Of a stretch of 64,000 bases of DNA, positions 1-64,000 are shown in pieces. The translations under genes and the position numbers were made by a program. The DNA lies in IMG/VR virus record IMGVR_UViG_3300042882_000890, positions 32,001 through 96,000 of that record; one strand, written 5' to 3'. Under the pieces are notes generated by a model, which made no database searches, was not told the origin of the DNA, and saw only the letters and a list, made by a program, of their open reading frames with translations. The DNA is from a virus. Numbering within the stretch: the first letter of the stretch is position 1; the number at the start of each line of letters is the position of its first letter.

Positions 1-20
1 TAATACATTCAGTAAGTGAG

Positions 21-209
21 ATGTACCAAGCATACACCAAAGAAGAACTAGATGCCCTAGAAGATACATTCTATCACGAGGGAGTAGATTATCTAGTTGT
101 CGAGGAATACTTCGGGGAGATAGTTGTAACCAATAACGCATTAGTTAGTTTGTTGAAAGGTAATTGGGGGGGCAATATACCCTCAATTACGAATAATGCA
201 ACAAAATAG
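21..209 (+). CDS. hypothetical early protein
   Basis: ORF track; acidic, same strand as neighbouring genes. Confidence 0.45.
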   Translation: MYQAYTKEELDALEDTFYHEGVDYLVVEEYFGEIVVTNNALVSLLKGNWGGNIPSITNNATK

Positions 210-284
210 GGGGGGCAAATTGTCTAACCCCCGTAAATTTCGATACCTACCTTGTGGGATTCTCAATAAAAGTACAAAATCATT

Positions 285-500
285 ATGAATAATATAATCG
301 GGCAGTCAGAAGAAACAGCAAAAATGGAAGAAAAATTAGCTAATTTAATAGTGGGAGCAGTCCTAAGTGGGCAAAGAAGTGTAATGGTAGGTTCAATAGA
401 AGTAAATTGGAAACCCTTGAAGAGCCAACTATCCAAGAAAGAACGTGAAACCCAAGCAAACAAGATAGCCAAAGAGAGTATCAAGGCACTAAAAAGCTAG
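285..500 (+). CDS. hypothetical early protein
   Basis: ORF with A-rich leader. Confidence 0.55.
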   Translation: MNNIIGQSEETAKMEEKLANLIVGAVLSGQRSVMVGSIEVNWKPLKSQLSKKERETQANKIAKESIKALKS

Positions 501-698
501 GGGGGGAGCATAAGTTACAGATTGAAACCAAAGGGGGTGCAGTCAGTTACAGATTGTAATCAGATTGTGGGGGTTTTGTTGAAAAACGTAACGTTTATAA
601 GGGGTGGACAGCCCCCTCCTACGATATTAGCCCTTTGTTTTGGGGTTGGAGTTTTAGATTAGATTGTTTAATGTACATATACAAAATTTTATACAGAT

Positions 699-1004
699 AT
701 GGAAAGGTTACAAAAGATTGCTCTTATACGGAGTGTAGTTAAAGTTTGGGGAGATTTTCCTCCTAGTGCGGTAGATGAAAATTTTGGTCTGAGTGTTGGA
801 GAGTTAGGACGGCTAATAGCGTTGATTGATTTCTTGTCTTTAGATTGTATCGAGGTTTCTATATATGATACTACTAGTTCTTCTAGTTCTAGTTTGGTTG
901 ATTATACTATTCCTTATTCGGAACTAGAGGATTCAGTTTTAGATGAGTTAGTTTTATTATCTAGGAAGTATAATGAAGTTATGCTAGAACAAGAGCAAGA
1001 GTAG
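699..1004 (+). CDS. hypothetical acidic protein
   Basis: 101-aa ORF. Confidence 0.6.
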   Translation: MERLQKIALIRSVVKVWGDFPPSAVDENFGLSVGELGRLIALIDFLSLDCIEVSIYDTTSSSSSSLVDYTIPYSELEDSVLDELVLLSRKYNEVMLEQEQE

Positions 1005-1045
1005 TTTGGCTGTTTTTTTATAAACCCCGAAATTTTATTACAATT

Positions 1046-1210
1046 ATGGAGAAAGTATTATGCAAAGAAACTAACACACTAGTTAGTTTGATTCATCAAG
1101 GTTTTGATATTGCTATTATCAAGAGGGATTCTAGCGATAACCAAGAAAGTGTTAATGTTAGAACACTAGCTATCAAGAAAAGGCAAAGACCAAAAAAGTT
1201 TAAATTTTAA
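1046..1210 (+). CDS. small hypothetical protein (54 aa, not in ORF track)
   Basis: MEKVLCKETN...PKKFKF*, read manually. Confidence 0.45.
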   Translation: MEKVLCKETNTLVSLIHQGFDIAIIKRDSSDNQESVNVRTLAIKKRQRPKKFKF

Positions 1211-1219
1211 CATTTATTA

Positions 1220-1251
1220 TTTGCACAAGTCAGAAACATTACTTATCTTTA
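1220..1251 (+). promoter_or_regulatory. Bacteroidota sigma70-type promoter
   Basis: TTTG-N20-TATCTTTA upstream of 1277. Confidence 0.7.
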
Positions 1252-1276
1252 CCAAGAATTTAAAACACTATCAAAG

Positions 1277-1606
1277 ATGAATTACACAAGATTTTTAAAC
1301 CAAGATTTAGACAACCTAGAAGCAGAAGTATCTAACTACTTCTCACAGCTACTAGAACAGCAAGAAGAGTTCGTAATCTTTTCAGAGGAAGACCTAGAAC
1401 ACGACAGCCCCGATGATTATCTCGAAATGAGAAACGACATCACGGGAGAAGTATTTGATGTACACCCGTTGAAAGTTACCGATAGAGGTATCGAGGTTAT
1501 CGAAGCAGACGGGAGTTTAGCAAAACACCTAGTTAGGTTATCCGACCTATCTAGCATTCAAGACCGAATTAACTTATGTGAATTAATGGAAAACCTTTTA
1601 GACTAA
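1277..1606 (+). CDS. hypothetical acidic early protein
   Basis: ORF directly after promoter. Confidence 0.75.
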   Translation: MNYTRFLNQDLDNLEAEVSNYFSQLLEQQEEFVIFSEEDLEHDSPDDYLEMRNDITGEVFDVHPLKVTDRGIEVIEADGSLAKHLVRLSDLSSIQDRINLCELMENLLD

Positions 1607-1611
1607 CTAAT

Positions 1612-2097
1612 ATGAAATCAGTACACGAATTATCAGCAGAAGAGTTACAAGAGTTACGCTCAAACTATTTTCACAGACATTTGACAGATGATGAAATAGA
1701 AGAGAACGATTGGAGTTACGAAAGCGAAGAAGAAATCCCTATGGATATTGTAATAGCATACTACGAGGGTACTTACTTTGTAGAGGAAGACTTCTTCTGT
1801 AATATTACAGATGATGAAGAATTAAGCTACTATGAAGTTTATGATGAATTGACAAATAAGAACTTATTTATTCAAGCACACAGCAACGAACAAGCAATAG
1901 AGTTATCAGAAACTATTGATTTTGATGATTACGAAAATAACGATAGAGTTGATTTAATTTCAAATAAGTTTATTTGTAATTGTTGTGGGGGATTCTTCCC
2001 TAGAGAAGAAATGGATTTTGACGTTGATGACGACCAAGACCTATGTAAGAATTGTAATTACCAATCGTATAACGAAGCCCCTTACGGACAAGATTAA
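1612..2097 (+). CDS. very acidic protein with C-terminal Cys4 zinc-finger-like motif
   Basis: CNCC...CKNC; D/E-rich. Confidence 0.7.
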   Translation: MKSVHELSAEELQELRSNYFHRHLTDDEIEENDWSYESEEEIPMDIVIAYYEGTYFVEEDFFCNITDDEELSYYEVYDELTNKNLFIQAHSNEQAIELSETIDFDDYENNDRVDLISNKFICNCCGGFFPREEMDFDVDDDQDLCKNCNYQSYNEAPYGQD

Positions 2098-2107
2098 ATT
2101 AGCTAAT

Positions 2108-2551
2108 ATGAAAACACAGAAAGTAGTTTTTGAACAAGGTAACAAACAAGTTATCCAAGAGGGTAATATCTTCTTCAATAGAATTTTTGAAAATTGCGAA
2201 ACTTTTGAAAGCCAAGACTTCAATACACTAGAGAAAGCGAAGCTAGATTTAGGTATTGCTCCCACTACCCAAGAGAGTAATAAATTGATAGCCGAGTTTA
2301 TGGAACACCATAATAATATGGGAAACAAAGGTTTACAATATCATTCCGATTGGAATTGGTTAATGGAAGTGGTTGAGAAAATTGAGAGCAAAGGTTTTGA
2401 TGTATTTATAAACACTTTTGTTTGTAGAATTTCAGATGTTGGAGAAGACAGATTTGAAGATATTGAAACATTTAATTCAGCTAGTAAAATCCAAGCAGTT
2501 CATTCAGCAGTAGTAGAGTTTATCAAATGGTATAACAATCAAATTAACTAA
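2108..2551 (+). CDS. hypothetical phage protein (YHSDWNWLMEVVEKIE motif)
   Basis: start moved to ATG 2108, after the upstream stop. Confidence 0.7.
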   Translation: MKTQKVVFEQGNKQVIQEGNIFFNRIFENCETFESQDFNTLEKAKLDLGIAPTTQESNKLIAEFMEHHNNMGNKGLQYHSDWNWLMEVVEKIESKGFDVFINTFVCRISDVGEDRFEDIETFNSASKIQAVHSAVVEFIKWYNNQIN

Positions 2552-2595
2552 TTTAACCTTTTTTTTAAAAACGCCCAAAAATAATTTAAAAAAAG

Positions 2596-2627
2596 TTTGG
2601 TAGTTTCGGAAACAAGTCGTATATTTG
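2596..2627 (+). promoter_or_regulatory. Bacteroidota sigma70-type promoter
   Basis: TTTG-N20-TATATTTG. Confidence 0.8.
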
Positions 2628-2651
2628 TTCAAGATTTAAAACAAACAAGTT

Positions 2652-2795
2652 ATGATAAGATTAAACCTTTCAATCAGCAGAAGTCGTTATTTCGACAGCC
2701 AAAAAGATTTAGCAGAGTTTCTAGGTATCAAGAATACCTCGAAGAAAGCAATCGAGAGTAGATGTAGAGTATTAAGTTTTGAAGTAGAATTTTAA
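2652..2795 (+). CDS. small HTH-like protein (47 aa, not in ORF track)
   Basis: YFDSQKDLAEFLGIKNTSKKAI resembles a short HTH; first ORF after promoter. Confidence 0.5.
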   Translation: MIRLNLSISRSRYFDSQKDLAEFLGIKNTSKKAIESRCRVLSFEVEF

Positions 2796-2805
2796 ATTAA
2801 GTAAT

Positions 2806-3012
2806 ATGATTAGCGAAAACAGAGAAAAAATTAAACAATTATTGTTTGATAGATTTAACACTTCATTCGAGGTAAGTTATAGTGGATTTTGGTGGGAGAT
2901 ATTCCCAACAGATACTCTAAAATTAGCAGAGCGTTTAGAAGTAGATGCGTACAGCGATGATTTTTTGAGTGATGTTGATAAAATTGAAGTAGCAATTAAT
3001 ACCTTATTTTAA
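2806..3012 (+). CDS. hypothetical protein
   Basis: tightly packed ORF. Confidence 0.65.
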   Translation: MISENREKIKQLLFDRFNTSFEVSYSGFWWEIFPTDTLKLAERLEVDAYSDDFLSDVDKIEVAINTLF

Positions 3013-3022
3013 ATTAGATAGT

Positions 3023-3316
3023 ATGAAGACAGCAGTAGTTTTTAAGAAGATTCAGTTTTTTGGAAATTCAACAGAGGATTTAAAGGGCATTGAAGAAGTC
3101 AACGCTATCTTCCCCGAACATAGCCGAACAGACAGCAGAGGAGAATTGTTATATGAGGGCTATGCTCACATAGGACAGCACACAGAAATCCACGAGGATT
3201 TTTTAAACCACGCCAAAATCGGCAACCATACTTCCGTGTCAGCAACACCCGAAGAGTACGCAGAACTCAAAGCAGAACTAGAACAAATTGGTTACGAATT
3301 AGAAATCTTAAATTAA
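3023..3316 (+). CDS. hypothetical protein
   Basis: tightly packed ORF. Confidence 0.7.
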   Translation: MKTAVVFKKIQFFGNSTEDLKGIEEVNAIFPEHSRTDSRGELLYEGYAHIGQHTEIHEDFLNHAKIGNHTSVSATPEEYAELKAELEQIGYELEILN

Positions 3317-3321
3317 TTAGT

Positions 3322-3648
3322 ATGATACACGAAATAGCACATAAGTTCGGAATGGATACCAACGGGTATGCTTCCTTTCACAACGAGAATTTTTTGAACA
3401 GCCCCGATTTGCCTTGTTACATACCGGAAAATGCAGAGGATAAAAACGACATTTTTACCCGTAATGATTTGCGAAGAGAGGTAGAGGAATGGTTAGATAC
3501 AGAGGAAGCCAAAGACTATCTAGTTGAAGCGTATGACGGAGTTGCTCCCGAAGTTAACGAGGAGTTTATAAATAACTTTGTTGTAAATGTTTACGAGAGT
3601 TTAACGTGGGAATACCCAAGCACTTATTTAGATAACCTTTTAAATTAG
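3322..3648 (+). CDS. hypothetical acidic protein
   Basis: tightly packed ORF. Confidence 0.7.
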   Translation: MIHEIAHKFGMDTNGYASFHNENFLNSPDLPCYIPENAEDKNDIFTRNDLRREVEEWLDTEEAKDYLVEAYDGVAPEVNEEFINNFVVNVYESLTWEYPSTYLDNLLN

Positions 3649-3653
3649 TTTAT

Positions 3654-4040
3654 ATGAGAACAGCATACGAGTTGTACCAAGTGGCTTTTATAAGACACAG
3701 CGATAGTAGTATGAGTATCGAAGCCCTAGACAGAAAGGGTAGAGTTTTTGTTGCCCACTTGAAACGTACCGATGACAGATATTGGGAGGGAGTTACAGAC
3801 TTTAGGGGTTTAACCAACAGAAAAGTTTTTAAAGGTATTATCCAAGAGTTTCTCCAAGACCTAGTTAACGAAGTCAGAGAGTATGACAAGCGTTGGTATG
3901 ACTTACATTGTATGGTTCGAGTAGAAGAAAACGGAAACAGACCGCTAACGTGGGAAGAAACGTATAGTAGAGGATTTATTAACGAAGACGAGCCGACATT
4001 CAAAGGTGGAGTAACATTTTTAGTTCAAAGATATGAGTAG
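3654..4040 (+). CDS. hypothetical protein
   Basis: tightly packed ORF. Confidence 0.7.
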   Translation: MRTAYELYQVAFIRHSDSSMSIEALDRKGRVFVAHLKRTDDRYWEGVTDFRGLTNRKVFKGIIQEFLQDLVNEVREYDKRWYDLHCMVRVEENGNRPLTWEETYSRGFINEDEPTFKGGVTFLVQRYE

Positions 4041-4263
4041 TAGTAGTATTCAAGAAAATTCAGTAGTGTACTTCAAAGATGATAGAAGTAAGCACCCGTA
4101 CCTAGTACACCAAGTATTAGACAAGAACAATATAATTTTAGGGTTGAAAGACTTTCCGGAAATTGAGCAAGACTTTACAGTATCAGAAGATGATATTAGT
4201 TTATTCAAAGCAGGATTGGAAAGGGATTCAGCAGAGGGATTAATACAAGAACTTTTAAATTAG
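4033..4263 (+). CDS. hypothetical protein
   Basis: overlaps upstream stop. Confidence 0.65.
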   Translation: MSSSSIQENSVVYFKDDRSKHPYLVHQVLDKNNIILGLKDFPEIEQDFTVSEDDISLFKAGLERDSAEGLIQELLN

Positions 4264-4599
4264 CTAATATGAAACAGAACGTATTTGTATTTTTAATGGC
4301 TTGTGGGTTTGCTTATCTTACTCACGCTCTTTGTGGGGGAATAACTCTTTCATTTTGGCAACAAGTCGTAGGATTTTCGGTTTGCCTAGTTTTTTGGCTG
4401 TTGTTTTTTGCTCCGGCATTTATTTTAAAAGATAATAAATTATGAAGTGTACATTAAGTAACTTAGATAAAGTGTTTAAAATAATCTATGAACAGCATTT
4501 AGATAATTATGAACACGCTGAATTTGATGATGAAACAGATTTGTTAAGTGCGGTAGAAAGCGTTATAAGACAAATAGAAGAAAAATAATTGTAAAAAAG

Positions 4600-4631
4600 T
4601 TTGGTAGATTAAAAACTTAATCGTACATTTG
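4600..4631 (+). promoter_or_regulatory. Bacteroidota sigma70-type promoter
   Basis: TTTG-N20-TACATTTG. Confidence 0.8.
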
Positions 4632-4689
4632 TCAAACAAAACAGAGGGATAGCCGAAACCCTAACATAGTAGGCACAAAAACTATAATT

Positions 4690-4992
4690 ATGAAAAGAAC
4701 AATCGGACAGACTTTACTAGCAGTAGAGCAAAATTTAAGTAGTGTATTCACTAAAGAAGACGTAGTGGAGTTATTAAGAAACATCGAGGAAGAAGCAGAA
4801 CTTTCTGACTATAAGAAAGATGAGATTATCAACGACATTATGCAGTCGATTGAGAGTGAAGAAAGCAACCTTGTTGATAGAGATAGTATTAGATTAACAA
4901 TCGACAGCAGTAACTATATTAGCATAGATAGTTTTGACGTTGAGTTCGGCTTAATCAGAAACGTAGTCAAAGACATAATCGAAAACTTGTAG
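4690..4992 (+). CDS. hypothetical acidic protein
   Basis: ORF after promoter. Confidence 0.7.
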   Translation: MKRTIGQTLLAVEQNLSSVFTKEDVVELLRNIEEEAELSDYKKDEIINDIMQSIESEESNLVDRDSIRLTIDSSNYISIDSFDVEFGLIRNVVKDIIENL

Positions 4993-4993
4993 T

Positions 4994-5320
4994 ATGAAAA
5001 TAGATTATACACCAAGACAGCTAGAAGTAATTGACTTTTTAGATAAGTTAGTTCAAAATCGTTTCAATATGGAAACTCTAAATAAAAAGCTATCAGACTT
5101 TTTTGGAGAGCCGATTGAACTAGAGAACAACACACAAGCTAGATTAGACAGCGGAGATTTTACTTGTGATGAAGACCTACCGGCAGATTATAATTTGATG
5201 TTCAACCTAGAACGTGAAGACCAATACGGGTATTTTGATATCTATATGTTACCTATGCGTAGAGAGGGTTTTGAGGGAAGTACAATGTATATAACAGAAG
5301 TAGGATATGAGTTCGATTAA
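4994..5320 (+). CDS. hypothetical acidic protein
   Basis: coupled ORF. Confidence 0.7.
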   Translation: MKIDYTPRQLEVIDFLDKLVQNRFNMETLNKKLSDFFGEPIELENNTQARLDSGDFTCDEDLPADYNLMFNLEREDQYGYFDIYMLPMRREGFEGSTMYITEVGYEFD

Positions 5321-5519
5321 ATTACACGACACAGACTATGTTCTGTGGGATAAAGCCAACGACAGATTAGTTACTTTTAATGACGGAGAAGTTATTATCT
5401 ATGGCGACAGAGAAGAAGCAGAAGAGGATTGTTATGGTAACGAGTATGTTACTAGATGTACAGATTTGCCCGAACATCATAAAGAAGCCCTAAAAAAACA
5501 AATTGAAAAATATTCCTAA
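5307..5519 (+). CDS. hypothetical protein
   Basis: coupled ORF. Confidence 0.65.
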   Translation: MSSIKLHDTDYVLWDKANDRLVTFNDGEVIIYGDREEAEEDCYGNEYVTRCTDLPEHHKEALKKQIEKYS

Positions 5520-5525
5520 AAAAGT

Positions 5526-5555
5526 TTTGTAGTTTCGTAAAAAGTTGTATCTTTA
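5526..5555 (+). promoter_or_regulatory. Bacteroidota sigma70-type promoter
   Basis: TTTG-N18-TATCTTTA. Confidence 0.6.
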
Positions 5556-5578
5556 CGGAGAATTTAAAATCAGAAATT

Positions 5579-6073
5579 ATGTGTAAAAAAACTATCAGAG
5601 AGAGAGTGCTAGAGCAAATTGACCTAGTAGAAGAGTTACAAAGTGTAGCCGGAATAAACATCGTTAATTGTGGTAATTGTGGTTCAGTTCTTCTTCACAA
5701 AATTATTCCACTAACAATGGATACACCACTAGAAGATTACGACATAACTTGTCCTTATTGTGATTTCACTAGCGAACCTTGTGATTTCCCCGACTTTTTA
5801 TATCGTGGTATGGAGCATTCGTTAATTATGGATATTGTATTAGCTAGTTTAAGAAAAAATGATACTTTATCTATCGACCAAGCCAAGAGCGTTGAAGATG
5901 CTATTAATAATGGCTACATAGATACTTGCGATATTTTTGAGGATTTCGTTGGATACGTTTCTGAAAATGCAACTATTGACCACGATACATTAATGGACTA
6001 TCAAGAACACTATCAGAATTTATTGTCGCACAAAGAAAATTTAAAAATAATTAAAGAAAGTTTTGGTAATTAG
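5579..6073 (+). CDS. zinc-ribbon-containing hypothetical protein
   Basis: CGNC...CPYC. Confidence 0.7.
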   Translation: MCKKTIRERVLEQIDLVEELQSVAGINIVNCGNCGSVLLHKIIPLTMDTPLEDYDITCPYCDFTSEPCDFPDFLYRGMEHSLIMDIVLASLRKNDTLSIDQAKSVEDAINNGYIDTCDIFEDFVGYVSENATIDHDTLMDYQEHYQNLLSHKENLKIIKESFGN

Positions 6074-6092
6074 AGAAAAAGTAGTATCTTTA
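6062..6092 (+). promoter_or_regulatory. Bacteroidota sigma70-type promoter
   Basis: TTTG-N19-TATCTTTA. Confidence 0.65.
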
Positions 6093-6115
6093 CCAAGAAT
6101 TTAAAACCTATCAGT

Positions 6116-6316
6116 ATGAAATTAGTAAAACAACATCGAGAAGCGTTGATAAACGAACTCGATAAAGCCAAAGAAGAAAAAGATTTGGCAGAATTGGTTA
6201 TCCAAAACAAGACAGATGACCATTTAGACGGGTGGCACGACATTAGTTTGTTTATGGCTCAACAGAAAATTAAGTTGATTGAGCAAAGTTTAATTGATAA
6301 CCAAATTGATTTTTAG
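6116..6316 (+). CDS. hypothetical protein
   Basis: ORF after promoter. Confidence 0.65.
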   Translation: MKLVKQHREALINELDKAKEEKDLAELVIQNKTDDHLDGWHDISLFMAQQKIKLIEQSLIDNQIDF

Positions 6317-6317
6317 T

Positions 6318-6560
6318 ATGGAAGCAAAACCGCAATTAAGAAAAGAAGATTTATTGGATTGGTTATTTTCAGAAAACGATGATGTAAATTGGTTAGGGTT
6401 TAAAATAATTAAACAGCTACAAAATACCGGTAGTGCAAAAATTACCATACAAGAGTTGTTTGATGAGTGCGAGTACATTCCGGCACACATTCTTCTGAAC
6501 GAAGAGGAATTTGATGAGGAAGATGAATTTAAACCAAGTGAAGTTGAATTAATAAATTAG
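6318..6560 (+). CDS. hypothetical acidic protein
   Basis: start moved to ATG 6318. Confidence 0.65.
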   Translation: MEAKPQLRKEDLLDWLFSENDDVNWLGFKIIKQLQNTGSAKITIQELFDECEYIPAHILLNEEEFDEEDEFKPSEVELIN

Positions 6561-6565
6561 TTAGT

Positions 6566-6934
6566 ATGATTAGAGATTTTGACGAGTTAAGAGATATTGC
6601 TATCCGAATGGTTGATAACCTAGTGGAGCAAGGGCTTATTAAAGATTGCACAGACGAACCCGATGACAGCACCGAGTTTGATGTACAAGACTTATTAATG
6701 GAAACATTGATAGACAGCTTACGACAAGACGATTGTATTACCCCTAACGGAGTTGTAGTAGGTAATGTAGAGTTGAAAGAGATTAACGAAGACTATCGTA
6801 TTGCTTTTATAAGTGTTGATGATATTCCTCTAGGTATCTTCACTTTGTTCTATGATGACTATGACGGGGAAGAAGAGCCAAGACCTTATGTTACTATTGA
6901 TTACAATATAACGTATGTTGATGAATTAATCTAA
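6566..6934 (+). CDS. very acidic hypothetical protein
   Basis: D/E-rich ORF. Confidence 0.7.
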   Translation: MIRDFDELRDIAIRMVDNLVEQGLIKDCTDEPDDSTEFDVQDLLMETLIDSLRQDDCITPNGVVVGNVELKEINEDYRIAFISVDDIPLGIFTLFYDDYDGEEEPRPYVTIDYNITYVDELI

Positions 6935-6940
6935 AAAAAG

Positions 6941-6972
6941 TTTGCATAATTAGAAAAAAAGTATTATCTTTG
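6941..6972 (+). promoter_or_regulatory. Bacteroidota sigma70-type promoter
   Basis: TTTG-N20-TATCTTTG. Confidence 0.85.
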
Positions 6973-6988
6973 TAAAAAATTTAACAAT

Positions 6989-7732
6989 ATGAAAACAAAA
7001 GTAGTAGTATTTAAAACCGGCAGAGAGTTGCAAGAGTTTTTAAAAGGTGTAGAATATATGCCTTCAATGTTCAACAGAAAAGTAAAAGATAGCCACGTCA
7101 AAAATATGACTAGGAGCATAAAAGAGATTGGCATACAAAGGGTATTCAATATCATTGAAAGTAAATCCTTTGGAGGAGCAAAAACTCTTTATTATGCAGA
7201 CGGACAACATCTAGGTAAAGGTGTACTAAACATTCCGGAGGGAGATTTAAAAGGAGGTTTTGTAGCTTTTATCAACAAAGTAGAAAGCATAGAAAACATA
7301 ATTCCTTTTGTGTCTTTGATGAACTCAACAGCAAAAAATTGGACATTAAATGATTATCTAAACGCTTGGGTTACACACGGATTAGAAGACTATGATTATT
7401 TAAGAAACATAAGTCTAAAGACGGGTTATGGACTATCGGGATTAATAGAAGCATTTTCAAGTAAAGTTTGTAGTGGTAATACAGATTTTAAAAATGGAGT
7501 TTTTGTAGCAAACAAGGAAAATGGAGCAAGATTAATTGAGTTACACAAAAAAGCAGTTGCAATGGGGCTAAGAAATTGTAATTCTTCCTTTTTAGCAGTA
7601 GTAAGGTTTTTTGTAACTAACCCCGAAATTGATGAGGTTAAATTCTTGAAAGGGATAATCAAGGACAAGCATTTTGCAAACAAATTTAACAGAGATAGTT
7701 TTATTTCTCTTTTTAAAACAATTAATTATTAA
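6989..7732 (+). CDS. ParB/Srx-fold-like protein
   Basis: NR..KDSHVKNM..SI and YYADGQHL (DGQHR-like) motifs. Confidence 0.55.
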   Translation: MKTKVVVFKTGRELQEFLKGVEYMPSMFNRKVKDSHVKNMTRSIKEIGIQRVFNIIESKSFGGAKTLYYADGQHLGKGVLNIPEGDLKGGFVAFINKVESIENIIPFVSLMNSTAKNWTLNDYLNAWVTHGLEDYDYLRNISLKTGYGLSGLIEAFSSKVCSGNTDFKNGVFVANKENGARLIELHKKAVAMGLRNCNSSFLAVVRFFVTNPEIDEVKFLKGIIKDKHFANKFNRDSFISLFKTINY

Positions 7733-7738
7733 AGAAAA

Positions 7739-7770
7739 TTTGGTAGATTAGAAAAAAAGTATTATCTTTG
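7739..7770 (+). promoter_or_regulatory. Bacteroidota sigma70-type promoter
   Basis: TTTG-N20-TATCTTTG; near-duplicate of the promoter at 6941. Confidence 0.85.
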
Positions 7771-7791
7771 TAAAAAATTAAAAACAAAAAA

Positions 7792-8076
7792 ATGAAAGAA
7801 ACAAAAGTAGAAATTGTTGTATCAGAGAATCAAGTAGTAGCAAAATCAACAGAGAGAGTTGTTGGTATCACTAAAAACTCAAAAGGTATTAATGTGGTAC
7901 ATTTCAAAACACCCACTTCAAAAGTGGGAAAAGAGTTAGGAGTAAAAAGCTATTTGTCAGAAGACGAGTTAATCAAAAATTCACTTATCGGGCTTTCAGA
8001 CGAAGCAATCCTAGATTTGCACATATCTTTATCTTGCTATGTTGAAGAAATATTAGGAGTTACAACAGAAAAGTAA
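7792..8076 (+). CDS. hypothetical protein
   Basis: ORF after promoter. Confidence 0.7.
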   Translation: MKETKVEIVVSENQVVAKSTERVVGITKNSKGINVVHFKTPTSKVGKELGVKSYLSEDELIKNSLIGLSDEAILDLHISLSCYVEEILGVTTEK

Positions 8077-8083
8077 TCAATCA

Positions 8084-8106
8084 TTCCCCCTTTCGAGGGG
8101 GGGTTT
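8084..8106 (+). terminator. probable intrinsic terminator
   Basis: CCCCCT-TTCG-AGGGGG hairpin followed by a short T run. Confidence 0.55.
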
Positions 8107-8119
8107 AAAAACTATTAAG

Positions 8120-8497
8120 ATGAGTAAAATAACAGCAGAACAAAGATTAGTCCTTATAAGACAAGATGTAGCAAGACTACTAGAGCAATTACCGGAAGCA
8201 TTATTAGAAACACATATCGAGGGTTTTGAAAACTTAGGGGTAGTATTAAGCAATATTCAAATTGCTTCTGACCAAACAGACAGAGAGCCGGAACACTGGC
8301 TTGTAACGTGGTACGAAGTGTTTAGAATTGACGAAGAAGACGGTACAGAAACTATCGCTAATTTTGACACAGAGAAACAAGCCAAAGACTTTATGTATGA
8401 TTACTCAATGAGATATCCGGACATAGAGTTAGGTTATGATGAGTGGCAAAGTAACGCAGACGGAAGCGGAGTAGAAAAATTATATCCATTTAATTAA
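8120..8497 (+). CDS. hypothetical acidic protein
   Basis: ORF. Confidence 0.7.
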   Translation: MSKITAEQRLVLIRQDVARLLEQLPEALLETHIEGFENLGVVLSNIQIASDQTDREPEHWLVTWYEVFRIDEEDGTETIANFDTEKQAKDFMYDYSMRYPDIELGYDEWQSNADGSGVEKLYPFN

Positions 8498-8507
8498 ACT
8501 AACTAAT

Positions 8508-8735
8508 ATGAGATTTTCAGTAGAATATAACCCAAGTATCTCTAAACACGCAGAGAGATTTATTCAATCAGAAATTACAGCAAGTATGACTTCCGATGAC
8601 GGAGATACTAACCAATACCTAATAGCTTTTGTAGTAGAAAGTTTAGAAGGAGAGAACCAAGACGAAGTGTTTAACCAAGACATATCTTATCTAAAACAAC
8701 TTTTAGACCAAGATGTTGCTTATATCGAGATTTAA
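8508..8735 (+). CDS. hypothetical acidic protein
   Basis: ORF. Confidence 0.65.
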   Translation: MRFSVEYNPSISKHAERFIQSEITASMTSDDGDTNQYLIAFVVESLEGENQDEVFNQDISYLKQLLDQDVAYIEI

Positions 8736-8737
8736 TT

Positions 8738-8974
8738 ATGGGTGGATTTTTAATAAGCAATATCCCAATGAAGATAATAACTTCAACGGGAACTATAAAT
8801 GCAAAGGCTTCTCTTAGCCCAAGCAAAATGGAAATGAAACCTTTGGGTACAGAGATTCAAGACTATGTAAAAGGAATTGTGAACGAAGAGATAAGAACAG
8901 CAGAAAACGTGGCTTATTTCAAAGGTTTAGTATTAGAAGTATTAAAAGAACAAGGTTTAATTCAAATTAGTTAG
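8738..8974 (+). CDS. hypothetical protein
   Basis: coupled ORF. Confidence 0.6.
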   Translation: MGGFLISNIPMKIITSTGTINAKASLSPSKMEMKPLGTEIQDYVKGIVNEEIRTAENVAYFKGLVLEVLKEQGLIQIS

Positions 8975-8975
8975 T

Positions 8976-9209
8976 ATGAACATAACAATAAACATTTTAG
9001 AAGTAGCAAGTGAACTTGCTGACAAAGATTTAATCACTTCATTCGGAGATGAGGGTGGAAAGTATAGATTCCCAAATGGTATCGTAAGAAGTGTTGATGA
9101 AGATGACGATATGACCGAGTACACAGAAGAAGCCCAAGACTTCTTTAACGATAGATATGACTATTGGTGGGACTTTTTGTATTACCAAAAAATTGGAGCA
9201 AATGAGTAA
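8976..9209 (+). CDS. hypothetical acidic protein
   Basis: coupled ORF. Confidence 0.65.
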   Translation: MNITINILEVASELADKDLITSFGDEGGKYRFPNGIVRSVDEDDDMTEYTEEAQDFFNDRYDYWWDFLYYQKIGANE

Positions 9210-9444
9210 GTATCTAAACCAAACTAGTATGCTAACAGATTTAGCAATAGCAGATGAAGTAGAACAAGTTATAGATAAAGTAAAAAACTATGACGGGGAA
9301 ACAATGGAGTTTATCTTACGAGAAACCGGACAGCATTATCAAATGCTACGCCAATTAGTAATGGGTATGGATTGGGAAGATGTTAAATATCTTGTCCAAG
9401 AAAGAATGGAATTAGATAAGAAAACTTTAAACGAGTTTTTATGA
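9202..9444 (+). CDS. hypothetical protein
   Basis: start moved to ATG 9202. Confidence 0.65.
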   Translation: MSKYLNQTSMLTDLAIADEVEQVIDKVKNYDGETMEFILRETGQHYQMLRQLVMGMDWEDVKYLVQERMELDKKTLNEFL

Positions 9445-9665
9445 GCAAAGAAAGCTTAATAATCAGCGGTGGAGAACTCTTTACTTTTTTGACAGATGAC
9501 GAAAGATGTACAAAAGAGCAGAGAACAGAGGTGCTATCTACAATAGAAAATATAGATAACACAGCCGGAAGAAAGTGGATTTTTTATCACGATTGGAAAG
9601 AGTACATCATTGATGAATACAACGAGCATAACGATTTTATTAAGTCTTATACCTTTAGAATATAA
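9441..9665 (+). CDS. hypothetical protein
   Basis: ATGA overlap with upstream gene. Confidence 0.65.
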   Translation: MSKESLIISGGELFTFLTDDERCTKEQRTEVLSTIENIDNTAGRKWIFYHDWKEYIIDEYNEHNDFIKSYTFRI

Positions 9666-9814
9666 CTATGCTGTTATGGATAATTTTGTTAATAAGTATT
9701 TTGTATTTGTTGACTAGGAAGGCGAATTAATTTGTAAATTTGCAGAATGATATTATATATAATCGGGGCTGTTATATTCTTTTGGATATACAGCAACACA
9801 AAAGACTAAAAATT

Positions 9815-10231
9815 ATGACGAGAATTTCAGTTGGTGTTAGAGCAGTAGAATTGTGTGATGCACACTTAATCAAAGAGAGAGTTGAATTAGTTAGGATTCC
9901 TAACGCAGTAAGAACAGGTAAAGCAGTAATCAAGGACATACCAAAAGAGTTTACTCTAGGTACCGGACACGTTAAGTTCTTCTACGATAAAATGGGATAC
10001 TTACATCAGCGATATATCGAATTGACAGAAGAGTGTATTACTAGAGGTTTTAACACCACAGATTTCTCAGATAGTTTTGAGGGCATTTCTCCCTCGCTGT
10101 GGAAAAATTACAATGAAACAACAAAAGACAGAAAAATAGTAGTTCAGAGAGTAAACGAAAGATTACTAGGTATGAAAAACCTAAAGTACAATCGTATGCC
10201 GGTAGAAGTCCAACAAGTTTTAATTAAGTAA
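9815..10231 (+). CDS. denV: pyrimidine dimer DNA glycosylase (T4 endonuclease V family)
   Basis: MTRI..., L.DAHL..E..EL.RI, FTLGTGHVKFFYDK, RGF match T4 DenV; start at ATG 9815. Confidence 0.9.
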   Translation: MTRISVGVRAVELCDAHLIKERVELVRIPNAVRTGKAVIKDIPKEFTLGTGHVKFFYDKMGYLHQRYIELTEECITRGFNTTDFSDSFEGISPSLWKNYNETTKDRKIVVQRVNERLLGMKNLKYNRMPVEVQQVLIK

Positions 10232-10232
10232 T

Positions 10233-10469
10233 ATGAAGACAGTAATCCACGTTAATCAGCACGTTGTAAAAGCTAACAAAAAGAACGGTACAGAAAATCC
10301 GGTTCTTACTTGTAAGACTTACAAAGAAAATATATATGCCAAAGAGATAGAAATCCTTGATGATAGTGGGAGCGTAGTAGCGAAAGTTATTTACAGCCCC
10401 GACAAACCGTTATCTTGTGGTGCTAGAGTTTGGATAGAAACTCACTACGAAGTGAGGGTAACAAAATAA
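10233..10469 (+). CDS. conserved hypothetical phage protein
   Basis: IHVNQH...PVLTCK...KPLSCGARVWIET. Confidence 0.75.
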   Translation: MKTVIHVNQHVVKANKKNGTENPVLTCKTYKENIYAKEIEILDDSGSVVAKVIYSPDKPLSCGARVWIETHYEVRVTK

Positions 10470-10777
10470 AAACTCGTTGCTAGATAGAAATCCTTTCAAA
10501 CTCTGAAATGTAGGTCGTTACTTTGGTCGTTTCGCTGTTGTCGTAGCAATGAGTAAGATATTCATAGTAGGCACAAAAAGTAATATGAGTGACAATCCGG
10601 AAAGACGGATTTAATTTTAAGTCTAATAGCGGTGATTATCACCGGTAACTATAAAAAGAATAAATTATGAAATTATTTGTATTAGGAGTTATAATCGGTT
10701 TTACGTTTGGCATTCTAGTAATTGGATTCTTGTGGGTAAAAACATTAAAAAAAGTTAGTAATCAAAAAAAGTAAATT

Positions 10778-11155
10778 ATGAAAACATTATTAAACGGGTT
10801 AAATCCCTTGTCTTTTAGAACAAAAGTATATATAGCTACCGCTATTGCATTTTTGTTGCTTCTAGTAGCTTGTATCTTACTCTACCGGAGTAATCAAAAC
10901 GCAAAGAACGAACTAAAAATAGACAAAGTAGAAAAAGAAAAAGAAGTAACAAAAGAAGAAGTAAAACAATGGAACGATAAAATCGATTCCCACAACAAAG
11001 AGTTCATAGAAACTCAAAAAGATTTAGTAAACAAAGCAAAAGAAGTTCGTAAAAACACAAAACCTAGTAAATTACCTAATTATGAAAAACCTGTTATCCA
11101 TTCTCGCAGTTACAATGATATGCTTGACACCTTGCTTATCGCACAGCCAAACTAG
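10778..11155 (+). CDS. membrane-anchored coiled-coil protein (i-spanin-like)
   Basis: single N-terminal TM helix followed by a K/E-rich coiled coil. Confidence 0.55.
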   Translation: MKTLLNGLNPLSFRTKVYIATAIAFLLLLVACILLYRSNQNAKNELKIDKVEKEKEVTKEEVKQWNDKIDSHNKEFIETQKDLVNKAKEVRKNTKPSKLPNYEKPVIHSRSYNDMLDTLLIAQPN

Positions 11156-11534
11156 AAGTTTAAATACTCCGGAGCGTGTCGAAGCACTCTACAAGATTAA
11201 CGAACAGCGTAAAGCATATTACAAACAGATTCAAGACTGTAAAAATCGCTACAATGCTGAAGTGTCTAAGTACGAAAAAGCATTAGATTCCATTACGAGT
11301 ATAGCGGTTCAAATGGGGGAGAAGAGTGAAGAGTTTGTATCACATAACCTAGACCTACAAGAGGGGCTATTAGGCTCTTTGAAGAAACAAGAGCAACAAG
11401 AGATTGAATTAGCTAAGCTAAAAGCTAAAAGGAAGAAGCGTTTTGGGGTAGGTCTTTACGGGGGGTATGATGCTTTTCACACAAATTGGAGTGCTGGGGC
11501 AAGTTTAAACTATAATCTTTTTTATCTGTTTTAG
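11082..11534 (+). CDS. secreted coiled-coil protein with C-terminal amphipathic beta-strands (o-spanin-like?)
   Basis: signal peptide; ends FGVGLYGGY...AGASLNYNLFYLF; overlaps previous gene. Confidence 0.5.
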   Translation: MKNLLSILAVTMICLTPCLSHSQTRSLNTPERVEALYKINEQRKAYYKQIQDCKNRYNAEVSKYEKALDSITSIAVQMGEKSEEFVSHNLDLQEGLLGSLKKQEQQEIELAKLKAKRKKRFGVGLYGGYDAFHTNWSAGASLNYNLFYLF

Positions 11535-11662
11535 TACATCTTATGAAAATAATCTATATGGAACAGACCTTAAAGCTTATAGCCAAGACACAAGGTGTCG
11601 AAGTAGCCAAAGCAATAGAAAAAACGGGGGAGATAAAATATCTAAAAGATGCTCCATATTTA

Positions 11663-11694
11663 GTTGTAGAATTAGAAAAGATTTTGTAACTTTG
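11663..11694 (+). promoter_or_regulatory. Bacteroidota sigma70-type promoter
   Basis: GTTG-N20-TAACTTTG. Confidence 0.7.
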
Positions 11695-11714
11695 CAGTCT
11701 TAATAAAAAACAAT

Positions 11715-12203
11715 ATGTCAGAAAAAGTATTAAAGGTATCCGACCTTGTAAAATTCTCGGAGAATGATTACCTAGAAACAAAAAAGACTCTAAAGGTAAT
11801 GGACGGTATGGTGCAAGAGTATGTAGGCAGTATTGATAACTTAGACCAGTTAGAAGACTTAAAGAAGAGGTTTAACGGGTACCTTGTATATCTAGCCGGA
11901 TATTACAGTAAAATTAGATGTTTTAGAGAAAACTTCGAGTACTTAGAGGCTCAGAGAAAGCGTATTAAAAGCGAGGCGATAGAAGACTTAATCAGAAATA
12001 GCGAAATAAAGCTAACTCAATCTGCCGCTGAGAAAGTTGTGTATTCACACCCGTATTACACAGAGCGAGTTAGTTTATTAGAACAGCTAAAAAGATTCTT
12101 CTACTTAACCGAATTTAGTTACAACAACTACCAAGACGTTCAGAGAAGTATCTATCAGAGTATATCAGTATTATCAAAAGAAAAACAATCAACAATATCA
12201 TAG
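11715..12203 (+). CDS. helical protein, possibly a UvsY-like recombination mediator
   Basis: size and all-helical coiled-coil pattern only. Confidence 0.4.
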   Translation: MSEKVLKVSDLVKFSENDYLETKKTLKVMDGMVQEYVGSIDNLDQLEDLKKRFNGYLVYLAGYYSKIRCFRENFEYLEAQRKRIKSEAIEDLIRNSEIKLTQSAAEKVVYSHPYYTERVSLLEQLKRFFYLTEFSYNNYQDVQRSIYQSISVLSKEKQSTIS

Positions 12204-12204
12204 T

Positions 12205-12636
12205 ATGGGAAGTGTAATGGGACACATAGAATGTCCAAGATGTAAAAGCGAAGAGTGTTTCGAGGATTATTATTACAAGACGGGGGAAGAGTATGTAAGC
12301 TGTCCGGATTGTGGTTATTCTAGGTCTTTTGTGTATGAGAGAGATGAAGAGGGGAATCTTATTAAAAAAGACGAGAGTAAAGGTTACGAGTTCGACAATC
12401 TAGTAGCAAAAGAAAATTTGTTGGAAGAACCTTTCGGGGCGTATATTATACGGTACAACAGTGGTGTTGGTTCGGGGGGAGCAATACCAACAGAAGACGA
12501 CTACAATATGTTTGTGTCAGACATAGTATCTTTGACCAATCAGCCAGACCATGAAATGGAGAGTGTAGTTGTCAGCAGATTTGTTGACGGGGAAATTAAA
12601 AAAGAAACAATATGGGAAACCGTTAATAAAGAATAA
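12205..12636 (+). CDS. zinc-ribbon protein
   Basis: CPRC...CPDCG. Confidence 0.7.
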   Translation: MGSVMGHIECPRCKSEECFEDYYYKTGEEYVSCPDCGYSRSFVYERDEEGNLIKKDESKGYEFDNLVAKENLLEEPFGAYIIRYNSGVGSGGAIPTEDDYNMFVSDIVSLTNQPDHEMESVVVSRFVDGEIKKETIWETVNKE

Positions 12637-12638
12637 TT

Positions 12639-13031
12639 ATGAAAAAGTTAATTTTATTTTTGCTGTTGGTTCTAACAATCAACACAACATTCGCACAAGA
12701 AACACCACAACAGTTCAGACGAGTTTATTCAGAAATAGCTATCATAAAAGGCGATGATGTTTCAAGAGCAAAATCTGAAAATACTATCCTTTTTAACTAC
12801 GGTAACGAGGCAGTAATAAAAATGTATATGGCAGACGGTTCTATTAGATACTTCGACCAAGTAGCAGAAAGAGGTGAGGGTAATACCGAGGGGGGTATGG
12901 GTTACAATGGTGCTATGTTTAAAGATAGATATCAAGGTATGACAGTTTACGTACAGCTTTTTGAAGACCGGCAATACGGTGTTAGGTTGATTTTTAAGAA
13001 TGGGGATATGATACAATTTTTTGAGTACTAA
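12639..13031 (+). CDS. secreted/periplasmic hypothetical protein
   Basis: signal peptide MKKLILFLLLVLTINTTFA-Q. Confidence 0.75.
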   Translation: MKKLILFLLLVLTINTTFAQETPQQFRRVYSEIAIIKGDDVSRAKSENTILFNYGNEAVIKMYMADGSIRYFDQVAERGEGNTEGGMGYNGAMFKDRYQGMTVYVQLFEDRQYGVRLIFKNGDMIQFFEY

Positions 13032-13312
13032 TGAAAAACATACACGTATTACCACAAGAAGAACCTAAACAAACAGATGAAAAAGGAAGACCTATGACTT
13101 ATTGGGGTGGATTAGAAGAACCTAAAAAAGAAACACTTGAAGAAGTTGCTGAAAATTTTTGGTTAAATGATGATTCTATGACTGATAATGACAGAATATC
13201 TTATGTAAATGGTTTCTTAGCTTGTGCTAAATGGCAACAAGAACAGATAGGTAAGTCAGAATTTCTACAAAGATTAAGAGCAACATTATCTGACACGTTT
13301 AAAAAGAAATAA
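13031..13312 (+). CDS. modular hypothetical protein (KETLEEVA / AKWQQE / FKKK family)
   Basis: shares motifs with ORFs at 13314, 21513 and 24166. Confidence 0.7.
   Translation: MKNIHVLPQEEPKQTDEKGRPMTYWGGLEEPKKETLEEVAENFWLNDDSMTDNDRISYVNGFLACAKWQQEQIGKSEFLQRLRATLSDTFKKK
13298..13312 (+). repeat. TTTAAAAAGAAATAA junction repeat (also 13632, 13739, 21921, 24617; 1-mismatch copy at 22305)
   Basis: 15-mer read directly at six gene boundaries. Confidence 0.8.
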
Positions 13313-13313
13313 G

Positions 13314-13646
13314 ATGAAACAAGAAACACCAAAAACATTCAAAGAATTGTTTGCCAACACAGGTATAGAACCAACAACAAATGAGAATGGTAACATACAA
13401 TATAATTTTAAAGCTACTATTAAAGAAAAATCTAAACAAGAAACACTTGAAGAAGTTGCTAAAAATTATGCAAACTATAATGAACAAATAAATAAAGCAG
13501 TACAAGAAGCAGTAAAATTTGGTTATAAATTAGGACAAGAAAAAAGTTATAGTGAAGAAGAAGTAATTAAGATTGTAGAAAAAAGCAGAGAAACAGGATT
13601 AACTGCTGAATTTTTACTTTTAACTGAACAATTTAAAAAGAAATAA
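13314..13646 (+). CDS. modular hypothetical protein (KQETLEEVA / YSEEEV / FKKK family)
   Basis: shared motifs. Confidence 0.7.
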   Translation: MKQETPKTFKELFANTGIEPTTNENGNIQYNFKATIKEKSKQETLEEVAKNYANYNEQINKAVQEAVKFGYKLGQEKSYSEEEVIKIVEKSRETGLTAEFLLLTEQFKKK

Positions 13647-13647
13647 T

Positions 13648-13743
13648 ATGGTAGAAGGTTATTGGAAAAAAGAAGATAGAGATGCGAGAATGTATTTTTA
13701 TTATGATGTTATTTTAGGATTAGTTTATTATTCAGGAATTTAA
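13648..13743 (+). CDS. 31-aa mini-ORF between two junction repeats
   Basis: MVEGYWKKEDRDARMYFYYDVILGLVYYSGI*. Confidence 0.45.
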   Translation: MVEGYWKKEDRDARMYFYYDVILGLVYYSGI

Positions 13744-13754
13744 AAAGAAATAAG

Positions 13755-14075
13755 ATGATAAAAAAATTAACGGGTGCAATACTAATGAGATTAGGCATCA
13801 AAAGAGCAGTAGCTCACGCAAACGTGGAAGTAAAAGGTTGGTCAGACCAAGCCTACAATTACCTACTAGATTACGCTACAAAACACTCACAGTTTATGGT
13901 GGAAGATGTACGGGAAGCATCTAAGGGTGTTATACCGGTTCCTCCAAGTACGAGAGCGTGGGGTGGAGTTGTTGTCCGAGCATCAAGAGCCGGAGTAATC
14001 AGAAGAAAGGGTTTCCAAAATGTTAAAAACACCAAGGCACATTGCACACCGGCAACTTTGTGGGAAGTAATCTAG
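13755..14075 (+). CDS. hypothetical phage protein, possibly winged-helix
   Basis: PPSTRAWGGV...G.I. Confidence 0.7.
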   Translation: MIKKLTGAILMRLGIKRAVAHANVEVKGWSDQAYNYLLDYATKHSQFMVEDVREASKGVIPVPPSTRAWGGVVVRASRAGVIRRKGFQNVKNTKAHCTPATLWEVI

Positions 14076-14080
14076 AAGTT

Positions 14081-14455
14081 ATGGAAAAAGAATTTATCCC
14101 TTACGCAGAAGCATTAGCATTAAAAGAATTAGGATTTGATGAACCTTGTTTTGCTTATTATGGTGAAATTAATGGTGGAGAAATTATGTTGTTTCTTAAA
14201 AAGAATTTTGATAATCAAGCATTATATTTTTTAGCACCACTTTACCAACAAGCATTTAGATGGTTTAGAGAGAAGTATGGTTTAGATAGTTGGGTATATA
14301 AATCAAGAGATTACGCTTATTTTTATTCTATACTTAAAGATAGTAGATATTTATCTCCAAGTATTGAATTTAATTCATACGAAGAAGCAGAACTTGAATG
14401 TCTCCGTAAATTAATAGAAATAGTAAAAGAAAAGTTTGCACAATTAAAAAATTAG
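14081..14455 (+). CDS. hypothetical phage protein (EFIPY..ALALKELGFDEPC family)
   Basis: start moved to ATG 14081. Confidence 0.7.
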   Translation: MEKEFIPYAEALALKELGFDEPCFAYYGEINGGEIMLFLKKNFDNQALYFLAPLYQQAFRWFREKYGLDSWVYKSRDYAYFYSILKDSRYLSPSIEFNSYEEAELECLRKLIEIVKEKFAQLKN

Positions 14456-14466
14456 TTGTAATTTTG
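14435..14466 (+). promoter_or_regulatory. Bacteroidota sigma70-type promoter
   Basis: TTTG-N20-TAATTTTG. Confidence 0.8.
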
Positions 14467-14491
14467 CACAGAATCTAAAAATATATAAAAA

Positions 14492-15565
14492 ATGAAGTTA
14501 TTAAGAGACATTCCTACAAGACATTTTGTAGCGATTGACATTGAGACAGTGAGAATTGTCGAGAAGTACGAGGACTTATCCGATGAGTGGAAGTCAGCGT
14601 GGGAGTACAAGAACAAACAGTCCGGAGAGGTGCCTTTCTTTGAGGAGTTGTCAGACAGTTGGGAAAAAACAGCATCTTTGTATGCGGAGTTCAGTAAAGT
14701 TTGTGCTGTCAGCGTGACGTTCTTATCTAAAAGTGAAGACAAATTACTTTGTAAAGAGTTCTTCGGTACGGAAGAGAGTGTACTATTATATCAGTTAGGA
14801 GAGTTTTTAAACCAAATCTCTGGTAGTAGCAAAGATTTCAGATTGGTAGGACATGCCGCTAAGTACTTTGATTACCCTTTCTTATGTAAAAGGTATATCA
14901 TCAACAGTCTAGTAATACCGACATTGCTAGATACAGCCCACTTAAAACCTTGGGAAAGCAGAAACCTTTGTACCAATGCAGACATTTGGAAAATGGGTGG
15001 TACGGGTGCCGGTAGTTCTTTACAAGCGTTGTGTACTTCCTTGGCAATCCCAATCAGTAAGGTTGATTTAGTTGGAGATGAGGTTGGTAATGCGTATTAC
15101 AGAGGAGAGGTAGAGAGAATTGCTCACTATTGTTCACTTGACACTATTGCTACGTTCAACGTAATTCGTAGAATTAAAGCAGAGAGAATCTTTCAGTTTG
15201 ATGAAGTATCTTACCTAGACAGAAAAGAAAAGTCTAATGTAGCCAAACCGGTTGCTAAAAAAGAAGCTGTTGCTAAAAAGACCGCTACTAAAAAAGAGGT
15301 TGCTGAGAAAAGAGAGCCGGAAGATGTGTTGTTTGAGAAGTTACCTATACTTCACAGAATCTTAAATGCCACGGAGATACTTCCGGAAACAAGACAAGAG
15401 TTAGAGGCTTTGTTAAAGAAGAAAAAGATGACTAAGAAAGACCGAGTTATCGTGGAAGACATATTAGTTAATCTGTATGTTAACAGCGAGATGTTTAAGT
15501 CTGACAAGCCGGAAGTAAAAGAGAGTAAAAAAGCCGAGATTAAAGAAATTTTAGATAGTATATAA
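14492..15565 (+). CDS. DnaQ-like (DEDDy) 3'-5' exonuclease
   Basis: ExoI AIDIET, ExoII GH....FDYPFL, ExoIII YCSLD. Confidence 0.8.
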   Translation: MKLLRDIPTRHFVAIDIETVRIVEKYEDLSDEWKSAWEYKNKQSGEVPFFEELSDSWEKTASLYAEFSKVCAVSVTFLSKSEDKLLCKEFFGTEESVLLYQLGEFLNQISGSSKDFRLVGHAAKYFDYPFLCKRYIINSLVIPTLLDTAHLKPWESRNLCTNADIWKMGGTGAGSSLQALCTSLAIPISKVDLVGDEVGNAYYRGEVERIAHYCSLDTIATFNVIRRIKAERIFQFDEVSYLDRKEKSNVAKPVAKKEAVAKKTATKKEVAEKREPEDVLFEKLPILHRILNATEILPETRQELEALLKKKKMTKKDRVIVEDILVNLYVNSEMFKSDKPEVKESKKAEIKEILDSI

Positions 15566-16257
15566 TGACAAAAGAAAAAATGCTAGACTTACCAAAAGTC
15601 TATGAGAACGAGGGTGGTAATTATCCTCAACACGTAAACAAGCCGAAACTATCTTACTCAGCCTACAATTCTTTTTGTGAGGAGAGTTACAAAGGGGAGT
15701 TCTTTGCTAATTACTTCTTAGGTATTCGAGGCGAGGGTAATATCTTCACGGAGTATGGAAGTAAGTGTGGAGAGTATTTAGAGAAGCTAGAGAAGTCAGA
15801 TTTATCAGAGTTCGACATCTCAGTCCTAGAAAAGATTGAACGCCCTGAGAATGCTCGTTATGAGGTAGAAGTTGTAATCGACAGAGGTTCTTACGTTATC
15901 CAAGGGTTTATTGACCAAGAGTACAAAACCATAAATGGGTTACTAGTAATCAAGGATTTAAAAACCGGAGCGATTGACAAAAAAGCCAAAGACTATGCTG
16001 GGGGAGATTACCAACAGACAACTCTTTATGCTCACCAAAGAACATTAGAGGGGGAGAATGTAGTTTATTCAGGAGTTATGCTTTTAGACCGCAAAGGAAA
16101 TGGTGCCGAAAAACACCCACTAAGACTTACTGGAGAGATTGCAGACATTCCTACACCTTATTCTAAAGAGAGAGCAGAAGAGTTCTTACAGAAGTTTGAC
16201 AAGGTAGCAAAGCAGATTGAAGAGTACCACAAAGTTTACAAAAAATATTTTAAATAA
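15565..16257 (+). CDS. PD-(D/E)xK (RecB/Cas4-like) exonuclease
   Basis: LSYS, GFID, DLKTG, Q..LYA motifs. Confidence 0.8.
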   Translation: MTKEKMLDLPKVYENEGGNYPQHVNKPKLSYSAYNSFCEESYKGEFFANYFLGIRGEGNIFTEYGSKCGEYLEKLEKSDLSEFDISVLEKIERPENARYEVEVVIDRGSYVIQGFIDQEYKTINGLLVIKDLKTGAIDKKAKDYAGGDYQQTTLYAHQRTLEGENVVYSGVMLLDRKGNGAEKHPLRLTGEIADIPTPYSKERAEEFLQKFDKVAKQIEEYHKVYKKYFK

Positions 16258-16259
16258 AG

Positions 16260-16291
16260 TTTGCAGGATTAAAAAATAAGTTGTACCTTTG
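16260..16291 (+). promoter_or_regulatory. promoter driving the RNA-gene cluster
   Basis: TTTG-N20-TACCTTTG followed by about 700 nt without a plausible ORF. Confidence 0.8.
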
Positions 16292-16308
16292 CAAAACAAA
16301 ATTAGAAC

Positions 16309-16970
16309 ATAACCTGTACCCCCGAAAAACTCGTATTAATGATAAGCAGGTTATCCCGACATAAAGGGGTAGGAGAATTAGGGAAAATAAAGATTATGAA
16401 TGTGGTGCGACTTCTGCACAGATAGCTTAAAAGTCAGTAAACGAGCAGATAACTGAACTGCCACACAATCTTTATCTGTGTAAATATAGTAAATAGACGT
16501 AAGGCAGAGGGTCTTGAGTTAAATCGGACATTCCCCCCTACATAGGTAGCACGGAATTTATTTTTTAAGGTTAAACATTCAAACCTTTGTAATAGACTGT
16601 TAGGGGTCTTTAAGACGGAGTGCTACTTTACATAAAAGAAGTATTTTGCTTTACATAAAAAATGTTAATAGGTTAAACATTGAATACCTTTGTAAACAAA
16701 AAGCCTGCCTTAATGAGGTCTGCGTTAAAAGACTTGGCTATAGTAGTCTGTTTACATAAAGATACATGCAGTAATGTATGAACGTGAGTTGCCTTGAGAA
16801 AGCAATAAATATTAAGAGTATTAAATTGATATACTACTCACGTAATGAGCCTCGGCAAGTAGTTAATCAGGTGTGAGTTCAGTAATCCTCCCAATTACAC
16901 ATCGAAAGGAGGTAGTTAACTACGTGACCCTACTCTTATGTCGCAAGACTATGGATAAGAAAGAGGGTGC
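16309..16970 (+). ncRNA. cluster of unclassified structured RNAs
   Basis: non-coding; many perfect helices and pseudoknots separated by A/T spacers. Confidence 0.6.
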
Positions 16971-16992
16971 TAAAATTTTAAATAAATAAAAA

Positions 16993-17157
16993 ATGAAAAA
17001 AGTATTTTTGGCATTAGCTGTTGTTATGGCGATTGCAGTTACAAGTTGTAAACCTGCACCGGCAGAAGTTACAGAAACTCCTACGACAGAAGTTGATACA
17101 CCAAGTGTGGATACAACAACAGTTGATACTACCACTACTGTAGATACAGCTGAGTAG
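16993..17157 (+). CDS. small Thr-rich lipoprotein (54 aa, not in ORF track)
   Basis: MKKVFLALAVVMAIAVTS-C lipobox; VDTT repeats. Confidence 0.8.
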   Translation: MKKVFLALAVVMAIAVTSCKPAPAEVTETPTTEVDTPSVDTTTVDTTTTVDTAE

Positions 17158-17249
17158 TATTTAAGAGTCGAGGCTCAATCCTTTGATTTGAGCACGCTAC
17201 CTCGGACTTTGACAAGTGCCCCCACACGGGGGATTTTTTAAAGAATGTT

Positions 17250-17359
17250 TTGGGTATGTTGAATGGTAAACAAGCACTGTGACCAGTGTGGCATAGAGTT
17301 GAGAGTCCGGATGTCAAAACTCTTATAAGTCCTTGGGGGTTCGAGTCCCTCTACCTAAT
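17250..17359 (+). ncRNA. tRNA-like RNA lacking a canonical anticodon loop
   Basis: acceptor TTGGGTA/TACCTAA, D-loop AATGGTAAA, T-arm GGGGG-TTCGAGT-CCCTC. Confidence 0.65.
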
Positions 17360-17372
17360 CAAAATTATAGAT

Positions 17373-17738
17373 ATGGAAATAGTAGAAAGCGTAGTAAAAA
17401 GAGCTAATAGTTATTTAAGAGATACAGAAGACTGTATAGAATACCCCATACTAAATAAAGATGGCTATGGAGAAATGCAAACTTATTTATTAGGTAAGAA
17501 AAAGCATTATTTGATGCACAGAGTATCTTTCCAAATATTTAGCGGTATAGATATAAGTTCAGATAATATTATTTGTCATAAGTGTGATAACCCTAGTTGT
17601 ATAAACCCTAGACATTTAGTTTTAGGCACTCATTTAGAAAATGTAAAAGATAGGGTTATAAAAAACAGAAGTGCTAAAGGTAAAAATAATGGTAGGTATA
17701 AACATGGTACCTATGTAAAAAATAACCCAAATGGGTAA
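17373..17738 (+). CDS. free-standing HNH homing endonuclease
   Basis: HRVS...CHKCDNPSCINPRHL..GT..EN..D; start at ATG 17373. Confidence 0.88.
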   Translation: MEIVESVVKRANSYLRDTEDCIEYPILNKDGYGEMQTYLLGKKKHYLMHRVSFQIFSGIDISSDNIICHKCDNPSCINPRHLVLGTHLENVKDRVIKNRSAKGKNNGRYKHGTYVKNNPNG

Positions 17739-17740
17739 CA

Positions 17741-17806
17741 GAAAAGTAGTTTGTTGATATATTATTGAAGTTGACCAACACCCGAGTTCGACTCTCGGCA
17801 TCTCCA
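17741..17806 (+). ncRNA. ssrA: tmRNA acceptor piece (3' part of a permuted tmRNA gene)
   Basis: T-arm CCGAG-TTCGACT-CTCGG, acceptor strand CATCTCC, discriminator A; 5' boundary approximate. Confidence 0.8.
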
Positions 17807-17937
17807 CTAATCACTTGGTATTAAGGTGGTTACAGTTTCCTTGAACTATAAACAAGGTGGTGGAGTCACTGAGCAATCAGTTGACCTAAAGGGGCTTTTG
17901 GAAGATTGTGCCACTTTATAAAAAACAATCTATATAA

Positions 17938-18052
17938 GGGGATGACTGGTTTTGATTGGCAATAAGTAGGTAGTAAGGAGAATGTACTTTAAACACAAAC
18001 GGAGACGTTTACCAACTTGGTGGTGTTCAGCTTAGAGCTGTAGCATAACCAC
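17938..18052 (+). ncRNA. ssrA: tmRNA coding piece (5' part of a permuted tmRNA gene), tag GDVYQLGGVQLRAVA*
   Basis: GGGGATG-ACTGGTTTTGA 5' end pairs with 17799-17805 giving G3:U70; tag ORF 18001-18048; 3' boundary approximate. Confidence 0.8.
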
Positions 18053-18080
18053 GCCTGAGGAGAGCGAAATCTCCTCAAAT

Positions 18081-18154
18081 GCCCCCATAGCTCAGTTGGT
18101 CAGAGCAACTGACTCATAATCAGTAGGTCACAGGTTCAAGCCCTGTTGGGGGCA
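18081..18154 (+). tRNA. tRNA with CAT anticodon, probably tRNA-Ile2 (lysidine type); Met not excluded
   Basis: full cloverleaf GCCCCCA...TGGGGGC-A; ACTGA-CTCATAA-TCAGT anticodon arm; CCA not encoded. Confidence 0.92.
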
Positions 18155-18173
18155 CAAACTAAAAACAAATAAT

Positions 18174-18455
18174 ATGATAAAAATTAATGAAAAGTACTCG
18201 ATAAACACATCGGGAGAAGGTTGCTCTTTAGAAGCCAAAGAGATGAAACAAAAAGATGAAGTTATTGACAAAGTAAAAACAGGAAAAAAAGTGGATTTCT
18301 TATCTAAGGAAGTTTATTACTACAGTACTGTTGAACAATGTCTTAACAAAATCTTATCTTTAGAGCTAGAAGACTCTGAGGATATTAAAGGAGTTTTAGC
18401 AAAAATAGAAGAGGTTCGAGTTTTAATAAAAGGTTTAACTAATTTGCGAAAGTAA
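18174..18455 (+). CDS. hypothetical phage protein
   Basis: ORF. Confidence 0.75.
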   Translation: MIKINEKYSINTSGEGCSLEAKEMKQKDEVIDKVKTGKKVDFLSKEVYYYSTVEQCLNKILSLELEDSEDIKGVLAKIEEVRVLIKGLTNLRK

Positions 18456-18474
18456 TTTTATTTTATTACCTTTG
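18443..18474 (+). promoter_or_regulatory. Bacteroidota sigma70-type promoter upstream of nrdB
   Basis: TTTG-N20-TACCTTTG. Confidence 0.75.
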
Positions 18475-18486
18475 CACTTAACATAG

Positions 18487-18519
18487 AGTATCTCTTTTAA
18501 TTAGGGGATACTTTTTTTT
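18487..18519 (+). terminator. intrinsic terminator-like hairpin in the nrdB leader
   Basis: AGTATCTCTT/AGGGGATACT stem followed by a T run. Confidence 0.6.
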
Positions 18520-18544
18520 ACCTTTAATAATTAAAAAATAAACC

Positions 18545-19522
18545 ATGAGCATCTTCGTAGAAAGAAAAAATTACAAGCCATTCGAGTATAATGGCATTAC
18601 AGACCCACTAATCAATGCAATGTGGGCGAGTCATTGGACTCACAACGAATTTAACTTCTTGAATGATATTCAAGACTATAAAACAAAACTAACAGTTGAA
18701 GAACAAGGGGTAATAAAAAGAGCCATTTTGTTGACCTCGCAAGTAGAGGTTGCTGTAAAATCTTATTGGTCTAATATAGGAAAGTTACTTCCTAAACCGG
18801 AGATAGCAGACATGGGTGCTGTTTTTGGTGGAGTTGAAGTTATTCACTCAAAAGCTTACGCAGAGATTTTATCTAAGCTAGGGTTAGAAGACCAGTTTAA
18901 TGATATTTTTAACGAGCCGGTTGTTGTCGGTAGAGTTAACTACTTGTCAAAGTATATCAACAAGATTTATAAAAACGACCACAAGAACATTTGTTACTCT
19001 TTGGTTCTTTTTACATTGTTTACTGAGAACACAGCACTATTCTCTCAGTTTTACACTATCCTAGGTTTTAACAGATTTAGAGGTGTTTTGAAAGATGTTG
19101 CAAATGTTGTTCAATACACATCAAAAGAGGAAAATTTACATGCTGAGGGGGGAATTGCTTTACTTAACCAAATCAGAGCAGAGCACCCAGAATTATTTGA
19201 TTCGGAGTTTACTCAAAAAATCCAAGAAGAGGTACAAGAGGCTTTCATAGCTGAGTCGGACTTGATTGATTGGATTTTGGAAGGGTATCAGAATGAGTTT
19301 TTGTCTCCGGAAATATTGAAAGGGTACATCAAGATTAGATTAAATGATTCTTTGGTAAAAATTGGAATGGAGCCGGCATTTGAGATTGACTCAGAAATAA
19401 GAGAAAAGACACTATGGATGGAAGAAGAGGTTTACGCAAGTGCCTTGACTGACTTCTTTCACAAAAAGCCTATTGACTACTCTAAAAAAATGAAAGTATA
19501 TAACGAAGAAGGATTGTTTTAA
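18545..19522 (+). CDS. nrdB: class I ribonucleotide reductase beta subunit
   Basis: EVIHSKAY, FTE...LFSQF, KEENLH, DFF C-terminal motif. Confidence 0.95.
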   Translation: MSIFVERKNYKPFEYNGITDPLINAMWASHWTHNEFNFLNDIQDYKTKLTVEEQGVIKRAILLTSQVEVAVKSYWSNIGKLLPKPEIADMGAVFGGVEVIHSKAYAEILSKLGLEDQFNDIFNEPVVVGRVNYLSKYINKIYKNDHKNICYSLVLFTLFTENTALFSQFYTILGFNRFRGVLKDVANVVQYTSKEENLHAEGGIALLNQIRAEHPELFDSEFTQKIQEEVQEAFIAESDLIDWILEGYQNEFLSPEILKGYIKIRLNDSLVKIGMEPAFEIDSEIREKTLWMEEEVYASALTDFFHKKPIDYSKKMKVYNEEGLF

Positions 19523-19523
19523 T

Positions 19524-21170
19524 ATGAAAAATTATTATTGGTTAAATGAAGATTCTAGGAAATTCCTAGCAAAAGATTATTTACTTCCGGAAGCTACACC
19601 GGAAGCACGTGTTAGAGAGATTGCAGAAACAGCCGAAAAGATTCTAGGTATACAAGGTTTTGCAGACAAATTTGAAGGGTATATGGCTAGAGGATTTTTC
19701 TCTTTGGCTACACCGGTTTGGATGAACTTTGGGTTAGACCGTGGTTTACCTATTTCTTGTTATGGAATTGACATACAAGACGACACCATGGATATTTTAA
19801 GAGCAAATGCTGAGATTGGTGCCCTCACAAAAATGGGCGGTGGTACTGCCGGTTACTTCGGAAAGTTGAGAGGGCGAGGGGCTCCTATCAGAAACAACGG
19901 AGTTTCTAACGGGGCTGTTAGCTTCTTGTTACCATTCCAAACTACAACAGATGTTATCACCCAAGGACAAGCACGTAGAGGTTACTTTGCGGCTTACTAC
20001 CCAGTAGATGGTGCTGACATCGAGGAGTTCTTACACTGTCGAGAAGAGGGGCACATTATCCAAAATATAGCATTGGGGGTTTGTATCTCAGATGAGTGGA
20101 TGGAAGCGGTGGAAGCCGGAGATAAAGATAAGAGAAAGATTTTAGCTAAGATACACCAAAAGAGAGCTGAGTCAGGTTTTCCTTATATCTTCTTTACTGG
20201 GAATGTTAACAAAAACAAGCCTAAGGTTTACAAAGACAAAGATATGCAGATTAACCACTCTCAGATGTGTACCGAGATTTTAGAATACACAGACGAGTTC
20301 AAGTCTTTTGTTTGCTGTTTATCTTCTATAAACCTTTTACATTGGGACGAGATTGTAGAGACAGATGCTGTTGAAACTTTGGCTTACTTCTTAGATGCAG
20401 TTTACACAGAGTTTATTCAAAAAGCCGAGGGTATTCCTTTTATGGAAAAAGCTTTATTGTTTGCAAAAGAACACAGAAGTATCGGTATTGGAGTTCTAGG
20501 TTGGCATAGTTTATTGCAGTCTAAGTTAATTCCTTTTGAGGGGTTAGAGTCTAAGATGTTGAACGCTGAGATATTCAGAACAATCAACGATAAGAGTTTG
20601 ATTGCTAGTATGCAGTTGGCTACAATGTTTGGAGAGCCAAAAATGTTAGAGGGTTATGGGCAAAGATTTACCACTAGGTTAGCTATTGCCCCTACAACTA
20701 GTTCTTCTTTCATTCTTGGACAAGTTAGTCCGGGAATCGAGCCACTAGAATCTAATTATTTTATCAAGGATTTAGCTAAAGGTAAGTTCGTTTACAGAAA
20801 CCCTTACTTGAAACAGCTACTAAAAGATAAAGGGCAGGACGTTCCGGAAGTATGGAATACAATCCTGTTAAAAGGTGGCTCAGTACAGCACCTAGATTTC
20901 TTAGACGAAAGAGAAAAAGGAGTCTTCAAAACATTTGGTGAGATTAGCCAATTAGAGATTGTACAACAAGCTGCTCAAAGACAAAAATTTATTGACCAAG
21001 GGCAATCATTAAATTTGATGATTCATCCGGATGTACCATTAAAAGAAGTTAACGCTTTGTTTTATGAGGCATGGAAACTTGGTATCAAAACCTTATATTA
21101 TCAACGTAGTGTGAATATGGCTCAGCAAGTCGGAAGAGAACTTATGAACTGTAGTTCGTGTGAAGGGTAA
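19524..21170 (+). CDS. nrdA: class I ribonucleotide reductase alpha subunit (no ATP cone)
   Basis: PISC, MCTEI, VCCLSSINL, AIAPT.SS, KTLYY, C-terminal CSSC. Confidence 0.95.
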   Translation: MKNYYWLNEDSRKFLAKDYLLPEATPEARVREIAETAEKILGIQGFADKFEGYMARGFFSLATPVWMNFGLDRGLPISCYGIDIQDDTMDILRANAEIGALTKMGGGTAGYFGKLRGRGAPIRNNGVSNGAVSFLLPFQTTTDVITQGQARRGYFAAYYPVDGADIEEFLHCREEGHIIQNIALGVCISDEWMEAVEAGDKDKRKILAKIHQKRAESGFPYIFFTGNVNKNKPKVYKDKDMQINHSQMCTEILEYTDEFKSFVCCLSSINLLHWDEIVETDAVETLAYFLDAVYTEFIQKAEGIPFMEKALLFAKEHRSIGIGVLGWHSLLQSKLIPFEGLESKMLNAEIFRTINDKSLIASMQLATMFGEPKMLEGYGQRFTTRLAIAPTTSSSFILGQVSPGIEPLESNYFIKDLAKGKFVYRNPYLKQLLKDKGQDVPEVWNTILLKGGSVQHLDFLDEREKGVFKTFGEISQLEIVQQAAQRQKFIDQGQSLNLMIHPDVPLKEVNALFYEAWKLGIKTLYYQRSVNMAQQVGRELMNCSSCEG

Positions 21171-21195
21171 TTAGTTGTTATGTTATTTTTAGTTT

Positions 21196-21221
21196 AAGCC
21201 CTCCAGAAATGGGGGGTTTTT
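21196..21221 (+). terminator. intrinsic terminator
   Basis: AAGCCCTCCA-GAAA-TGGGGGGTTT hairpin with T run. Confidence 0.75.
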
Positions 21222-21248
21222 GTTTAATTAAAAAAAGTTTAACTTTTA

Positions 21249-21280
21249 TTTGCACATGTTAAATATTCTCCATATCTTTG
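21249..21280 (+). promoter_or_regulatory. Bacteroidota sigma70-type promoter
   Basis: TTTG-N20-TATCTTTG. Confidence 0.8.
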
Positions 21281-21307
21281 CAAAGTAAAATTGAAACATT
21301 AAAAATT

Positions 21308-21511
21308 ATGAAGATAGTATTGCTTTTATTAGGAGTTGTAACATTGTCTTGCTCTTCTGTTGAAGAAAGGATAAAAGACCACTCTTACACAAACGAATGG
21401 TACCAATTAAATACCGAAATGTACCAAGTGTACAAAACAAGAACCGGTAAAAAGTACATCACAGTGCTTAACGATAAACAAACTAATTTAAAACGTAAAT
21501 ACATTAACTAA
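21308..21511 (+). CDS. small lipoprotein
   Basis: MKIVLLLLGVVTLS-C lipobox; start at ATG 21308. Confidence 0.65.
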   Translation: MKIVLLLLGVVTLSCSSVEERIKDHSYTNEWYQLNTEMYQVYKTRTGKKYITVLNDKQTNLKRKYIN

Positions 21512-21512
21512 T

Positions 21513-21935
21513 ATGCACATAATAACAGTATGCCCAAGATGTAATGAGGATTTTATGTACCACGCTTCAGACAGTCATCTATTCAGAGATGAAACTATAG
21601 TTGATGAAGTTGGTAATAACGAGGTAGTAGAAACAGTTATCTGCCAAGACTGTTGCCAAAAAGAGGTAGTAAAAATTATAGAAGAGTCTAAAAGAGAAGT
21701 GTACTTAGTAAACGCCAATGAAGTTGTTGATACTAGAAACCCTCTTCTTATAGACGAATCTGGACATTGGAATTTCCCAAGACCCAAGATGTATAGTGAA
21801 GAAGAGGTTATTGAACTATTACAAAAAGCACTTACACATAGAGATGATAGAGAAACAGGTAGTTTAGTTACAGCACAAGGGGAAATAAGAACAGCTAACT
21901 TTTTTAGTTGGTTTGAGCGATTTAAAAAGAAATAA
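21513..21935 (+). CDS. zinc-finger protein fused to a MYSEEEV...FKKK module
   Basis: CPRC...CQDC; C-terminal module shared with 13314. Confidence 0.7.
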   Translation: MHIITVCPRCNEDFMYHASDSHLFRDETIVDEVGNNEVVETVICQDCCQKEVVKIIEESKREVYLVNANEVVDTRNPLLIDESGHWNFPRPKMYSEEEVIELLQKALTHRDDRETGSLVTAQGEIRTANFFSWFERFKKK

Positions 21936-21939
21936 CTAT

Positions 21940-22299
21940 ATGATTGGATTAAAATATTCAACTAGGATTGTAATAATACTCAAGAATGTAGTTATCAAAA
22001 TACCTATAAGCAGAAGAGGTTATCTACAAGGAATCAACGAAAAAAAGATTTGGGATAAATATAAAAATATTACATCATTAGCAGAACTAAAATGGATGTT
22101 TATGGGTATAGTCTGTCAAAAGAGATATGATGGTATTCAATCAATACCAAACAGTGTTGTTAAACTTAACAAATCATTAATGCGTGAATTTGATTTTGAG
22201 AACTGTGATTTATACAATCCTGAAAACTGGGGAATTGATGGTAAAAAATATATTTTACTTGATTATGGTATTAATGAACACATTGCAAGTTTATACTAA
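21940..22299 (+). CDS. miniature protein-kinase-like protein
   Basis: VVIKIP (beta3 Lys), NE (alphaC Glu), DLYNPENWG (catalytic loop), LLDYG (DFG-like). Confidence 0.65.
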   Translation: MIGLKYSTRIVIILKNVVIKIPISRRGYLQGINEKKIWDKYKNITSLAELKWMFMGIVCQKRYDGIQSIPNSVVKLNKSLMREFDFENCDLYNPENWGIDGKKYILLDYGINEHIASLY

Positions 22300-22706
22300 A
22301 ACAACTTAAAAAGAAATAACCTTTAACAACAAGATAAACCCTAAAATTTGGGGTTTATGTAATAACAAAAAGTAATATGAAATTTGAAACGTGGTTAGAC
22401 GAAAATTACCCATACAGAAACAGAAACTACAAACAAGAGACACTGTATGCTAAGAGCAAGTATGATGAAACGTATTTAAAAAATGAATTATTAGAAATAT
22501 ACAACGAATTATGAAGTACTTATTAATATGGGCGGCTTATGAGTTTATCAGACCAAAAATGATTTGGTTGTTTTATTATCTAATTAGAAAAGGAGAGAGA
22601 TAAAAAAGGGTTATGAGTGATAAAGAAGAAAAAGTACCCTACTACAAATGGTGCTACGGAAAGTTTATCCTAGTAGGGTATGTAACAAAAGATAAAAAAT
22701 AAAATT

Positions 22707-23267
22707 ATGTACAGATTTAATCGAGAAAAGTTAGCTTACGAAAAAGTTAACGTCAGGAAGTATATCGGGATGATAATGCTTTCTTTTTTAGCAGTCCTAG
22801 TTTTGAGCTCTTTTATTTTAAAAGAAGTAGTTGTAGTTCACGCAGAAAAAGAAGTGGTATTAAAGACTAATGACAGTTTCTCTAAAGAAAAGCTGTTCTT
22901 GGAAATAGACAAGTATTCTTTCAAATACCCCGATATTATTAAGGCACAGGCTTTAGTGGAAAGTGGGCATTTCAAATCACCAGTTTTCAAGCAAAACAGT
23001 AATATGTTTGGTATGAAACAAGCCATGGTTAGAGTGACAACCGCACAAGGCTCAAACTTGAACCATGCCTATTATACCAACTGGAAAGATTGTGTTATTG
23101 ACAGGGCTTTGTATGAAGCTAGGTTCCTATCAAAACTGACTAAAGAAGAATACTTTTCATACTTAGACCAAACTTATGCTGAGGGAAAAGGTTACAGCAA
23201 TCTATTAAAGCAAGTAATTCAAAAAAACAATTTAAGTAGTGATACAGCAGAAGAAAAAGTTTTGTAA
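22707..23267 (+). CDS. GH73-like glucosaminidase with N-terminal TM segment
   Basis: AQALVESG, NMFGMK, Y..W.DCV, YAE. Confidence 0.75.
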   Translation: MYRFNREKLAYEKVNVRKYIGMIMLSFLAVLVLSSFILKEVVVVHAEKEVVLKTNDSFSKEKLFLEIDKYSFKYPDIIKAQALVESGHFKSPVFKQNSNMFGMKQAMVRVTTAQGSNLNHAYYTNWKDCVIDRALYEARFLSKLTKEEYFSYLDQTYAEGKGYSNLLKQVIQKNNLSSDTAEEKVL

Positions 23268-23766
23268 GAACTGCCAGACAGAGCAATATATTTTCTCAAA
23301 AGGTAGGTGCCAAAGATGTGCTACTATTGAAGACAGCAAGCCCATATCTAGGGGTTCCACTATTAAGAAGCAGACCGATAAAAACAAGGCAAATCGCAAA
23401 TCGCAATTTGCGATACGAGAAGTGTACTTTGACTATCATATACGTAATTGTAGGAGTTCAGAGCATAGTGGTGCCATTATTTTTTACCCTACTAGAGCAA
23501 ATTGCTGTCATCTTTTTGATAAAGCCCGGCACCCAAGCGTACAAGGTAATTTGATAAACTGTGTTTACTTGACTCTGGATGAGCATACCAAGTTTGACCA
23601 GTTGTTGTACAGTCACGAGTTTGATAAGTTGGAAGAAGAGTTCCCAAATGCTTGGAAAATTGCTAGTAGTAGAATGGTGTTATTATTACCGGAAGTAAAA
23701 GAAGAAACTAAATTTAAAAATAAGTTTGAAGAATGGATACAATTAAAACAGTTAGAGATAGACTAA
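23239..23766 (+). CDS. Cys-rich HNH/NinG-like nuclease
   Basis: CKNC...CQRC; CCHL..K..HPS...N...L...EH..FD. Confidence 0.55.
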   Translation: MIQQKKKFCKNCQTEQYIFSKGRCQRCATIEDSKPISRGSTIKKQTDKNKANRKSQFAIREVYFDYHIRNCRSSEHSGAIIFYPTRANCCHLFDKARHPSVQGNLINCVYLTLDEHTKFDQLLYSHEFDKLEEEFPNAWKIASSRMVLLLPEVKEETKFKNKFEEWIQLKQLEID

Positions 23767-23879
23767 ATCATGTGAAGTCCGACTTATCTCAACTATTACA
23801 GCCAAAGATGGGTAAGAGTTATTTTGATAACCAAAGAATCTTTACTCTGGAGCAAGAAAAAAAAGTTTTAGAAGAAAAG

Positions 23880-23911
23880 CTTGCAGAACTAAAAAACAAT
23901 TCGTAACTTTG
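23880..23911 (+). promoter_or_regulatory. Bacteroidota sigma70-type promoter
   Basis: CTTG-N20-TAACTTTG. Confidence 0.75.
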
Positions 23912-23924
23912 CAAAAAAATAATT

Positions 23925-24161
23925 ATGATAGGGACAGTAAAAAAAGACAAAGAAGGTAACTTTATAGTAGTTTACCACAAAGAGTGCATAGAAGATTCAG
24001 ATGCTGTAGTAAGAGTTTCTTGTAATCTAATGCCTAGTTATAAGTATTGCAAATTTGAAGATGGCGAAACTATAGAGTTTGAGCTATTGGAGTTTGTACA
24101 AAAGGACGGTAGTTTTGATATCTATGCTAAGCCTTATTTTGATAACTTTAGTAGGATGTAA
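23925..24161 (+). CDS. hypothetical protein
   Basis: ORF after promoter. Confidence 0.65.
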   Translation: MIGTVKKDKEGNFIVVYHKECIEDSDAVVRVSCNLMPSYKYCKFEDGETIEFELLEFVQKDGSFDIYAKPYFDNFSRM

Positions 24162-24165
24162 TATT

Positions 24166-24621
24166 ATGAAAGAACAGCAAAAAAAGCATCTAATCGAGAT
24201 GATGCAACAGGACGAAGAGTTGGGGTTGTACGAAGAAATCAAATTAGAAGATGTCTTCAACGATGGTAAAAGAGAGAATATTAAAAAGTTTATTGATGAA
24301 ATAAATAATTCTCCCGAACCAAATCAAGCACTTAAAGATGCTGCTGAAAAATATGCTGAAATTTATAGATGTCCAGCAACAAATTCGGATGAGTATTGCA
24401 GACACGATATTATATCAGCAATAAATTTTGGTATTAAGTTGCAACAAGAACAAGACAGATGGAAAACAGTCTTTGAAGAAATACCACCAAGCAATATCGA
24501 GCTATTAGCTGAAAGTCCTGATGGAGTTATTCACTTAACAGACTGGAGAGCAGGATATCAAATCTTCTCTTGCCAAGCTAAGTCAGAGTCAACTGATGGT
24601 TGGAAATGGAAAATAATTTAA
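24166..24621 (+). CDS. modular hypothetical protein (LKDAAEKY / GIKLQQEQD)
   Basis: start at ATG 24166; ends in the junction repeat. Confidence 0.7.
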   Translation: MKEQQKKHLIEMMQQDEELGLYEEIKLEDVFNDGKRENIKKFIDEINNSPEPNQALKDAAEKYAEIYRCPATNSDEYCRHDIISAINFGIKLQQEQDRWKTVFEEIPPSNIELLAESPDGVIHLTDWRAGYQIFSCQAKSESTDGWKWKII

Positions 24622-24632
24622 AAAGAAATAAT

Positions 24633-24839
24633 ATGAAACCTTGGATAACAACAAAAATACAAAACCACTGTGAGCAAGTCATAGAAATAACAGCAGATGA
24701 ATCATTTTCTTCAATCGAGTTTTCTTTTTCAGAAGCAGATGGTACCCACATGACAAACCCTCTTTATATTAATAAAGATGAACTTCCGGTGCTTATACAA
24801 AAATTACAAGAAATGATGGAGTACGTAACAACTAAATAA
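24633..24839 (+). CDS. hypothetical protein
   Basis: ATG directly after the junction repeat. Confidence 0.6.
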   Translation: MKPWITTKIQNHCEQVIEITADESFSSIEFSFSEADGTHMTNPLYINKDELPVLIQKLQEMMEYVTTK

Positions 24840-24840
24840 A

Positions 24841-25137
24841 ATGAAAATAGTAATATCAGAGCATTGTTTTGGCAATGACGTTTATGTTGATGGTGTAGAT
24901 TTAACAGAGGCAGAAGAGGGATTGTTTGACCCCCAAAAACAGAAGGACTGTCGTGGGGCTATTCTTCTTGAAATTATGCAGAATATGGATAATATCTCGG
25001 CATACCATTGGAATGAATTAGTACAAATGGCAGTAGAAAATAATCCAAGATACCAATTAAACGCAGAAGAAAGTTCTAGTGAAGTTTGTGAGCAATGTGG
25101 GAATTGGAACAGTAGCACAGTATATGACAAAATATGA
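24841..25137 (+). CDS. hypothetical protein
   Basis: coupled ORF. Confidence 0.65.
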   Translation: MKIVISEHCFGNDVYVDGVDLTEAEEGLFDPQKQKDCRGAILLEIMQNMDNISAYHWNELVQMAVENNPRYQLNAEESSSEVCEQCGNWNSSTVYDKI

Positions 25138-25379
25138 GAGATAGTTTAAAACTTTTCACAACAGGGTTTGTGCAGGTATTTTTTGTAGCGGTTAACACTT
25201 ACTTTCTGAGTAAAAGCTTTTTTGTGGGGGTGTTTATATGTGGGTTTATGATTTCATTTATATGGAGTTGGAATGTTAAAAAAGTTGCATTTGGAACAAT
25301 GCACGATAGAATAGCTTACGCAAGTGGAGCCGGATTTGGTTCCTTAATAGGATTAATAATTTCAAAATTTATAATTTAA
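25134..25379 (+). CDS. small multi-pass membrane protein
   Basis: three hydrophobic segments. Confidence 0.7.
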   Translation: MRDSLKLFTTGFVQVFFVAVNTYFLSKSFFVGVFICGFMISFIWSWNVKKVAFGTMHDRIAYASGAGFGSLIGLIISKFII

Positions 25380-25380
25380 T

Positions 25381-25908
25381 ATGCAAGTAAAAGTAAAAAG
25401 ATTATCAGAAGATGCAGTAATCCCTATGTATGGGAAACCGGGGGATGCCGGTATGGATTTAACAGCAACTTCAAGACACTTCGATTCAGACGGTAACGTG
25501 GTTTACGGAACAGATTTAGCCTTTGAAATACCGGAAGGTTTTGTAGGATTACTGTTTCCTAGGAGCTCCAATGCCAAGAAAGATTTAACATTAACTAATT
25601 CGGTAGGTGTTATCGACAGTGGCTATAGAGGAGAAGTGTCGTTTAAATTCAAACCAGCCGCTTTCTTTGCAGAAGATTCGTGGGAAAATCCTGGAGATAA
25701 AGATATTAAAAGTTATTGGTTTGATTACACTATGTTACCAAAAGGTCAAAATCAAGATAGTGATAACTACGGATGTGAGTTATACAAAATTGGAGATAGA
25801 ATAGGTCAAATTATAATTATGCCTTACCCCCAAGTAACCTTTGAAGAGGTTTCAGAACTTTCATCTACAGAGCGTGGAGAAGGTGGTTTTGGTAGTACTG
25901 GTAAATAA
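25381..25908 (+). CDS. dut: trimeric dUTPase
   Basis: AGMDL, PRSS, GVIDSGYRGE, GDRIGQ, RGEGGFGSTG. Confidence 0.95.
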   Translation: MQVKVKRLSEDAVIPMYGKPGDAGMDLTATSRHFDSDGNVVYGTDLAFEIPEGFVGLLFPRSSNAKKDLTLTNSVGVIDSGYRGEVSFKFKPAAFFAEDSWENPGDKDIKSYWFDYTMLPKGQNQDSDNYGCELYKIGDRIGQIIIMPYPQVTFEEVSELSSTERGEGGFGSTGK

Positions 25909-25910
25909 AT

Positions 25911-25941
25911 TTTGTTTATTGTAAAATAAGTTGTATCTTTG
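25911..25941 (+). promoter_or_regulatory. Bacteroidota sigma70-type promoter
   Basis: TTTG-N19-TATCTTTG. Confidence 0.75.
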
Positions 25942-26048
25942 CAGAATGAAAAAAAGAATTATGTTTTGGTTATGGGTACTCTGGTACTTTTTTATAATAG
26001 GTGTCGAGATATATTGTTCAATTTGGTTATTAAAAAAAGTTTTCTAAG

Positions 26049-26651
26049 ATGTACATAAATTTTGAATTAGCTAAAACAAAAGGGTTGACCCCCACAGATG
26101 TAGTTAACCTACAACTTATTTCTCAGAACAAGACAGAGAATTTAGAAGGGGTTATTTTTGATAATATCCCCCTTCGTATTCTTCACTCTTACCAAGAGCA
26201 AGAACTTGTTACGTTAATCAAAGCAAAGAACAAAAGCGAATCTATTCATAATAGAGTTAGGCTAACACCAAAGGGGCATGCTTTACTAGAAGACTTACAA
26301 GTACCTGAGGTAAATGAGGATGATTTACAACTGTACGGTTGGCTAGAATCAACTTACCAAAGAGAGGGCAAAGAGTTAGGTAACAGAAAGAAGACTAAGC
26401 TTTATATTGCTTTATTCAGAGGACACTCAGGTATTGATAGAAACAAGTTAGCCCTTCTTTGTAAAGCTTTTATGAATGACAGCAGTCAATTTGAGTGGTC
26501 AAAGAGATTAGAGTTTTTGTTCTTTAAGCCCGGAAATGTGTTCTCAGTTAGGTTTGATTTAGAGCAGTCCAAGTTGTACCAATACTACATAAAGCACAAA
26601 GAAGAATTTGATGATAAATTTAAAAAAATAGACGAAAAAGAAAATGATTAG
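26049..26651 (+). CDS. winged-helix-like protein preceding the helicase (possible initiator/loader)
   Basis: VRLTPKG wing motif; overlaps the helicase start. Confidence 0.5.
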   Translation: MYINFELAKTKGLTPTDVVNLQLISQNKTENLEGVIFDNIPLRILHSYQEQELVTLIKAKNKSESIHNRVRLTPKGHALLEDLQVPEVNEDDLQLYGWLESTYQREGKELGNRKKTKLYIALFRGHSGIDRNKLALLCKAFMNDSSQFEWSKRLEFLFFKPGNVFSVRFDLEQSKLYQYYIKHKEEFDDKFKKIDEKEND

Positions 26652-27801
26652 ACCCTTAGGAGAAGTAGTAGACAGGTCGTTTAGAGACTTAAACAAATAC
26701 CAAAAAGGTAAAAGTAAGCCAGTTAAGACTGGGAGAGAGTGGTTAGATGAAATCTTTGGGGGGCTATTGCCAGGAGACATTACCACTATTGCCGGACAAT
26801 CCGGGGGTGGTAAGTCCTTTGAGTTACAGCGTATCAAAAACTTTGTAATGCAGGTAGATAACAATGTAGATGCCAAAGATTTTATTTGGTTAGACTATGC
26901 TTGGGAGATGCGTTTTTTGTCTAATATTCTTCGTGACCTTAACAAGAGCTTGAAGAAGACTAAGAAAGAAATCTTAACAGAAGAGTTCTCAGATGAGGAA
27001 AAAGCGTTAGTTAAATCTTATGCAGAAAATTTATCTGACGGTAGATTTTTTATTAACGAGGAAACTATAACTCCCAGAGCCTTTGAAAAAGAGGCTAGGG
27101 CTTTCTTAGAGCAACACAAAGATAAAAAAGGTGTCTTTATATCAGTTGACCACATTGCGTTGGCTATGGACGAAACAGGAGAGAAAAAAGCCACTGTAGA
27201 TGCAATCATTGAGATTATCAACAGATTAAAGAAAGAGTTTCCTAATACATACTGGATTATCTTATCGCAGATGAACCGTAACATACTAGGTAGAATTAAA
27301 GATAAGGACATAAACGCTATGCCAAATAGGTCAGACATCTTTCAGTCAGATGCTATGTTCTTTATTTCCGATTACTTATATGTTTGTCACAATCCATATA
27401 GACTTGGTATCAAGCAGTTCTCTAGGGTTAATGAAGAAGCTTACGAATATTTAAGTAACCATTTCTGTGAGGAAAAGAACGGTAAGGTATCGTTTGACAC
27501 TTTAGGTAAGATGTTCTACCTTGTACTTAAATCTAGAGAGTCAGACGTAATGTTTAAAGATATCTTTATTGAGGATGTTGGTGTTAAAGATAAAGAAAAA
27601 TACCGGGATAAGCCAGAGTCGGTTACTCAATCAATTGATGTGCCCTTTTTCAAAAACAAAGTTGAGGATGTTATATTTGAGCCCCCTGCTCCTAAACTAT
27701 CTAATCCGCAAGAGGCTTTTGGTGCAGCTTTTGATAGTACCAAAGCTTTTTCTTTTAGTCAACCACCTGTTGATGACGATGACGACAATGCACCGTTTTA
27801 A
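26644..27801 (+). CDS. dnaB: DnaB-like replicative helicase
   Basis: Walker A GQSGGGKS, VDHI, LSQMNR, acidic tail. Confidence 0.85.
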   Translation: MIRPLGEVVDRSFRDLNKYQKGKSKPVKTGREWLDEIFGGLLPGDITTIAGQSGGGKSFELQRIKNFVMQVDNNVDAKDFIWLDYAWEMRFLSNILRDLNKSLKKTKKEILTEEFSDEEKALVKSYAENLSDGRFFINEETITPRAFEKEARAFLEQHKDKKGVFISVDHIALAMDETGEKKATVDAIIEIINRLKKEFPNTYWIILSQMNRNILGRIKDKDINAMPNRSDIFQSDAMFFISDYLYVCHNPYRLGIKQFSRVNEEAYEYLSNHFCEEKNGKVSFDTLGKMFYLVLKSRESDVMFKDIFIEDVGVKDKEKYRDKPESVTQSIDVPFFKNKVEDVIFEPPAPKLSNPQEAFGAAFDSTKAFSFSQPPVDDDDDNAPF

Positions 27802-27805
27802 TACT

Positions 27806-27837
27806 AGCCCCCTCTATTAACTTAGTGGGGGTTTTTT
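27806..27837 (+). terminator. intrinsic terminator
   Basis: GCCCCC...GGGGGT hairpin followed by a T run. Confidence 0.7.
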
Positions 27838-27911
27838 GTTCATTATAATTCAGTGTTCACGTAGAATGAACAGAGCAAAAAAATGAACATTAAAAAATAT
27901 TTACAAAAAAG

Positions 27912-27943
27912 CTTGTGTAATTAAAAAACTTATCGTAATTTTG
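27912..27943 (+). promoter_or_regulatory. Bacteroidota sigma70-type promoter
   Basis: CTTG-N20-TAATTTTG. Confidence 0.75.
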
Positions 27944-27967
27944 CAAAGTGAAATTAAAACATTAATT

Positions 27968-28156
27968 ATGAGCAATAAAATTAAATCCGTATTCAATGCT
28001 TTCAAAAAAGATTTTATTAATGACTATCCCGATAACGAGGGTTGTGATAAATTCCTAGTAAGACCAGAGAATGTTTACTCAAAGAAAACATTAACCCTAA
28101 ACAGAGATTTAGGTATTCATAAACTAAATAAAAAACAAAATGACAAAGTACGATAA
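27968..28156 (+). CDS. hypothetical protein
   Basis: start at ATG 27968. Confidence 0.55.
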   Translation: MSNKIKSVFNAFKKDFINDYPDNEGCDKFLVRPENVYSKKTLTLNRDLGIHKLNKKQNDKVR

Positions 28157-28394
28157 CCTAATGAAGCATTTTTTAGACAAAGGTTTTTCTGTTAAAGAGG
28201 ATGTCTATATAGAGACTGTAGGGTATGATAAACCTACAGAAGAGTATGGCTTTACTGTACAAATAAAAAAATCTAAAAAGAAAGTTGTAGAGCTTTTTTA
28301 TAGCTTCAAAGACAACAAGGACGTTATTGATTACGTCCAAATGTGGGAAACAAAATTCAAGTTAGTAGAAAAAGAACAAAAACAAATTTTTTAA
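28140..28394 (+). CDS. hypothetical protein
   Basis: coupled ORF. Confidence 0.65.
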   Translation: MTKYDNLMKHFLDKGFSVKEDVYIETVGYDKPTEEYGFTVQIKKSKKKVVELFYSFKDNKDVIDYVQMWETKFKLVEKEQKQIF

Positions 28395-28395
28395 T

Positions 28396-29082
28396 ATGGT
28401 AATAGGTATTAGTGGGCGATTAGGCTCAGGAAAAGACACAGTAGGAGAAATTATCCAGTATTTAACTTTGCCAGGAGAACGTGGTGAATACATAGGATTT
28501 CAAACTTATGATAATACTACTCTTGAAAGAAACTCTACTTTTAAGATTAAGAAATTCGCAGGGAAGTTAAAAACTATTGCATCATTGCTTACAGGTATCC
28601 CTGTAGAAAGATTTGAAGACCAAGAGTTTAAGAAGCAGTATATGGAACTTGAATGGGAGATGACTTACAGAGAGTTTCTTCAGAAGCTTGGTACAGAAGC
28701 AATGCGTGAAGGGTTACATAAAAATGTATGGGTGAATGCTTTGTTTGCTGATTATAAATGTGAACATGAAATTATATTTGACTCGCAAAGAACTAACAAT
28801 CCTTTACAACCTAAGGAAGTTACTAATGAATTACTTCAGTATCCTAACTGGATTCTGACAGACATGAGATTTCCTAATGAGATGGAAGCTGTTGAATTAA
28901 GAGAAGGTATTACTATTAGAGTAAATAGAAATAATGGTACAAGAGCAATTGATGTAAATCCTCATCCAAGCGAAACAGCTCTTGATGATGCTAAGTTTGA
29001 TTATGTAATTGATAACGATGGAACTTTGGATGAGTTAGTTGAAAAAGTTCGTGTAATATTAACCAAAGAAAAAATAATATAA
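28396..29082 (+). CDS. deoxynucleoside monophosphate kinase
   Basis: GRLGSGKDT, FA..LK, REFLQKLGTE, DMRFPNE, HPSE, IDNDG. Confidence 0.9.
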   Translation: MVIGISGRLGSGKDTVGEIIQYLTLPGERGEYIGFQTYDNTTLERNSTFKIKKFAGKLKTIASLLTGIPVERFEDQEFKKQYMELEWEMTYREFLQKLGTEAMREGLHKNVWVNALFADYKCEHEIIFDSQRTNNPLQPKEVTNELLQYPNWILTDMRFPNEMEAVELREGITIRVNRNNGTRAIDVNPHPSETALDDAKFDYVIDNDGTLDELVEKVRVILTKEKII

Positions 29083-29366
29083 TGGAGTATGTAGGAATTA
29101 ATGAAGAGTTCGATACTTGGAGAGACTCTTGGCAGGATAGTAAGTTTATAATTGAACTTAACCAGAGACAACGAGAAAAAGATTTCCGTGAAGGTTATAG
29201 GAGAGGTTTTGAGATGGCTATAAAAGTAGCAGAAAAAGTAACAAGACTAGAAGTAATACAACATTCTGCTCCATACAACGGAAGAGCTTACACAAACTAT
29301 GCCGCCAAAGAGGTGGAAGTTCAATATCAAGATGGTGGCAGAACACTCAAAGTATTTTGTAAATAA
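29082..29366 (+). CDS. hypothetical protein
   Basis: coupled ORF; QDGGRTLKVF. Confidence 0.7.
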   Translation: MEYVGINEEFDTWRDSWQDSKFIIELNQRQREKDFREGYRRGFEMAIKVAEKVTRLEVIQHSAPYNGRAYTNYAAKEVEVQYQDGGRTLKVFCK

Positions 29367-31312
29367 TGGATTTAGATGATAAAATATACATAATAGATTT
29401 TGAGTCAGACGGACTCGTTGACCAAGCCACAAAGATATGGACTATGGGAGTCGGGTGGAAAGACAAAAAGGGGGAATGGAAAGTTAAGTCTACTACGAAT
29501 TATGATGATATGCGAAAAGTTCTTGGTAATCCGGAGAACACTGTAGTATGTCATAATATAATAAGGTTTGATGTACCTCTGTATGAGAAGATTATAGGAG
29601 AAAAAGTACAGGCAAACATTGTGGACTCCTTAGGGTTGTCTTGGTACTTGTACCCGGAAAGGGGACAAGGAGAGCATGGATTAGCTGTTTGGGGCGAGTT
29701 TTTTGGTGTGCCAAAACCTAAGATTGATGATTGGGAAAACCTTACTATAGAAGAGTACTGTCATCGTGTGGAAGAGGATATAAAAATCAACATTAAACTT
29801 TGGGTAAAACAATACGAATATCTCAAGGAAATCTACGAAGAGCCTAAAGACATAGCCAGAATTATCCACTACCTGAACTTTAAACTAACTTGTTTGAAAA
29901 TACAAGAGGACGAAAAGATTTTGATTGATATAAAGCAATGCCAAAAAAACTTAGATTTCTTACAAGGTATCGAAGGAGAGAAAAAAGGTTTATTAGAGGC
30001 TGCTATGCCAAAACTACCAATAATAAAAAATATGACTAAGCCAAAAGTGATGTTCAAGAAAAACGGTTCTCTGAGTATTGCCGGTACTAAGTGGTTTGAG
30101 ATATTAGAAGCAAATAATATACCGAGAGATTACGAAGGAGAATTAAACATTACAACGGGTTTTGAGGAGCCAAATGCAGGTAGTCCAACTCAAGTTAAAG
30201 ATTGGTTAATGAAACTTGGATGGAAACCTTTACTGTTTGAAGACGGTAGAAACGGTAAAGTCCCCCAAGTACGTGATAAAGATAAGATGCTTTGTAAAAG
30301 TGTTTTGGCTCTGAAAGAAGTTGAGCCGGCAATCGAACACTTAGAAGGGTTGTCTGTAGTGACACACAGAGCTGGGTATTTGAAAGGTTTCTTAGAAAAA
30401 GTAGATGAGAATGGTTACGCTGTAGCATTTGCCCACGGGTTCACAAAAACTCTAAGGTTGAAACATGCCAAGCCATTTGTTAACTTACCTAAACCTACAT
30501 CACCTTATGGGGATTTAGTTCGTGGTGTTATGATTGCACCGGAAGGGAGTGTGCTAGTTGGTTCCGATGTTAGTAGTTTGGAAGATAAAATGAAACAGAT
30601 TTCTATCTACCCCTATGACCCGGAGTATGTTGAAGATATGAATAGACCGGGATGGGATGCTCACCTTGATATTGGTATCCGAAGTGGTATGATTTCTCAA
30701 GATGAATCAGACTTTTTTAGATGGTATAAAAAGAAAGATAAAAAGATAGAGGATTTACCGGAGTCTTTCAAAGATTTTTCTGATGAGCGATTGTCTGAAG
30801 AGTTTGAAAAAGTAACTAAAAAAAGAGCTGTTGCTAAGACTGTTAACTATGCTTGTACATACGGTGCCGGTGTTGCTAAGATTGCAGAGTCTTCTAGTTT
30901 ACCTCAGAAAGATGCCAAAAAGTTACATGTTGGTTACTGGGATAGAAATTGGTCTGTTAAAAAATATGCTGAAGACCAAAGAGTAAAAAATGTTAATGGT
31001 AAGTCTTGGATTTGGAATCCTATTACTAATTTTTATTACTTCTTGGCTTCAGAAAAAGACCGCTTTTCTGCTTGTAATCAGTCTGCCGGTGTTCGAGTGT
31101 TTGATGGGTATGTGTATGAGATGATTAAACGTGGTGTAAAACCTATTTTTCAAGCCCATGACGAGGTTTTATTAAGAGTTAAGAATGAAGATGTGGATTC
31201 TACTACAAGTGCCCTTAAAGAGGCTATAAATAGAGTGAATGCACAATACAAGTTTCCAGTAGAGATTGAGATAGATATTCAAACAGGTATGAATTATGCA
31301 GAAGTACATTAA
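29366..31312 (+). CDS. polA: family A DNA polymerase (T7-like, Tyr at the 762-equivalent position)
   Basis: exo IDFESD/HNIIRFD; motif A DVSSLE; motif B R..AKTVNYACTYG; motif C AHDE. Confidence 0.93.
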   Translation: MDLDDKIYIIDFESDGLVDQATKIWTMGVGWKDKKGEWKVKSTTNYDDMRKVLGNPENTVVCHNIIRFDVPLYEKIIGEKVQANIVDSLGLSWYLYPERGQGEHGLAVWGEFFGVPKPKIDDWENLTIEEYCHRVEEDIKINIKLWVKQYEYLKEIYEEPKDIARIIHYLNFKLTCLKIQEDEKILIDIKQCQKNLDFLQGIEGEKKGLLEAAMPKLPIIKNMTKPKVMFKKNGSLSIAGTKWFEILEANNIPRDYEGELNITTGFEEPNAGSPTQVKDWLMKLGWKPLLFEDGRNGKVPQVRDKDKMLCKSVLALKEVEPAIEHLEGLSVVTHRAGYLKGFLEKVDENGYAVAFAHGFTKTLRLKHAKPFVNLPKPTSPYGDLVRGVMIAPEGSVLVGSDVSSLEDKMKQISIYPYDPEYVEDMNRPGWDAHLDIGIRSGMISQDESDFFRWYKKKDKKIEDLPESFKDFSDERLSEEFEKVTKKRAVAKTVNYACTYGAGVAKIAESSSLPQKDAKKLHVGYWDRNWSVKKYAEDQRVKNVNGKSWIWNPITNFYYFLASEKDRFSACNQSAGVRVFDGYVYEMIKRGVKPIFQAHDEVLLRVKNEDVDSTTSALKEAINRVNAQYKFPVEIEIDIQTGMNYAEVH

Positions 31313-31817
31313 TAAATTAGCGGTTTTGTTTTTTGTAGCTCTATTTTTAGTAGGGTTTTCCAAAGTTTCCAAATCAGGATTAAAAAAGGGAGATACCATT
31401 GATTGCATAGAGGTTTACAAAGATAACAGAGAGATGAGAGTTTACTCAAAGGGTAAGCTTTTGAAGACTTATGATATAGCTTTAGGTTTTAGACCTAGAG
31501 GTAAGAAGCACTTCCAGGGGGACGGAAAGACCCCCGAAGGTGTGTATTACATAAACGATAAGAACCCGAATAGCATAGCTCATAAAAACTTAGGTGTATC
31601 TTACCCAAATTCTGAGGATATAAGGTATGCTAGAGAAAGTGGAATGTCGCCTGGTGGAGAGATAAAAATCCATGGTCTTATGAAAAAATGGAAGTTCTAT
31701 GGTAGCTTTCATAAGTATGTAGATTGGACTGGCGGTTGTATAGCTGTAACAAATTCCGAGATGGATGAGTTATATAAGCATGTTAAAATAGGTGCTAAAA
31801 TAAAAATTTTTGAATAA
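31296..31817 (+). CDS. YkuD-family L,D-transpeptidase-like protein with signal/anchor sequence
   Basis: GDGKTPEGVY, IKIHG, WTGGCIAV (catalytic His/Cys). Confidence 0.88.
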   Translation: MQKYINKLAVLFFVALFLVGFSKVSKSGLKKGDTIDCIEVYKDNREMRVYSKGKLLKTYDIALGFRPRGKKHFQGDGKTPEGVYYINDKNPNSIAHKNLGVSYPNSEDIRYARESGMSPGGEIKIHGLMKKWKFYGSFHKYVDWTGGCIAVTNSEMDELYKHVKIGAKIKIFE

Positions 31818-31820
31818 AAG

Positions 31821-31852
31821 CTTGCAGGATTAAAAAACAGTTCGTATCTTTG
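31821..31852 (+). promoter_or_regulatory. Bacteroidota sigma70-type promoter
   Basis: CTTG-N20-TATCTTTG. Confidence 0.8.
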
Positions 31853-32021
31853 CAAAATAAAATTAGAAAATATGGTATTAATATCTTTATTAGCTCTAGC
31901 GATGGTTGTTGAGGGCATCTGGTCTCCGAGATTTGATTATATCTCTAAAGAGAATATGTTATTGTTACACTACAATAAAAAGTGGTCAAGAAATTATTTA
32001 GTAATCTTTAAATTTTAAAAA

Positions 32022-32255
32022 ATGGAAATGGAAATAGAATACTTAGGTGTGCCCCTTTCAATAGAGGGTAATTATTATCCTTCTGAAGCTCAAGTTACGT
32101 ATTATTCAGACATGTCAGGCTACCCCGGAAGTCCGGCAGAATTTGAAATTATAAAAATAACTGTGACAGACAGTGATGTGGATATTTGGGAACTTTTTTC
32201 ACAAAGACAAATTGATGAAATTACTGAGCTAGTAATCCAAAAAACAGAGGAGTAG
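32022..32255 (+). CDS. hypothetical acidic protein
   Basis: ORF. Confidence 0.7.
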   Translation: MEMEIEYLGVPLSIEGNYYPSEAQVTYYSDMSGYPGSPAEFEIIKITVTDSDVDIWELFSQRQIDEITELVIQKTEE

Positions 32256-32527
32256 TGCAAGCAACAAAAAAAGAAGAGGGTATAATTTTGGATATCTATC
32301 GAGAGCTTTACAAAGAGTCTACTCCAATCGGAGATTTTGACAAGTTGATAAGCTCAGAGAAAAAGGATGTCTTTTTTATGGATTATGAAATACCTGAAGA
32401 GACTTTTTTTAAAATACTAGAAAGTCACCTAAAAGGAAAAAGAATAACTAAGTTAAAAAAACAAGCGATTCGTAATACTATACTATTAGGTTGCAGCCCT
32501 AAATTTACAAACCCTATAAAAGATTAA
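32255..32527 (+). CDS. hypothetical protein
   Basis: coupled ORF with GTG start. Confidence 0.65.
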   Translation: MQATKKEEGIILDIYRELYKESTPIGDFDKLISSEKKDVFFMDYEIPEETFFKILESHLKGKRITKLKKQAIRNTILLGCSPKFTNPIKD

Positions 32528-32714
32528 ATTAAATGTGTATTAACATGATAAATATAGAATTTGTAATAGGTTGCTTTTTAGTACTCCTGATAATAGTTGG
32601 GTTAATAGTGTTTGGTGTCTGGTTTGTGAAAAAGATAAGTTCAAGACCAGAAGAAGATTTTAAAGATTGGGATATAACTTTAATGGACGGTTTAAAAGAT
32701 AAATAAATAAAAAT

Positions 32715-32975
32715 ATGCACTACAGATTAATTAGAGAAGAAGATGGACTTATGAAAGAGTCCAAAGACATCAAATGGATTGAGTTTGATGAGCAAGGTAA
32801 ATTTAAGAAAGCTTACAAAACCCCTAAGAAGGGTAGAAGCTTATTGATGAGTCCTTTTAATATGTTTTTTACTTGGCAAACAACAGAGGTTGTAAAAGTA
32901 GTAGAAAAAACAGAAACTATGGTTCATTTCAAAACCAAAAATTCAGAATATAAACTTTATAAGGTAGAAAACTAA
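32715..32975 (+). CDS. hypothetical protein
   Basis: FTWQTT...FKTKNSEYKL. Confidence 0.7.
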   Translation: MHYRLIREEDGLMKESKDIKWIEFDEQGKFKKAYKTPKKGRSLLMSPFNMFFTWQTTEVVKVVEKTETMVHFKTKNSEYKLYKVEN

Positions 32976-33144
32976 TGGGAAATTTAATTGTATTACAGCA
33001 TATTTTTAATGCGTTTTGTATAGTATTTTGTTTATGGATGTGCTTTAGGTGGACAACAAAAACATTCCCGGACTCAATGATAAAAGTATTTTTATTTTTA
33101 GTGTCCCTTATAGGAGTATTAGTAGAACTAAAAAATATAAGCTA

Positions 33145-33711
33145 ATGGAAGGCATTTTAAGATTTCAACAAGCAACAGATAGCTGGGTTATAGAGCACGA
33201 AGAGCACTTCAGAACTGTAAAAGACGAAAATGGTAATGCTTATGGTGCCGATACTATTGTAAAAACAATTCAAGTAGAGCCACATTCATGCCCAGGAAAT
33301 TACCCTACAGATATAATAACTCACGATGGTATGAAAGTAGTTTTTGAAGTAGTTACTTTAGTTTTTGAAAAAGATGAGTTCAATATCCAAGAGGGGGATT
33401 TTGCTAAGATTAATTGGGAAACTCCTAAAAACGATGTTTCAGTAGAAGAAGACGATGATTCTTATTCTCCTTATTGCCCGGTGTGTACCGGTTGTGGAGA
33501 AGCAGGTTGTTGTAGTCCTTTACATTGTGAGCCGGATAACCCGGAGTGCCAATACCCTAAAACTTATATCGAAGACCTTAAACTAGGATACCGTACTTTT
33601 GAGAAATGGTATAATTTACTAGATGAAAACGAATGGTTCGGTAAAAAGGATGAGTTTATGAAGATTTACCACGAAATGTTAGAAATTAGATTTAGACAAG
33701 ATGAAGAATAA
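33145..33711 (+). CDS. Cys-rich hypothetical protein
   Basis: CPVCTGCGEAGCC..HC; start at ATG 33145. Confidence 0.7.
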   Translation: MEGILRFQQATDSWVIEHEEHFRTVKDENGNAYGADTIVKTIQVEPHSCPGNYPTDIITHDGMKVVFEVVTLVFEKDEFNIQEGDFAKINWETPKNDVSVEEDDDSYSPYCPVCTGCGEAGCCSPLHCEPDNPECQYPKTYIEDLKLGYRTFEKWYNLLDENEWFGKKDEFMKIYHEMLEIRFRQDEE

Positions 33712-34168
33712 GTTTATAAAATTATTTGAGTACTTTTTTGGAAAAAGGAAAGTAGTACATACACCCTCGGACATACTACATAGCCAAGTTACTTGCTTAG
33801 AGTGTGGTGAGGTATTGGTTAGTAAAAGTAGACACGATTACAAAACTTGCTCTTGTCCTAATGAAACTATGATTGACGGGGGTAACGAATACGTTAGATT
33901 TGGGGGTAAGGACTTGTCAAAAATCGATGTTTTTACAGTTTTTGATACTGACGATTTTAAGTTTGTTCGTAGGTATGCTTCTCGTGGAGGTCGTGGTGTT
34001 AACGGGGATGAGCCACTAACTTGGACTAAATTGTGTGATATGAATGACAGTTGGTTAGAAGCTGTCTTGAGATACTACCCTGAGGGCACCGATAACTCAC
34101 ACTTGAGACTTATTCGTAAAGAAATTGAATACCGTAAACAACACAGAATACATGGAAAAAACGTATAG
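33701..34168 (+). CDS. zinc-binding conserved phage protein
   Basis: CLECG..L.S..RHDYKTCSC....IDGG. Confidence 0.75.
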   Translation: MKNKFIKLFEYFFGKRKVVHTPSDILHSQVTCLECGEVLVSKSRHDYKTCSCPNETMIDGGNEYVRFGGKDLSKIDVFTVFDTDDFKFVRRYASRGGRGVNGDEPLTWTKLCDMNDSWLEAVLRYYPEGTDNSHLRLIRKEIEYRKQHRIHGKNV

Positions 34169-34604
34169 AAAAGTAGGTAAGAGGTATGTTGAGATTGAAC
34201 AATCTTTACCTTTGAATCAAGAAATTGTATTGAGTTGTGCCTTTAGATATGCTTTAGGTAGAGCTACATACGTAGTTGGCTCTATTTGTGAAGAGCTTAT
34301 CAGGTTACTTGATGTTCTACCAGAGAATTTTAAATACCGGACAGCTAAAGAAATACAAGAGTACCAAGACGAACATGGTAAAGCTGGTTGGGATTGTGAT
34401 AACGATGAATGGAACTACATAAAGTGGTTATTTACTCCAGAAAGAAGAGTTATACTAGAAGCAAATTATTATCAAACTGATAAGTGGAAAGAAGTAGAAG
34501 CAGTGCGAAGCGATGAGTTAGACGAAAATGGTGAAGTAAAGTATTTATCATTAACAGACAAAGACAGTTATTATTTTAAAGTAAGAAACGTAAGAAACAA
34601 GTAA
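34152..34604 (+). CDS. hypothetical protein
   Basis: AFRYALGR.TY; start at ATG 34152. Confidence 0.7.
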   Translation: MEKTYRKVGKRYVEIEQSLPLNQEIVLSCAFRYALGRATYVVGSICEELIRLLDVLPENFKYRTAKEIQEYQDEHGKAGWDCDNDEWNYIKWLFTPERRVILEANYYQTDKWKEVEAVRSDELDENGEVKYLSLTDKDSYYFKVRNVRNK

Positions 34605-35500
34605 TGAATGAAATATCCTTTTTTTACTACCCGGCAGACATCCGGATACCTACTCCAATTGGAAGAGTTACTTTTCAACAATTCTTGAAAGCTAACAAAA
34701 GTCCTAAGGGAGAGATTGTATCTCTTTTTGAACAAATAGAAGAAGCTACAAAAAAAGGGGATTTAGAGTTAAAAAGTAAACTTAAAGAAAAGCTGTATTA
34801 CTTTACACCTTGTGTAGAAACAGATGGGATTGGTCGTTGTTACTCTAACATAAGGAGTTTTAATGGTTTAGCAGTCCTTGACTTTGATAAGTTGCCAGAT
34901 GCACCGGCTTTTAAGCAATTCTTGTTCGATAACTTGAAGTGTGTTGTGGCGGCTTATCTTTCACCCTCAAAAAAAGGTTGTAAGTTCATAGTTAGAATAC
35001 CTAAATGCCAAACCATAGATGAGTTCAAAAGCTATTTTTATGGTTTGGGTTTTTATATGGAGAAATATGAAGGTTTTGACCCCTCTACACAGAATTGTAT
35101 CCTACCATTGTACTTATCTATTGACCCGGACTTATTATACCGAGAAGATGCAGAAGTGTGGGATATTAAAGGAGAGAAGCTAGATGAGTTCAAAGTGTTT
35201 GATGGGGTAATCGAGGTTCTAGATAACATTACAGAGGATGATAAAGACAGAGTCAAAAGTATTATTAAAAGGTCAATGGAAAAGATAGTAGATTCTGGTC
35301 ATTATATTGTCAGGTCAACTTCTTTATCTGGTGGTGGGTATGTTGCTAGTGGGTATTGCACCCAAGAAGAAATGGAAGATTTGATTTACGAGCTTATAGA
35401 AAATAATGATTACTGTAAAAAGAATATTAGGGGCTATAAACAAACAGCCAAGGAAATGATTATTAGGGGTATGAAAAGCCCTTTATATTTAAGAGATTAA
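34604..35500 (+). CDS. VirE-N/BT4734-like archaeo-eukaryotic primase
   Basis: K..L.YFTP, LDFD, SPS.KG.K, FDPST. Confidence 0.7.
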   Translation: MNEISFFYYPADIRIPTPIGRVTFQQFLKANKSPKGEIVSLFEQIEEATKKGDLELKSKLKEKLYYFTPCVETDGIGRCYSNIRSFNGLAVLDFDKLPDAPAFKQFLFDNLKCVVAAYLSPSKKGCKFIVRIPKCQTIDEFKSYFYGLGFYMEKYEGFDPSTQNCILPLYLSIDPDLLYREDAEVWDIKGEKLDEFKVFDGVIEVLDNITEDDKDRVKSIIKRSMEKIVDSGHYIVRSTSLSGGGYVASGYCTQEEMEDLIYELIENNDYCKKNIRGYKQTAKEMIIRGMKSPLYLRD

Positions 35501-35563
35501 ATTATGACCAAAAAAGACTTTTATAGGAAAGATTTTTTAACATACAAACAAAAATTTAATAAA

Positions 35564-35595
35564 TTTGGAGAAACCAAAAAAGATTCGTAATTTTG
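35564..35595 (+). promoter_or_regulatory. Bacteroidota sigma70-type promoter
   Basis: TTTG-N20-TAATTTTG. Confidence 0.75.
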
Positions 35596-35621
35596 TAAGA
35601 GTATTAACCAATTAAAAAAAT

Positions 35622-36851
35622 ATGGAATTAAACAAAGAAAGGTTACGTGAACTCTTCGAGCAAGAGCAAAGCAAAACCAATGCCGCTAAAGCCTACTGTA
35701 AAGAGATGGGTATTGAGTACTCAGAGTCATTTAGAAAAAAAGCAAATTCTGCTATTTTATCAAGTGCTAGTAAAACCAACGATTTAGAAAACGAAACAGA
35801 AACTGAGACTAACCAGTACACAACTTCTCCTCTATCAGCCCTCAAAGAAGACGGTAAGATTATGAGTATCCAGGAGTACTGTGAATTTTATAATATCCCT
35901 TTTGAGCAAGTGCGAACTTTTAAGTTGGTTACTCATACCGGTAAAGGTGCTTATTACAACATAGCCTCTAACGCTATCGAAGGAGATGGTTTTAAGGCGT
36001 TTTACGAACAGATGTTAAAAGACATAGCTGATATACCAAATAAGCCTAAAACTATTCTTAGATTCCCAGAAATGTCTCTTACAGATAAAGAGGAATACTT
36101 GCTTGTTATAGACCCATGTGATTTACATATTGGTAAACTAGCTGAAAGTTTTGAAACAGGTGAAGATTATGATAGTCAGATAGCTGTAAAAAGAGCTAAA
36201 GAAGGTGTTAAAGGTATTTTAGATAAGACTAAAGGTTTTAGTATTGACAAAATACTTTTTATAGGGGGTAATGATATTCTTCATATAGATACACCTAAAA
36301 GAACAACTACATCAGGTACGCCACAAGACACTGTAGGTAGTTGGTATTCAAATTTCTTAGTGGCTAAAGAATTGTATATAGATATTTTAAGTGAGCTTAT
36401 TGAAGTCGCTGATGTACATTTTGTATTTAACCCCAGTAACCACGATTGGACTCATGGATTCTTTTTAGCAGATGTGATTCAAACTTATTTTAAAGATTGT
36501 GAAAACATTACTTTTGACTGTGACTTAACACATAGAAAGTACTTTAGATATTTTGATAATTTAATAGGTTCAACACATGGGGATAGTGCAAAAATACCAG
36601 ACTTACCTCTACTTATGGCACATGAAAGTGCTGATTGGAGCTTTTGTAAACACAAATATATTTATACGCACCATGTACATCACAAATCAAGTAAAGATTA
36701 TATGGGAGTAAATGTTGAGTCTATGAGAAGTGCTAGTGGTACAGACGGTTGGCATCACAGGTCAGGATATGCTCACGCCCCTAAGGCGATTGAAGGATTT
36801 TTGCACTCTAAGATTCATGGTCAAATTTGTAGAATTGTGCATATTTTTTAG
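35622..36851 (+). CDS. calcineurin-like metallophosphoesterase
   Basis: DLHIG, GNDILH, SNHD, THGD, HHVHH. Confidence 0.85.
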   Translation: MELNKERLRELFEQEQSKTNAAKAYCKEMGIEYSESFRKKANSAILSSASKTNDLENETETETNQYTTSPLSALKEDGKIMSIQEYCEFYNIPFEQVRTFKLVTHTGKGAYYNIASNAIEGDGFKAFYEQMLKDIADIPNKPKTILRFPEMSLTDKEEYLLVIDPCDLHIGKLAESFETGEDYDSQIAVKRAKEGVKGILDKTKGFSIDKILFIGGNDILHIDTPKRTTTSGTPQDTVGSWYSNFLVAKELYIDILSELIEVADVHFVFNPSNHDWTHGFFLADVIQTYFKDCENITFDCDLTHRKYFRYFDNLIGSTHGDSAKIPDLPLLMAHESADWSFCKHKYIYTHHVHHKSSKDYMGVNVESMRSASGTDGWHHRSGYAHAPKAIEGFLHSKIHGQICRIVHIF

Positions 36852-36853
36852 AT

Positions 36854-37468
36854 ATGGAAAAAATTTGTGGTATTTATAAAATAACTTCCCCTAATGGAAA
36901 AATCTACATAGGTGAAAGCTCTGATATTGATACTAGAAAATATTATTATAAAATAGTAAGTTGCCATAAACAAATTAAATTATACAACTCTTTAAAAAAG
37001 TATGGGTGGAATGCTCATACTTTTGAGATTTTAGAAGAATGTGATTTTGGGGAATTACTCTGTAGAGAAAGATACTGGCAAGATTTCTATGATGTTTTAG
37101 GAAGCAAGGGTTTAAACTTAGAGCTTACTAATTGTGGAGACAAAAAAAGAGTACTAAGTCAATTAAGTAAAGATAAAATAAGCAAGGCTAATTCTGGAGT
37201 AAATAACGGTATGTTTGGTAGGAGTCTTTCCAAGGAACACTTAAAAATTTTACAAGAGCACAAGCATACAAATGAGGCTATTCTAAAAATAAGGGAAAGG
37301 AGTTTTGGGGAAAATAACCCAAATGCAAAGTTGGTTCTAAATACAGAAACTGGTATATTTTATGGTTGTGTAAAAGATGCAGCTTTTACTATAGGTATGT
37401 TAAGAGATACCTTAAAACAACAACTTAATGGGAGAAGAAAAAACAAAACTTCTTTTATGTATGTATAA
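36854..37468 (+). CDS. free-standing GIY-YIG homing endonuclease with NUMOD-like tail
   Basis: GIYKITSPNGKIYIG, RERYW, G.NNGMFG, GENNPNAK. Confidence 0.9.
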   Translation: MEKICGIYKITSPNGKIYIGESSDIDTRKYYYKIVSCHKQIKLYNSLKKYGWNAHTFEILEECDFGELLCRERYWQDFYDVLGSKGLNLELTNCGDKKRVLSQLSKDKISKANSGVNNGMFGRSLSKEHLKILQEHKHTNEAILKIRERSFGENNPNAKLVLNTETGIFYGCVKDAAFTIGMLRDTLKQQLNGRRKNKTSFMYV

Positions 37469-37473
37469 AAAAT

Positions 37474-37509
37474 AAACCCCCAAAGACTTAAAAATCTGAG
37501 GGGGTTTTT
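37474..37509. terminator. bidirectional terminator between the convergent gene blocks
   Basis: AAACCCCC...GGGGGTTTTT flanked by A and T runs. Confidence 0.7.
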
Positions 37510-37595
37510 CTTTGCTTATACCTAACACCACTTACACCTATTGGCTGGATTCAGAACTGCCGGGGACACCCCAACAGCGATAAGCTACATGTATT

Positions 37596-40500
37596 TTAAA
37601 TATCTTCTTCGTCTAATACCCAAGCTACTGGAATAAGAGCTTCCTCTTTGTTAAAGTAGTCAAAGGCATCTCTCTGAGATTTTAAGTTCTCTGCATTCCA
37701 AACATCAAACATAGATTTAGCACCTGTTATATTTTTGATAAGATAAACTTGTTGTTTTGTCAAACCTTGATATCTACCTCTCTCAACTACGCTTGTGTCT
37801 AGTAAGTTCCCAATTTTAACTAAATTCTCAATTTTTTGTAAACCTACTACAGGCTCTTTGAAAGATGAATAAAATTCACCAAAAGAACCTAATTGAGAAG
37901 AAGCTACCTCGGTTGTTGTTCTTTCAAACAAGTATGCTGATAGTTGTGCTCCCCACAAATCTTCTTCGTCATCTGCAAAACTAGATAAGAATATGGTTAG
38001 CAAGAACAAACCTGAAAGGAATAACAACTCTTTACTGGCTCTTTCAAGATTTTTTCTAGTTGTTTCATCACCGTTAATATATAAGTCTTTAAACTCATTC
38101 ATTATACCTTTTAGCTTACCTTTTTTGTAACCCATATTTATTGCATCAACAAAGTAGTTAGCTGCTGTAACGTATGTCCCTTCTTCTACTTTACCTGTCT
38201 GGAAGTTTATGTGTCTTCTTTTAAAACGGTTAGCGGCAGATATTGCTAACCAACCTTTATGTGTCATTACAAATCTACCTAAAACGTCTCTCTGTAAAGT
38301 TGTTCTTTCTTCATTTGTGATTTGACCGTCAATTCTTTCGACTAGTTTCTTAGTCTTAGATATAACGCCTAACTCAATATTCCGGAAATCTTTTCTGAAC
38401 TCTTCGTCATTAGCTCTATTCATATCCTTAGCCAAAGATTCAAACTCGTAAGTCATAGTTGGATAAGGTTTGCCATTTTTATCTTCTGTAAGAATGTAAT
38501 TGTATAAAGCTTTGCTTTCTAAGGCTTTCCAGGCTGCGGTTACATCTTTGATATTAGCTCTTGAACCTAAAGCGTTATTAAACATTACTTTAAACTGCTC
38601 AAAATCTACTATCTTGCCTTCATAAACTCTGTTACCATATAGCTGCGATAGCATAGCTTTTGATAGTGGTACGAAGTTACCAGCTGTATGTAAAATATAC
38701 ATCGACTTACTAAGTGCTCTAGGAGCCTTATTATACATAGAGTCTTGGAATCTACGGTCTAAATCAAATATTCCGAAGTACTCCCCCATCAATGATAATT
38801 TAGCTCTGGAATTTAACTCCAAACTTTCTTTCATTGCCGGTGTAGATAGTTTGTAAAACTCTTTTCTGGCTAAGTTGTAAGAACCAGAATCTACATATTG
38901 CTCTAGTAATCTCTCTATAATTAAGGAAGCTTCTGCTGTCATCCAAGAAGTTATAGGAACAATAAAGTTTCTACCAAGAGAGTTATTTCTAAGCCAGTTG
39001 TGTAGTTTGTTAATAACTTTTGTAACATCTACTTGTCCTAAAACAGGTAAGTTTACTCTCCAGTTTCTTCTTTCTTTTACTCCAAATAAGTTGTAATCCA
39101 TATAAGACTTAAACATCTTATAGGTGTTGGTAGCCTCAGCTGATTTACCCCCTGGGTAAGCTCTATTTAAAGCTTTGTCATTAAGGGTTGCGAACTCAGA
39201 ATACCTATCTTTTTTAGATTTGTATAACTCTGCTTGTTGAGCCATCAAAGCTGAAGTATAAAATAAATCCTCTGACACAAAATCCTTTTCAGAGAGTCTG
39301 TTCAAGAAGTACTTAGGTATTACTCTAAAACCTTCATTCTTTATAAAAGCTTCTCCCTTGTTTGCCTCATCTCCAAAAGCTTGTTCATCTATTCTAAATC
39401 TCAAGAAATCCTGCCACATATCTTTTGTAGAACCTTTTGGGTCTTTCAAGAAATCCATAGTTTTATTAAAACTTGTTTTTGATATTTGTGGTGCCAAATA
39501 CAAGTTGTGTAATCCTAGTTCTCCATAAGAACGTAAAGTATCTTTTTGGAAGTTTATGTACTCTTTGTATAACTCAAATAACTCTTTATTAGAGTTTGCT
39601 TGCATATTGCCATCAGCATCTAATACCGGGTTGTTTTCAGAGTCTCTTTTAGGGTTAAATAGCTGAACGAATCTACTGTTTGAATACTGTGATAATTTAG
39701 GTTGTCTTGAACCACCCTCAAAATCTTCTCTGTAATTACTGTTCTTAAATTTAATCTCCCCCATTTCGTAATAAGAGAAGTTATTGCTAACTTTTACATC
39801 ATCTCTATTATTCAAAGAATTAACTAATCCAAAAACATTACCGTTGCCCTCTTTTAGGTTCGTGTAAAACTCAGACAATCCTACTGGAGCAAAAGCTTTG
39901 TAGTACATTGCTATTTTTGACTCTGCGTATTTTAAAACAATGTCTTCTACCTCTTCTTTTAAGATATCTTCTCTACCTACTATGTTCTCTATTAACTTTT
40001 TGCTTGCGGCAGTTATAGGTCTATTTTTGGTAAAGTTTTCTAGTGCATCTCTTAATCTTTCTACTCTTCTTCTATTGGTAAGAGTCATGTTTTTTAATGC
40101 AAAATCTATTTTGTCAGAAGTCTCTGTTATACCTTTGTCTTTTAAAGAATCGTAGTAAGCTTGGTTTGGGGTTACTTCTGAAACTTTTTCAGCTTCTTCA
40201 CCCATTTCACTTATAGTACTCTTTTGAAAAGTTTTGTATAATTCAGAATACAACTCATCAATCCTTTCTGATAAATCTAACACATTTTTTCTAATATCAT
40301 CCGACATTTCGTCTGCCAAAATATTAGTATAGTTTCTAGAGTCCTGGAACTTTTTTAGTATAGCTTTTCTTTTATCTAAGCTTTCTTTGTATTCGTTTAT
40401 TTTTAGTATTGTTAACTCATCTGCTTCCGGGTCTTGTTCATACAAATCAAGCTCTGTCATCAATGTTTCAGAAGAATTAAAGCTGTTCCAAAAATCATTT

Positions 40501-43325
40501 GAGAAACCTACAGTGGAGTTCAACAAGAAGAACTCAACAGCTGCCTCTCTACCTTCTTCCGTTTCTATTCTACTAAGCTCTTCTAAGAACTTCGGTGCTA
40601 ATTTATCTACATCAATTTTTTGACCAGACAGCTCAGCCTCTCTTTTCTTTTGTGCTAATACATCAAGGTCTAGTTTAGTTATTTCAAAAGCAGTTCTTGA
40701 ATCTGGGTCGTTTGGATTAGCTAATTCATAGTAAGTACCGTTTACTTCTAGTGTTTCATTAGAAGGAAAATTTACTTTTTTAATCCCACTTCTTAGAGTA
40801 CCGTCATTTTCAAAAAAAGATTTTAGTTGCTTTCTTTTTAGATTAAAACCATCTAATTCGTGTTTATCTTGTAATGTGTATCTTGGTAATCCTTTTTCTG
40901 TTTTAACCCTAGCCATAAGCTCCCCTAAATCCATAGATAAAAGGCTTAGCTCTGTTTTTGTTGTTTCAGAAATACCTAGTCTAGTATAACGGTCTTCTCT
41001 TTCTTGGTAGTACTCATCTGTAAAGCTTCTCTCTACGATAGAGTTTACAGCTTTGCTTACTTCTTGTTTGTATAAAAACTCATTGCCACCATCTGCCGCA
41101 TCTTTTATTTTAGGTAAACTATTTGTATTAAGCCCTTCAATTATTTCTGCATCAGTCATATTGTGACCGCTATATTTTTTGAAGTTTTCTACTTTTATAT
41201 TAAGTATATCTTTCTCAAATTTAGACCAGTCGTACATACTTACAATATAGCCATCTTCATCAAAAAACTTGGTTAAGTCTTTTTCAGTAAAACCTAACTC
41301 TCTAACCTTCATTTGAAAGGCTTTAGTTCTGTTTATGTATGTTAATTCTGCATCTCTGTTCATATCAGAAATTACAGTACTCAACATATTTAGTATGGGG
41401 TCATTTGCGTGTGAAAGCTGTCCAAATAGAGCGTAAACCATTTGAGTATCTCTCATAGCTACATCTATAGCTTTCTCTAACTCAGGTCTTAAATCATCAC
41501 TTAGGTTGTGTCTTACCATTAACCTGTTTACGATTTCATCTATAATCTTAGTTTCCGTAAGTTGTACTTTTGCTGTAACTGCTGATATAGAAGTCTCTAC
41601 ACTTTCTAAATCTGGAATCAAAGTTTTTAAGCTTGGGTCATTTTGTACTATTACCCTAAGCTTGCTCAGTAATGGGCTAATTTCATCCTTTAAACTACGA
41701 AGTACAATGCCCTCTTCATTAGACAAAGTTTTACCTTTTTTATTTGCGTTGTCAATAGCAAACCCTACGTATCTAGCTTGGCTTTTTGCTAGAGAAATTA
41801 GGTCTAAAGCGGAACTCTTTGTAAGCTCTTTGTCCAGGATATCGTTAAGTTTTTGAATTGTGGCTCTAGAACCTCTACCTGCTTTTCTTAGATTTTTTTC
41901 TTGCTCAATCAAAGACATAACCAATTGTTTTGAAACAGCCGATTTAGCATCTAAAGCTGGGTCTCCGCTTGGATTCAATTGATACATTCTAAACTTTTTC
42001 TCTTTAGCTTTTTCTAATTTTAGATACTGGTTTACGTTTTTGGTTATAATTAAATCTTCTACTTTATCAGTAAGCTTTGCTATATCGTCATAGAAGCTTT
42101 GTTCAGAAATTATACTATCAAAAAAGTTTTTAAATAGCTCAAAAATCCTAGCTAAGATATTAGTTTGTATTTCTGTTTTACCTTCTGTACTAAATCTGTT
42201 TTGTAAGGCTTTGGCTAGTTCTTTTCCTAATATCTCTCTTCTTAATAGGTTCTCTATTTGCTCAGATGACATAGCAGGATTCTCAGAAATATAAACCTCT
42301 CTGTAATTCTGTGATAACTCTTGGTAAGTTTGTGTTTTGTGTATGTTTCTAAGAATATTTTCAATATCAGCATCATCCCAAGTTTCAACTATAAAGTGAG
42401 ATGTCTCTTCTAGTAAACCGTCTGTGGATATCTCTCCATCTCTGTACGCTATCACTTGTTGTGATATGTCTAATAGCGTTTTAGCATCCGGAGAAATCCC
42501 ATTTCTTATTTCGTAGTTTTTTACGTATTCGTCTATAGACATTACACTAACGCCCATTGCGTTAAGTAAGTCCATCAATCTCATTTTTAATGATTCTTCA
42601 TTAGTATCTATGGTTTCCCCACTTAGCCCCGAAGGTAAAACTTCTCTAACTAACTTATTCAAAAATAAAGACTTTCCTTGAGCTTCCCCAAACTTTGACT
42701 TTAAATCTTCCATAGAAGCTTTTGCAATCTCTTCAGTTGTAGCTGTCTTACCGTTAGACTCAATTTTGTTTTTACCGTCTTTTAGCTCTATTCTACCGTC
42801 TTTGAATATTTTTGTGTTGCTTTTTCCTAAACGAATTATAGCTTCATCTTTTATGATTTGCTCATTAGCTAATTGTAAGATTTGGTTGGTTCCCTCTGCC
42901 TTATGGTAATTCTTTCCTGATTCTATTATTTTTTCATCAGACAACATATCCTCTTTGATAAGGCTGTTTATAAAACCTTCGTATGTTTCTGTGTTTGTGT
43001 TTGAAGATATTTTTTGTAATACTGTAAATGTGTCATTAACCGGTATTCCCACTTCAATCTCCCCACCTGTAGAGTCTTTCAATGCCTCTTTGAAAGAGTT
43101 GAATGTGTTTCCTTTATCTGACTTAAAAGATAAGTTTGGCTCCACTTCCTGATTAGATAAGTTTATCTTATCTGAATAGACATTTTTAAAAGTCTCTAGG
43201 GCTTCTTCCAGGGAGCTGGTATGAGGCAGTCTGGCAATTTGTTTAAACAATCTACTTTCTGTGCCATTAGGCGTAAGTACATTATCTATTCCCCCGGTTT
43301 TATTAAATTTTATTGTACAAGTCAT
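37596..43325 (-). CDS. giant probable virion/ejection protein (1909 aa)
   Basis: size and context; degenerate zincin-like LEETSH; hydrophobic C-terminal segment. Confidence 0.65.
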   Translation of the reverse strand: MTCTIKFNKTGGIDNVLTPNGTESRLFKQIARLPHTSSLEEALETFKNVYSDKINLSNQEVEPNLSFKSDKGNTFNSFKEALKDSTGGEIEVGIPVNDTFTVLQKISSNTNTETYEGFINSLIKEDMLSDEKIIESGKNYHKAEGTNQILQLANEQIIKDEAIIRLGKSNTKIFKDGRIELKDGKNKIESNGKTATTEEIAKASMEDLKSKFGEAQGKSLFLNKLVREVLPSGLSGETIDTNEESLKMRLMDLLNAMGVSVMSIDEYVKNYEIRNGISPDAKTLLDISQQVIAYRDGEISTDGLLEETSHFIVETWDDADIENILRNIHKTQTYQELSQNYREVYISENPAMSSEQIENLLRREILGKELAKALQNRFSTEGKTEIQTNILARIFELFKNFFDSIISEQSFYDDIAKLTDKVEDLIITKNVNQYLKLEKAKEKKFRMYQLNPSGDPALDAKSAVSKQLVMSLIEQEKNLRKAGRGSRATIQKLNDILDKELTKSSALDLISLAKSQARYVGFAIDNANKKGKTLSNEEGIVLRSLKDEISPLLSKLRVIVQNDPSLKTLIPDLESVETSISAVTAKVQLTETKIIDEIVNRLMVRHNLSDDLRPELEKAIDVAMRDTQMVYALFGQLSHANDPILNMLSTVISDMNRDAELTYINRTKAFQMKVRELGFTEKDLTKFFDEDGYIVSMYDWSKFEKDILNIKVENFKKYSGHNMTDAEIIEGLNTNSLPKIKDAADGGNEFLYKQEVSKAVNSIVERSFTDEYYQEREDRYTRLGISETTKTELSLLSMDLGELMARVKTEKGLPRYTLQDKHELDGFNLKRKQLKSFFENDGTLRSGIKKVNFPSNETLEVNGTYYELANPNDPDSRTAFEITKLDLDVLAQKKREAELSGQKIDVDKLAPKFLEELSRIETEEGREAAVEFFLLNSTVGFSNDFWNSFNSSETLMTELDLYEQDPEADELTILKINEYKESLDKRKAILKKFQDSRNYTNILADEMSDDIRKNVLDLSERIDELYSELYKTFQKSTISEMGEEAEKVSEVTPNQAYYDSLKDKGITETSDKIDFALKNMTLTNRRRVERLRDALENFTKNRPITAASKKLIENIVGREDILKEEVEDIVLKYAESKIAMYYKAFAPVGLSEFYTNLKEGNGNVFGLVNSLNNRDDVKVSNNFSYYEMGEIKFKNSNYREDFEGGSRQPKLSQYSNSRFVQLFNPKRDSENNPVLDADGNMQANSNKELFELYKEYINFQKDTLRSYGELGLHNLYLAPQISKTSFNKTMDFLKDPKGSTKDMWQDFLRFRIDEQAFGDEANKGEAFIKNEGFRVIPKYFLNRLSEKDFVSEDLFYTSALMAQQAELYKSKKDRYSEFATLNDKALNRAYPGGKSAEATNTYKMFKSYMDYNLFGVKERRNWRVNLPVLGQVDVTKVINKLHNWLRNNSLGRNFIVPITSWMTAEASLIIERLLEQYVDSGSYNLARKEFYKLSTPAMKESLELNSRAKLSLMGEYFGIFDLDRRFQDSMYNKAPRALSKSMYILHTAGNFVPLSKAMLSQLYGNRVYEGKIVDFEQFKVMFNNALGSRANIKDVTAAWKALESKALYNYILTEDKNGKPYPTMTYEFESLAKDMNRANDEEFRKDFRNIELGVISKTKKLVERIDGQITNEERTTLQRDVLGRFVMTHKGWLAISAANRFKRRHINFQTGKVEEGTYVTAANYFVDAINMGYKKGKLKGIMNEFKDLYINGDETTRKNLERASKELLFLSGLFLLTIFLSSFADDEEDLWGAQLSAYLFERTTTEVASSQLGSFGEFYSSFKEPVVGLQKIENLVKIGNLLDTSVVERGRYQGLTKQQVYLIKNITGAKSMFDVWNAENLKSQRDAFDYFNKEEALIPVAWVLDEEDI

Positions 43326-43344
43326 CTTTTTTATTTGTTTTGTG

Positions 43345-43376
43345 CAAAATTAATATTTTTTTTTGAATTACGCAAA
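43345..43376 (-). promoter_or_regulatory. Bacteroidota sigma70-type promoter
   Basis: TTTG-N20-TAATTTTG on the - strand. Confidence 0.75.
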
Positions 43377-43383
43377 TAGATTA

Positions 43384-43411
43384 AAAAAGTTAGGCTACTT
43401 TTCAGTAGCCT
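43384..43411 (-). terminator. intrinsic terminator after the 2584-aa gene
   Basis: AGGCTACT-GAAA-AGTAGCCT followed by a T run on the - strand. Confidence 0.65.
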
Positions 43412-43417
43412 TTCTTT

Positions 43418-46400
43418 TTATTGACATCCGAAGTATTCTTCGTTTATGTCATCCAACTCTTTCTTAGAGTAATAATTTTTAGAAGTTTTAAAAGCTTCCG
43501 GTGCATTTGCCAAGTACATGTATTCTTGAAAACTTATGTCTGAGAAAGGTGCTTCCACATTTACTTTCTTATATCCTGTTCTCTTATCTGTATCTAACTT
43601 ACCGTAGAATTTTATATTCTCGAACTCAAATATCTTTTCAAAAACTCCTATTGGTGTCTTTACAAAAGTCTCACTTTCATTTTTTACAGCTAAAACTCCG
43701 TCTTTTAAGTAGGTGTATTGCCCTGATACTTTTTTGACTCTATCTGGGTTATTAACCGCTTTTTGTCTTTGTTCTAATTGAGTATTTATATCTTCTGGCT
43801 TCTCTTCTAACAAAGGCATCTCCAGGTTCAAACTGTCTGATATGATGTTGTATTCTGCCAGCTCTTGTTTGAATCTTTCTGGTACACTATCAACAGCTTC
43901 AGACTTAGACATTTCATCGCTGTTTACCAATTCTATACCTTTACCAGTCACTTTAAAGTACGGGTTAGATGTTGTCAGTATCCACTTGTTGAAATCTTTC
44001 AAGAACTCATCTGTCAAGTACTCCTCTGAATTAGTTATCTTATTGAAATTATCAACTTTAACAGTAGGTCTTTGTGTAGACATCGGGAAATCAAAAAACT
44101 TTTTGTAAAGGAATATTTTCTCCAAGTTATCAACATCAACTTCGTAATCAGAAACTTCTAGTAAACTTGCATTTCTCTCTACATATAGTTTTAAAGCTTC
44201 AAGTGTATCTATACCTTCCGGTAGTAAATTTTTGTATTCAAAAAAGCTTTCGTACAAGCTGTCCAAAGACTGTTCTTTTACCTTTCTATAGATACCATCA
44301 TCCTTCTTAATTAATCCGAACTCAGAAAACATCTCGTATTCAGATAAAGGCTCTTCAACAACTACATCATTTTCACTATTAGTTTTTATAACTTCTGTTT
44401 TAGCTTCTTTATCACCGAGTATCTTGTAATATCTTTCAGTGAACTCAATCATGTTTTCTGGGTTACTAGGGTCTTCTATAACATCCTCCATAGAATCTAA
44501 AAATCCTAGTACCTCGTCTCTTGATAACTCTAAAGCTAGGGTAGGGAAGTTTCTTAAATCAATACCATTTACCTGAACATTTTTCTTAATCTTATTAAGG
44601 ACTTTTGATACATTTTTTAAATCACTATTGAATATCTCTTTGTCAATACCTTGTCTCAAAAACGCAATATCTTCAGTAATAGAAATGTCTAAATCATCAG
44701 TCATTGTATTTAATAGCATACCTTCGACATCTTCTGTTTTGTCCACCAACTCCCCATCCACTACAGTTTTTATTGGAGCCTTTTTGTGGTCTCTAGCAAT
44801 AGAATCTACTGTTTCTTTGAAGTTAGGGTCTGTATAGTATTTGTTAGAGAAAGTTGTTGGTAAAGCTTCGTCAATTTCTGACTCTTCTAACCCGGCTACA
44901 CTTTCTACTAAGTCTTTTTCTACAATACTAGGATTAGTAACCTCTTGCTTTCCGAACTGGTTTACTTCTCTACCTTGTGGTATAATAAAGTTTTCATCGT
45001 AATCTAATTCAAATGGCTCACTGTTTCTTAGAGATAGTAAGCTTTCTTTTATTTGCTTTTGTAACTTAGGTGAACTAAGTATAGTGTTTATTTCAAAAAT
45101 GTTGTACAGTTTACTTCTTTGTAAAGATAGCTTATCAAACAGTACAATACCATTCTTCATCAAAGCTTTCTCCATTTTTTCAACTAACTCTTTTGAACTT
45201 TTCACTTTTAAAGCCATTGCTGCGTTCTTTGCAGCTTTTAATCCTTCTAAACCTAAAGGTTTAACTTTAGAGTTTGAAAAATCCATCAGAGTTTTTATAG
45301 AGGGCTCTCCGTTAGAGTCCGTATCTTTTAAAGAAACTGGTCTAGCTTTTCTTACCATCTCAAAATCGGAAGTTTTTTCAAATCCTAAAGAAGTATAAAA
45401 AGACTCAAGTCTTTCAGGCTTAGTGGTGGTGTCTCTTGGGCTTACCATCAAGTAAACATCTTTTCCTTGTGCATCGGTTCCATTTAAGAACAACTCCGCA
45501 GCTTTCCTTGCATTACCTTGACCTCTTTCAGTAGACTCTATAAGTTCCCACTCAACGCCCTCAAGTTTCTCTCCGGTTATCGGATTAACTCTATCCTTTG
45601 CAAATATTTTAGTACCGTTTAACTCTAAGGAGGGCTGTCTGGTTACAGTAGGTGTGGTTGGTGTATTTAATACTGACATCCTTTTACCTTCTGGAGAATT
45701 TACGATACTACTATATGTGCTCTTATACTCCTGAGGTAAATCAGAGTTATTTATTATATCTGAAATCTCTTCTTGGCTCAGTTTGGTATAATTCTCGTTT
45801 AAGCTGTATACACTATCATATCTATTCTCTCTATTTCTATAGTTATTTAAGTCTAGATATAGTTGTTTTAGTTTTTCGTTTTTAGGAACTGGTATTATAG
45901 ATTTGTAACCTTTTGATGAATTGCTATCATAATTTTCTTGAAAAGGTTTTTTTACAGTTGCCCCCTCAGATACTTGCGTATCATTAGGCTTGTGTTCTTT
46001 AATACTTTGAGCTCTAGTTCTGTTTTGCCATTCTGCTACAACCATCTCATATCCAAAATCTGCTGCTACTTTTGTAACATAAGCAACTTGGGTATTTGGG
46101 TCAAAGGCTTTTCCTGGATACTCTTTAGAATGGAGTTCTCTTGCTTTTTCAATAAGGTTCAAGCTATCTGTATTAAAGTCATAAACTTTATCCATAGGTA
46201 TTTTTACCATGTATTTAGACTCTCCTCTAATCATGGTTTCACTGTCCTCTGGTCTAGAATAGTACATAGCAAGTCCTCCTACTTTTGCTAAAGCTTGAGC
46301 TTCTTCTCTAGAAGTTGCTGTAGTGTCTCCAGAAGTTCTTTTTATCACCTCATAGCCACTTGTACCTACATGGTAGAAAACAAAATTTCCTTGTCCATCT

Positions 46401-49400
46401 TCTGTCAAGTTTGCATAATTAGAAGAGTTCTCAGAAGTTATGTTTTCTGTTTTTGGCATAGACACCCACTCTGGTAAAAGTCCCACTTTTTGTTCTGCAA
46501 AAGACATCTCTTCATAAACTTCCTCAGTTAACTTTTTGGCTTCTTCTAGTTTACCTTCTTGTCTTAAAACTCTAGCTTTATCTCTTTTTTTGAAAGCTTC
46601 GTCATTTACCCCTGAGAAATTTACCCATGAATTTTGACCTCTTGTTTCTGTAGTCATAGCTCTTCTAGCTAGTGGAGAATACATTCTTGCATGAATGTTC
46701 CAAGCATTCTCTTCTCCAATTGCTCCAAAACCATTCCCAAACTTAGCGTGTCCAAAAAAGTCGTGCACAAATCGGAATACATCATTGGCTAATAAAGGTA
46801 ATCCATTAACATCTTTGTACTTAGTTTCTTGTAACAAAAGATTATCCTCTCTTTGTTTATCTGTTATTGCCTCATCACCAAAACCGGATTCTGTAGAAAA
46901 GATTTTCATACGTTTGTTGTCACGTAAGTCTGAAATCATATCAGCAGAACTGTCATAAGGTTCTAAATTGTTTATTTCTACTTTGTAACCTTTGCTTAGT
47001 ATTTTTTCGTATTGCTCTAATGTCTCTTCTACCATTGCATTATATGCGGCTTTAGTTTGAGGGTCATTAGGTGTAGCTTGCATTTTATCAAACTCTTGAG
47101 CTATTCTTTTACTGTTTTCTTTATCCAATTTTGTTATTTTTTGGATAGGTGCAGTACTCATTTTTTTATCAGCCATGTATTCATCTGCTATGATAGATGC
47201 TTCTTCTAAAGGCTCATTAAATAATTTATTCCCTGAAACAATAGAAAAGTTTATGTTTGGGTCTGTATCTCCAAACTTGGCTTTTGCTTCTTGGGTTTTT
47301 TCGTAAACTTTTTTGAAGTCTTCAAAAGATAAATCCTTTCTTCTAGCATAGGCTCTTATCATATACATTCCTCCAAAAGTGCCGGCATCTAAATGTACAG
47401 GTTTACCCTCTTTTATACCCCAATTTGCTATATTTGTTAAATCTCCATAGATTATATCATAATCTAGAAAATCTTGTAATCCATAGCTTTTAAGTACCTC
47501 TATTAAGTCTGGATTTCTAGTATCAAAATCAGCTTGCCCATAAGGTGTCAGCTCTTGTATCATAACATCTGCATCTTCAGTATCGTACTGCTTTCCAGTA
47601 TTGATATCGTAAACAGGTACTTTTGCTTTATTTTCGAGCACTTCTAGTTTTTCAACCACTACATAGTTCAATCCTGTTTCATAAACTTGTGGAAGTAACC
47701 CCTTAGATATTAAATCAGAGTCTCCCTCTTGCATATTTTGTGCAAGACCCCTAGCTGTATTAGCCACTTTTAGAACTTTACCTTCTCCTAAGTCAAATAC
47801 GACTCTATCAGAGCCTGAAGATATTTTAGTTAAGTTTGGTATATCAAATCTTTCTCTAGCTACTTGGTTAGTATCATATTTATATCTTAGGTAAGCGTTA
47901 TTTTCACCCATATTTCTTGTTATCCTATTCCCGGATAACATCTCTGTAGCCGAAGCTGTTCCGAAATCAGCCAATGTCATATTAGCTACTTCGTCTGCTG
48001 TGTAACTAGTCAATCCTAAGATATCTTTGATAGACTCCCAAACACTTTTTAACCAATCTGCTATACTGTCTTCTTTTTTAGAATTAACTAATTTAGCACC
48101 TTGGTCTCCAATCACTTGTGCTAGTACCTCATTGTTAAATTTTTCTGAGCCCTCTTCTAAATCAGGTTGAGTTTCTTTTACAATATCAATATACTGTTGA
48201 GCCTCTTCTTTATTTTTACCAATAAGAGATAGTCCGGCTTGGTATAAGTCAGTTCTATTTTCTTTTAGCCAATCTAGATGTAAATGCCCAAATTCGTGAA
48301 TAGGGGTATCTAATCGCATAGCATCTGTGTTTAAATACACATCTCCTTTGTAGGTAAATCCAGCTGTGGTTAACTGTACACCATTGTAACTTAGCCTTTC
48401 AAATTCTTCTCTTTCTAATATCTGACTTTCAATGTACTCATCAGATAACAAGTAAAGATAATCCTCTTCTGGGATATTGTTTTCTATTTGGTAAGGTCTT
48501 AATACTTCCTCTGCTATACTTTTTCTTGTATTGTTATTGGTTAGTAACTCCTCTATAAAATTAACATAGTCTTGGTCTGTATAAGTAGAATCTCCATTAT
48601 CATCTCTGATTTCAGAATTTTCCCAAAGACTCTGAGCTATTTGGTTTATAGACGGGGCAGTTTTACTTATTAAGCTCATTCTTGCTTTTACTTCCCCCTT
48701 ACTATTTCTGTATAGCTTTTTTATAGATTCTTCAGATACTCTTCCTCCGGATAAAAAGTAATTGGCTACTTCTACCTCTGGGGTATAAGCCTCTATTTTT
48801 AGAGCCTCTTTTATTACTTTTAATCTTGTATCCCTTCTTGCTAACTGTTTTGAAAATTGTATTTGCTCATCTATTGTTACATCATTTTCATCAAATACTA
48901 CATAGTTAAACCCTCTTGCTGTGTCTGAAGTTGCTCCACGAGCAATACTTTCAGCAGGGTATTTTATTCCGTCAATACCTGACTCTAATAAAAATAATGA
49001 AGCTTCTTTTTGCCCTTCAAAATATCCACTTAAATATCTGTATAAATTTGCTCCATCTAAAACTTTGTCGCTAACAGATGCAGGTATAATACCCTCGTTA
49101 ACCCACATATCTAAAACTTCTGCTATTTGTTTATTTTTTTCAGACAGTGTTTTAATTACCCCTTTACTTACAGGCTTGTCCCACTCTAACCAATTATACT
49201 CTCCTACTTCTTTTCCTTTTTGTAAAGATACTTTGTATATATTTTTTGAAGGTTTATTAAAAGTTATGTTATCAAAGACAGCCTTTTCTTCATTTACTTT
49301 TTCTAAAGCTTCTTTATAATAGTTGTCTTTAGTATCTAAATACTCTTTTTCTAATAATTTTATTTGGTTTTTGTAAAAATTGTTTCCTATTTCTTTAAAT

Positions 49401-51172
49401 TCTTCAAAACTTTCTAAATCAGTATAAGATATATTTTCAGTAGACCCATAAAATCTATTTCTCAAAACATAGTCGGTTTGGACTTCTGCTAGTCTTGTTG
49501 CATATTCTTTTGCAATATCTTCTAAATCAGTAAAATATAATCCCCATCCAAATGCTTGATTACCTTCTCCAGTACCCATTTTTTCAGTGGTAAAACGGTC
49601 AAAAGAATAAGGTGAACCATGATAAGCCACTACACTTTTGGCTGTCTCTGGGCTTATGCCAAGTTCTATTAACTTTGCTTCTATCTCGGCATTAGTCATT
49701 TTATAGACATTATTAGCTAGACCGGATTGTTCTAAACGGTCTGTAACTTGGTCTAATACTTCTTTTTGATTTGATTCTATTTGATTAAAAGATGTTCTGT
49801 TCTGAGGAATAAATATTTGATTTTCTCTAGCATTCTCCTCTGTGTCTTGTAGCAAAGAATACAGTCTTTCTTTAGGAGTCATCTTTAAACGTTTTTCTAC
49901 GTTTCTAGCTTCTTCCTCCCCCATAGCAGAACGGTATTTTTTATATAAATAATCCGAAGGTGCAAATATAATGTCTCTAATTTCAGAAGGTGCATCATAC
50001 CATTTTTTGCCCTCTTTTGTTAATTTTTCTTGGGCTTTTTTCTTTTCTTCAGATAAGTTTTTATACTCATTTTGTTGCTCTTGTGTTAAATAAGAGTATA
50101 TCGCAACAGTGTTTGACCCTCTTGCAAAGCCTTCTTTTTGTTGAATCCAGTGCTGTATTTCGTGTAGGGTTACGGGTAACAATACAGCGTTTAAGTTATT
50201 AAAATCTGATTTTTGTAATGCTTCATCTGAACCCCTTTTAAAATTTCTTACTAATTCCGAAAATTTATCATTATAAGTTAAAAAATCAGAGCCATAAGTC
50301 GTCTTATTCACGTTTGCATAACCAAACTTATTAAGTATTTCTAAGTCTGCATCTCTTTCTTCTCTTGTATATTTTTCGTAGGCTTTACGATAGGCATCTG
50401 AATAAGACATCCCGGCATCTCTAAGAGAATCCTCATAGGCATCTATTTCTATAAACTTTTTTACCACTCTTATGACTTCAGGGTCTAATTTTTTAAACTC
50501 CTCAGCTTTGCTTTTAGCTTCAAAAAAATCCTTTAGTTTATTACTTTCTATACCCAATACAATTTGGCTACCGTCAAAGAATCCCTCTGTGGTAGTACCT
50601 CCTTTTTTAGATACAGATATTTTAACATCGTTCAATTCTGGGTACGCTTTGAATAACTCCGGGTAATTTAGTATACTTTTTAAACTGTATTTTTTACCAA
50701 GCTTGTTAATAGAATCTATGTTTAGATTCAAAGAGGCTTTTGAACTATCTAATTCATACTTCCATTGATTATCAGCACCTCTTTGCCATCCGGTAGCTAT
50801 TTTTATTTTAAGAGGCGTTTCATTGCTCCTCTCCATTTCTATAGCCACCTCTAAATTGTCTACTATTACAGTACTACCTGAAATAGTATCTAAATTTTGT
50901 GCTCCTTTTAACCCCACTATAGAAAATCTTGCATCTGCTGGAGCTACTTTTACTATGTTTTTAAAACGCTCTTTAAATGCGTTTAATTTAGCCGCCATAG
51001 CATCTTTTAACTCTTCAACTTCGGTTAGGGCATAAATGTTTAAGGCGGTATTTCTATTACCGCCTGTTATATTTACTAGATTGTCAAAAAGTTTACTTCT
51101 GTTACCGTTCTCGGCATTAACAAAATCTATCTGACCTTTTTCATCTCTGAAAACTCTACATTTTAAGCTCAT
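43418..51172 (-). CDS. large polyvalent protein (2584 aa): LPD-like, zincin peptidases, ADP-ribosyltransferase, kinase, GNAT
   Basis: TGWQRGADNQWKYE; HEIQH; YHGSP..GWGLYFT; HEFGH; DLTNIANWG/LDAG; HDFFGH; RGQGNA..FY..LGF. Confidence 0.8.
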   Translation of the reverse strand: MSLKCRVFRDEKGQIDFVNAENGNRSKLFDNLVNITGGNRNTALNIYALTEVEELKDAMAAKLNAFKERFKNIVKVAPADARFSIVGLKGAQNLDTISGSTVIVDNLEVAIEMERSNETPLKIKIATGWQRGADNQWKYELDSSKASLNLNIDSINKLGKKYSLKSILNYPELFKAYPELNDVKISVSKKGGTTTEGFFDGSQIVLGIESNKLKDFFEAKSKAEEFKKLDPEVIRVVKKFIEIDAYEDSLRDAGMSYSDAYRKAYEKYTREERDADLEILNKFGYANVNKTTYGSDFLTYNDKFSELVRNFKRGSDEALQKSDFNNLNAVLLPVTLHEIQHWIQQKEGFARGSNTVAIYSYLTQEQQNEYKNLSEEKKKAQEKLTKEGKKWYDAPSEIRDIIFAPSDYLYKKYRSAMGEEEARNVEKRLKMTPKERLYSLLQDTEENARENQIFIPQNRTSFNQIESNQKEVLDQVTDRLEQSGLANNVYKMTNAEIEAKLIELGISPETAKSVVAYHGSPYSFDRFTTEKMGTGEGNQAFGWGLYFTDLEDIAKEYATRLAEVQTDYVLRNRFYGSTENISYTDLESFEEFKEIGNNFYKNQIKLLEKEYLDTKDNYYKEALEKVNEEKAVFDNITFNKPSKNIYKVSLQKGKEVGEYNWLEWDKPVSKGVIKTLSEKNKQIAEVLDMWVNEGIIPASVSDKVLDGANLYRYLSGYFEGQKEASLFLLESGIDGIKYPAESIARGATSDTARGFNYVVFDENDVTIDEQIQFSKQLARRDTRLKVIKEALKIEAYTPEVEVANYFLSGGRVSEESIKKLYRNSKGEVKARMSLISKTAPSINQIAQSLWENSEIRDDNGDSTYTDQDYVNFIEELLTNNNTRKSIAEEVLRPYQIENNIPEEDYLYLLSDEYIESQILEREEFERLSYNGVQLTTAGFTYKGDVYLNTDAMRLDTPIHEFGHLHLDWLKENRTDLYQAGLSLIGKNKEEAQQYIDIVKETQPDLEEGSEKFNNEVLAQVIGDQGAKLVNSKKEDSIADWLKSVWESIKDILGLTSYTADEVANMTLADFGTASATEMLSGNRITRNMGENNAYLRYKYDTNQVARERFDIPNLTKISSGSDRVVFDLGEGKVLKVANTARGLAQNMQEGDSDLISKGLLPQVYETGLNYVVVEKLEVLENKAKVPVYDINTGKQYDTEDADVMIQELTPYGQADFDTRNPDLIEVLKSYGLQDFLDYDIIYGDLTNIANWGIKEGKPVHLDAGTFGGMYMIRAYARRKDLSFEDFKKVYEKTQEAKAKFGDTDPNINFSIVSGNKLFNEPLEEASIIADEYMADKKMSTAPIQKITKLDKENSKRIAQEFDKMQATPNDPQTKAAYNAMVEETLEQYEKILSKGYKVEINNLEPYDSSADMISDLRDNKRMKIFSTESGFGDEAITDKQREDNLLLQETKYKDVNGLPLLANDVFRFVHDFFGHAKFGNGFGAIGEENAWNIHARMYSPLARRAMTTETRGQNSWVNFSGVNDEAFKKRDKARVLRQEGKLEEAKKLTEEVYEEMSFAEQKVGLLPEWVSMPKTENITSENSSNYANLTEDGQGNFVFYHVGTSGYEVIKRTSGDTTATSREEAQALAKVGGLAMYYSRPEDSETMIRGESKYMVKIPMDKVYDFNTDSLNLIEKARELHSKEYPGKAFDPNTQVAYVTKVAADFGYEMVVAEWQNRTRAQSIKEHKPNDTQVSEGATVKKPFQENYDSNSSKGYKSIIPVPKNEKLKQLYLDLNNYRNRENRYDSVYSLNENYTKLSQEEISDIINNSDLPQEYKSTYSSIVNSPEGKRMSVLNTPTTPTVTRQPSLELNGTKIFAKDRVNPITGEKLEGVEWELIESTERGQGNARKAAELFLNGTDAQGKDVYLMVSPRDTTTKPERLESFYTSLGFEKTSDFEMVRKARPVSLKDTDSNGEPSIKTLMDFSNSKVKPLGLEGLKAAKNAAMALKVKSSKELVEKMEKALMKNGIVLFDKLSLQRSKLYNIFEINTILSSPKLQKQIKESLLSLRNSEPFELDYDENFIIPQGREVNQFGKQEVTNPSIVEKDLVESVAGLEESEIDEALPTTFSNKYYTDPNFKETVDSIARDHKKAPIKTVVDGELVDKTEDVEGMLLNTMTDDLDISITEDIAFLRQGIDKEIFNSDLKNVSKVLNKIKKNVQVNGIDLRNFPTLALELSRDEVLGFLDSMEDVIEDPSNPENMIEFTERYYKILGDKEAKTEVIKTNSENDVVVEEPLSEYEMFSEFGLIKKDDGIYRKVKEQSLDSLYESFFEYKNLLPEGIDTLEALKLYVERNASLLEVSDYEVDVDNLEKIFLYKKFFDFPMSTQRPTVKVDNFNKITNSEEYLTDEFLKDFNKWILTTSNPYFKVTGKGIELVNSDEMSKSEAVDSVPERFKQELAEYNIISDSLNLEMPLLEEKPEDINTQLEQRQKAVNNPDRVKKVSGQYTYLKDGVLAVKNESETFVKTPIGVFEKIFEFENIKFYGKLDTDKRTGYKKVNVEAPFSDISFQEYMYLANAPEAFKTSKNYYSKKELDDINEEYFGCQ

Positions 51173-51192
51173 TGTTTTGATTTATTTTTATG

Positions 51193-51224
51193 CAAAATTA
51201 AGAATTTATTTTATAAAAAACAAA
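51193..51224 (-). promoter_or_regulatory. Bacteroidota sigma70-type promoter
   Basis: TTTG-N20-TAATTTTG on the - strand. Confidence 0.75.
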
Positions 51225-51238
51225 TTTGTTAACTTTTT

Positions 51239-54200
51239 TTATTCGCAAGGTTTATTTTTTTCGCTGTCTACATCTTTTTGAGATTGGTTGTTTAGCTCAT
51301 ACAGTCTGTCCAATGCTTCTGTAACTCTATCGCTTTGTACAAATTGAGCTTCCTGTAAAGATATCTTCTTTCTTAAAAATATTTTAGTAGCTATCTCTAG
51401 AGCTTTCTCTTCACTAACATCCCCTTCTCTCTCAGCTTCTGTATACCAATCTTTTACTCCCTCTTTTAATTCATCTAACTCTATGATAGGTTTTGGTGAA
51501 GAGAACATGTTGTTAGCCATATCTAAGCCTATACTAGCCTCATTGGCTAAGTCAGTAGTTGTGTGCTCAGGTAACATCCAATCTTTAACACTACTTACGT
51601 TTGTAACACTGGCTAAGTCATCTATAGCTTTTAGTAAATCTTTTGTAGGGAATCCTTCAGAATCTAATATGTTTTGGTTACTTTCGTCCATATAAAACAA
51701 ATTGTAAGCTGCTGGAGAAAAACCGTTGTCTGCTAATAGCTGATTAAGTTTTATAGCTGCTTCAGCTCTATTTTTAGAGTCTGTGAATATGTCAGTAACT
51801 TGGTCAGATAAGTTAGCTTCGGATTCTTTTAAAGCTACTGGGAAAGCTATCAAGTACTTGCCTTGTTTAACTACAACCACTGGTTGGTTTGTTCTTCCTA
51901 GTAATCCTTTTATAAAATCTTCTCTTACCCCTTTTGTATTGTTTTTTAGAACTAGTTTACCGTCTTCAATATAACCGTAGTCTATAACTTGCTCCGGTAT
52001 AATGTCAAACATTTTTATAGCTCCATTTTCAAAAGTAAAATTAGGAGAGCCTAAAAATATATGTTTTATGTAACTTGTTTTTGATAGTGAAGCTACACCC
52101 ATAATACCAGACTCCATTCTTGATTTGAATATCTCAAAAGCCTCTCTTCTCAAGTCTAAGTATCCTGGGATACCTGCTATATCGTAAGCTGCTTTTAAAT
52201 CCCCAAGTTTTCTACCGTCTGTATCAAGTACGTTTACTTTTATGTTTTCAAAAAGTTCTTTTTCTAGTTCCTCAACATTCCTTCCTTCGTCTAAGCCCTC
52301 TTCGTATTTTTGGATAAGTTTTAGATTATACTCATCATTCATATCCAGGCTGAAAGTAACTTCTGCTGATTCCCCCGGCTCCATATTATAGATTTCTCTA
52401 GGAGAATATTCAGATGCGTTTCTGTAGTCTGTTTTTAGCTTCTCTCCGGTCTCCAAATCATAAACAGGAGAATACCCCCCATTTCTATTTAGAGTGCCTT
52501 CTACATGCTTCATATTAGCTTCAGCCATAACTTTAGGGAAGTCTTCGCTTTTCAAAGATATAGCACCACTTCTTTCTACTGTTAAATTAACTTTGCTTCC
52601 ATCTGCAAGTGTAACTATAAAGTTAGCTCCAGGTAAAGAGTTTTCCTCTACTTCTTCTGGTGTAATTACTTTAGCTGAACCTTTTACTTCTACATTTTTA
52701 CCTTTTTCCCATTTAGTTTGTACATAACCTATATCACCGGTTATTCCCATTCTTTCTAAAAGTCCAGGAAGAGTTAAATGTGATATTTGTACAGAGTTTC
52801 CTTTCTTTTTAACAAATACATTTTCGTATACTTGTATGTACTGTTCGTTTCTAATACCGCTGGCTCCGTCTACTTCTAGAGGCTCGTTATCAGATAAGTT
52901 TATTAAGTCTGAGTCTGTAAGTTTTTCTCTGATTATCGGCTCTACTGTTTGTCTAACTGCTACAGCTTGTGTTATCATTTGTTGTAGAGATACTCCGTTT
53001 TCGTTTTGGTATCCTTCTATCAACTGCCAGTTAGCCATCTTTTGGTTTAGCTCTTGTAATCTAGTTATTTCAGCCTTTGTTAAAGACGGTCTTGTTGTAG
53101 GAGAAAATCTCTTAGAGTCGTAAGGGTTTTTAAAAGCCACTAACTCCGTATCAATACGTGGGTCATCAATAGCTTTAGCCGCTAAGTCATAAAACTCTTC
53201 TATCTCGGCTTCAGTAGGAACTAAGTCTAAGATATTTTCACCAAAATTCTCTAGTAAGTATGGACTGTTTTTTACCATTTCAACTATAGAGTCTATCAGT
53301 GACTTTTTCTCTTGTACCGGCTCTTGCGTTTTGTCTTGATATTTTTTATCAATAGCATCTAACTTAGCTTGTTTTTCTTTTTCAAGCTTTTTGATTTCCT
53401 TGCTGTTGTCTGCTTTTTGTTGTGTGTTACCTATTTTTGATAACTCTTCATTTAGTAAAGCTAGAGTACTATTAACATGTGCGTAAAACTCATTTGAGTC
53501 AGTATTTTTACCGGCAGGTTTTGTAGGTAAATTCATTGTGTTATTAAAAGATTCTAAATCTTCTTTAGAATCACTTAAAAAACCTATACCATCTTTTAGT
53601 TTACCATTACCGTTATCTTCTCTACTTTCGATACCCCCTATCCCTTCGTTAAGTATTTTAGAAAGTTTTTCAAATAGTTGAAAGCCATAACTATTATTTA
53701 TCTGCTCTTCTGAACCTTTGTTTATCCATCCAGCTTCTACCCCGATACCAAAAACAGCATACCAATTACCTGCTTTTACACTTTTCTTACCTGCTTGACC
53801 AGTACTAATGTAAAAAGGTATATTGTATTTACCTATTTTCATCATTACCATTACTCTATCTGAGTAATCAACTACATTGTAATCTTTACCATTGATATTT
53901 ATTGAAGAGAGTAAATTATTATCTTTTAACCAATTTAACTTTTCTTCTAATGTGTTTAGTTTATTTAACTCTGCTACTATGTCTGCTACTGGAGTAGATA
54001 TTATATTAACACCTTCTTGACCTTTTAACAACGGTGTTATTAGCTTGTCATATCTATCATAGATTTCTTCAAACTTAGCTATATCTTCTGGATTAGTTAA
54101 TTTGTTTTTGTCTACTTTACCATCTGTCAGGGCATTTTTTGCCTCCGGTATAGCTGCAAGTAATTCTTTTTGTTCTTGCTCTCTTAACTTAGCTATTTGT

Positions 54201-57136
54201 TTAGGGCTGTCTTCTACATCAACTACCTCTTCGGCTGTTGTTTGTAAACCTGCTATCTTGGCATCATACTCGTCTCTTACTTTTTGCTTTTCTGCTTCTT
54301 TTGCGGCTTGTTTTTCCTCAGCTGTAGGCATAGGTATAGTATCCCCATCTTTTTGAGTTTCTCTGACTTCTTCAGGTGCCTTACCTTCTTCTCCTTTGTC
54401 TGTAACATCTTGTACTGCTTTGTTACCCTCAACAGTAGCTTCAACAACTTGGTTTTTAGCTTGTACCATTCTAGGTAGCAAAGATTCAATCATTTCGATT
54501 GTAGCCTCATTAGGAGATTTGTCTCTTTTGATTTCAGATATAAAATTTCTTTTACCTCTAAGTCCTAATTTAGGGTCTGTGATTTGTCTTGCTAAATCTG
54601 CGTATCTTTGGAAAGAGCTCAGTGATTTAGTATACTCCTCTACTAATTTTTGTAGCTCTAAGGCATCTTGTGGGCTTACTCTTTCATAAGAAGATACTAA
54701 GTCTTTTATAGCTTTAGATTGCTCTTGTAAAACTTCTAGTTTAGCAGCTGTAATAATTACGTTTGAACCGTCTTTACTAAAAGGGTTGCTTAGCTTAGCT
54801 GTGCTAAACAATATGTCTGTTTCTTTAGCTAGATTAGTTCTTTCTTGTTCTAGCTGTGCTTTTTTGGAAGTTATTGCATCCATCTTTCCTAGCAAGCTTT
54901 TCTTCTGTTCTTCAGAAGTAGAGTTGTAGAAAGTGGTTTCTAATTTTTTATATTGTTCGTCTAAAGACATCATCTCAGACTTTAATTTCGTTATCTGAGA
55001 AACTTTCTTTTCAACTTGTCTTTTTGTATCTTTACCGGCTTTTGATAATACATGCTCAATATCTAGGGTGTCAGATATATCTTGACCTAGTATTGTGGTA
55101 CCAACTTTATTTTTTATAGCTTGTAGAATATTGCTAGAAAAAGTATCCATTTCGGCACCCATGGTCAATTCGTAAGCTAAAGCTTCTCTAAGAGCTGTTA
55201 CATCGTGCTCTTTAAGTTCTGCCTTTTCCTCTTTTGATAGTTTTGAGTTTATAAAATAATTAGCAAAATCGCTATTCTTTTTATAGTTATTTGCTGTAGT
55301 TTTATACTCCTCTATCATACTTTGTTTCAACTCATCTGCACCTTTCTCATCTACACCGTACTCTTGCATTATAGTTTCATTATCCATATTTTTGATAGCT
55401 GTAACAGTATCTGAAACAGCATCATCCATATACCCTAGATTATATGCAAAATTTAATTGGGCTAATGCAGCATCTTTTCTAGACACCTCTTGCCCTACAA
55501 AGTCTCCGGCTGCTTCTGCTTTTTGAGAGTTTGCTTGTGCTTGTTGTACCCTATTACCATAAGCCATAGTTTCGGCAACTCTGGTACCTGAATATGTATT
55601 TCGAGTGTCTACAATAAGTTTATTTTCAGCTACTGCTCTGCTATATTCCGGGTTCCATTTACCAGTGGCAATCTTATTACCGGCAGTTCCTCCTATTAAA
55701 CCAATGAGCATACCCATTTGTATTTCTTTCCATCCCTCAGCTGTACCATAGGTTTTAGCCAAGCCCTCAGAAAAGGCATCAATTAGCCCTAAACCATTTT
55801 TAGTATACTGTGGGTCATACTTTGCTTCTACCCAATTTTTACCGGTGTTCTGAACTACAGATTGCATACCTTCTTCCCAAATACCCTCTGTAAACATAGG
55901 TTTAGCAAATGAGTAACTTTTTCCTATAGCTTTTTGGAGTTTGTTTGCAGAAGTCTCTACAAACTCTTCTCCTACTTTTTTATAACCTACACCAAAAAGT
56001 TTTGAGTCCATCCATTTTCCAGGTGCCGATAATGGGTTTTTTATATCAAACCACTTGCCCATAATAGCTAAGTTAGATGAGCCAACGATAGCCATATTAG
56101 TTGCAAAAACACCATCAGAAGCTGTTTTTAGATTCCTTCTAAACTCCATTTCCTCTTCTCTTGTTGGCATTCTACCATTCAATCTTTCAAAATCTGTGTA
56201 GTAACCTTCTTCCATCTCTTTTTTGAAGGCGTTTGCTTCAAATGCGGACTCAAATCCTGCACTAGTAGCTGTAAATCTTGCTGTGTTTAATAGCTCTCCT
56301 GCTCTTCCTAAATTTGTAGCAAGCTTTGTTTCTAATTGCCCTGTAGCAAAAACTTTAGCTGCTGGATTAGATAGTGTTCTAGCTTTATTCAGTGTGTTTA
56401 AGAATCTTTCTGATTGAGCTAATTTTGCTCCCCATCTTGCGGCAGCGGTTGACATAGCTGCTCCACCTGTAGCCCACTCCAAAGCAACCTCTGAAAGAAT
56501 AGCTCCTCCAAAAAACGCCATACCATTTGCGAAATCGTCTGCCCAAGTTGTGGCATTAGTAAGGTAATCTATACCGGTAGCTTCTCTATCAGCTTTTGAT
56601 TTATATGTTGGTAGCTTGTTATCCATATACGTATTAACATCATTCACGTAATCCATGAACTTGTTATCATATAAGGATTGCATACTGCCTGTCTGAGCAG
56701 AGTCAAATAACCCATAAGCTATACCACCAAGTTGACCACCAGTGTTAGTTAGCAACTTACCCCAAAATTTAGGTAAAGCGTTACCCCAAAGTTCCCCAGA
56801 TGTTTGTTTACTAGCAGCATAGTCCTCTTGGTCTGTAGCTGTTATAGAGTATGGTTTTTCGTATCTAGCAACAAATTCTCCATCAGAATATTCTTTGAAT
56901 AAGTCTTCAAATTTAACATCAGAATACCCCTCCATTTTAACTTTGTTGGTATCTGCCATAACAAAGTCCATAACAGACTTTTGCTTAGGTATTTTCCCTG
57001 CCATTTGTAAATTACTTATGATACCATCAATTGGGGCTACTACTGATAAAGCTTTTTCTAAGTTTTTATCTCTTAAATCAGTGGCTATAAACCCTAATTC
57101 TTGGTCTTTTATGTTTAAGATGTTATCTTCTTGCAT
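51239..57136 (-). CDS. giant probable ejection protein (1965 aa)
   Basis: Gly/Ala-rich hydrophobic N-terminal helices with EG.WEE..Q motif; long coiled coils. Confidence 0.65.
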   Translation of the reverse strand: MQEDNILNIKDQELGFIATDLRDKNLEKALSVVAPIDGIISNLQMAGKIPKQKSVMDFVMADTNKVKMEGYSDVKFEDLFKEYSDGEFVARYEKPYSITATDQEDYAASKQTSGELWGNALPKFWGKLLTNTGGQLGGIAYGLFDSAQTGSMQSLYDNKFMDYVNDVNTYMDNKLPTYKSKADREATGIDYLTNATTWADDFANGMAFFGGAILSEVALEWATGGAAMSTAAARWGAKLAQSERFLNTLNKARTLSNPAAKVFATGQLETKLATNLGRAGELLNTARFTATSAGFESAFEANAFKKEMEEGYYTDFERLNGRMPTREEEMEFRRNLKTASDGVFATNMAIVGSSNLAIMGKWFDIKNPLSAPGKWMDSKLFGVGYKKVGEEFVETSANKLQKAIGKSYSFAKPMFTEGIWEEGMQSVVQNTGKNWVEAKYDPQYTKNGLGLIDAFSEGLAKTYGTAEGWKEIQMGMLIGLIGGTAGNKIATGKWNPEYSRAVAENKLIVDTRNTYSGTRVAETMAYGNRVQQAQANSQKAEAAGDFVGQEVSRKDAALAQLNFAYNLGYMDDAVSDTVTAIKNMDNETIMQEYGVDEKGADELKQSMIEEYKTTANNYKKNSDFANYFINSKLSKEEKAELKEHDVTALREALAYELTMGAEMDTFSSNILQAIKNKVGTTILGQDISDTLDIEHVLSKAGKDTKRQVEKKVSQITKLKSEMMSLDEQYKKLETTFYNSTSEEQKKSLLGKMDAITSKKAQLEQERTNLAKETDILFSTAKLSNPFSKDGSNVIITAAKLEVLQEQSKAIKDLVSSYERVSPQDALELQKLVEEYTKSLSSFQRYADLARQITDPKLGLRGKRNFISEIKRDKSPNEATIEMIESLLPRMVQAKNQVVEATVEGNKAVQDVTDKGEEGKAPEEVRETQKDGDTIPMPTAEEKQAAKEAEKQKVRDEYDAKIAGLQTTAEEVVDVEDSPKQIAKLREQEQKELLAAIPEAKNALTDGKVDKNKLTNPEDIAKFEEIYDRYDKLITPLLKGQEGVNIISTPVADIVAELNKLNTLEEKLNWLKDNNLLSSININGKDYNVVDYSDRVMVMMKIGKYNIPFYISTGQAGKKSVKAGNWYAVFGIGVEAGWINKGSEEQINNSYGFQLFEKLSKILNEGIGGIESREDNGNGKLKDGIGFLSDSKEDLESFNNTMNLPTKPAGKNTDSNEFYAHVNSTLALLNEELSKIGNTQQKADNSKEIKKLEKEKQAKLDAIDKKYQDKTQEPVQEKKSLIDSIVEMVKNSPYLLENFGENILDLVPTEAEIEEFYDLAAKAIDDPRIDTELVAFKNPYDSKRFSPTTRPSLTKAEITRLQELNQKMANWQLIEGYQNENGVSLQQMITQAVAVRQTVEPIIREKLTDSDLINLSDNEPLEVDGASGIRNEQYIQVYENVFVKKKGNSVQISHLTLPGLLERMGITGDIGYVQTKWEKGKNVEVKGSAKVITPEEVEENSLPGANFIVTLADGSKVNLTVERSGAISLKSEDFPKVMAEANMKHVEGTLNRNGGYSPVYDLETGEKLKTDYRNASEYSPREIYNMEPGESAEVTFSLDMNDEYNLKLIQKYEEGLDEGRNVEELEKELFENIKVNVLDTDGRKLGDLKAAYDIAGIPGYLDLRREAFEIFKSRMESGIMGVASLSKTSYIKHIFLGSPNFTFENGAIKMFDIIPEQVIDYGYIEDGKLVLKNNTKGVREDFIKGLLGRTNQPVVVVKQGKYLIAFPVALKESEANLSDQVTDIFTDSKNRAEAAIKLNQLLADNGFSPAAYNLFYMDESNQNILDSEGFPTKDLLKAIDDLASVTNVSSVKDWMLPEHTTTDLANEASIGLDMANNMFSSPKPIIELDELKEGVKDWYTEAEREGDVSEEKALEIATKIFLRKKISLQEAQFVQSDRVTEALDRLYELNNQSQKDVDSEKNKPCE

Positions 57137-57137
57137 T

Positions 57138-59987
57138 TTACATTGTTTGTTTATACAAAGCCTTTTTTCTCATTTCTGAAATCTGGTCTCCTATGTATTT
57201 ATTAATTAAAACTGCTGTTATCTTATTAAAATTAGAAGTATTATAATCTACAGCTAAGGGTTCTTTTTGAGCCACTTTCTTACCATCTTTTACAATATAT
57301 GGTATAAAACCTCCTCCACCTCTAGGTTTTTCAAACTCCACTGAGTAATTAGAATTTAAAACGTCATTATAAAACAGTTTTGCATCTTCTGCCGGTAAAT
57401 ACCTAGAGGCTTCATTTATAAATTCTTCTCTAGTTTTAAATTCTGAAAAATTAGAGCTTTGGTAAAAACTTGCTTCCTCTTGAGAAAGATTGTTATTTTC
57501 TAAAAACTTTTTTGTAAACTCATATCTAGAATCCAAATCATTAAATGGCTTGTAGCTAAAAGTTGTTTTCATTGGTGTGGGATTTCTAGAAGAAAAATCC
57601 CAATTTGTTTCTTGTCCTAAGCTTTTTATTAAAGGTGCTGGTAGATTGCTAACAGGTATCTGTTTTTCAGTAAGTACTTGCTCTTTTGTTTGACCGCCTT
57701 TTTCTTTAGGTATAAGTACTAACTCTGTGTAAGAAACTGTTGCTACTCCATCTTTTATCCCTTTAATGGTAATAAAGTTGTTATCTTTATCCGGAGAGCC
57801 GCCTGCTGCAACAATAGCTGCTTCTATTTGACCTATATAAGCTTTATCTACTTTACTTTCTTTATTTAAAACTATAGAAGTTTCGTAAGGAGCGTTAGCT
57901 AGATTAGGTTTTAGTATTTTATCAAATCTATCTTTTACAGAATCTTTAGATGCTGTCACTCTATCCCATACACCTTCTGATTTACCTAGTTTTATATCAT
58001 CAGCTTGTACTTGTCTAAGGTCTGAATCAGTCGCTAACATTTTGTCTATTGCAAAACCACCTTGTCTATTACCTTTTAATATTTGTTCCCAATTATCTTT
58101 TATACCTTTCTTAACTCCTGCCTCACCCTCTCTTTGGGCTTTATCTCTCCAATCAAACAAAGTTGTACCTATAACTCTGCCTGCTGTACCAATTGTCAGT
58201 CCAAACGCCCCAGACAAAGTATTTCCAACTCCGTCCCAAAAACCTTCTTCTACAGGCTTGTATTTAATTAAGTCTTTTTCGGATATTTTATTTTTTTGTC
58301 TGAAGTTTCCGATAAAAAAGTCCATTCTTTCTTTGTCTTCATCTTCATCAAGTACATATTCTCTTATGTTTTTGGCTATCTCATATTGTGCTAATATTTT
58401 ATCTCTAGCTGGAACCTGTGAAGCATCTTTATATTTTTTTAATAACTCCGCAGTTTTTGGTGCAGTTATAGATAAACCTTCTACGTTTAGGTCTTTATTT
58501 TTACCACCAAAAAGACCGGTAAATATCTCGTTTACATCTTTACCATAGTACTCTTCTGCTTGTTTAGATAAATGGTAAGATTGCTTATTATACTGCTCTA
58601 CTTTTTTGTAATTGTCAATAACATCTGATGGGTAAGCTTGTGCATTGACATCAAAACCGGTTTTAGATGCTTCTCTTAGACCCACATAAAAATTTTCAAT
58701 ATCTTTTGCAGATGTGCCTTTTCCTTCTTTTGCTAGTTGTTGTTTTATGGTGCCTTGTAATGTATTCCAAGCTTGTTGTCTACCATCTTTATACCTTTTT
58801 AGAACTGAACCTTTTTTCTCTTCTCCCTCTTGGTATGCTTTAGCCTCTTCTGGAGTTAAGTCTCTTTTAAAAGCGGTGCCTGCTGGTAAACCTGGTGTAC
58901 CTAAACCTCCTGCACCTGAAGTACCAGTTCCATCTTTTTTATTAGCTGCATCTAAAAACATATCATTAAAATCGATATCTGTAATTGCTGCGTAGCTATA
59001 AGTCTTCTTGTAGGATTCGGTTAGGTTGTTTACATAGTTGTTAAATAAAAAACTATCTCTATTATAACCTTGACCATTAGCTTGAGCTTCTGTAAACTCT
59101 TTTTTCTTAGTAATAGTGGCTTTTTTCTGATTTAGTATTTGAAGTCTTTCTGCATTATCTGGGTTGGTATTTTTTATTTGGTAGTCTATTTCAGTCATCT
59201 GCATGTTCATATTATCAAGTACAGGTTTAACTACTTCTTTATAATTACTTAATAAAGCTTCATCAGAAACCCCCCTATACTTGTAATGTGAATCTATCAT
59301 TAACTGCTGTTTAAGATTAGAATCTGTTAGTATTCTGTTTTCTACAAAGTTTGCTATTTGTTCTTCAGATAGAGTTTTTCCTTTTACTGTTTTATAAATA
59401 TAGCCCCCTTCAACACTAGAGTCTACTACCTTTTCAAAACCCATTTCTTTAGCCCATTTATCTAATGGTTCGTTTAAGTTTTTTGGGACATCGTAATAAG
59501 GTTTATATTGTAAATTTCCTAAATCATCGGTCTCACCATTCATGTAAGCAGCATACCCTGATTTATCCATAGCATACGCATAGTTTGCATCGTTATACAA
59601 CTCAGGTTTTTCTTTTTTAATCCTTGCGGCTTCTTGTTGAAAGCTTTGTATTTTTTGAGAGTTACCTATTTGCGTTTTTACATTATCATCAATAGCAGTA
59701 CTTATGTAATTAGATATTTGTCTAGTTACATTATTATTGGTCATATCAACTTTAGAATTAGCATCAACCATTGACAGTAATCCGTTTAGCCTATCCCCAA
59801 GATACTTTTTATCTTGGTCTCTAACTAAAGGTACGCTTGTAATTTTTTGTATAAGGTCATCAACCTTGGCTACATTTACATCAAACCTTTGTTGTAAGGC
59901 TGTTTGTACTTGCCCCGTAAGTTGAGCTATATCCATTGTGGATATCGTAGGACTGTATGTTAATGGGGCTGTATATGCGTTTGCCAT
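57138..59987 (-). CDS. probable virion structural/ejection protein (949 aa)
   Basis: context; helical with a Gly-rich linker. Confidence 0.6.
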   Translation of the reverse strand: MANAYTAPLTYSPTISTMDIAQLTGQVQTALQQRFDVNVAKVDDLIQKITSVPLVRDQDKKYLGDRLNGLLSMVDANSKVDMTNNNVTRQISNYISTAIDDNVKTQIGNSQKIQSFQQEAARIKKEKPELYNDANYAYAMDKSGYAAYMNGETDDLGNLQYKPYYDVPKNLNEPLDKWAKEMGFEKVVDSSVEGGYIYKTVKGKTLSEEQIANFVENRILTDSNLKQQLMIDSHYKYRGVSDEALLSNYKEVVKPVLDNMNMQMTEIDYQIKNTNPDNAERLQILNQKKATITKKKEFTEAQANGQGYNRDSFLFNNYVNNLTESYKKTYSYAAITDIDFNDMFLDAANKKDGTGTSGAGGLGTPGLPAGTAFKRDLTPEEAKAYQEGEEKKGSVLKRYKDGRQQAWNTLQGTIKQQLAKEGKGTSAKDIENFYVGLREASKTGFDVNAQAYPSDVIDNYKKVEQYNKQSYHLSKQAEEYYGKDVNEIFTGLFGGKNKDLNVEGLSITAPKTAELLKKYKDASQVPARDKILAQYEIAKNIREYVLDEDEDKERMDFFIGNFRQKNKISEKDLIKYKPVEEGFWDGVGNTLSGAFGLTIGTAGRVIGTTLFDWRDKAQREGEAGVKKGIKDNWEQILKGNRQGGFAIDKMLATDSDLRQVQADDIKLGKSEGVWDRVTASKDSVKDRFDKILKPNLANAPYETSIVLNKESKVDKAYIGQIEAAIVAAGGSPDKDNNFITIKGIKDGVATVSYTELVLIPKEKGGQTKEQVLTEKQIPVSNLPAPLIKSLGQETNWDFSSRNPTPMKTTFSYKPFNDLDSRYEFTKKFLENNNLSQEEASFYQSSNFSEFKTREEFINEASRYLPAEDAKLFYNDVLNSNYSVEFEKPRGGGGFIPYIVKDGKKVAQKEPLAVDYNTSNFNKITAVLINKYIGDQISEMRKKALYKQTM

Positions 59988-60005
59988 ATTGTATTAAAAT
60001 TTATG

Positions 60006-60037
60006 CAAAATTACGAATTATAATTGTTTTTTACAAA
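60006..60037 (-). promoter_or_regulatory. Bacteroidota sigma70-type promoter
   Basis: TTTG-N20-TAATTTTG on the - strand. Confidence 0.75.
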
Positions 60038-60046
60038 TTAATTAAA

Positions 60047-61978
60047 TTATTTTTTAAACCTACCTCCAAATTTTGCTGTGGCTGTCTTAGTTTTTTTACT
60101 GGTCTTGGTTTTTTTATCTTCCTTATTAAGGTTTTCTATATAGGGTACATTCCCAGTACCATAACCTATATCTCTATTTACTTCGTACCCCTCACCCGTA
60201 AACTGTACATCTGGATTTAAGGCATTATATCTATTCAAAGCTTCTATGTACTTGTAATTGTTAATCTGGTTTGATGCAAGCTTGTCATAGTATCCTTGAA
60301 TCTCCTTGTCGTAATTGCCTAAAGCAGTTTGAGTTCTTTGTTCATAGCTTAAAGCATCACCTGCTGAAGCATTTTCTTCTGCATCTGAGACTTTTGCATT
60401 ATAAGTATCAACAGCGTTTCTAGCGGCAGCATTTGCTCTGTTTACATCTGCTATTGCTTTATTAGACATCATATTTTCATTAGCTGTAAGTCCTATTTCA
60501 GCTGCTGCTCTTTGCTGTGGTGTTAGTTCTTGTAGTGACTGTCTAGAAGCTGCTGCTGAACGGTTCATTTCTGTTAGCTGTTGTTCTGGAGATATGTCGT
60601 TATAACCAATTCTACTAAACCTTCTTTGTACTTTTAGGCTAGGTAGCAAGTTAGGCAACATAGGTGATTGGTCTGGTAATAGCAAAAGACCTCTTCTATT
60701 TTTTTTACCGGGGGCAGCTGCTACATTAGATTGTTCTGGAGTTTCTTCCTCTGGTAAAGTTTGGTTTGTAACATTTGGTGCTTTATATAATGGGGCAACT
60801 GGCATAGGTGCTTTGTATTCTGGTTTTTTTGGAACACCAGCCGCTAAAGTAGGAAATCTCCAATCCCATTTATCGTCATTAAAGCCCTCTAATAAGAAAT
60901 TGTTATAGTCTTCCTTTTTTATCGCTCCATCTGGTTCTCCTGTTTGTCCTAATGGATAAGACTGTTTAAGCTTATCTTTTTCCTCTTTTGTGTAAGAAGC
61001 TGAATCTTTATCTGGAGAGATACCAGTGTTTTCAAATACCCATGGGGCATTCTTTTTTAGCATATCTACGTGCTTTGCTGTAAGTGGTTGCCCAGAGTCT
61101 GTAAAGTATTTTATTACTTCTTCTGGTCTATTTTTAACCATCCATGCTTGTAACTTACCAGCTTCTTTTCCTAAATCTTTGGCGTTAGGGTTTACATCAC
61201 CTTCATACCCGGCTGCTTCTGCACTTTTAACAAAATCCTTAAATCTTTTTCTTCTATCTTCTTCGGTATATTCTGCTACTGCATCTTGATAGTGTGGTAA
61301 GCTTGATAAAAGTTCCTTAGCTCTTTTTGGGTCTATGCCATATCTAGAAGCTGTTTCTAAATAGCTACCGCCCATTTGCATCTTACTTCCTGATTGTTCT
61401 TTCTTAGACATCTCTTGTTCCTCAAAAAGCATCTCAAAAAACCCAGCCATCTCTTTTTCTAATGGTTGTTTTTGTTTGTTTTTAGAGTTCAAAGTGTTAT
61501 TTAAAAATTGATTGTTTATAGCAAAAGTCGTTTTATCTTTTGATTTTTCTAAATCCATTTTTAAGATAAGATTCTCTATCTCTTTGTTTAGTTTAGGTAA
61601 GTCTGAAGCATTGTTAAACCTATCCAGAGCTTTTGCATAAGTGTCTGTAGCTCTAAACGGTAGTTTTAAGCTTTTAGTTAACTGCTTGGCTAAATCGGCA
61701 CCAATTTTTAAGTGGTCACTAAGTATTCTTGCACCCTCTTCTAGCTTGACTGGTGTACCACCTTTTTCGTGAGTATTCCCACCAAACTTTCTAATACCGT
61801 TTGAGTCAAAAACATACTCGTTTTTTTCCACTTCAGCGTTAGCTAAATACAATCTGTCTTTAGTCAAAGGAGCCTGGTAATTACCGGCAAGCTCCTTTGC
61901 TAATTCTTTTTTTGTTCCCCCTTCTGAAAAGAAGATATTTTCAAATACTTCTCTAGGTATTTCTATTTTATTATTCAT
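60047..61978 (-). CDS. probable virion protein (643 aa)
   Basis: EVEKNE...G.THEKGG N-terminal motif; ends AKFGGRFKK. Confidence 0.6.
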   Translation of the reverse strand: MNNKIEIPREVFENIFFSEGGTKKELAKELAGNYQAPLTKDRLYLANAEVEKNEYVFDSNGIRKFGGNTHEKGGTPVKLEEGARILSDHLKIGADLAKQLTKSLKLPFRATDTYAKALDRFNNASDLPKLNKEIENLILKMDLEKSKDKTTFAINNQFLNNTLNSKNKQKQPLEKEMAGFFEMLFEEQEMSKKEQSGSKMQMGGSYLETASRYGIDPKRAKELLSSLPHYQDAVAEYTEEDRRKRFKDFVKSAEAAGYEGDVNPNAKDLGKEAGKLQAWMVKNRPEEVIKYFTDSGQPLTAKHVDMLKKNAPWVFENTGISPDKDSASYTKEEKDKLKQSYPLGQTGEPDGAIKKEDYNNFLLEGFNDDKWDWRFPTLAAGVPKKPEYKAPMPVAPLYKAPNVTNQTLPEEETPEQSNVAAAPGKKNRRGLLLLPDQSPMLPNLLPSLKVQRRFSRIGYNDISPEQQLTEMNRSAAASRQSLQELTPQQRAAAEIGLTANENMMSNKAIADVNRANAAARNAVDTYNAKVSDAEENASAGDALSYEQRTQTALGNYDKEIQGYYDKLASNQINNYKYIEALNRYNALNPDVQFTGEGYEVNRDIGYGTGNVPYIENLNKEDKKTKTSKKTKTATAKFGGRFKK

Positions 61979-64000
61979 AGCTTACTATATATGAGTCTGT
62001 TTTTGGATTATATGTGTAGTTTTTAATAGTCTTACCTACTAAAGCTCTCATGTATTTGCCTCCTTTTGACATTTGTGGAGTACCTTCTTCTTCCTCTTCT
62101 TCACCACCTTGCATTTCTTGAAGTATCTCTTGTATCATTTGCATAGCTTCTTCTTCAGGCATTCCCATTTGAACTAGCTGTTGTAATATTTGCTGAGGGT
62201 CTGCTCCTTGTTTTAAAGCTTGCTCTACTTGGTCTTCGATTTGTTCTGACATTGCAGATTCGTTTTCCATACCTTCGTTTTCTTCTTCCATATCATCTTC
62301 CATCATTTCTCCACCTTCTTGCCAAGTGCCAAACTTTTTGTGCCAATATAAAGGGCTAAATGGGTCGTTTGCTTTAGCTGAATCTTTTCCTCCCATTCTG
62401 TTCCAGAAATTCTTTTTCCTGTCCTCTGAACCGTGTTGAGAAAAATCTTTCATTTTGCTATCTCCACCGTGAACTACTTTGTATTGGTCTCCTTTTTTGG
62501 CAAGAACCATCCATTTTTTACCTGGTCTTGTAGACTGTCTTTTTACTCCTACTTTTGTAAAACCATCATTTTTATATCTTTCAGGTATACCACCGCCATC
62601 TCTCATTTGAGGAGTGTCTTGTGGTGCTTGCATTTGTTGCATTACCGCTTGAACCAGTTGTATTGCTTGGTCTTCTGGAATACCGGCTTCTACCAACATT
62701 TGTAGTACCTCTTCTGGCTGTGCTCCTTGTTGTAACATTTGTGCTACCTGTTGCATCATTTCTTGAGCTGGGTCTGCTTCAGGCTCCATACCTCCTTCTT
62801 GGTACATATTAGACATAATTTTAGCCTGTACCTCTTTAGGTAGAGCTTTAAATCCTGGGTTATTTATACCACCTTCAGCGTACATATAGCCACCCATTTC
62901 TTTTTTATTGGCTTTTATTTTTCTTTCTTGTTCTAACATTTCTTTAGTTGGTTCTTTTCCGGAACCTGCATTATCTCTAATGTTATCCCAAAGACCTCTT
63001 CTTGAATACGAACCATCTTTACGCTTAATCATTTCTCCACCTCTTCTCATTTGTGGTGTTCCTTCCTCCATTTGTTGCCCTTGTTGTTGAACCTGCTCCA
63101 TAATAGCTTGAACCAGTTGTATTGCTTGGTCTTCAGTCATTCCAGATTCCATTAACATAGCCATAGCTTCTTGAGGTTGCATACCTTGTTGCATAGCTTG
63201 TGCTACTTGTTGGGCTATTTGTTGTTCTCCACCATCTTGGTAGTATCCTCCGTCATAAAACATTGGTTCTACCCCTATGTAGTCTAAGCCTCTGTTTAAA
63301 GTACCCCTGAAACCTGTAGAAGAAGGTTTTGTTTTTTTATACTCTTCTCTCCAGTTTGTTGGTAAGTATTTATCTGAACCTTCCAAAGATAACTCACGTT
63401 TAGTAGACATACCCTCTCCCGGCTTTCCGTAGCTAATAATGTTCAAAAACTCTTGTGGGGACATCTTATATTGTTTAGCTAAAGAGTTCACTTCAGATTT
63501 TGTTAATCCAGTGTTTCCTCCTGAATGTCTTACCATATCATTATCCTTAAAGCTTTTTTCATCATAAGTGTCGTAATCCCCACCATCTTGGTATTTTATA
63601 AATGGTGTGCTAGAAGGTATTTTTCCCCATACGTCTTCCAACTCTTTTTGTCTTTTTATCTTATTTTTATATTGTGCTAAATGGTATGCGTTTGCTTCTT
63701 CTGCTGTAGCATTCGCTCTTAGCCTAGGCATTCTTCTTCCGCTGTCATCAAGTGGTGGTAGAGTTATTGATGACGAGAAGTTTCTTTCTAGGAAGTTTAA
63801 TGGTTTTCCGTCTAGTCCTACCATTACTCCTTTTGCATTTCTTAAATCACCCTCACTATCATTATACCACCCTTTATAAGGGTCTACATAGTTATTTTTT
63901 TTAGGTCTTGTAACTACAACTTCTTTTAGTTGACCCCCGTTATATGTCTTCTCACCCTTCGGTGATGATTTTCTTAGGTATTCTTTTTTAAATCTTGGGT
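61971..64000 (-). CDS. modular Gln/Met-rich probable virion protein, 5'-truncated by the window edge
   Basis: frame stays open from 63824 to 64000; three helical repeats; recurrent xxxGG motifs. Confidence 0.7.
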   Translation of the reverse strand, partial: PRFKKEYLRKSSPKGEKTYNGGQLKEVVVTRPKKNNYVDPYKGWYNDSEGDLRNAKGVMVGLDGKPLNFLERNFSSSITLPPLDDSGRRMPRLRANATAEEANAYHLAQYKNKIKRQKELEDVWGKIPSSTPFIKYQDGGDYDTYDEKSFKDNDMVRHSGGNTGLTKSEVNSLAKQYKMSPQEFLNIISYGKPGEGMSTKRELSLEGSDKYLPTNWREEYKKTKPSSTGFRGTLNRGLDYIGVEPMFYDGGYYQDGGEQQIAQQVAQAMQQGMQPQEAMAMLMESGMTEDQAIQLVQAIMEQVQQQGQQMEEGTPQMRRGGEMIKRKDGSYSRRGLWDNIRDNAGSGKEPTKEMLEQERKIKANKKEMGGYMYAEGGINNPGFKALPKEVQAKIMSNMYQEGGMEPEADPAQEMMQQVAQMLQQGAQPEEVLQMLVEAGIPEDQAIQLVQAVMQQMQAPQDTPQMRDGGGIPERYKNDGFTKVGVKRQSTRPGKKWMVLAKKGDQYKVVHGGDSKMKDFSQHGSEDRKKNFWNRMGGKDSAKANDPFSPLYWHKKFGTWQEGGEMMEDDMEEENEGMENESAMSEQIEDQVEQALKQGADPQQILQQLVQMGMPEEEAMQMIQEILQEMQGGEEEEEEGTPQMSKGGKYMRALVGKTIKNYTYNPKTDSYIVSYE

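Follow-up and report, generated by a model that had tools for sequence, protein, structure and literature searches.

The region at 16670-16973 on the + strand of the window (the whole 64,000-nucleotide stretch analysed here, positions 32,001 to 96,000 of IMG/VR record IMGVR_UViG_3300042882_000890) is, with little room for doubt, a complete member of a phage RNA family that is uncatalogued and is in print only as an unexplained abundant transcript of phage phi14:2. Members share a near-invariant core, consisting of P0, helices P1-P4, a pseudoknot of the P4 loop with the junction AAUGAGUUCUCAGCAA, P6 and the tail GCUAA, and carry four hypervariable arms that are exchanged between phages by recombination. 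The RNA lies in a probable stable-RNA transcription unit (16258-16992) of a Bacteroidota-infecting lake phage, and this stretch is a composite row of RNA pieces rather than a single giant RNA. The best explanation overall, which we hold to be reasonably probable, is a promoter followed by leader modules, a partial duplicate and a family RNA acting in trans. RNAs that are both large and structured but have no known role are rare and have repeatedly been a route to new biology.

Family membership and distribution

A profile built from 62 members, from which the window and the members sharing arms with it had been left out, matched the window with nhmmer at 16669-16975 over profile positions 2-327 of 327 (E = 1.1e-43, 142 bits). 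The anchors of the family follow one another in the order GGTTAAACATTGAA, ATAAAGATAC, the AGTAAT loop, the CTTGAGAAA loop, AATGAGTTCTCAGCAAGTAG, ACGTGACCCTACTCTT and AGAGGGTGCTAA, and the window reproduces six of them exactly; in place of the fifth it has AATGAGCCTCGGCAAGTAG, one base shorter and with three substitutions. P1, P2, P3, P4, P5 and P6 all form in the window, P2 and P3 through compensatory changes from the consensus.

The exact 19-mer ATGAGTTCTCAGCAAGTAG, the 16-mer ACGTGACCCTACTCTT and a 5′ motif pattern independent of both words were found in 104, 107 and 102 IMG/VR contigs, respectively, and the family totals 188 unique sequences from contigs of 4 to 373 kb. It is common among phages with Bacteroidota-type hosts, both marine and freshwater. 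Since most of these sequences were retrieved with exact conserved words, the invariance of the core is partly built in, and many of the covarying cells stem from a few clades.

The initial annotation had recognised no family in the RNA region, and Rfam 15 agrees with it: cmscan of the whole window at the gathering score returned only tRNA-Met, the + strand at 16300-16990 gave no match at E<=10, the homologous RNA of 10 relatives gave none at the gathering score, and 5 further family loci gave none at E<=5. A TeloSII hit on the minus strand at permissive thresholds (E = 0.11) was discarded as a chance match. Scanning of 185,579 GTDB species genomes with the 19-mer revealed no cellular homologue at that stringency and one chance match (L202); two contigs of 'Clostridium sp.' metagenome-assembled genomes (L203, L204) in the same scan hold the 3′ part of the RNA. 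A literature search on the conserved words gave no match, and the fold, spread and arm swapping of the family are not described in the literature searched.

BLASTN of window positions 16200-17400 against GenBank phages likewise returned no match, the arms and divergent J3/5 of the window copy masking its kinship, and a query with a consensus-like member found phi14:2 as the sole match among 50,697 GenBank phage records. The phi14:2 copy (NC_021806, 2912-3362) starts 8 nt past the g004 stop codon, and the 5′ motif begins ~8-10 nt past the stop codon of the upstream gene in phi14:2, L026 and L028. Short ORFs formerly annotated at this copy were dropped from RefSeq in 2020. Like the window RNA, the g004-g005 lncRNA of phi14:2 has every anchor block, aligns over its full length (as L165) in alignment A2, the set of 71 sequences on which the pair counts are based, adopts the same fold, is non-coding and shares its strand with the genes around it. 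It differs in being ~450 nt long with a large P2 insertion and other arms and in following directly after a gene, whereas the window copy, at ~305 nt, has a divergent J3/5 and is preceded by a promoter, by leader modules and by an orphan 5′ domain.

Fold and variable arms of the family RNA

From 5′ to 3′, the RNA is composed of P0, P1 with var1, AUAAAGAUA, P2, P3 (enclosing P4 and var2), AAAUGAGUUCUCAGCAA, P5 with var3, GUGA, P6 with var4, and GCUAA (Table 1). In A2, 94.3% of cells form standard pairs, whereas shuffling the partners gives 84.7% and sliding them 38-47%, and both sides change in 31 of the 52 pairs. Covariation among homologues, which the initial annotation had named as a check, was obtained for 16670-16973, with most signal in P1-P4 and a score of 0.240 (against 0.081), a value reached by none of 500 shuffles. 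G-U cells outnumber A-C cells by 121 to 56, an excess suggesting that the + strand is the RNA strand. All of the helices named in the initial annotation are present in the sequence at their positions, and its module D, the outer helix of its module E and its module F correspond to P3, P5 and P6, respectively.

Table 1. Positions in the window of the features of the RNA locus.
Feature	Position	Strand	Remarks
Upstream flanking gene	15565-16257		230 aa
Bacteroidota-type promoter, TTTG-N20-TACCTTTG	16260-16291	+	-33 TTTG 16260-16263; -7 TACCTTTG 16284-16291
Module A	16309-16384	+	Two hairpins joined by loop-loop pairing
Module A, hairpin S1	ATAACCTG 16309-16316 with CAGGTTAT 16347-16354	+	
Module A, loop-loop pairing	TACCCC 16317-16322 with GGGGTA 16366-16371	+	
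Module A, hairpin S3	CCC 16355-16357 with GGG 16381-16383	+	
Module B	16385-16487	+	Lineage-specific sequence; proposed helices present, unsupported
Module C	16488-16567	+	Two predicted hairpins, second ~16530-16556, then T-rich run 16557-16567
Orphan copy of family 5′ domain	16568-16667	+	P0 motif, P1, var1 arm of L020/L201 type
Family RNA, complete member (phi14:2 g004-g005 lncRNA family)	16670-16973	+	~305 nt
P0	16670-16689	+	AGGT/ACCT closing near-invariant loop TAAACATTGAAT (RNA form UAAACAUUGAA)
P1	TGTAAACA 16691-16698 with TGTTTACA 16749-16756	+	Closes var1 16699-16748; pairs change on both sides
Junction TAAAGATA and hairpin P2	16757-16780	+	CATGC, loop AGTAAT, GTATG
P3	16782-16788 with 16837-16843	+	Encloses P4 and var2; 16782-16843
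P4	TTGC 16789-16792, loop CTTGAGAAA 16793-16801, GCAA 16802-16805	+	RNA loop CUUGAGAAA
var2	16806-16836	+	Within P3
J3/5 AATGAGCCTCGGCAA	16844-16858	+	Divergent version of most conserved family block AATGAGTTCTCAGCAA
P5	GTAGTTAA 16859-16866 with TTAACTAC 16916-16923	+	Closes var3; module E outer helix
var3 crossed pairings	GTGTGA 16871-16876/TTACAC 16895-16900 crossing CCTCC 16887-16891/GGAGG 16908-16912	+	
P6	ACCCT 16927-16931 with AGGGT 16964-16968; TCTTAT 16934-16939 with ATAAGA 16955-16960	+	Module F
var4 (GCAA-capped hairpin) and tail GCTAA	within 16927-16973	+	z = -2.2 for 16927-16973 including P6
Downstream flanking lipoprotein-like ORF	16993-17157		54 aa

The P0 helix is weakly supported and not proven, since its pairs hardly vary. 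Members that lose the TTTG nevertheless retain P1 pairing in the form GATAGTG/CACTATC. The occurrence of TACCTTTG before P1 was considered as a -7 promoter box and rejected, its last bases lying within the covarying P1 and being replaced in other members (e.g. by CCTGATAGTG) with the pairing kept; no -33 element was found at the right distance from it, nor any promoter directly ahead of the family RNA. All five pairs of P2 change on both sides, 99-100% of cells pair, and the window differs from the consensus CTATC/GGTAG in three pairs. In P3, the helix ACGTGAGT/ACTCACGT of module D, all 7 pairs covary, with the main type in 57-64 cells and the alternative in 9-12, and 6 of them alternate between two clades; the pair counts in P4 are CG 48, GC 11 and AU 6. 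Both sides change in 5 of the 8 pairs of P5; the whole P5 arm is absent from at least about ten members, in which the junction reads GCTTGACCC, and is therefore dispensable. The crossed pairing inside var3 recurs in five other members with hardly any variation there.

The consensus pseudoknot, TGAGAA with TTCTCA (UGAGAA/UUCUCA in RNA), is 93-100% paired in the 188 sequences, and the changes seen in it are one double change (L220, GAAAA/TTTTC) and G-U intermediates. In the window, CTCGG at 16851-16855 can pair with TTGAG of the P4 loop at 16794-16798 in a shifted register, giving 5 pairs (3 Watson-Crick and 2 G-U) versus 6 in the consensus; the pseudoknot is weakly supported in the window's own divergent form. 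In A2, P6a and the pseudoknot show almost no variation, in part because retrieval used those very words; compensatory pathways are seen in both among members retrieved solely by the 5′ motif, and one P6a pair is C-G in 146, U-G in 7 and U-A in 3 of the 188 sequences. Minimum free energy is unremarkable over the whole region (z = -1.3 on the + strand, -2.6 on the - strand) and ranges from z = -1.9 to -2.5 in the 3′ modules.

A protein-coding test of the family RNA revealed no conserved open frame: conservation runs in blocks, neither indels nor arm lengths keep to multiples of three, and the ATG within the most conserved block is followed in the window copy by a stop after 5 codons.

Among 67 members, each of the arms var1-4 occurs in 51-57 types, and 68 member pairs have exactly one arm in common while the other three differ. 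The var1 of the window is common only to L121, its var2 is unique, its var3 is common to L158, L168, L172, L189 and L242, and its var4 to L215 and L201. The arms are only mildly structured on average (mean z -0.9 to -1.3). Hairpins resembling the tRNA T-arm were considered as a family trait and dropped, as 4 of 109 members have them in their arms versus 0.3 expected, which is too few. An invariant core with arms swapped piecemeal is unusual for an RNA and calls for explanation.

Near-invariant junctions and a pseudoknot would also be in keeping with the conserved core being a ribozyme, for example a self-processing element releasing the RNA from polycistronic transcripts, and it fits such a role that the RNA often follows a gene or tRNA-like element without a promoter of its own and yields a stable product. 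We nevertheless regard this as improbable: known ribozyme models give no match at E<=10, nothing points to a cleavage site, and where tRNA-like genes flank the RNA, as in some loci, RNase P or RNase Z could trim it.

Promoter, leader modules and orphan 5′ domain

The source record is 106.6 kb long, and in protein comparisons its closest cultured relatives are phages of Cellulophaga and Flavobacterium. The surroundings of the locus in the window constitute a replication and nucleotide-metabolism block with an exonuclease, a replication-initiation-like ORF, a ribonucleotide reductase (RNR), a helicase and a polymerase. A layout with -33 and -7 elements is established for Bacteroidota promoters. 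Sites of the form TTTG-N18-23-TAnnTTTG number 20 in the window versus ~3 expected from shuffles and are mostly co-oriented with genes, and the longest + strand ORF in 16258-16992, which holds no credible ORF, is 38 aa; both results bear out the earlier description of a consensus promoter followed by ~670 non-coding nucleotides. The 54-nt extended promoter block has 3 further copies elsewhere in the same genome and also precedes RNA slots in relatives.

Related loci were obtained via the flanking 230-aa and 270-aa proteins. The nearest relative has just three blocks in common with the stretch in the window, and each module has its own distribution across the relatives. Module A is an 84% identical block in L005/L020, L030, L021 and L272, and the two pairings first proposed for it are invariant across 4 related lineages (L020, L030, L021, L272). 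Hairpin S3 covaries, being CCC/GGG in the window and GCTCTTAT/ATAAGAGC in L020, which places GGGGTA in a hairpin loop and makes the TACCCC-GGGGTA pairing a loop-loop kiss of two hairpins. A hairpin of ~45 nt is inserted in the S1 loop in L021 and L272. Module A is not significant alone by minimum free energy (z = -0.8), and exact-word scans for it gave nothing beyond the same few lineages and two chance matches in GC-rich coding DNA (L266, L271). What comes after module A in relatives is another module, or else a different conserved RNA occupies the slot after the same promoter. An HDV-like or theta ribozyme was considered for module A on account of its similar P1-P2-P1′-P2′ strand order and rejected, given 13 nt between candidate P3 and P1′, the ~45-nt insertion at that place in L021 and L272, the covarying S3 that makes the second pairing a loop-loop kiss, and the lack of an Rfam HDV-type match.

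Support for the modules of the initial annotation is uneven, extending to A and to D, E and F as parts of the family fold, but not to B and C, for which no homologue was found in 80 related loci and whose folds are no better than shuffled sequence (z = -0.4 for B on the + strand, -0.7 for C). With its T-rich run at 16557-16567 directly after it, the second hairpin of module C may be a leaky terminator. RNA-library contigs overlie modules B and C, and one of them (contig X15 record 1) spans 16327-16652 across module C.

The segment at 16568-16667 matches family profile positions 2-91 (E = 3.3e-5) and is 75% identical to L005; it is a left-over partial duplicate that repeats the 5′ domain of the RNA after it. 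It ends at one copy of the direct repeat TTTACATAAA, copies of which begin at 16627, 16650 and 16751. One RNA-library contig runs from 16649 straight into 16751, omitting 101 nt, and represents a natural variant that lacks the 101-nt repeat unit. Full tandem copies of the family RNA occur in L146 and L191.

Four lake RNA libraries contain contigs of 150-335 nt that overlie 16312-16937, including 16327-16652 and 16561-16856; being assembled sequences, these contigs indicate presence only, without strand, ends or level, and the libraries can contain DNA. The flanking ORFs are not covered by such contigs, an observation that carries no evidential weight.

These contigs bear on the reading, offered as one of two in the initial annotation, that all 670 nt constitute one giant RNA folded as a single unit in the GOLLD or ROOL manner. 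They bridge modules A-B-C to the next unit (16327-16652) and that unit to the family RNA (16561-16856), and a single promoter is recognisable; yet almost all of ~190 sequences have the family RNA by itself, with no A-C, it starts right past a gene stop in phi14:2, L026 and L028, modules B and C lack homologues, and module A precedes a different module in relatives. No supported long-range pairing connects the parts, the whole-region z is -1.3, and the GOLLD and ROOL models gave no match. We consider the giant RNA very unlikely. The other reading was a string of RNAs, with decoy, antitoxin-mimic or ribozyme activity as candidate roles; the string comes closer than one molecule, except that D, E and F are not separate units and instead form one ~305-nt RNA with 16670-16784. 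For annotation, the lesson is that 'empty' stretches in such phages are rows of RNA genes, and anchors for finding them are now available.

Expression, genomic context and proposed mode of action

The lncRNA of the phi14:2 g004-g005 junction is transcribed above most protein genes, from a region transcribed rightward, and is present from the first time point without declining (Drobysheva et al., 10.1101/2020.03.07.982082). That report gives its abundance and timing only and does not treat its structure, family or function (10.1101/2020.03.07.982082). Among family members, that of phi14:2 is the sole one with published RNA-seq. With the RNA among the most abundant transcripts of a cultured host system, phi14:2 on Cellulophaga baltica, its function is directly testable.

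No conserved neighbour gene was found, the flanking proteins forming tiny clusters, and the hypothesis of a conserved partner gene was abandoned on this ground. The genes downstream differ in nearly every phage, with 17 of 99 on the other strand and a median gap of 133 nt. Of the 102 loci with enough downstream DNA, just 24 have a tRNA or tmRNA no further than 1.5 kb away, a proportion at which a tRNA/tmRNA link of the family was also dropped, and the window genome has one copy of the RNA. The lack of a conserved neighbour, the 24 of 102 tRNA/tmRNA-adjacent loci and the single copy in the window genome argue for action in trans.

In the explanation that we favour, the primary transcript would begin near 16298 and would then be trimmed to stable pieces, of which the family RNA would be an abundant, long-lived, trans-acting one. 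Its invariant junctions and pseudoknot may bind a conserved host or phage factor, the RNA serving as a decoy, sponge or RNP scaffold, and the arms may be tolerated or specificity-giving decorations. This mode of action is tentative and somewhat doubtful, resting on analogy because no partner, target or activity was found. The analogy is with 6S RNA and with Y RNA (Ro/Rsr), which would be alike in being abundant, stable, structured RNAs that bind a conserved protein in trans; 6S has a long bulged helix and Y RNA an end-to-end stem, whereas the family RNA has neither and no Rfam match. A TROVE/Ro protein (PF05731) was absent from the window record, three relatives and phi14:2, while positive controls matched.

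Small stable RNAs of unknown function (species 1 and 2, rnaC, rnaD) are also encoded in the tRNA cluster of phage T4. They lie beside tRNA-type genes and are probably co-transcribed with them and trimmed from longer transcripts; they have no sequence relation to the family RNA, which, unlike them, is tRNA/tmRNA-adjacent in only about a quarter of loci.

A bolder proposal, that the core docks on a conserved Bacteroidota host machine or defence protein while the arms are swappable specificity or evasion cassettes under diversifying selection, is in our estimate unlikely. If true, it would parallel, in RNA, the design of phage receptor-binding proteins, in which the scaffold is constant and the tip variable.

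The genomic context and the phi14:2 expression also bear on a possible cis-acting leader, that is, a riboswitch, attenuator or processive antiterminator controlling downstream genes. In the window and its close relatives the RNA ends 19 nt before the small lipoprotein ORF, and it occurs early in operons; however, the downstream genes vary in identity, strand and distance as described above, the 3′ end has no terminator or sequestering helix, and the high and lasting abundance in phi14:2 suits a product better than a leader. Direct evidence stands against this reading, as against the giant RNA, and we give it equally little credence.

A self-assembling multimeric RNA particle like those of ROOL, GOLLD and OLE, decorated on the outside by the arms, would be consistent with the constant core and variable peripheral arms of an abundant, phage-borne RNA. 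The large phage RNAs studied so far are reported to have formed RNA-only complexes (10.1101/2024.12.08.627333). At ~300 nt the family RNA is much smaller and has no conserved self-complementary loops, and a particle is accordingly rated very improbable. GOLLD (RF01998), ROOL (RF03087), OLE and raiA are likewise large conserved structured ncRNAs, often phage-borne and sometimes beside tRNA genes; the family RNA has no sequence or model similarity to them, is half their size or less, and differs in its hypervariable, swapped arms.

Least probable of all is an origin or primer transcript in the manner of ColE1 RNA II or the T4 origin transcripts, whose fold would control the start of DNA replication: the window locus does lie inside a replication and nucleotide-metabolism block with one copy per genome, but this context is not conserved, some phages have tandem copies, the GC-skew turn is near 37 kb, away from the RNA locus, and the phi14:2 copy is located in an early left-end operon.

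Conserved RNAs in the leader slot of relatives

The slot that modules A, B and C fill in the window, between the promoter and the member of the uncatalogued phage RNA family (the family RNA), is occupied in five related phage loci by a further uncatalogued conserved RNA (see table), which is located after the same promoter or after the flanking 270-aa protein gene, starts at its 5' end with ACACATAGAAAGACAAACA, contains the hairpin AACACT/AGTGTT and ends at its 3' side with CCAATCTTGATGGATGTGT. An additional conserved module, which includes TTGGTCTCTG and GGGAACGCTTGTGAGTGGCAG, comes after module A in three other loci, in place of B and C of the window.

The RNA island downstream of the family RNA

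Immediately 3' of the family RNA in the window lies an ORF of 54 aa that carries a lipoprotein signal and a tail rich in Thr, Asp and Val, and L020, L030 and L272 are arranged alike. The ORF is followed by a conserved ~70-nt element, retained in relatives, the end of which is a terminator-like hairpin (CCCCCACACGGGGG) with a T-run. The tRNA-like genes of the window and of three other loci combine a normal T arm with very long inserts; ARAGORN made no call on any of these four, and the Rfam tRNA model gave 41 bits for the copy in L028. By eye, a candidate UCA anticodon loop was spotted in the L006 gene. The HNH endonuclease ORF, situated between RNA genes of the window, looks like a free-standing homing endonuclease within the RNA island.

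The permuted (two-piece) tmRNA-like gene of the window was scored by Rfam at 42.1 bits, below the cut-off of 47, and runs into tRNA-Met. In the relatives L020, L021 and L030 the permuted tmRNA model reaches 57-65 bits, while L024, L026, L033 and L034 harbor a one-piece standard tmRNA (75-86 bits) instead of the permuted form.

Features of the window and of related phage loci
Feature	Location	Details
Further uncatalogued conserved RNA	L005:2930-3100; L006:4735-4985; L007:4735-4950; L033:3270-3440; L034:3275-3435	
Additional conserved module	L020:3395-3485; L021:3485-3575; L272	L272: on the reverse strand, directly behind module A
Lipoprotein-signal ORF	window 16993-17157	54 aa; lipobox VTSC
~70-nt element	window 17165-17240; L006:5983-6050	
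tRNA-like genes	window 17250-17359; L006:6725-6835; L024:4263-4400; L035:3313-3436	
HNH endonuclease ORF	window 17373-17738	121 aa; PF13392, phrog_1872
Permuted tmRNA-like gene	window 17716-18155	ARAGORN, tag GDVYQLGGVQLRAVA; Rfam RF04321
tRNA-Met	window 18081-18154	76 bits
Head-to-tail family RNA copies	L146:8281-9093; L191:2834-3646	two full copies per contig
Members without P5/var3	L281, L284, L286, L288, L296, L299, L300, L302, L306, L319	
Members with T-arm-like hairpins	L100, L167, L204, L241	in arms
Giant ORFs	window 37596-57136	- strand; 1909, 2584, 1965 aa

Variants of the family RNA

Besides tandem copies, the family RNA includes a subclass entirely devoid of helix P5 and its hypervariable arm var3, with the junction GAGTTCTCAGCTTGACCCTAC. 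Hairpins resembling the tRNA T arm, with a 5-bp stem and a loop of TTCGAGT, TTTGAAC, TTTGAAT or TGTAATT, are present in the arms of 4 of the 109 members, versus 0.3 expected.

Giant ORFs elsewhere in the window

The first of three consecutive giant ORFs matches the virion structural protein phrog_37651, and among cultured phages the 2584-aa protein is best matched by structural proteins of phi4:1 and phi17:2, two Cellulophaga phages of 145 kb.

Follow-up and report, generated by a model that had tools for sequence, protein, structure and literature searches.

Two-piece tmRNA is the textbook example of a circularly permuted RNA gene and has been described as arising in three bacterial lineages. 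In the stretch of viral DNA considered here (64,000 nucleotides, hereafter the window), a short segment near replication genes resembles such a gene, with the acceptor half (17741-17806) encoded upstream of the 5' half (17938-18080) on the same strand. The locus raises the question whether this is a genuine and working two-piece tmRNA gene, and from which tmRNA lineage its unusual order was derived. The window corresponds to positions 32001-96000 of an IMG/VR virus record of 106.6 kb, which is about 70% complete and has about 34% G+C, and the original prediction of a permuted tmRNA gene in a phage agrees with the viral nature of this record. Across many studies, the stretch occurs in at least 14 DNA runs of lake or freshwater origin. 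The replication genes near the tmRNA encode a 3'-5' exonuclease, a PD-(D/E)XK nuclease, NrdB (nrdB), NrdA (nrdA), DnaB and DNA polymerase A, and giant virion proteins are encoded on the opposite strand of the window. The nearest isolates are the Cellulophaga phages phi17:2 and phi4:1 (37% for DnaB, 30% for a structural protein), together with crAss-like phages, and by these similarities the phage is crAss-related. Since the nearest isolates infect Cellulophaga, a genus of Bacteroidota, a Bacteroidota host is likely, in line with the predicted assignment to a Bacteroidota phage. The RNR and the other proteins of the window were uninformative on the host, and a weak hint is given by the Bacteroidota -7 box TANNTTTG, which is mildly enriched in the window (123 versus 93±10). 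Boxes of the same type, TACCTTTG, at 16284-16291 and 16685-16692, head repeated leader-like units before a non-coding stretch.

The acceptor piece, 17741-17806 on the plus strand, consists of the 3' strands of the P2 helices, the T-arm (CCGAG at 17782-17786, loop TTCGACT, CTCGG at 17794-17798), the acceptor 3' strand CATCTCC (17799-17805) and the discriminator A (17806), which is followed by CTA, so that CCA is not encoded. The intervening segment (17807-17937, plus strand) contains a window-specific hairpin at about 17808-17833 and a conserved element, here called E, at about 17834-17889; it matches no Rfam family. The coding piece (17938-18080, plus strand) begins with the acceptor 5' strand GGGGATG at 17938 and continues with the D-loop analogue ACTGGTTTTGA, the P2 5' strands, the tag frame and two hairpins, one inside the tag frame and a terminal one of the form GAGGAGA-GCGAAA-TCTCCTC. 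GGGGATG and CATCTCC form seven pairs including G3:U70, and four P2 helix segments join the two pieces, among them TTGG (17956-17959) with CCAA (17775-17778) and, distally, TACTTT (17985-17990) with AAAGTA (17743-17748). The tRNA-like domain is thus complete, with the 7-pair stem and its G3:U70, the discriminator A, a 5-pair T-stem, a TTCGANT loop and a GG-bearing D-loop analogue. The tag frame (18001-18048) has no start codon and encodes the tag GDVYQLGGVQLRAVA, with a hydrophobic and Ala-containing tail, before the stop TAA. Every coordinate of the original prediction was recovered base for base from the sequence, and the minimum-energy fold of the whole 340-nt precursor (RNAfold) gave the same helices. 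The mature size, predicted at 180-200 nt, was set slightly too low: about 66 nt plus CCA and 143 nt give roughly 212 nt, provided that the coding piece ends where tRNA-Met begins, and we infer a 3' end at 18080 from an RNase P cut at the 5' end of that tRNA.

PK1 is important in the tmRNA of Escherichia coli. In the window gene the last P2 strand ends at 17990 and the resume codon is at 18001; the gap of about 10 nt leaves no room for PK1, which is therefore absent. After the tag there are simple hairpins only and then the tRNA. None of PK1-PK4 is found in the two pieces, as had been expected from the lack of room for them, and the sole PK4-like element is located in the spacer.

ARAGORN independently called a permuted tmRNA with the same tag, GDVYQLGGVQLRAVA*. 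The Rfam permuted model RF04321 (tmRNA_permuted) aligned to 17749-18048 end to end with 42.1 bits (E 7.8e-7), so the suggested check with a permuted tmRNA model gave a match that fell short of the cut-off of 47; for annotation, the window gene lies just below the Rfam threshold. The same model gave 51-65 bits, above the cut-off, for the genes of four related contigs (G004, G005, G006 and G008), and RF00023 also matches the tRNA-like domain of the window gene. Blastn searches against 50,697 phage records returned no match for the tmRNA alone, and matches to the tRNA only when the tRNA-Met was included. In phi17:2, the closest isolate, which has 23 tRNAs, a tmRNA was found neither with RF04321 nor by pattern search or ARAGORN.

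The gene belongs to a unit flanked by terminator-like hairpins at 17219-17232 and 18485-18514. The first member is a tRNA-like element (17250-17359, plus strand). Its ends, TTGGGTA and TACCTAA, are able to form a stem with G:U as the third pair, and it has a T-arm of GGGGG/TTCGAGT/CCCTC. It has no Rfam tRNA match and is called by ARAGORN only at a relaxed threshold; 17249-17365 is 93% identical to G006, and G005 also matches. In G005 and G006 this element adjoins the acceptor piece of the tmRNA with a gap of about 3 nt. In the window the two are separated by an insertion of about 380 bases, absent from both relatives, that carries a free-standing HNH homing endonuclease gene (17373-17738, plus strand; Pfam HNH_3 5.5e-8, PHROG endonuclease families). 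Directly after the coding piece lies a tRNA-Met (CAT) gene (18081-18155, plus strand; called by ARAGORN, 76.3 bits with the Rfam tRNA model), which is likewise located 3' of the tmRNA in G004, G005, G006, G008 and L030. Upstream of the group, a small ORF of about 54 codons (16994-17156) has a signal-peptide-like start followed by Cys (MKKVFLALAVVMAIAVTSC…), typical of a lipoprotein, and the hairpin at 17219-17232 forms a clean terminator after it.

Relatives were found by an nrdB search, and nrdB is 89-95% identical across the contigs. G004, G005, G006 and G008 contain the same permuted gene followed by tRNA-Met. A covariation check, suggested with the original prediction, was run on seven genes (the window, G004, G005, G006, G008, L152 and L161; alignment A1) scored against a hand-drawn structure, and it supported the helices. 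In this alignment 90.6% of cells were paired; in controls with the partners displaced by 1-3 columns, the figure was 41-51%. Two-sided changes were seen in 15 pairs, compared with 0-3 in these controls, and none of 500 shuffles reached the observed covariation. The two-sided changes are distributed over six helices, namely the acceptor stem, T-arm, P2a, P2c/d, in-frame hairpin and terminal hairpin. In the acceptor stem, GGGGATG/CATCTCC is replaced in relatives by GGGGGTG/CACCTCC, an A:T to G:C change at 5:68, and in P2 helices 1-3, where pairing is 82-95%, two-sided change affects 6 pairs. The distal helix is TACTTT/AAAGTA in the window and AATTTC/GAAAT in relatives; as it differs yet pairs, pairing was restored after the HNH insertion had altered the 5' end of the acceptor piece. 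All seven genes retain the tag frame. The tags of the relatives (DNVYQLGGVQLRAVA, DNVYQLGGVQRRFAA, DNVYQLGGVQRIAA, DNVYTLGGVQKRFAA, DNVYTLGGVQMRSAA and ADVYTLGGVQMRSAA) include one in-frame 3-nt deletion (DNVYQLGGVQRIAA), synonymous changes occur within the frame (GGT/GGC/GGG, TAC/TAT), and all seven tags end in AA or VA. A Gly at the start of the tag, named in the original prediction as usual in Bacteroidota tmRNAs, is not conserved, because relatives start with Asp or Ala. The tmRNA gene of the window is real, and both its helices and its tag frame are under selection.

Transcription of the locus was detected in RNA contigs of three lake metatranscriptomes from three studies (17819-18004, 17821-17977 and 17846-17981). 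The flanks of the last contig consist of what we take to be Illumina adapter sequence, which makes it a single cDNA fragment. The RNA covers the spacer and the first 65 nt or so of the coding piece and bridges the predicted RNase P site (17937/17938). In the three metatranscriptomes no RNA contig covers the HNH gene or the downstream ORF, and with these flanking protein genes free of cover the contigs do not represent DNA carry-over. The acceptor piece and the 3' half of the tag frame lie outside the RNA contigs, which is not taken as evidence that they are absent, and a piece of 69 nt would escape such libraries. The locus is transcribed in part. Since all contigs bridge the site and contigs cannot show ends, what is documented is a precursor or a stable RNA composed of the spacer and the 5' part of the coding piece.

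Taken as a whole, the locus probably represents a true tmRNA gene, circularly permuted and made of two pieces, that a crAss-related lake phage carries within a stable-RNA island, and the product is most likely a functional minimal tmRNA that would rely on host factors. The following course is envisaged. The tRNA-like element, HNH gene, acceptor piece, structured spacer, coding piece and tRNA-Met would be made as one transcript. Cleavage by host RNase P is expected at 17938 and at 18081, and the latter cut would also create the 3' end of the coding piece. The acceptor piece would lose the sequence that follows A17806, and a host enzyme would add CCA to it. The two pieces would be held together by the 7-pair acceptor stem and about 20 P2 pairs, and host AlaRS would charge the acceptor piece by way of G3:U70 and A73. 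With host SmpB and EF-Tu, the charged RNA would enter stalled ribosomes and add (A)GDVYQLGGVQLRAVA. The cleavage sites, the charging, the tagging and any benefit to the phage are what we infer from the sequence, and the roles proposed earlier, escape from host defence and an altered fate of tagged proteins, are speculation. SmpB (PF01668) was not matched in the record itself, at its 70% completeness, nor in five related records, two of which are at least 90% complete and one of these 100% complete; in a phage group without an SmpB gene, host SmpB would presumably be needed.

The lack of an SmpB gene can also be read in a different way. An RNA consisting only of a tRNA-like domain in the mycobacteriophage DS6A has been proposed to block host trans-translation (PMC11915505, PMC4131195), and the window RNA might similarly act as a decoy for SmpB or the ribosome, in which only the tRNA-like domain works, SmpB is titrated, host trans-translation is blocked and the tag is never translated. 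The loss of the pseudoknots and the reported inhibition of tmRNA by a DS6A-like molecule (PMC4131195, PMC11915505) fit such a role. Against it, the tag frame has kept its length and phase, with synonymous changes and an in-frame deletion, and retains a hydrophobic AA/VA end. Moreover, both the in-frame and the terminal hairpin change on both sides, and the resume context matches that in the tmRNA of the crAss-like phage phi14:2. The decoy role is accordingly considered unlikely.

A similarly small chance is given to the possibility that the gene is what remains of a one-piece phage tmRNA after recent scrambling or during decay, and no longer functions. It would account for the Rfam score below the cut-off, for a sister phage (G007) with the standard gene order, for the HNH insertion that adjoins the gene, and for RNA contigs that represent only unprocessed or partial RNA. 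The T-loop and D-loop consensus is also broken in some relatives: L152, L156 and L161 have a T-loop of GGCAGAG in place of TTCGANT and a D-loop of AAATAGTATTGA in place of ACTGGTTTTGA, so that parts of the clade may be decaying. In these three genes both partners of the loop-loop contact were changed together, and G008 looks intermediate. Their loop changes could reflect either decay or a co-evolved variant. A remnant is nevertheless difficult to reconcile with two-sided changes in six helices and a conserved tag frame among contigs whose nrdB genes are 89-95% identical, with the repair of the distal helix after the HNH insertion, and with the integrity of all alanine identity features. A functional two-piece tmRNA remains the preferred reading of the window gene.

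Phage-encoded permuted tmRNA is less novel than the original prediction implied, as two-piece phage tmRNAs have been published. Buchholz et al. identified tmRNA genes in 402 of 18,146 phage genomes, 133 of the genes being unique; ARAGORN called 53 of the 133 two-piece, and 50 of these came from aquatic phages (PMC9004378); the window gene is therefore not new in kind. A 2025 tmRNA database paper listed 79 phage sequences, built RF04321 and, for 29,415 Bacteroidota genomes, gave 24,380 standard versus 48 permuted tmRNA instances (PMC11915505). The alpha, beta and cyano two-piece models RF01849, RF01850 and RF01851 were merged as RF04321. The two-piece tmRNAs of Alphaproteobacteria, of one betaproteobacterial group and of marine Cyanobacteria (Keiler 2000; Sharkady & Williams 2004; both as cited in PMC9004378) share with the window gene the order of acceptor piece, spacer and coding piece, the acceptor stem formed between the pieces, G3:U70, a tag frame and a spacer expected to be excised. 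The window gene differs from them in having no pseudoknot, a size of about 212 nt, a tRNA gene that would set the 3' end and a conserved structured element in the spacer, and in that the clade models fail on it. The permuted ssrA genes of OM43 phage Melnitz, Pelagibacter phage HTVC008M, cyanophages and Caulobacter phages (PMC9004378) are likewise aquatic and located among RNA genes, with no integrase context. They are found in myo- or siphoviruses of Proteobacteria or Cyanobacteria and are of alpha or cyano type, whereas the window phage is crAss-related and its gene appears to have other kin. One further entry, the permuted tmRNA of phi4:1 (PMC9004378 Table S1; L122, NC_021788.1, 3920-4581), is the sole Bacteroidota-phage gene called permuted in that table; the ARAGORN call spans tRNA-Tyr, tRNA-Ser and a pseudo-tRNA, looks false and is not accepted as a precedent.

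The sister phage G007 provides a comparison at the same locus. It is complete, with 124 kb and terminal repeats, its nrdB is 94% identical, and its tmRNA (RF00023, 93.7 bits) has the standard order and the same location, with the exonuclease genes on one side and nrdB on the other. This tmRNA shows 75% identity over 80% of its length to the tmRNAs of Flavobacterium psychrophilum and Cellulophaga phages and has an identical 36-nt stretch in common with that of the Cellulophaga phage phi14:2. The latter (L177, NC_021806.1) is a one-piece gene at 4031-4502, with 46 bits against the RF00023 cut-off of 47, and is unannotated in its record. It falls by its coordinates in the g005-g006 junction, one of two intergenic regions of phi14:2 whose transcript levels are reported to exceed those of most protein genes during the whole of infection (bioRxiv 10.1101/2020.03.07.982082). 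This match suggests that one abundant unexplained non-coding RNA region of phi14:2 contains its tmRNA. Its tag tail, GSSVQKLAMVA, resembles the …VQLRAVA of the window, and its resume context, TTTAAAC|GGA, is also similar. The one-piece tmRNAs of phi14:2, of the Flavobacterium psychrophilum phages FpV4 and FPSV and of G007 are, like the window gene, placed in an RNA island beside an uncatalogued lncRNA and encode no CCA. In general, the one-piece tmRNAs of crAss-like and Flavobacteriia phages differ from the window gene in their standard order, their length of 323-470 nt and their 35-38-codon tags, and at the PK1 position they retain some 35 nt that are missing from the permuted genes. Outside the universally conserved tRNA-like domain, sequence likeness to this one-piece family is weak: when the P2 strands were compared with the one-piece genes by short-word BLAST, the right places aligned with E about 0.6, which is not evidence on its own.

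A relative in standard order had been named in advance as a sign of either misassembly or recent rearrangement. Such a relative exists in G007, but because five other contigs and an independent DNA run have the permuted order, it points to a lineage-specific rearrangement and away from misassembly. The independence of the permutation, also part of the original prediction, is favoured by the failure of the alpha, beta and cyano models (13.3 bits for RF01849, the cut-off of which is 50; no match at E<=10 for RF01850 or RF01851) together with nearest kin that are apparently one-piece phage tmRNAs. The source of the window gene is probably to be sought among the one-piece tmRNAs of crAss-like and Flavobacteriia phages rather than in any of the three bacterial two-piece lineages (alpha, beta, cyano), and the swap probably arose separately among phages, the sister phage having the normal order at the same locus. 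If instead a two-piece tmRNA had been captured from an alpha- or betaproteobacterial or cyanobacterial lineage or from their phages, no separate permutation would be needed. The two-piece tmRNAs so far published from phages are mostly aquatic and linked to those lineages (PMC9004378), and the tRNA-like domain is too conserved to place. Capture is nonetheless very unlikely in view of the clade-model scores, of the same-locus gene of G007 and the spacer element, which tie the window to crAss-like and Flavobacteriia phage tmRNAs, and of tags resembling that of phi14:2. The last alternative, an assembly artefact or chimera of two half genes, is hardly credible: the record is a metagenome assembly, but the same order is found in at least five independent contigs, an RNA fragment spans the spacer-to-coding junction, and a DNA run of another study gave one contig over 17300-18137 with 2 differences and the same order, so that the misassembly option of the original prediction can be dropped.

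Element E in the spacer is composed of a hairpin CCTTG/CAAGG, a single-stranded TGGTGGA (17858-17864), a hairpin GTCACTGA/TCAGTTGAC and then CC. The first hairpin and TGGTGGA are invariant in all seven aligned genes, unlike much of the tmRNA. The same build was found in the spacers of the more distant permuted genes L008 and L150, and also in G007 and about 30 one-piece viral tmRNAs, where it occupies the PK4 position before the P2 3' strand; it was not seen in the tmRNA of phi14:2. Both hairpins differ in sequence between groups while their pairing is kept. A covariance model built from one-piece copies only gave 26.3 bits (E 1.6e-4) for the L008 spacer and 15.3 bits (E 0.19) for G005 and G006; its top match in the 64-kb window was exactly the spacer, with 12.4 bits (E 0.36), a marginal score when taken alone but at a revealing position. 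An nhmmer profile of the spacer element was also marginal (E 0.006-0.47), and a pattern for the element retrieved mostly coding-sequence noise, with about 9 of 35 stretches judged genuine. In build and position, E is similar to the domain that one-piece phage tmRNAs have at the PK4 position, the last of their structured domains. A search of 185,579 species genomes of bacteria and archaea for TGGTGGA before a T-arm gave 17 matches, mostly in Actinobacteria and none in Bacteroidota, and capture from a host with this exact motif and spacing is thus not supported.

TGGTGGA is exactly complementary to the predicted mature 3' end, TCCA+CCA, and might hold or mask that end during maturation. The order acceptor-E-coding cannot be derived from coding-E-acceptor by one simple circular permutation, so cassette exchange between phages is possible. 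If the RNA were cut at E in both layouts, gene order would be irrelevant, which would explain a block swap beyond simple circular permutation. That E is a non-disposable processing or folding cassette, always located between the coding and acceptor blocks in either order, is a conjecture that we regard as rather doubtful.

Other phage spacers also contain motifs. The permuted phage tmRNAs of L004 (at about 2494-2632), L005 and L006, with the tags GKTIPLFSNAQVRLAA and GNDYQMKMAA, have a different conserved element of about 60 nt in their spacers (…TTAGGAGATT…GGGGTAGCCTAA.AAAGAATGACAAAA…), and those of L007 and L011 have a common spacer motif, AACCCGTC.CGTTAGTACGGTTTTA. On the basis of such shared motifs, conserved structured spacers seem to be common in phage two-piece tmRNA genes. 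An especially compact permuted gene, with a 20-nt spacer and the tag ANDKFALAA, was found in L012 (11760-11988, minus strand) and also in L019; it has tRNA-Arg on both sides and the same ending of a hairpin followed by a tRNA.

The presence of both gene orders at one locus in sister phages offers a natural before-and-after pair for studying the origins of permutation. Judged from the aligned genes, the permuted form, a tmRNA of about 212 nt, has no pseudoknots, and its tag is still under selection. Should it prove functional, it would give a lower bound for the requirements of trans-translation, with SmpB supplied by the host.
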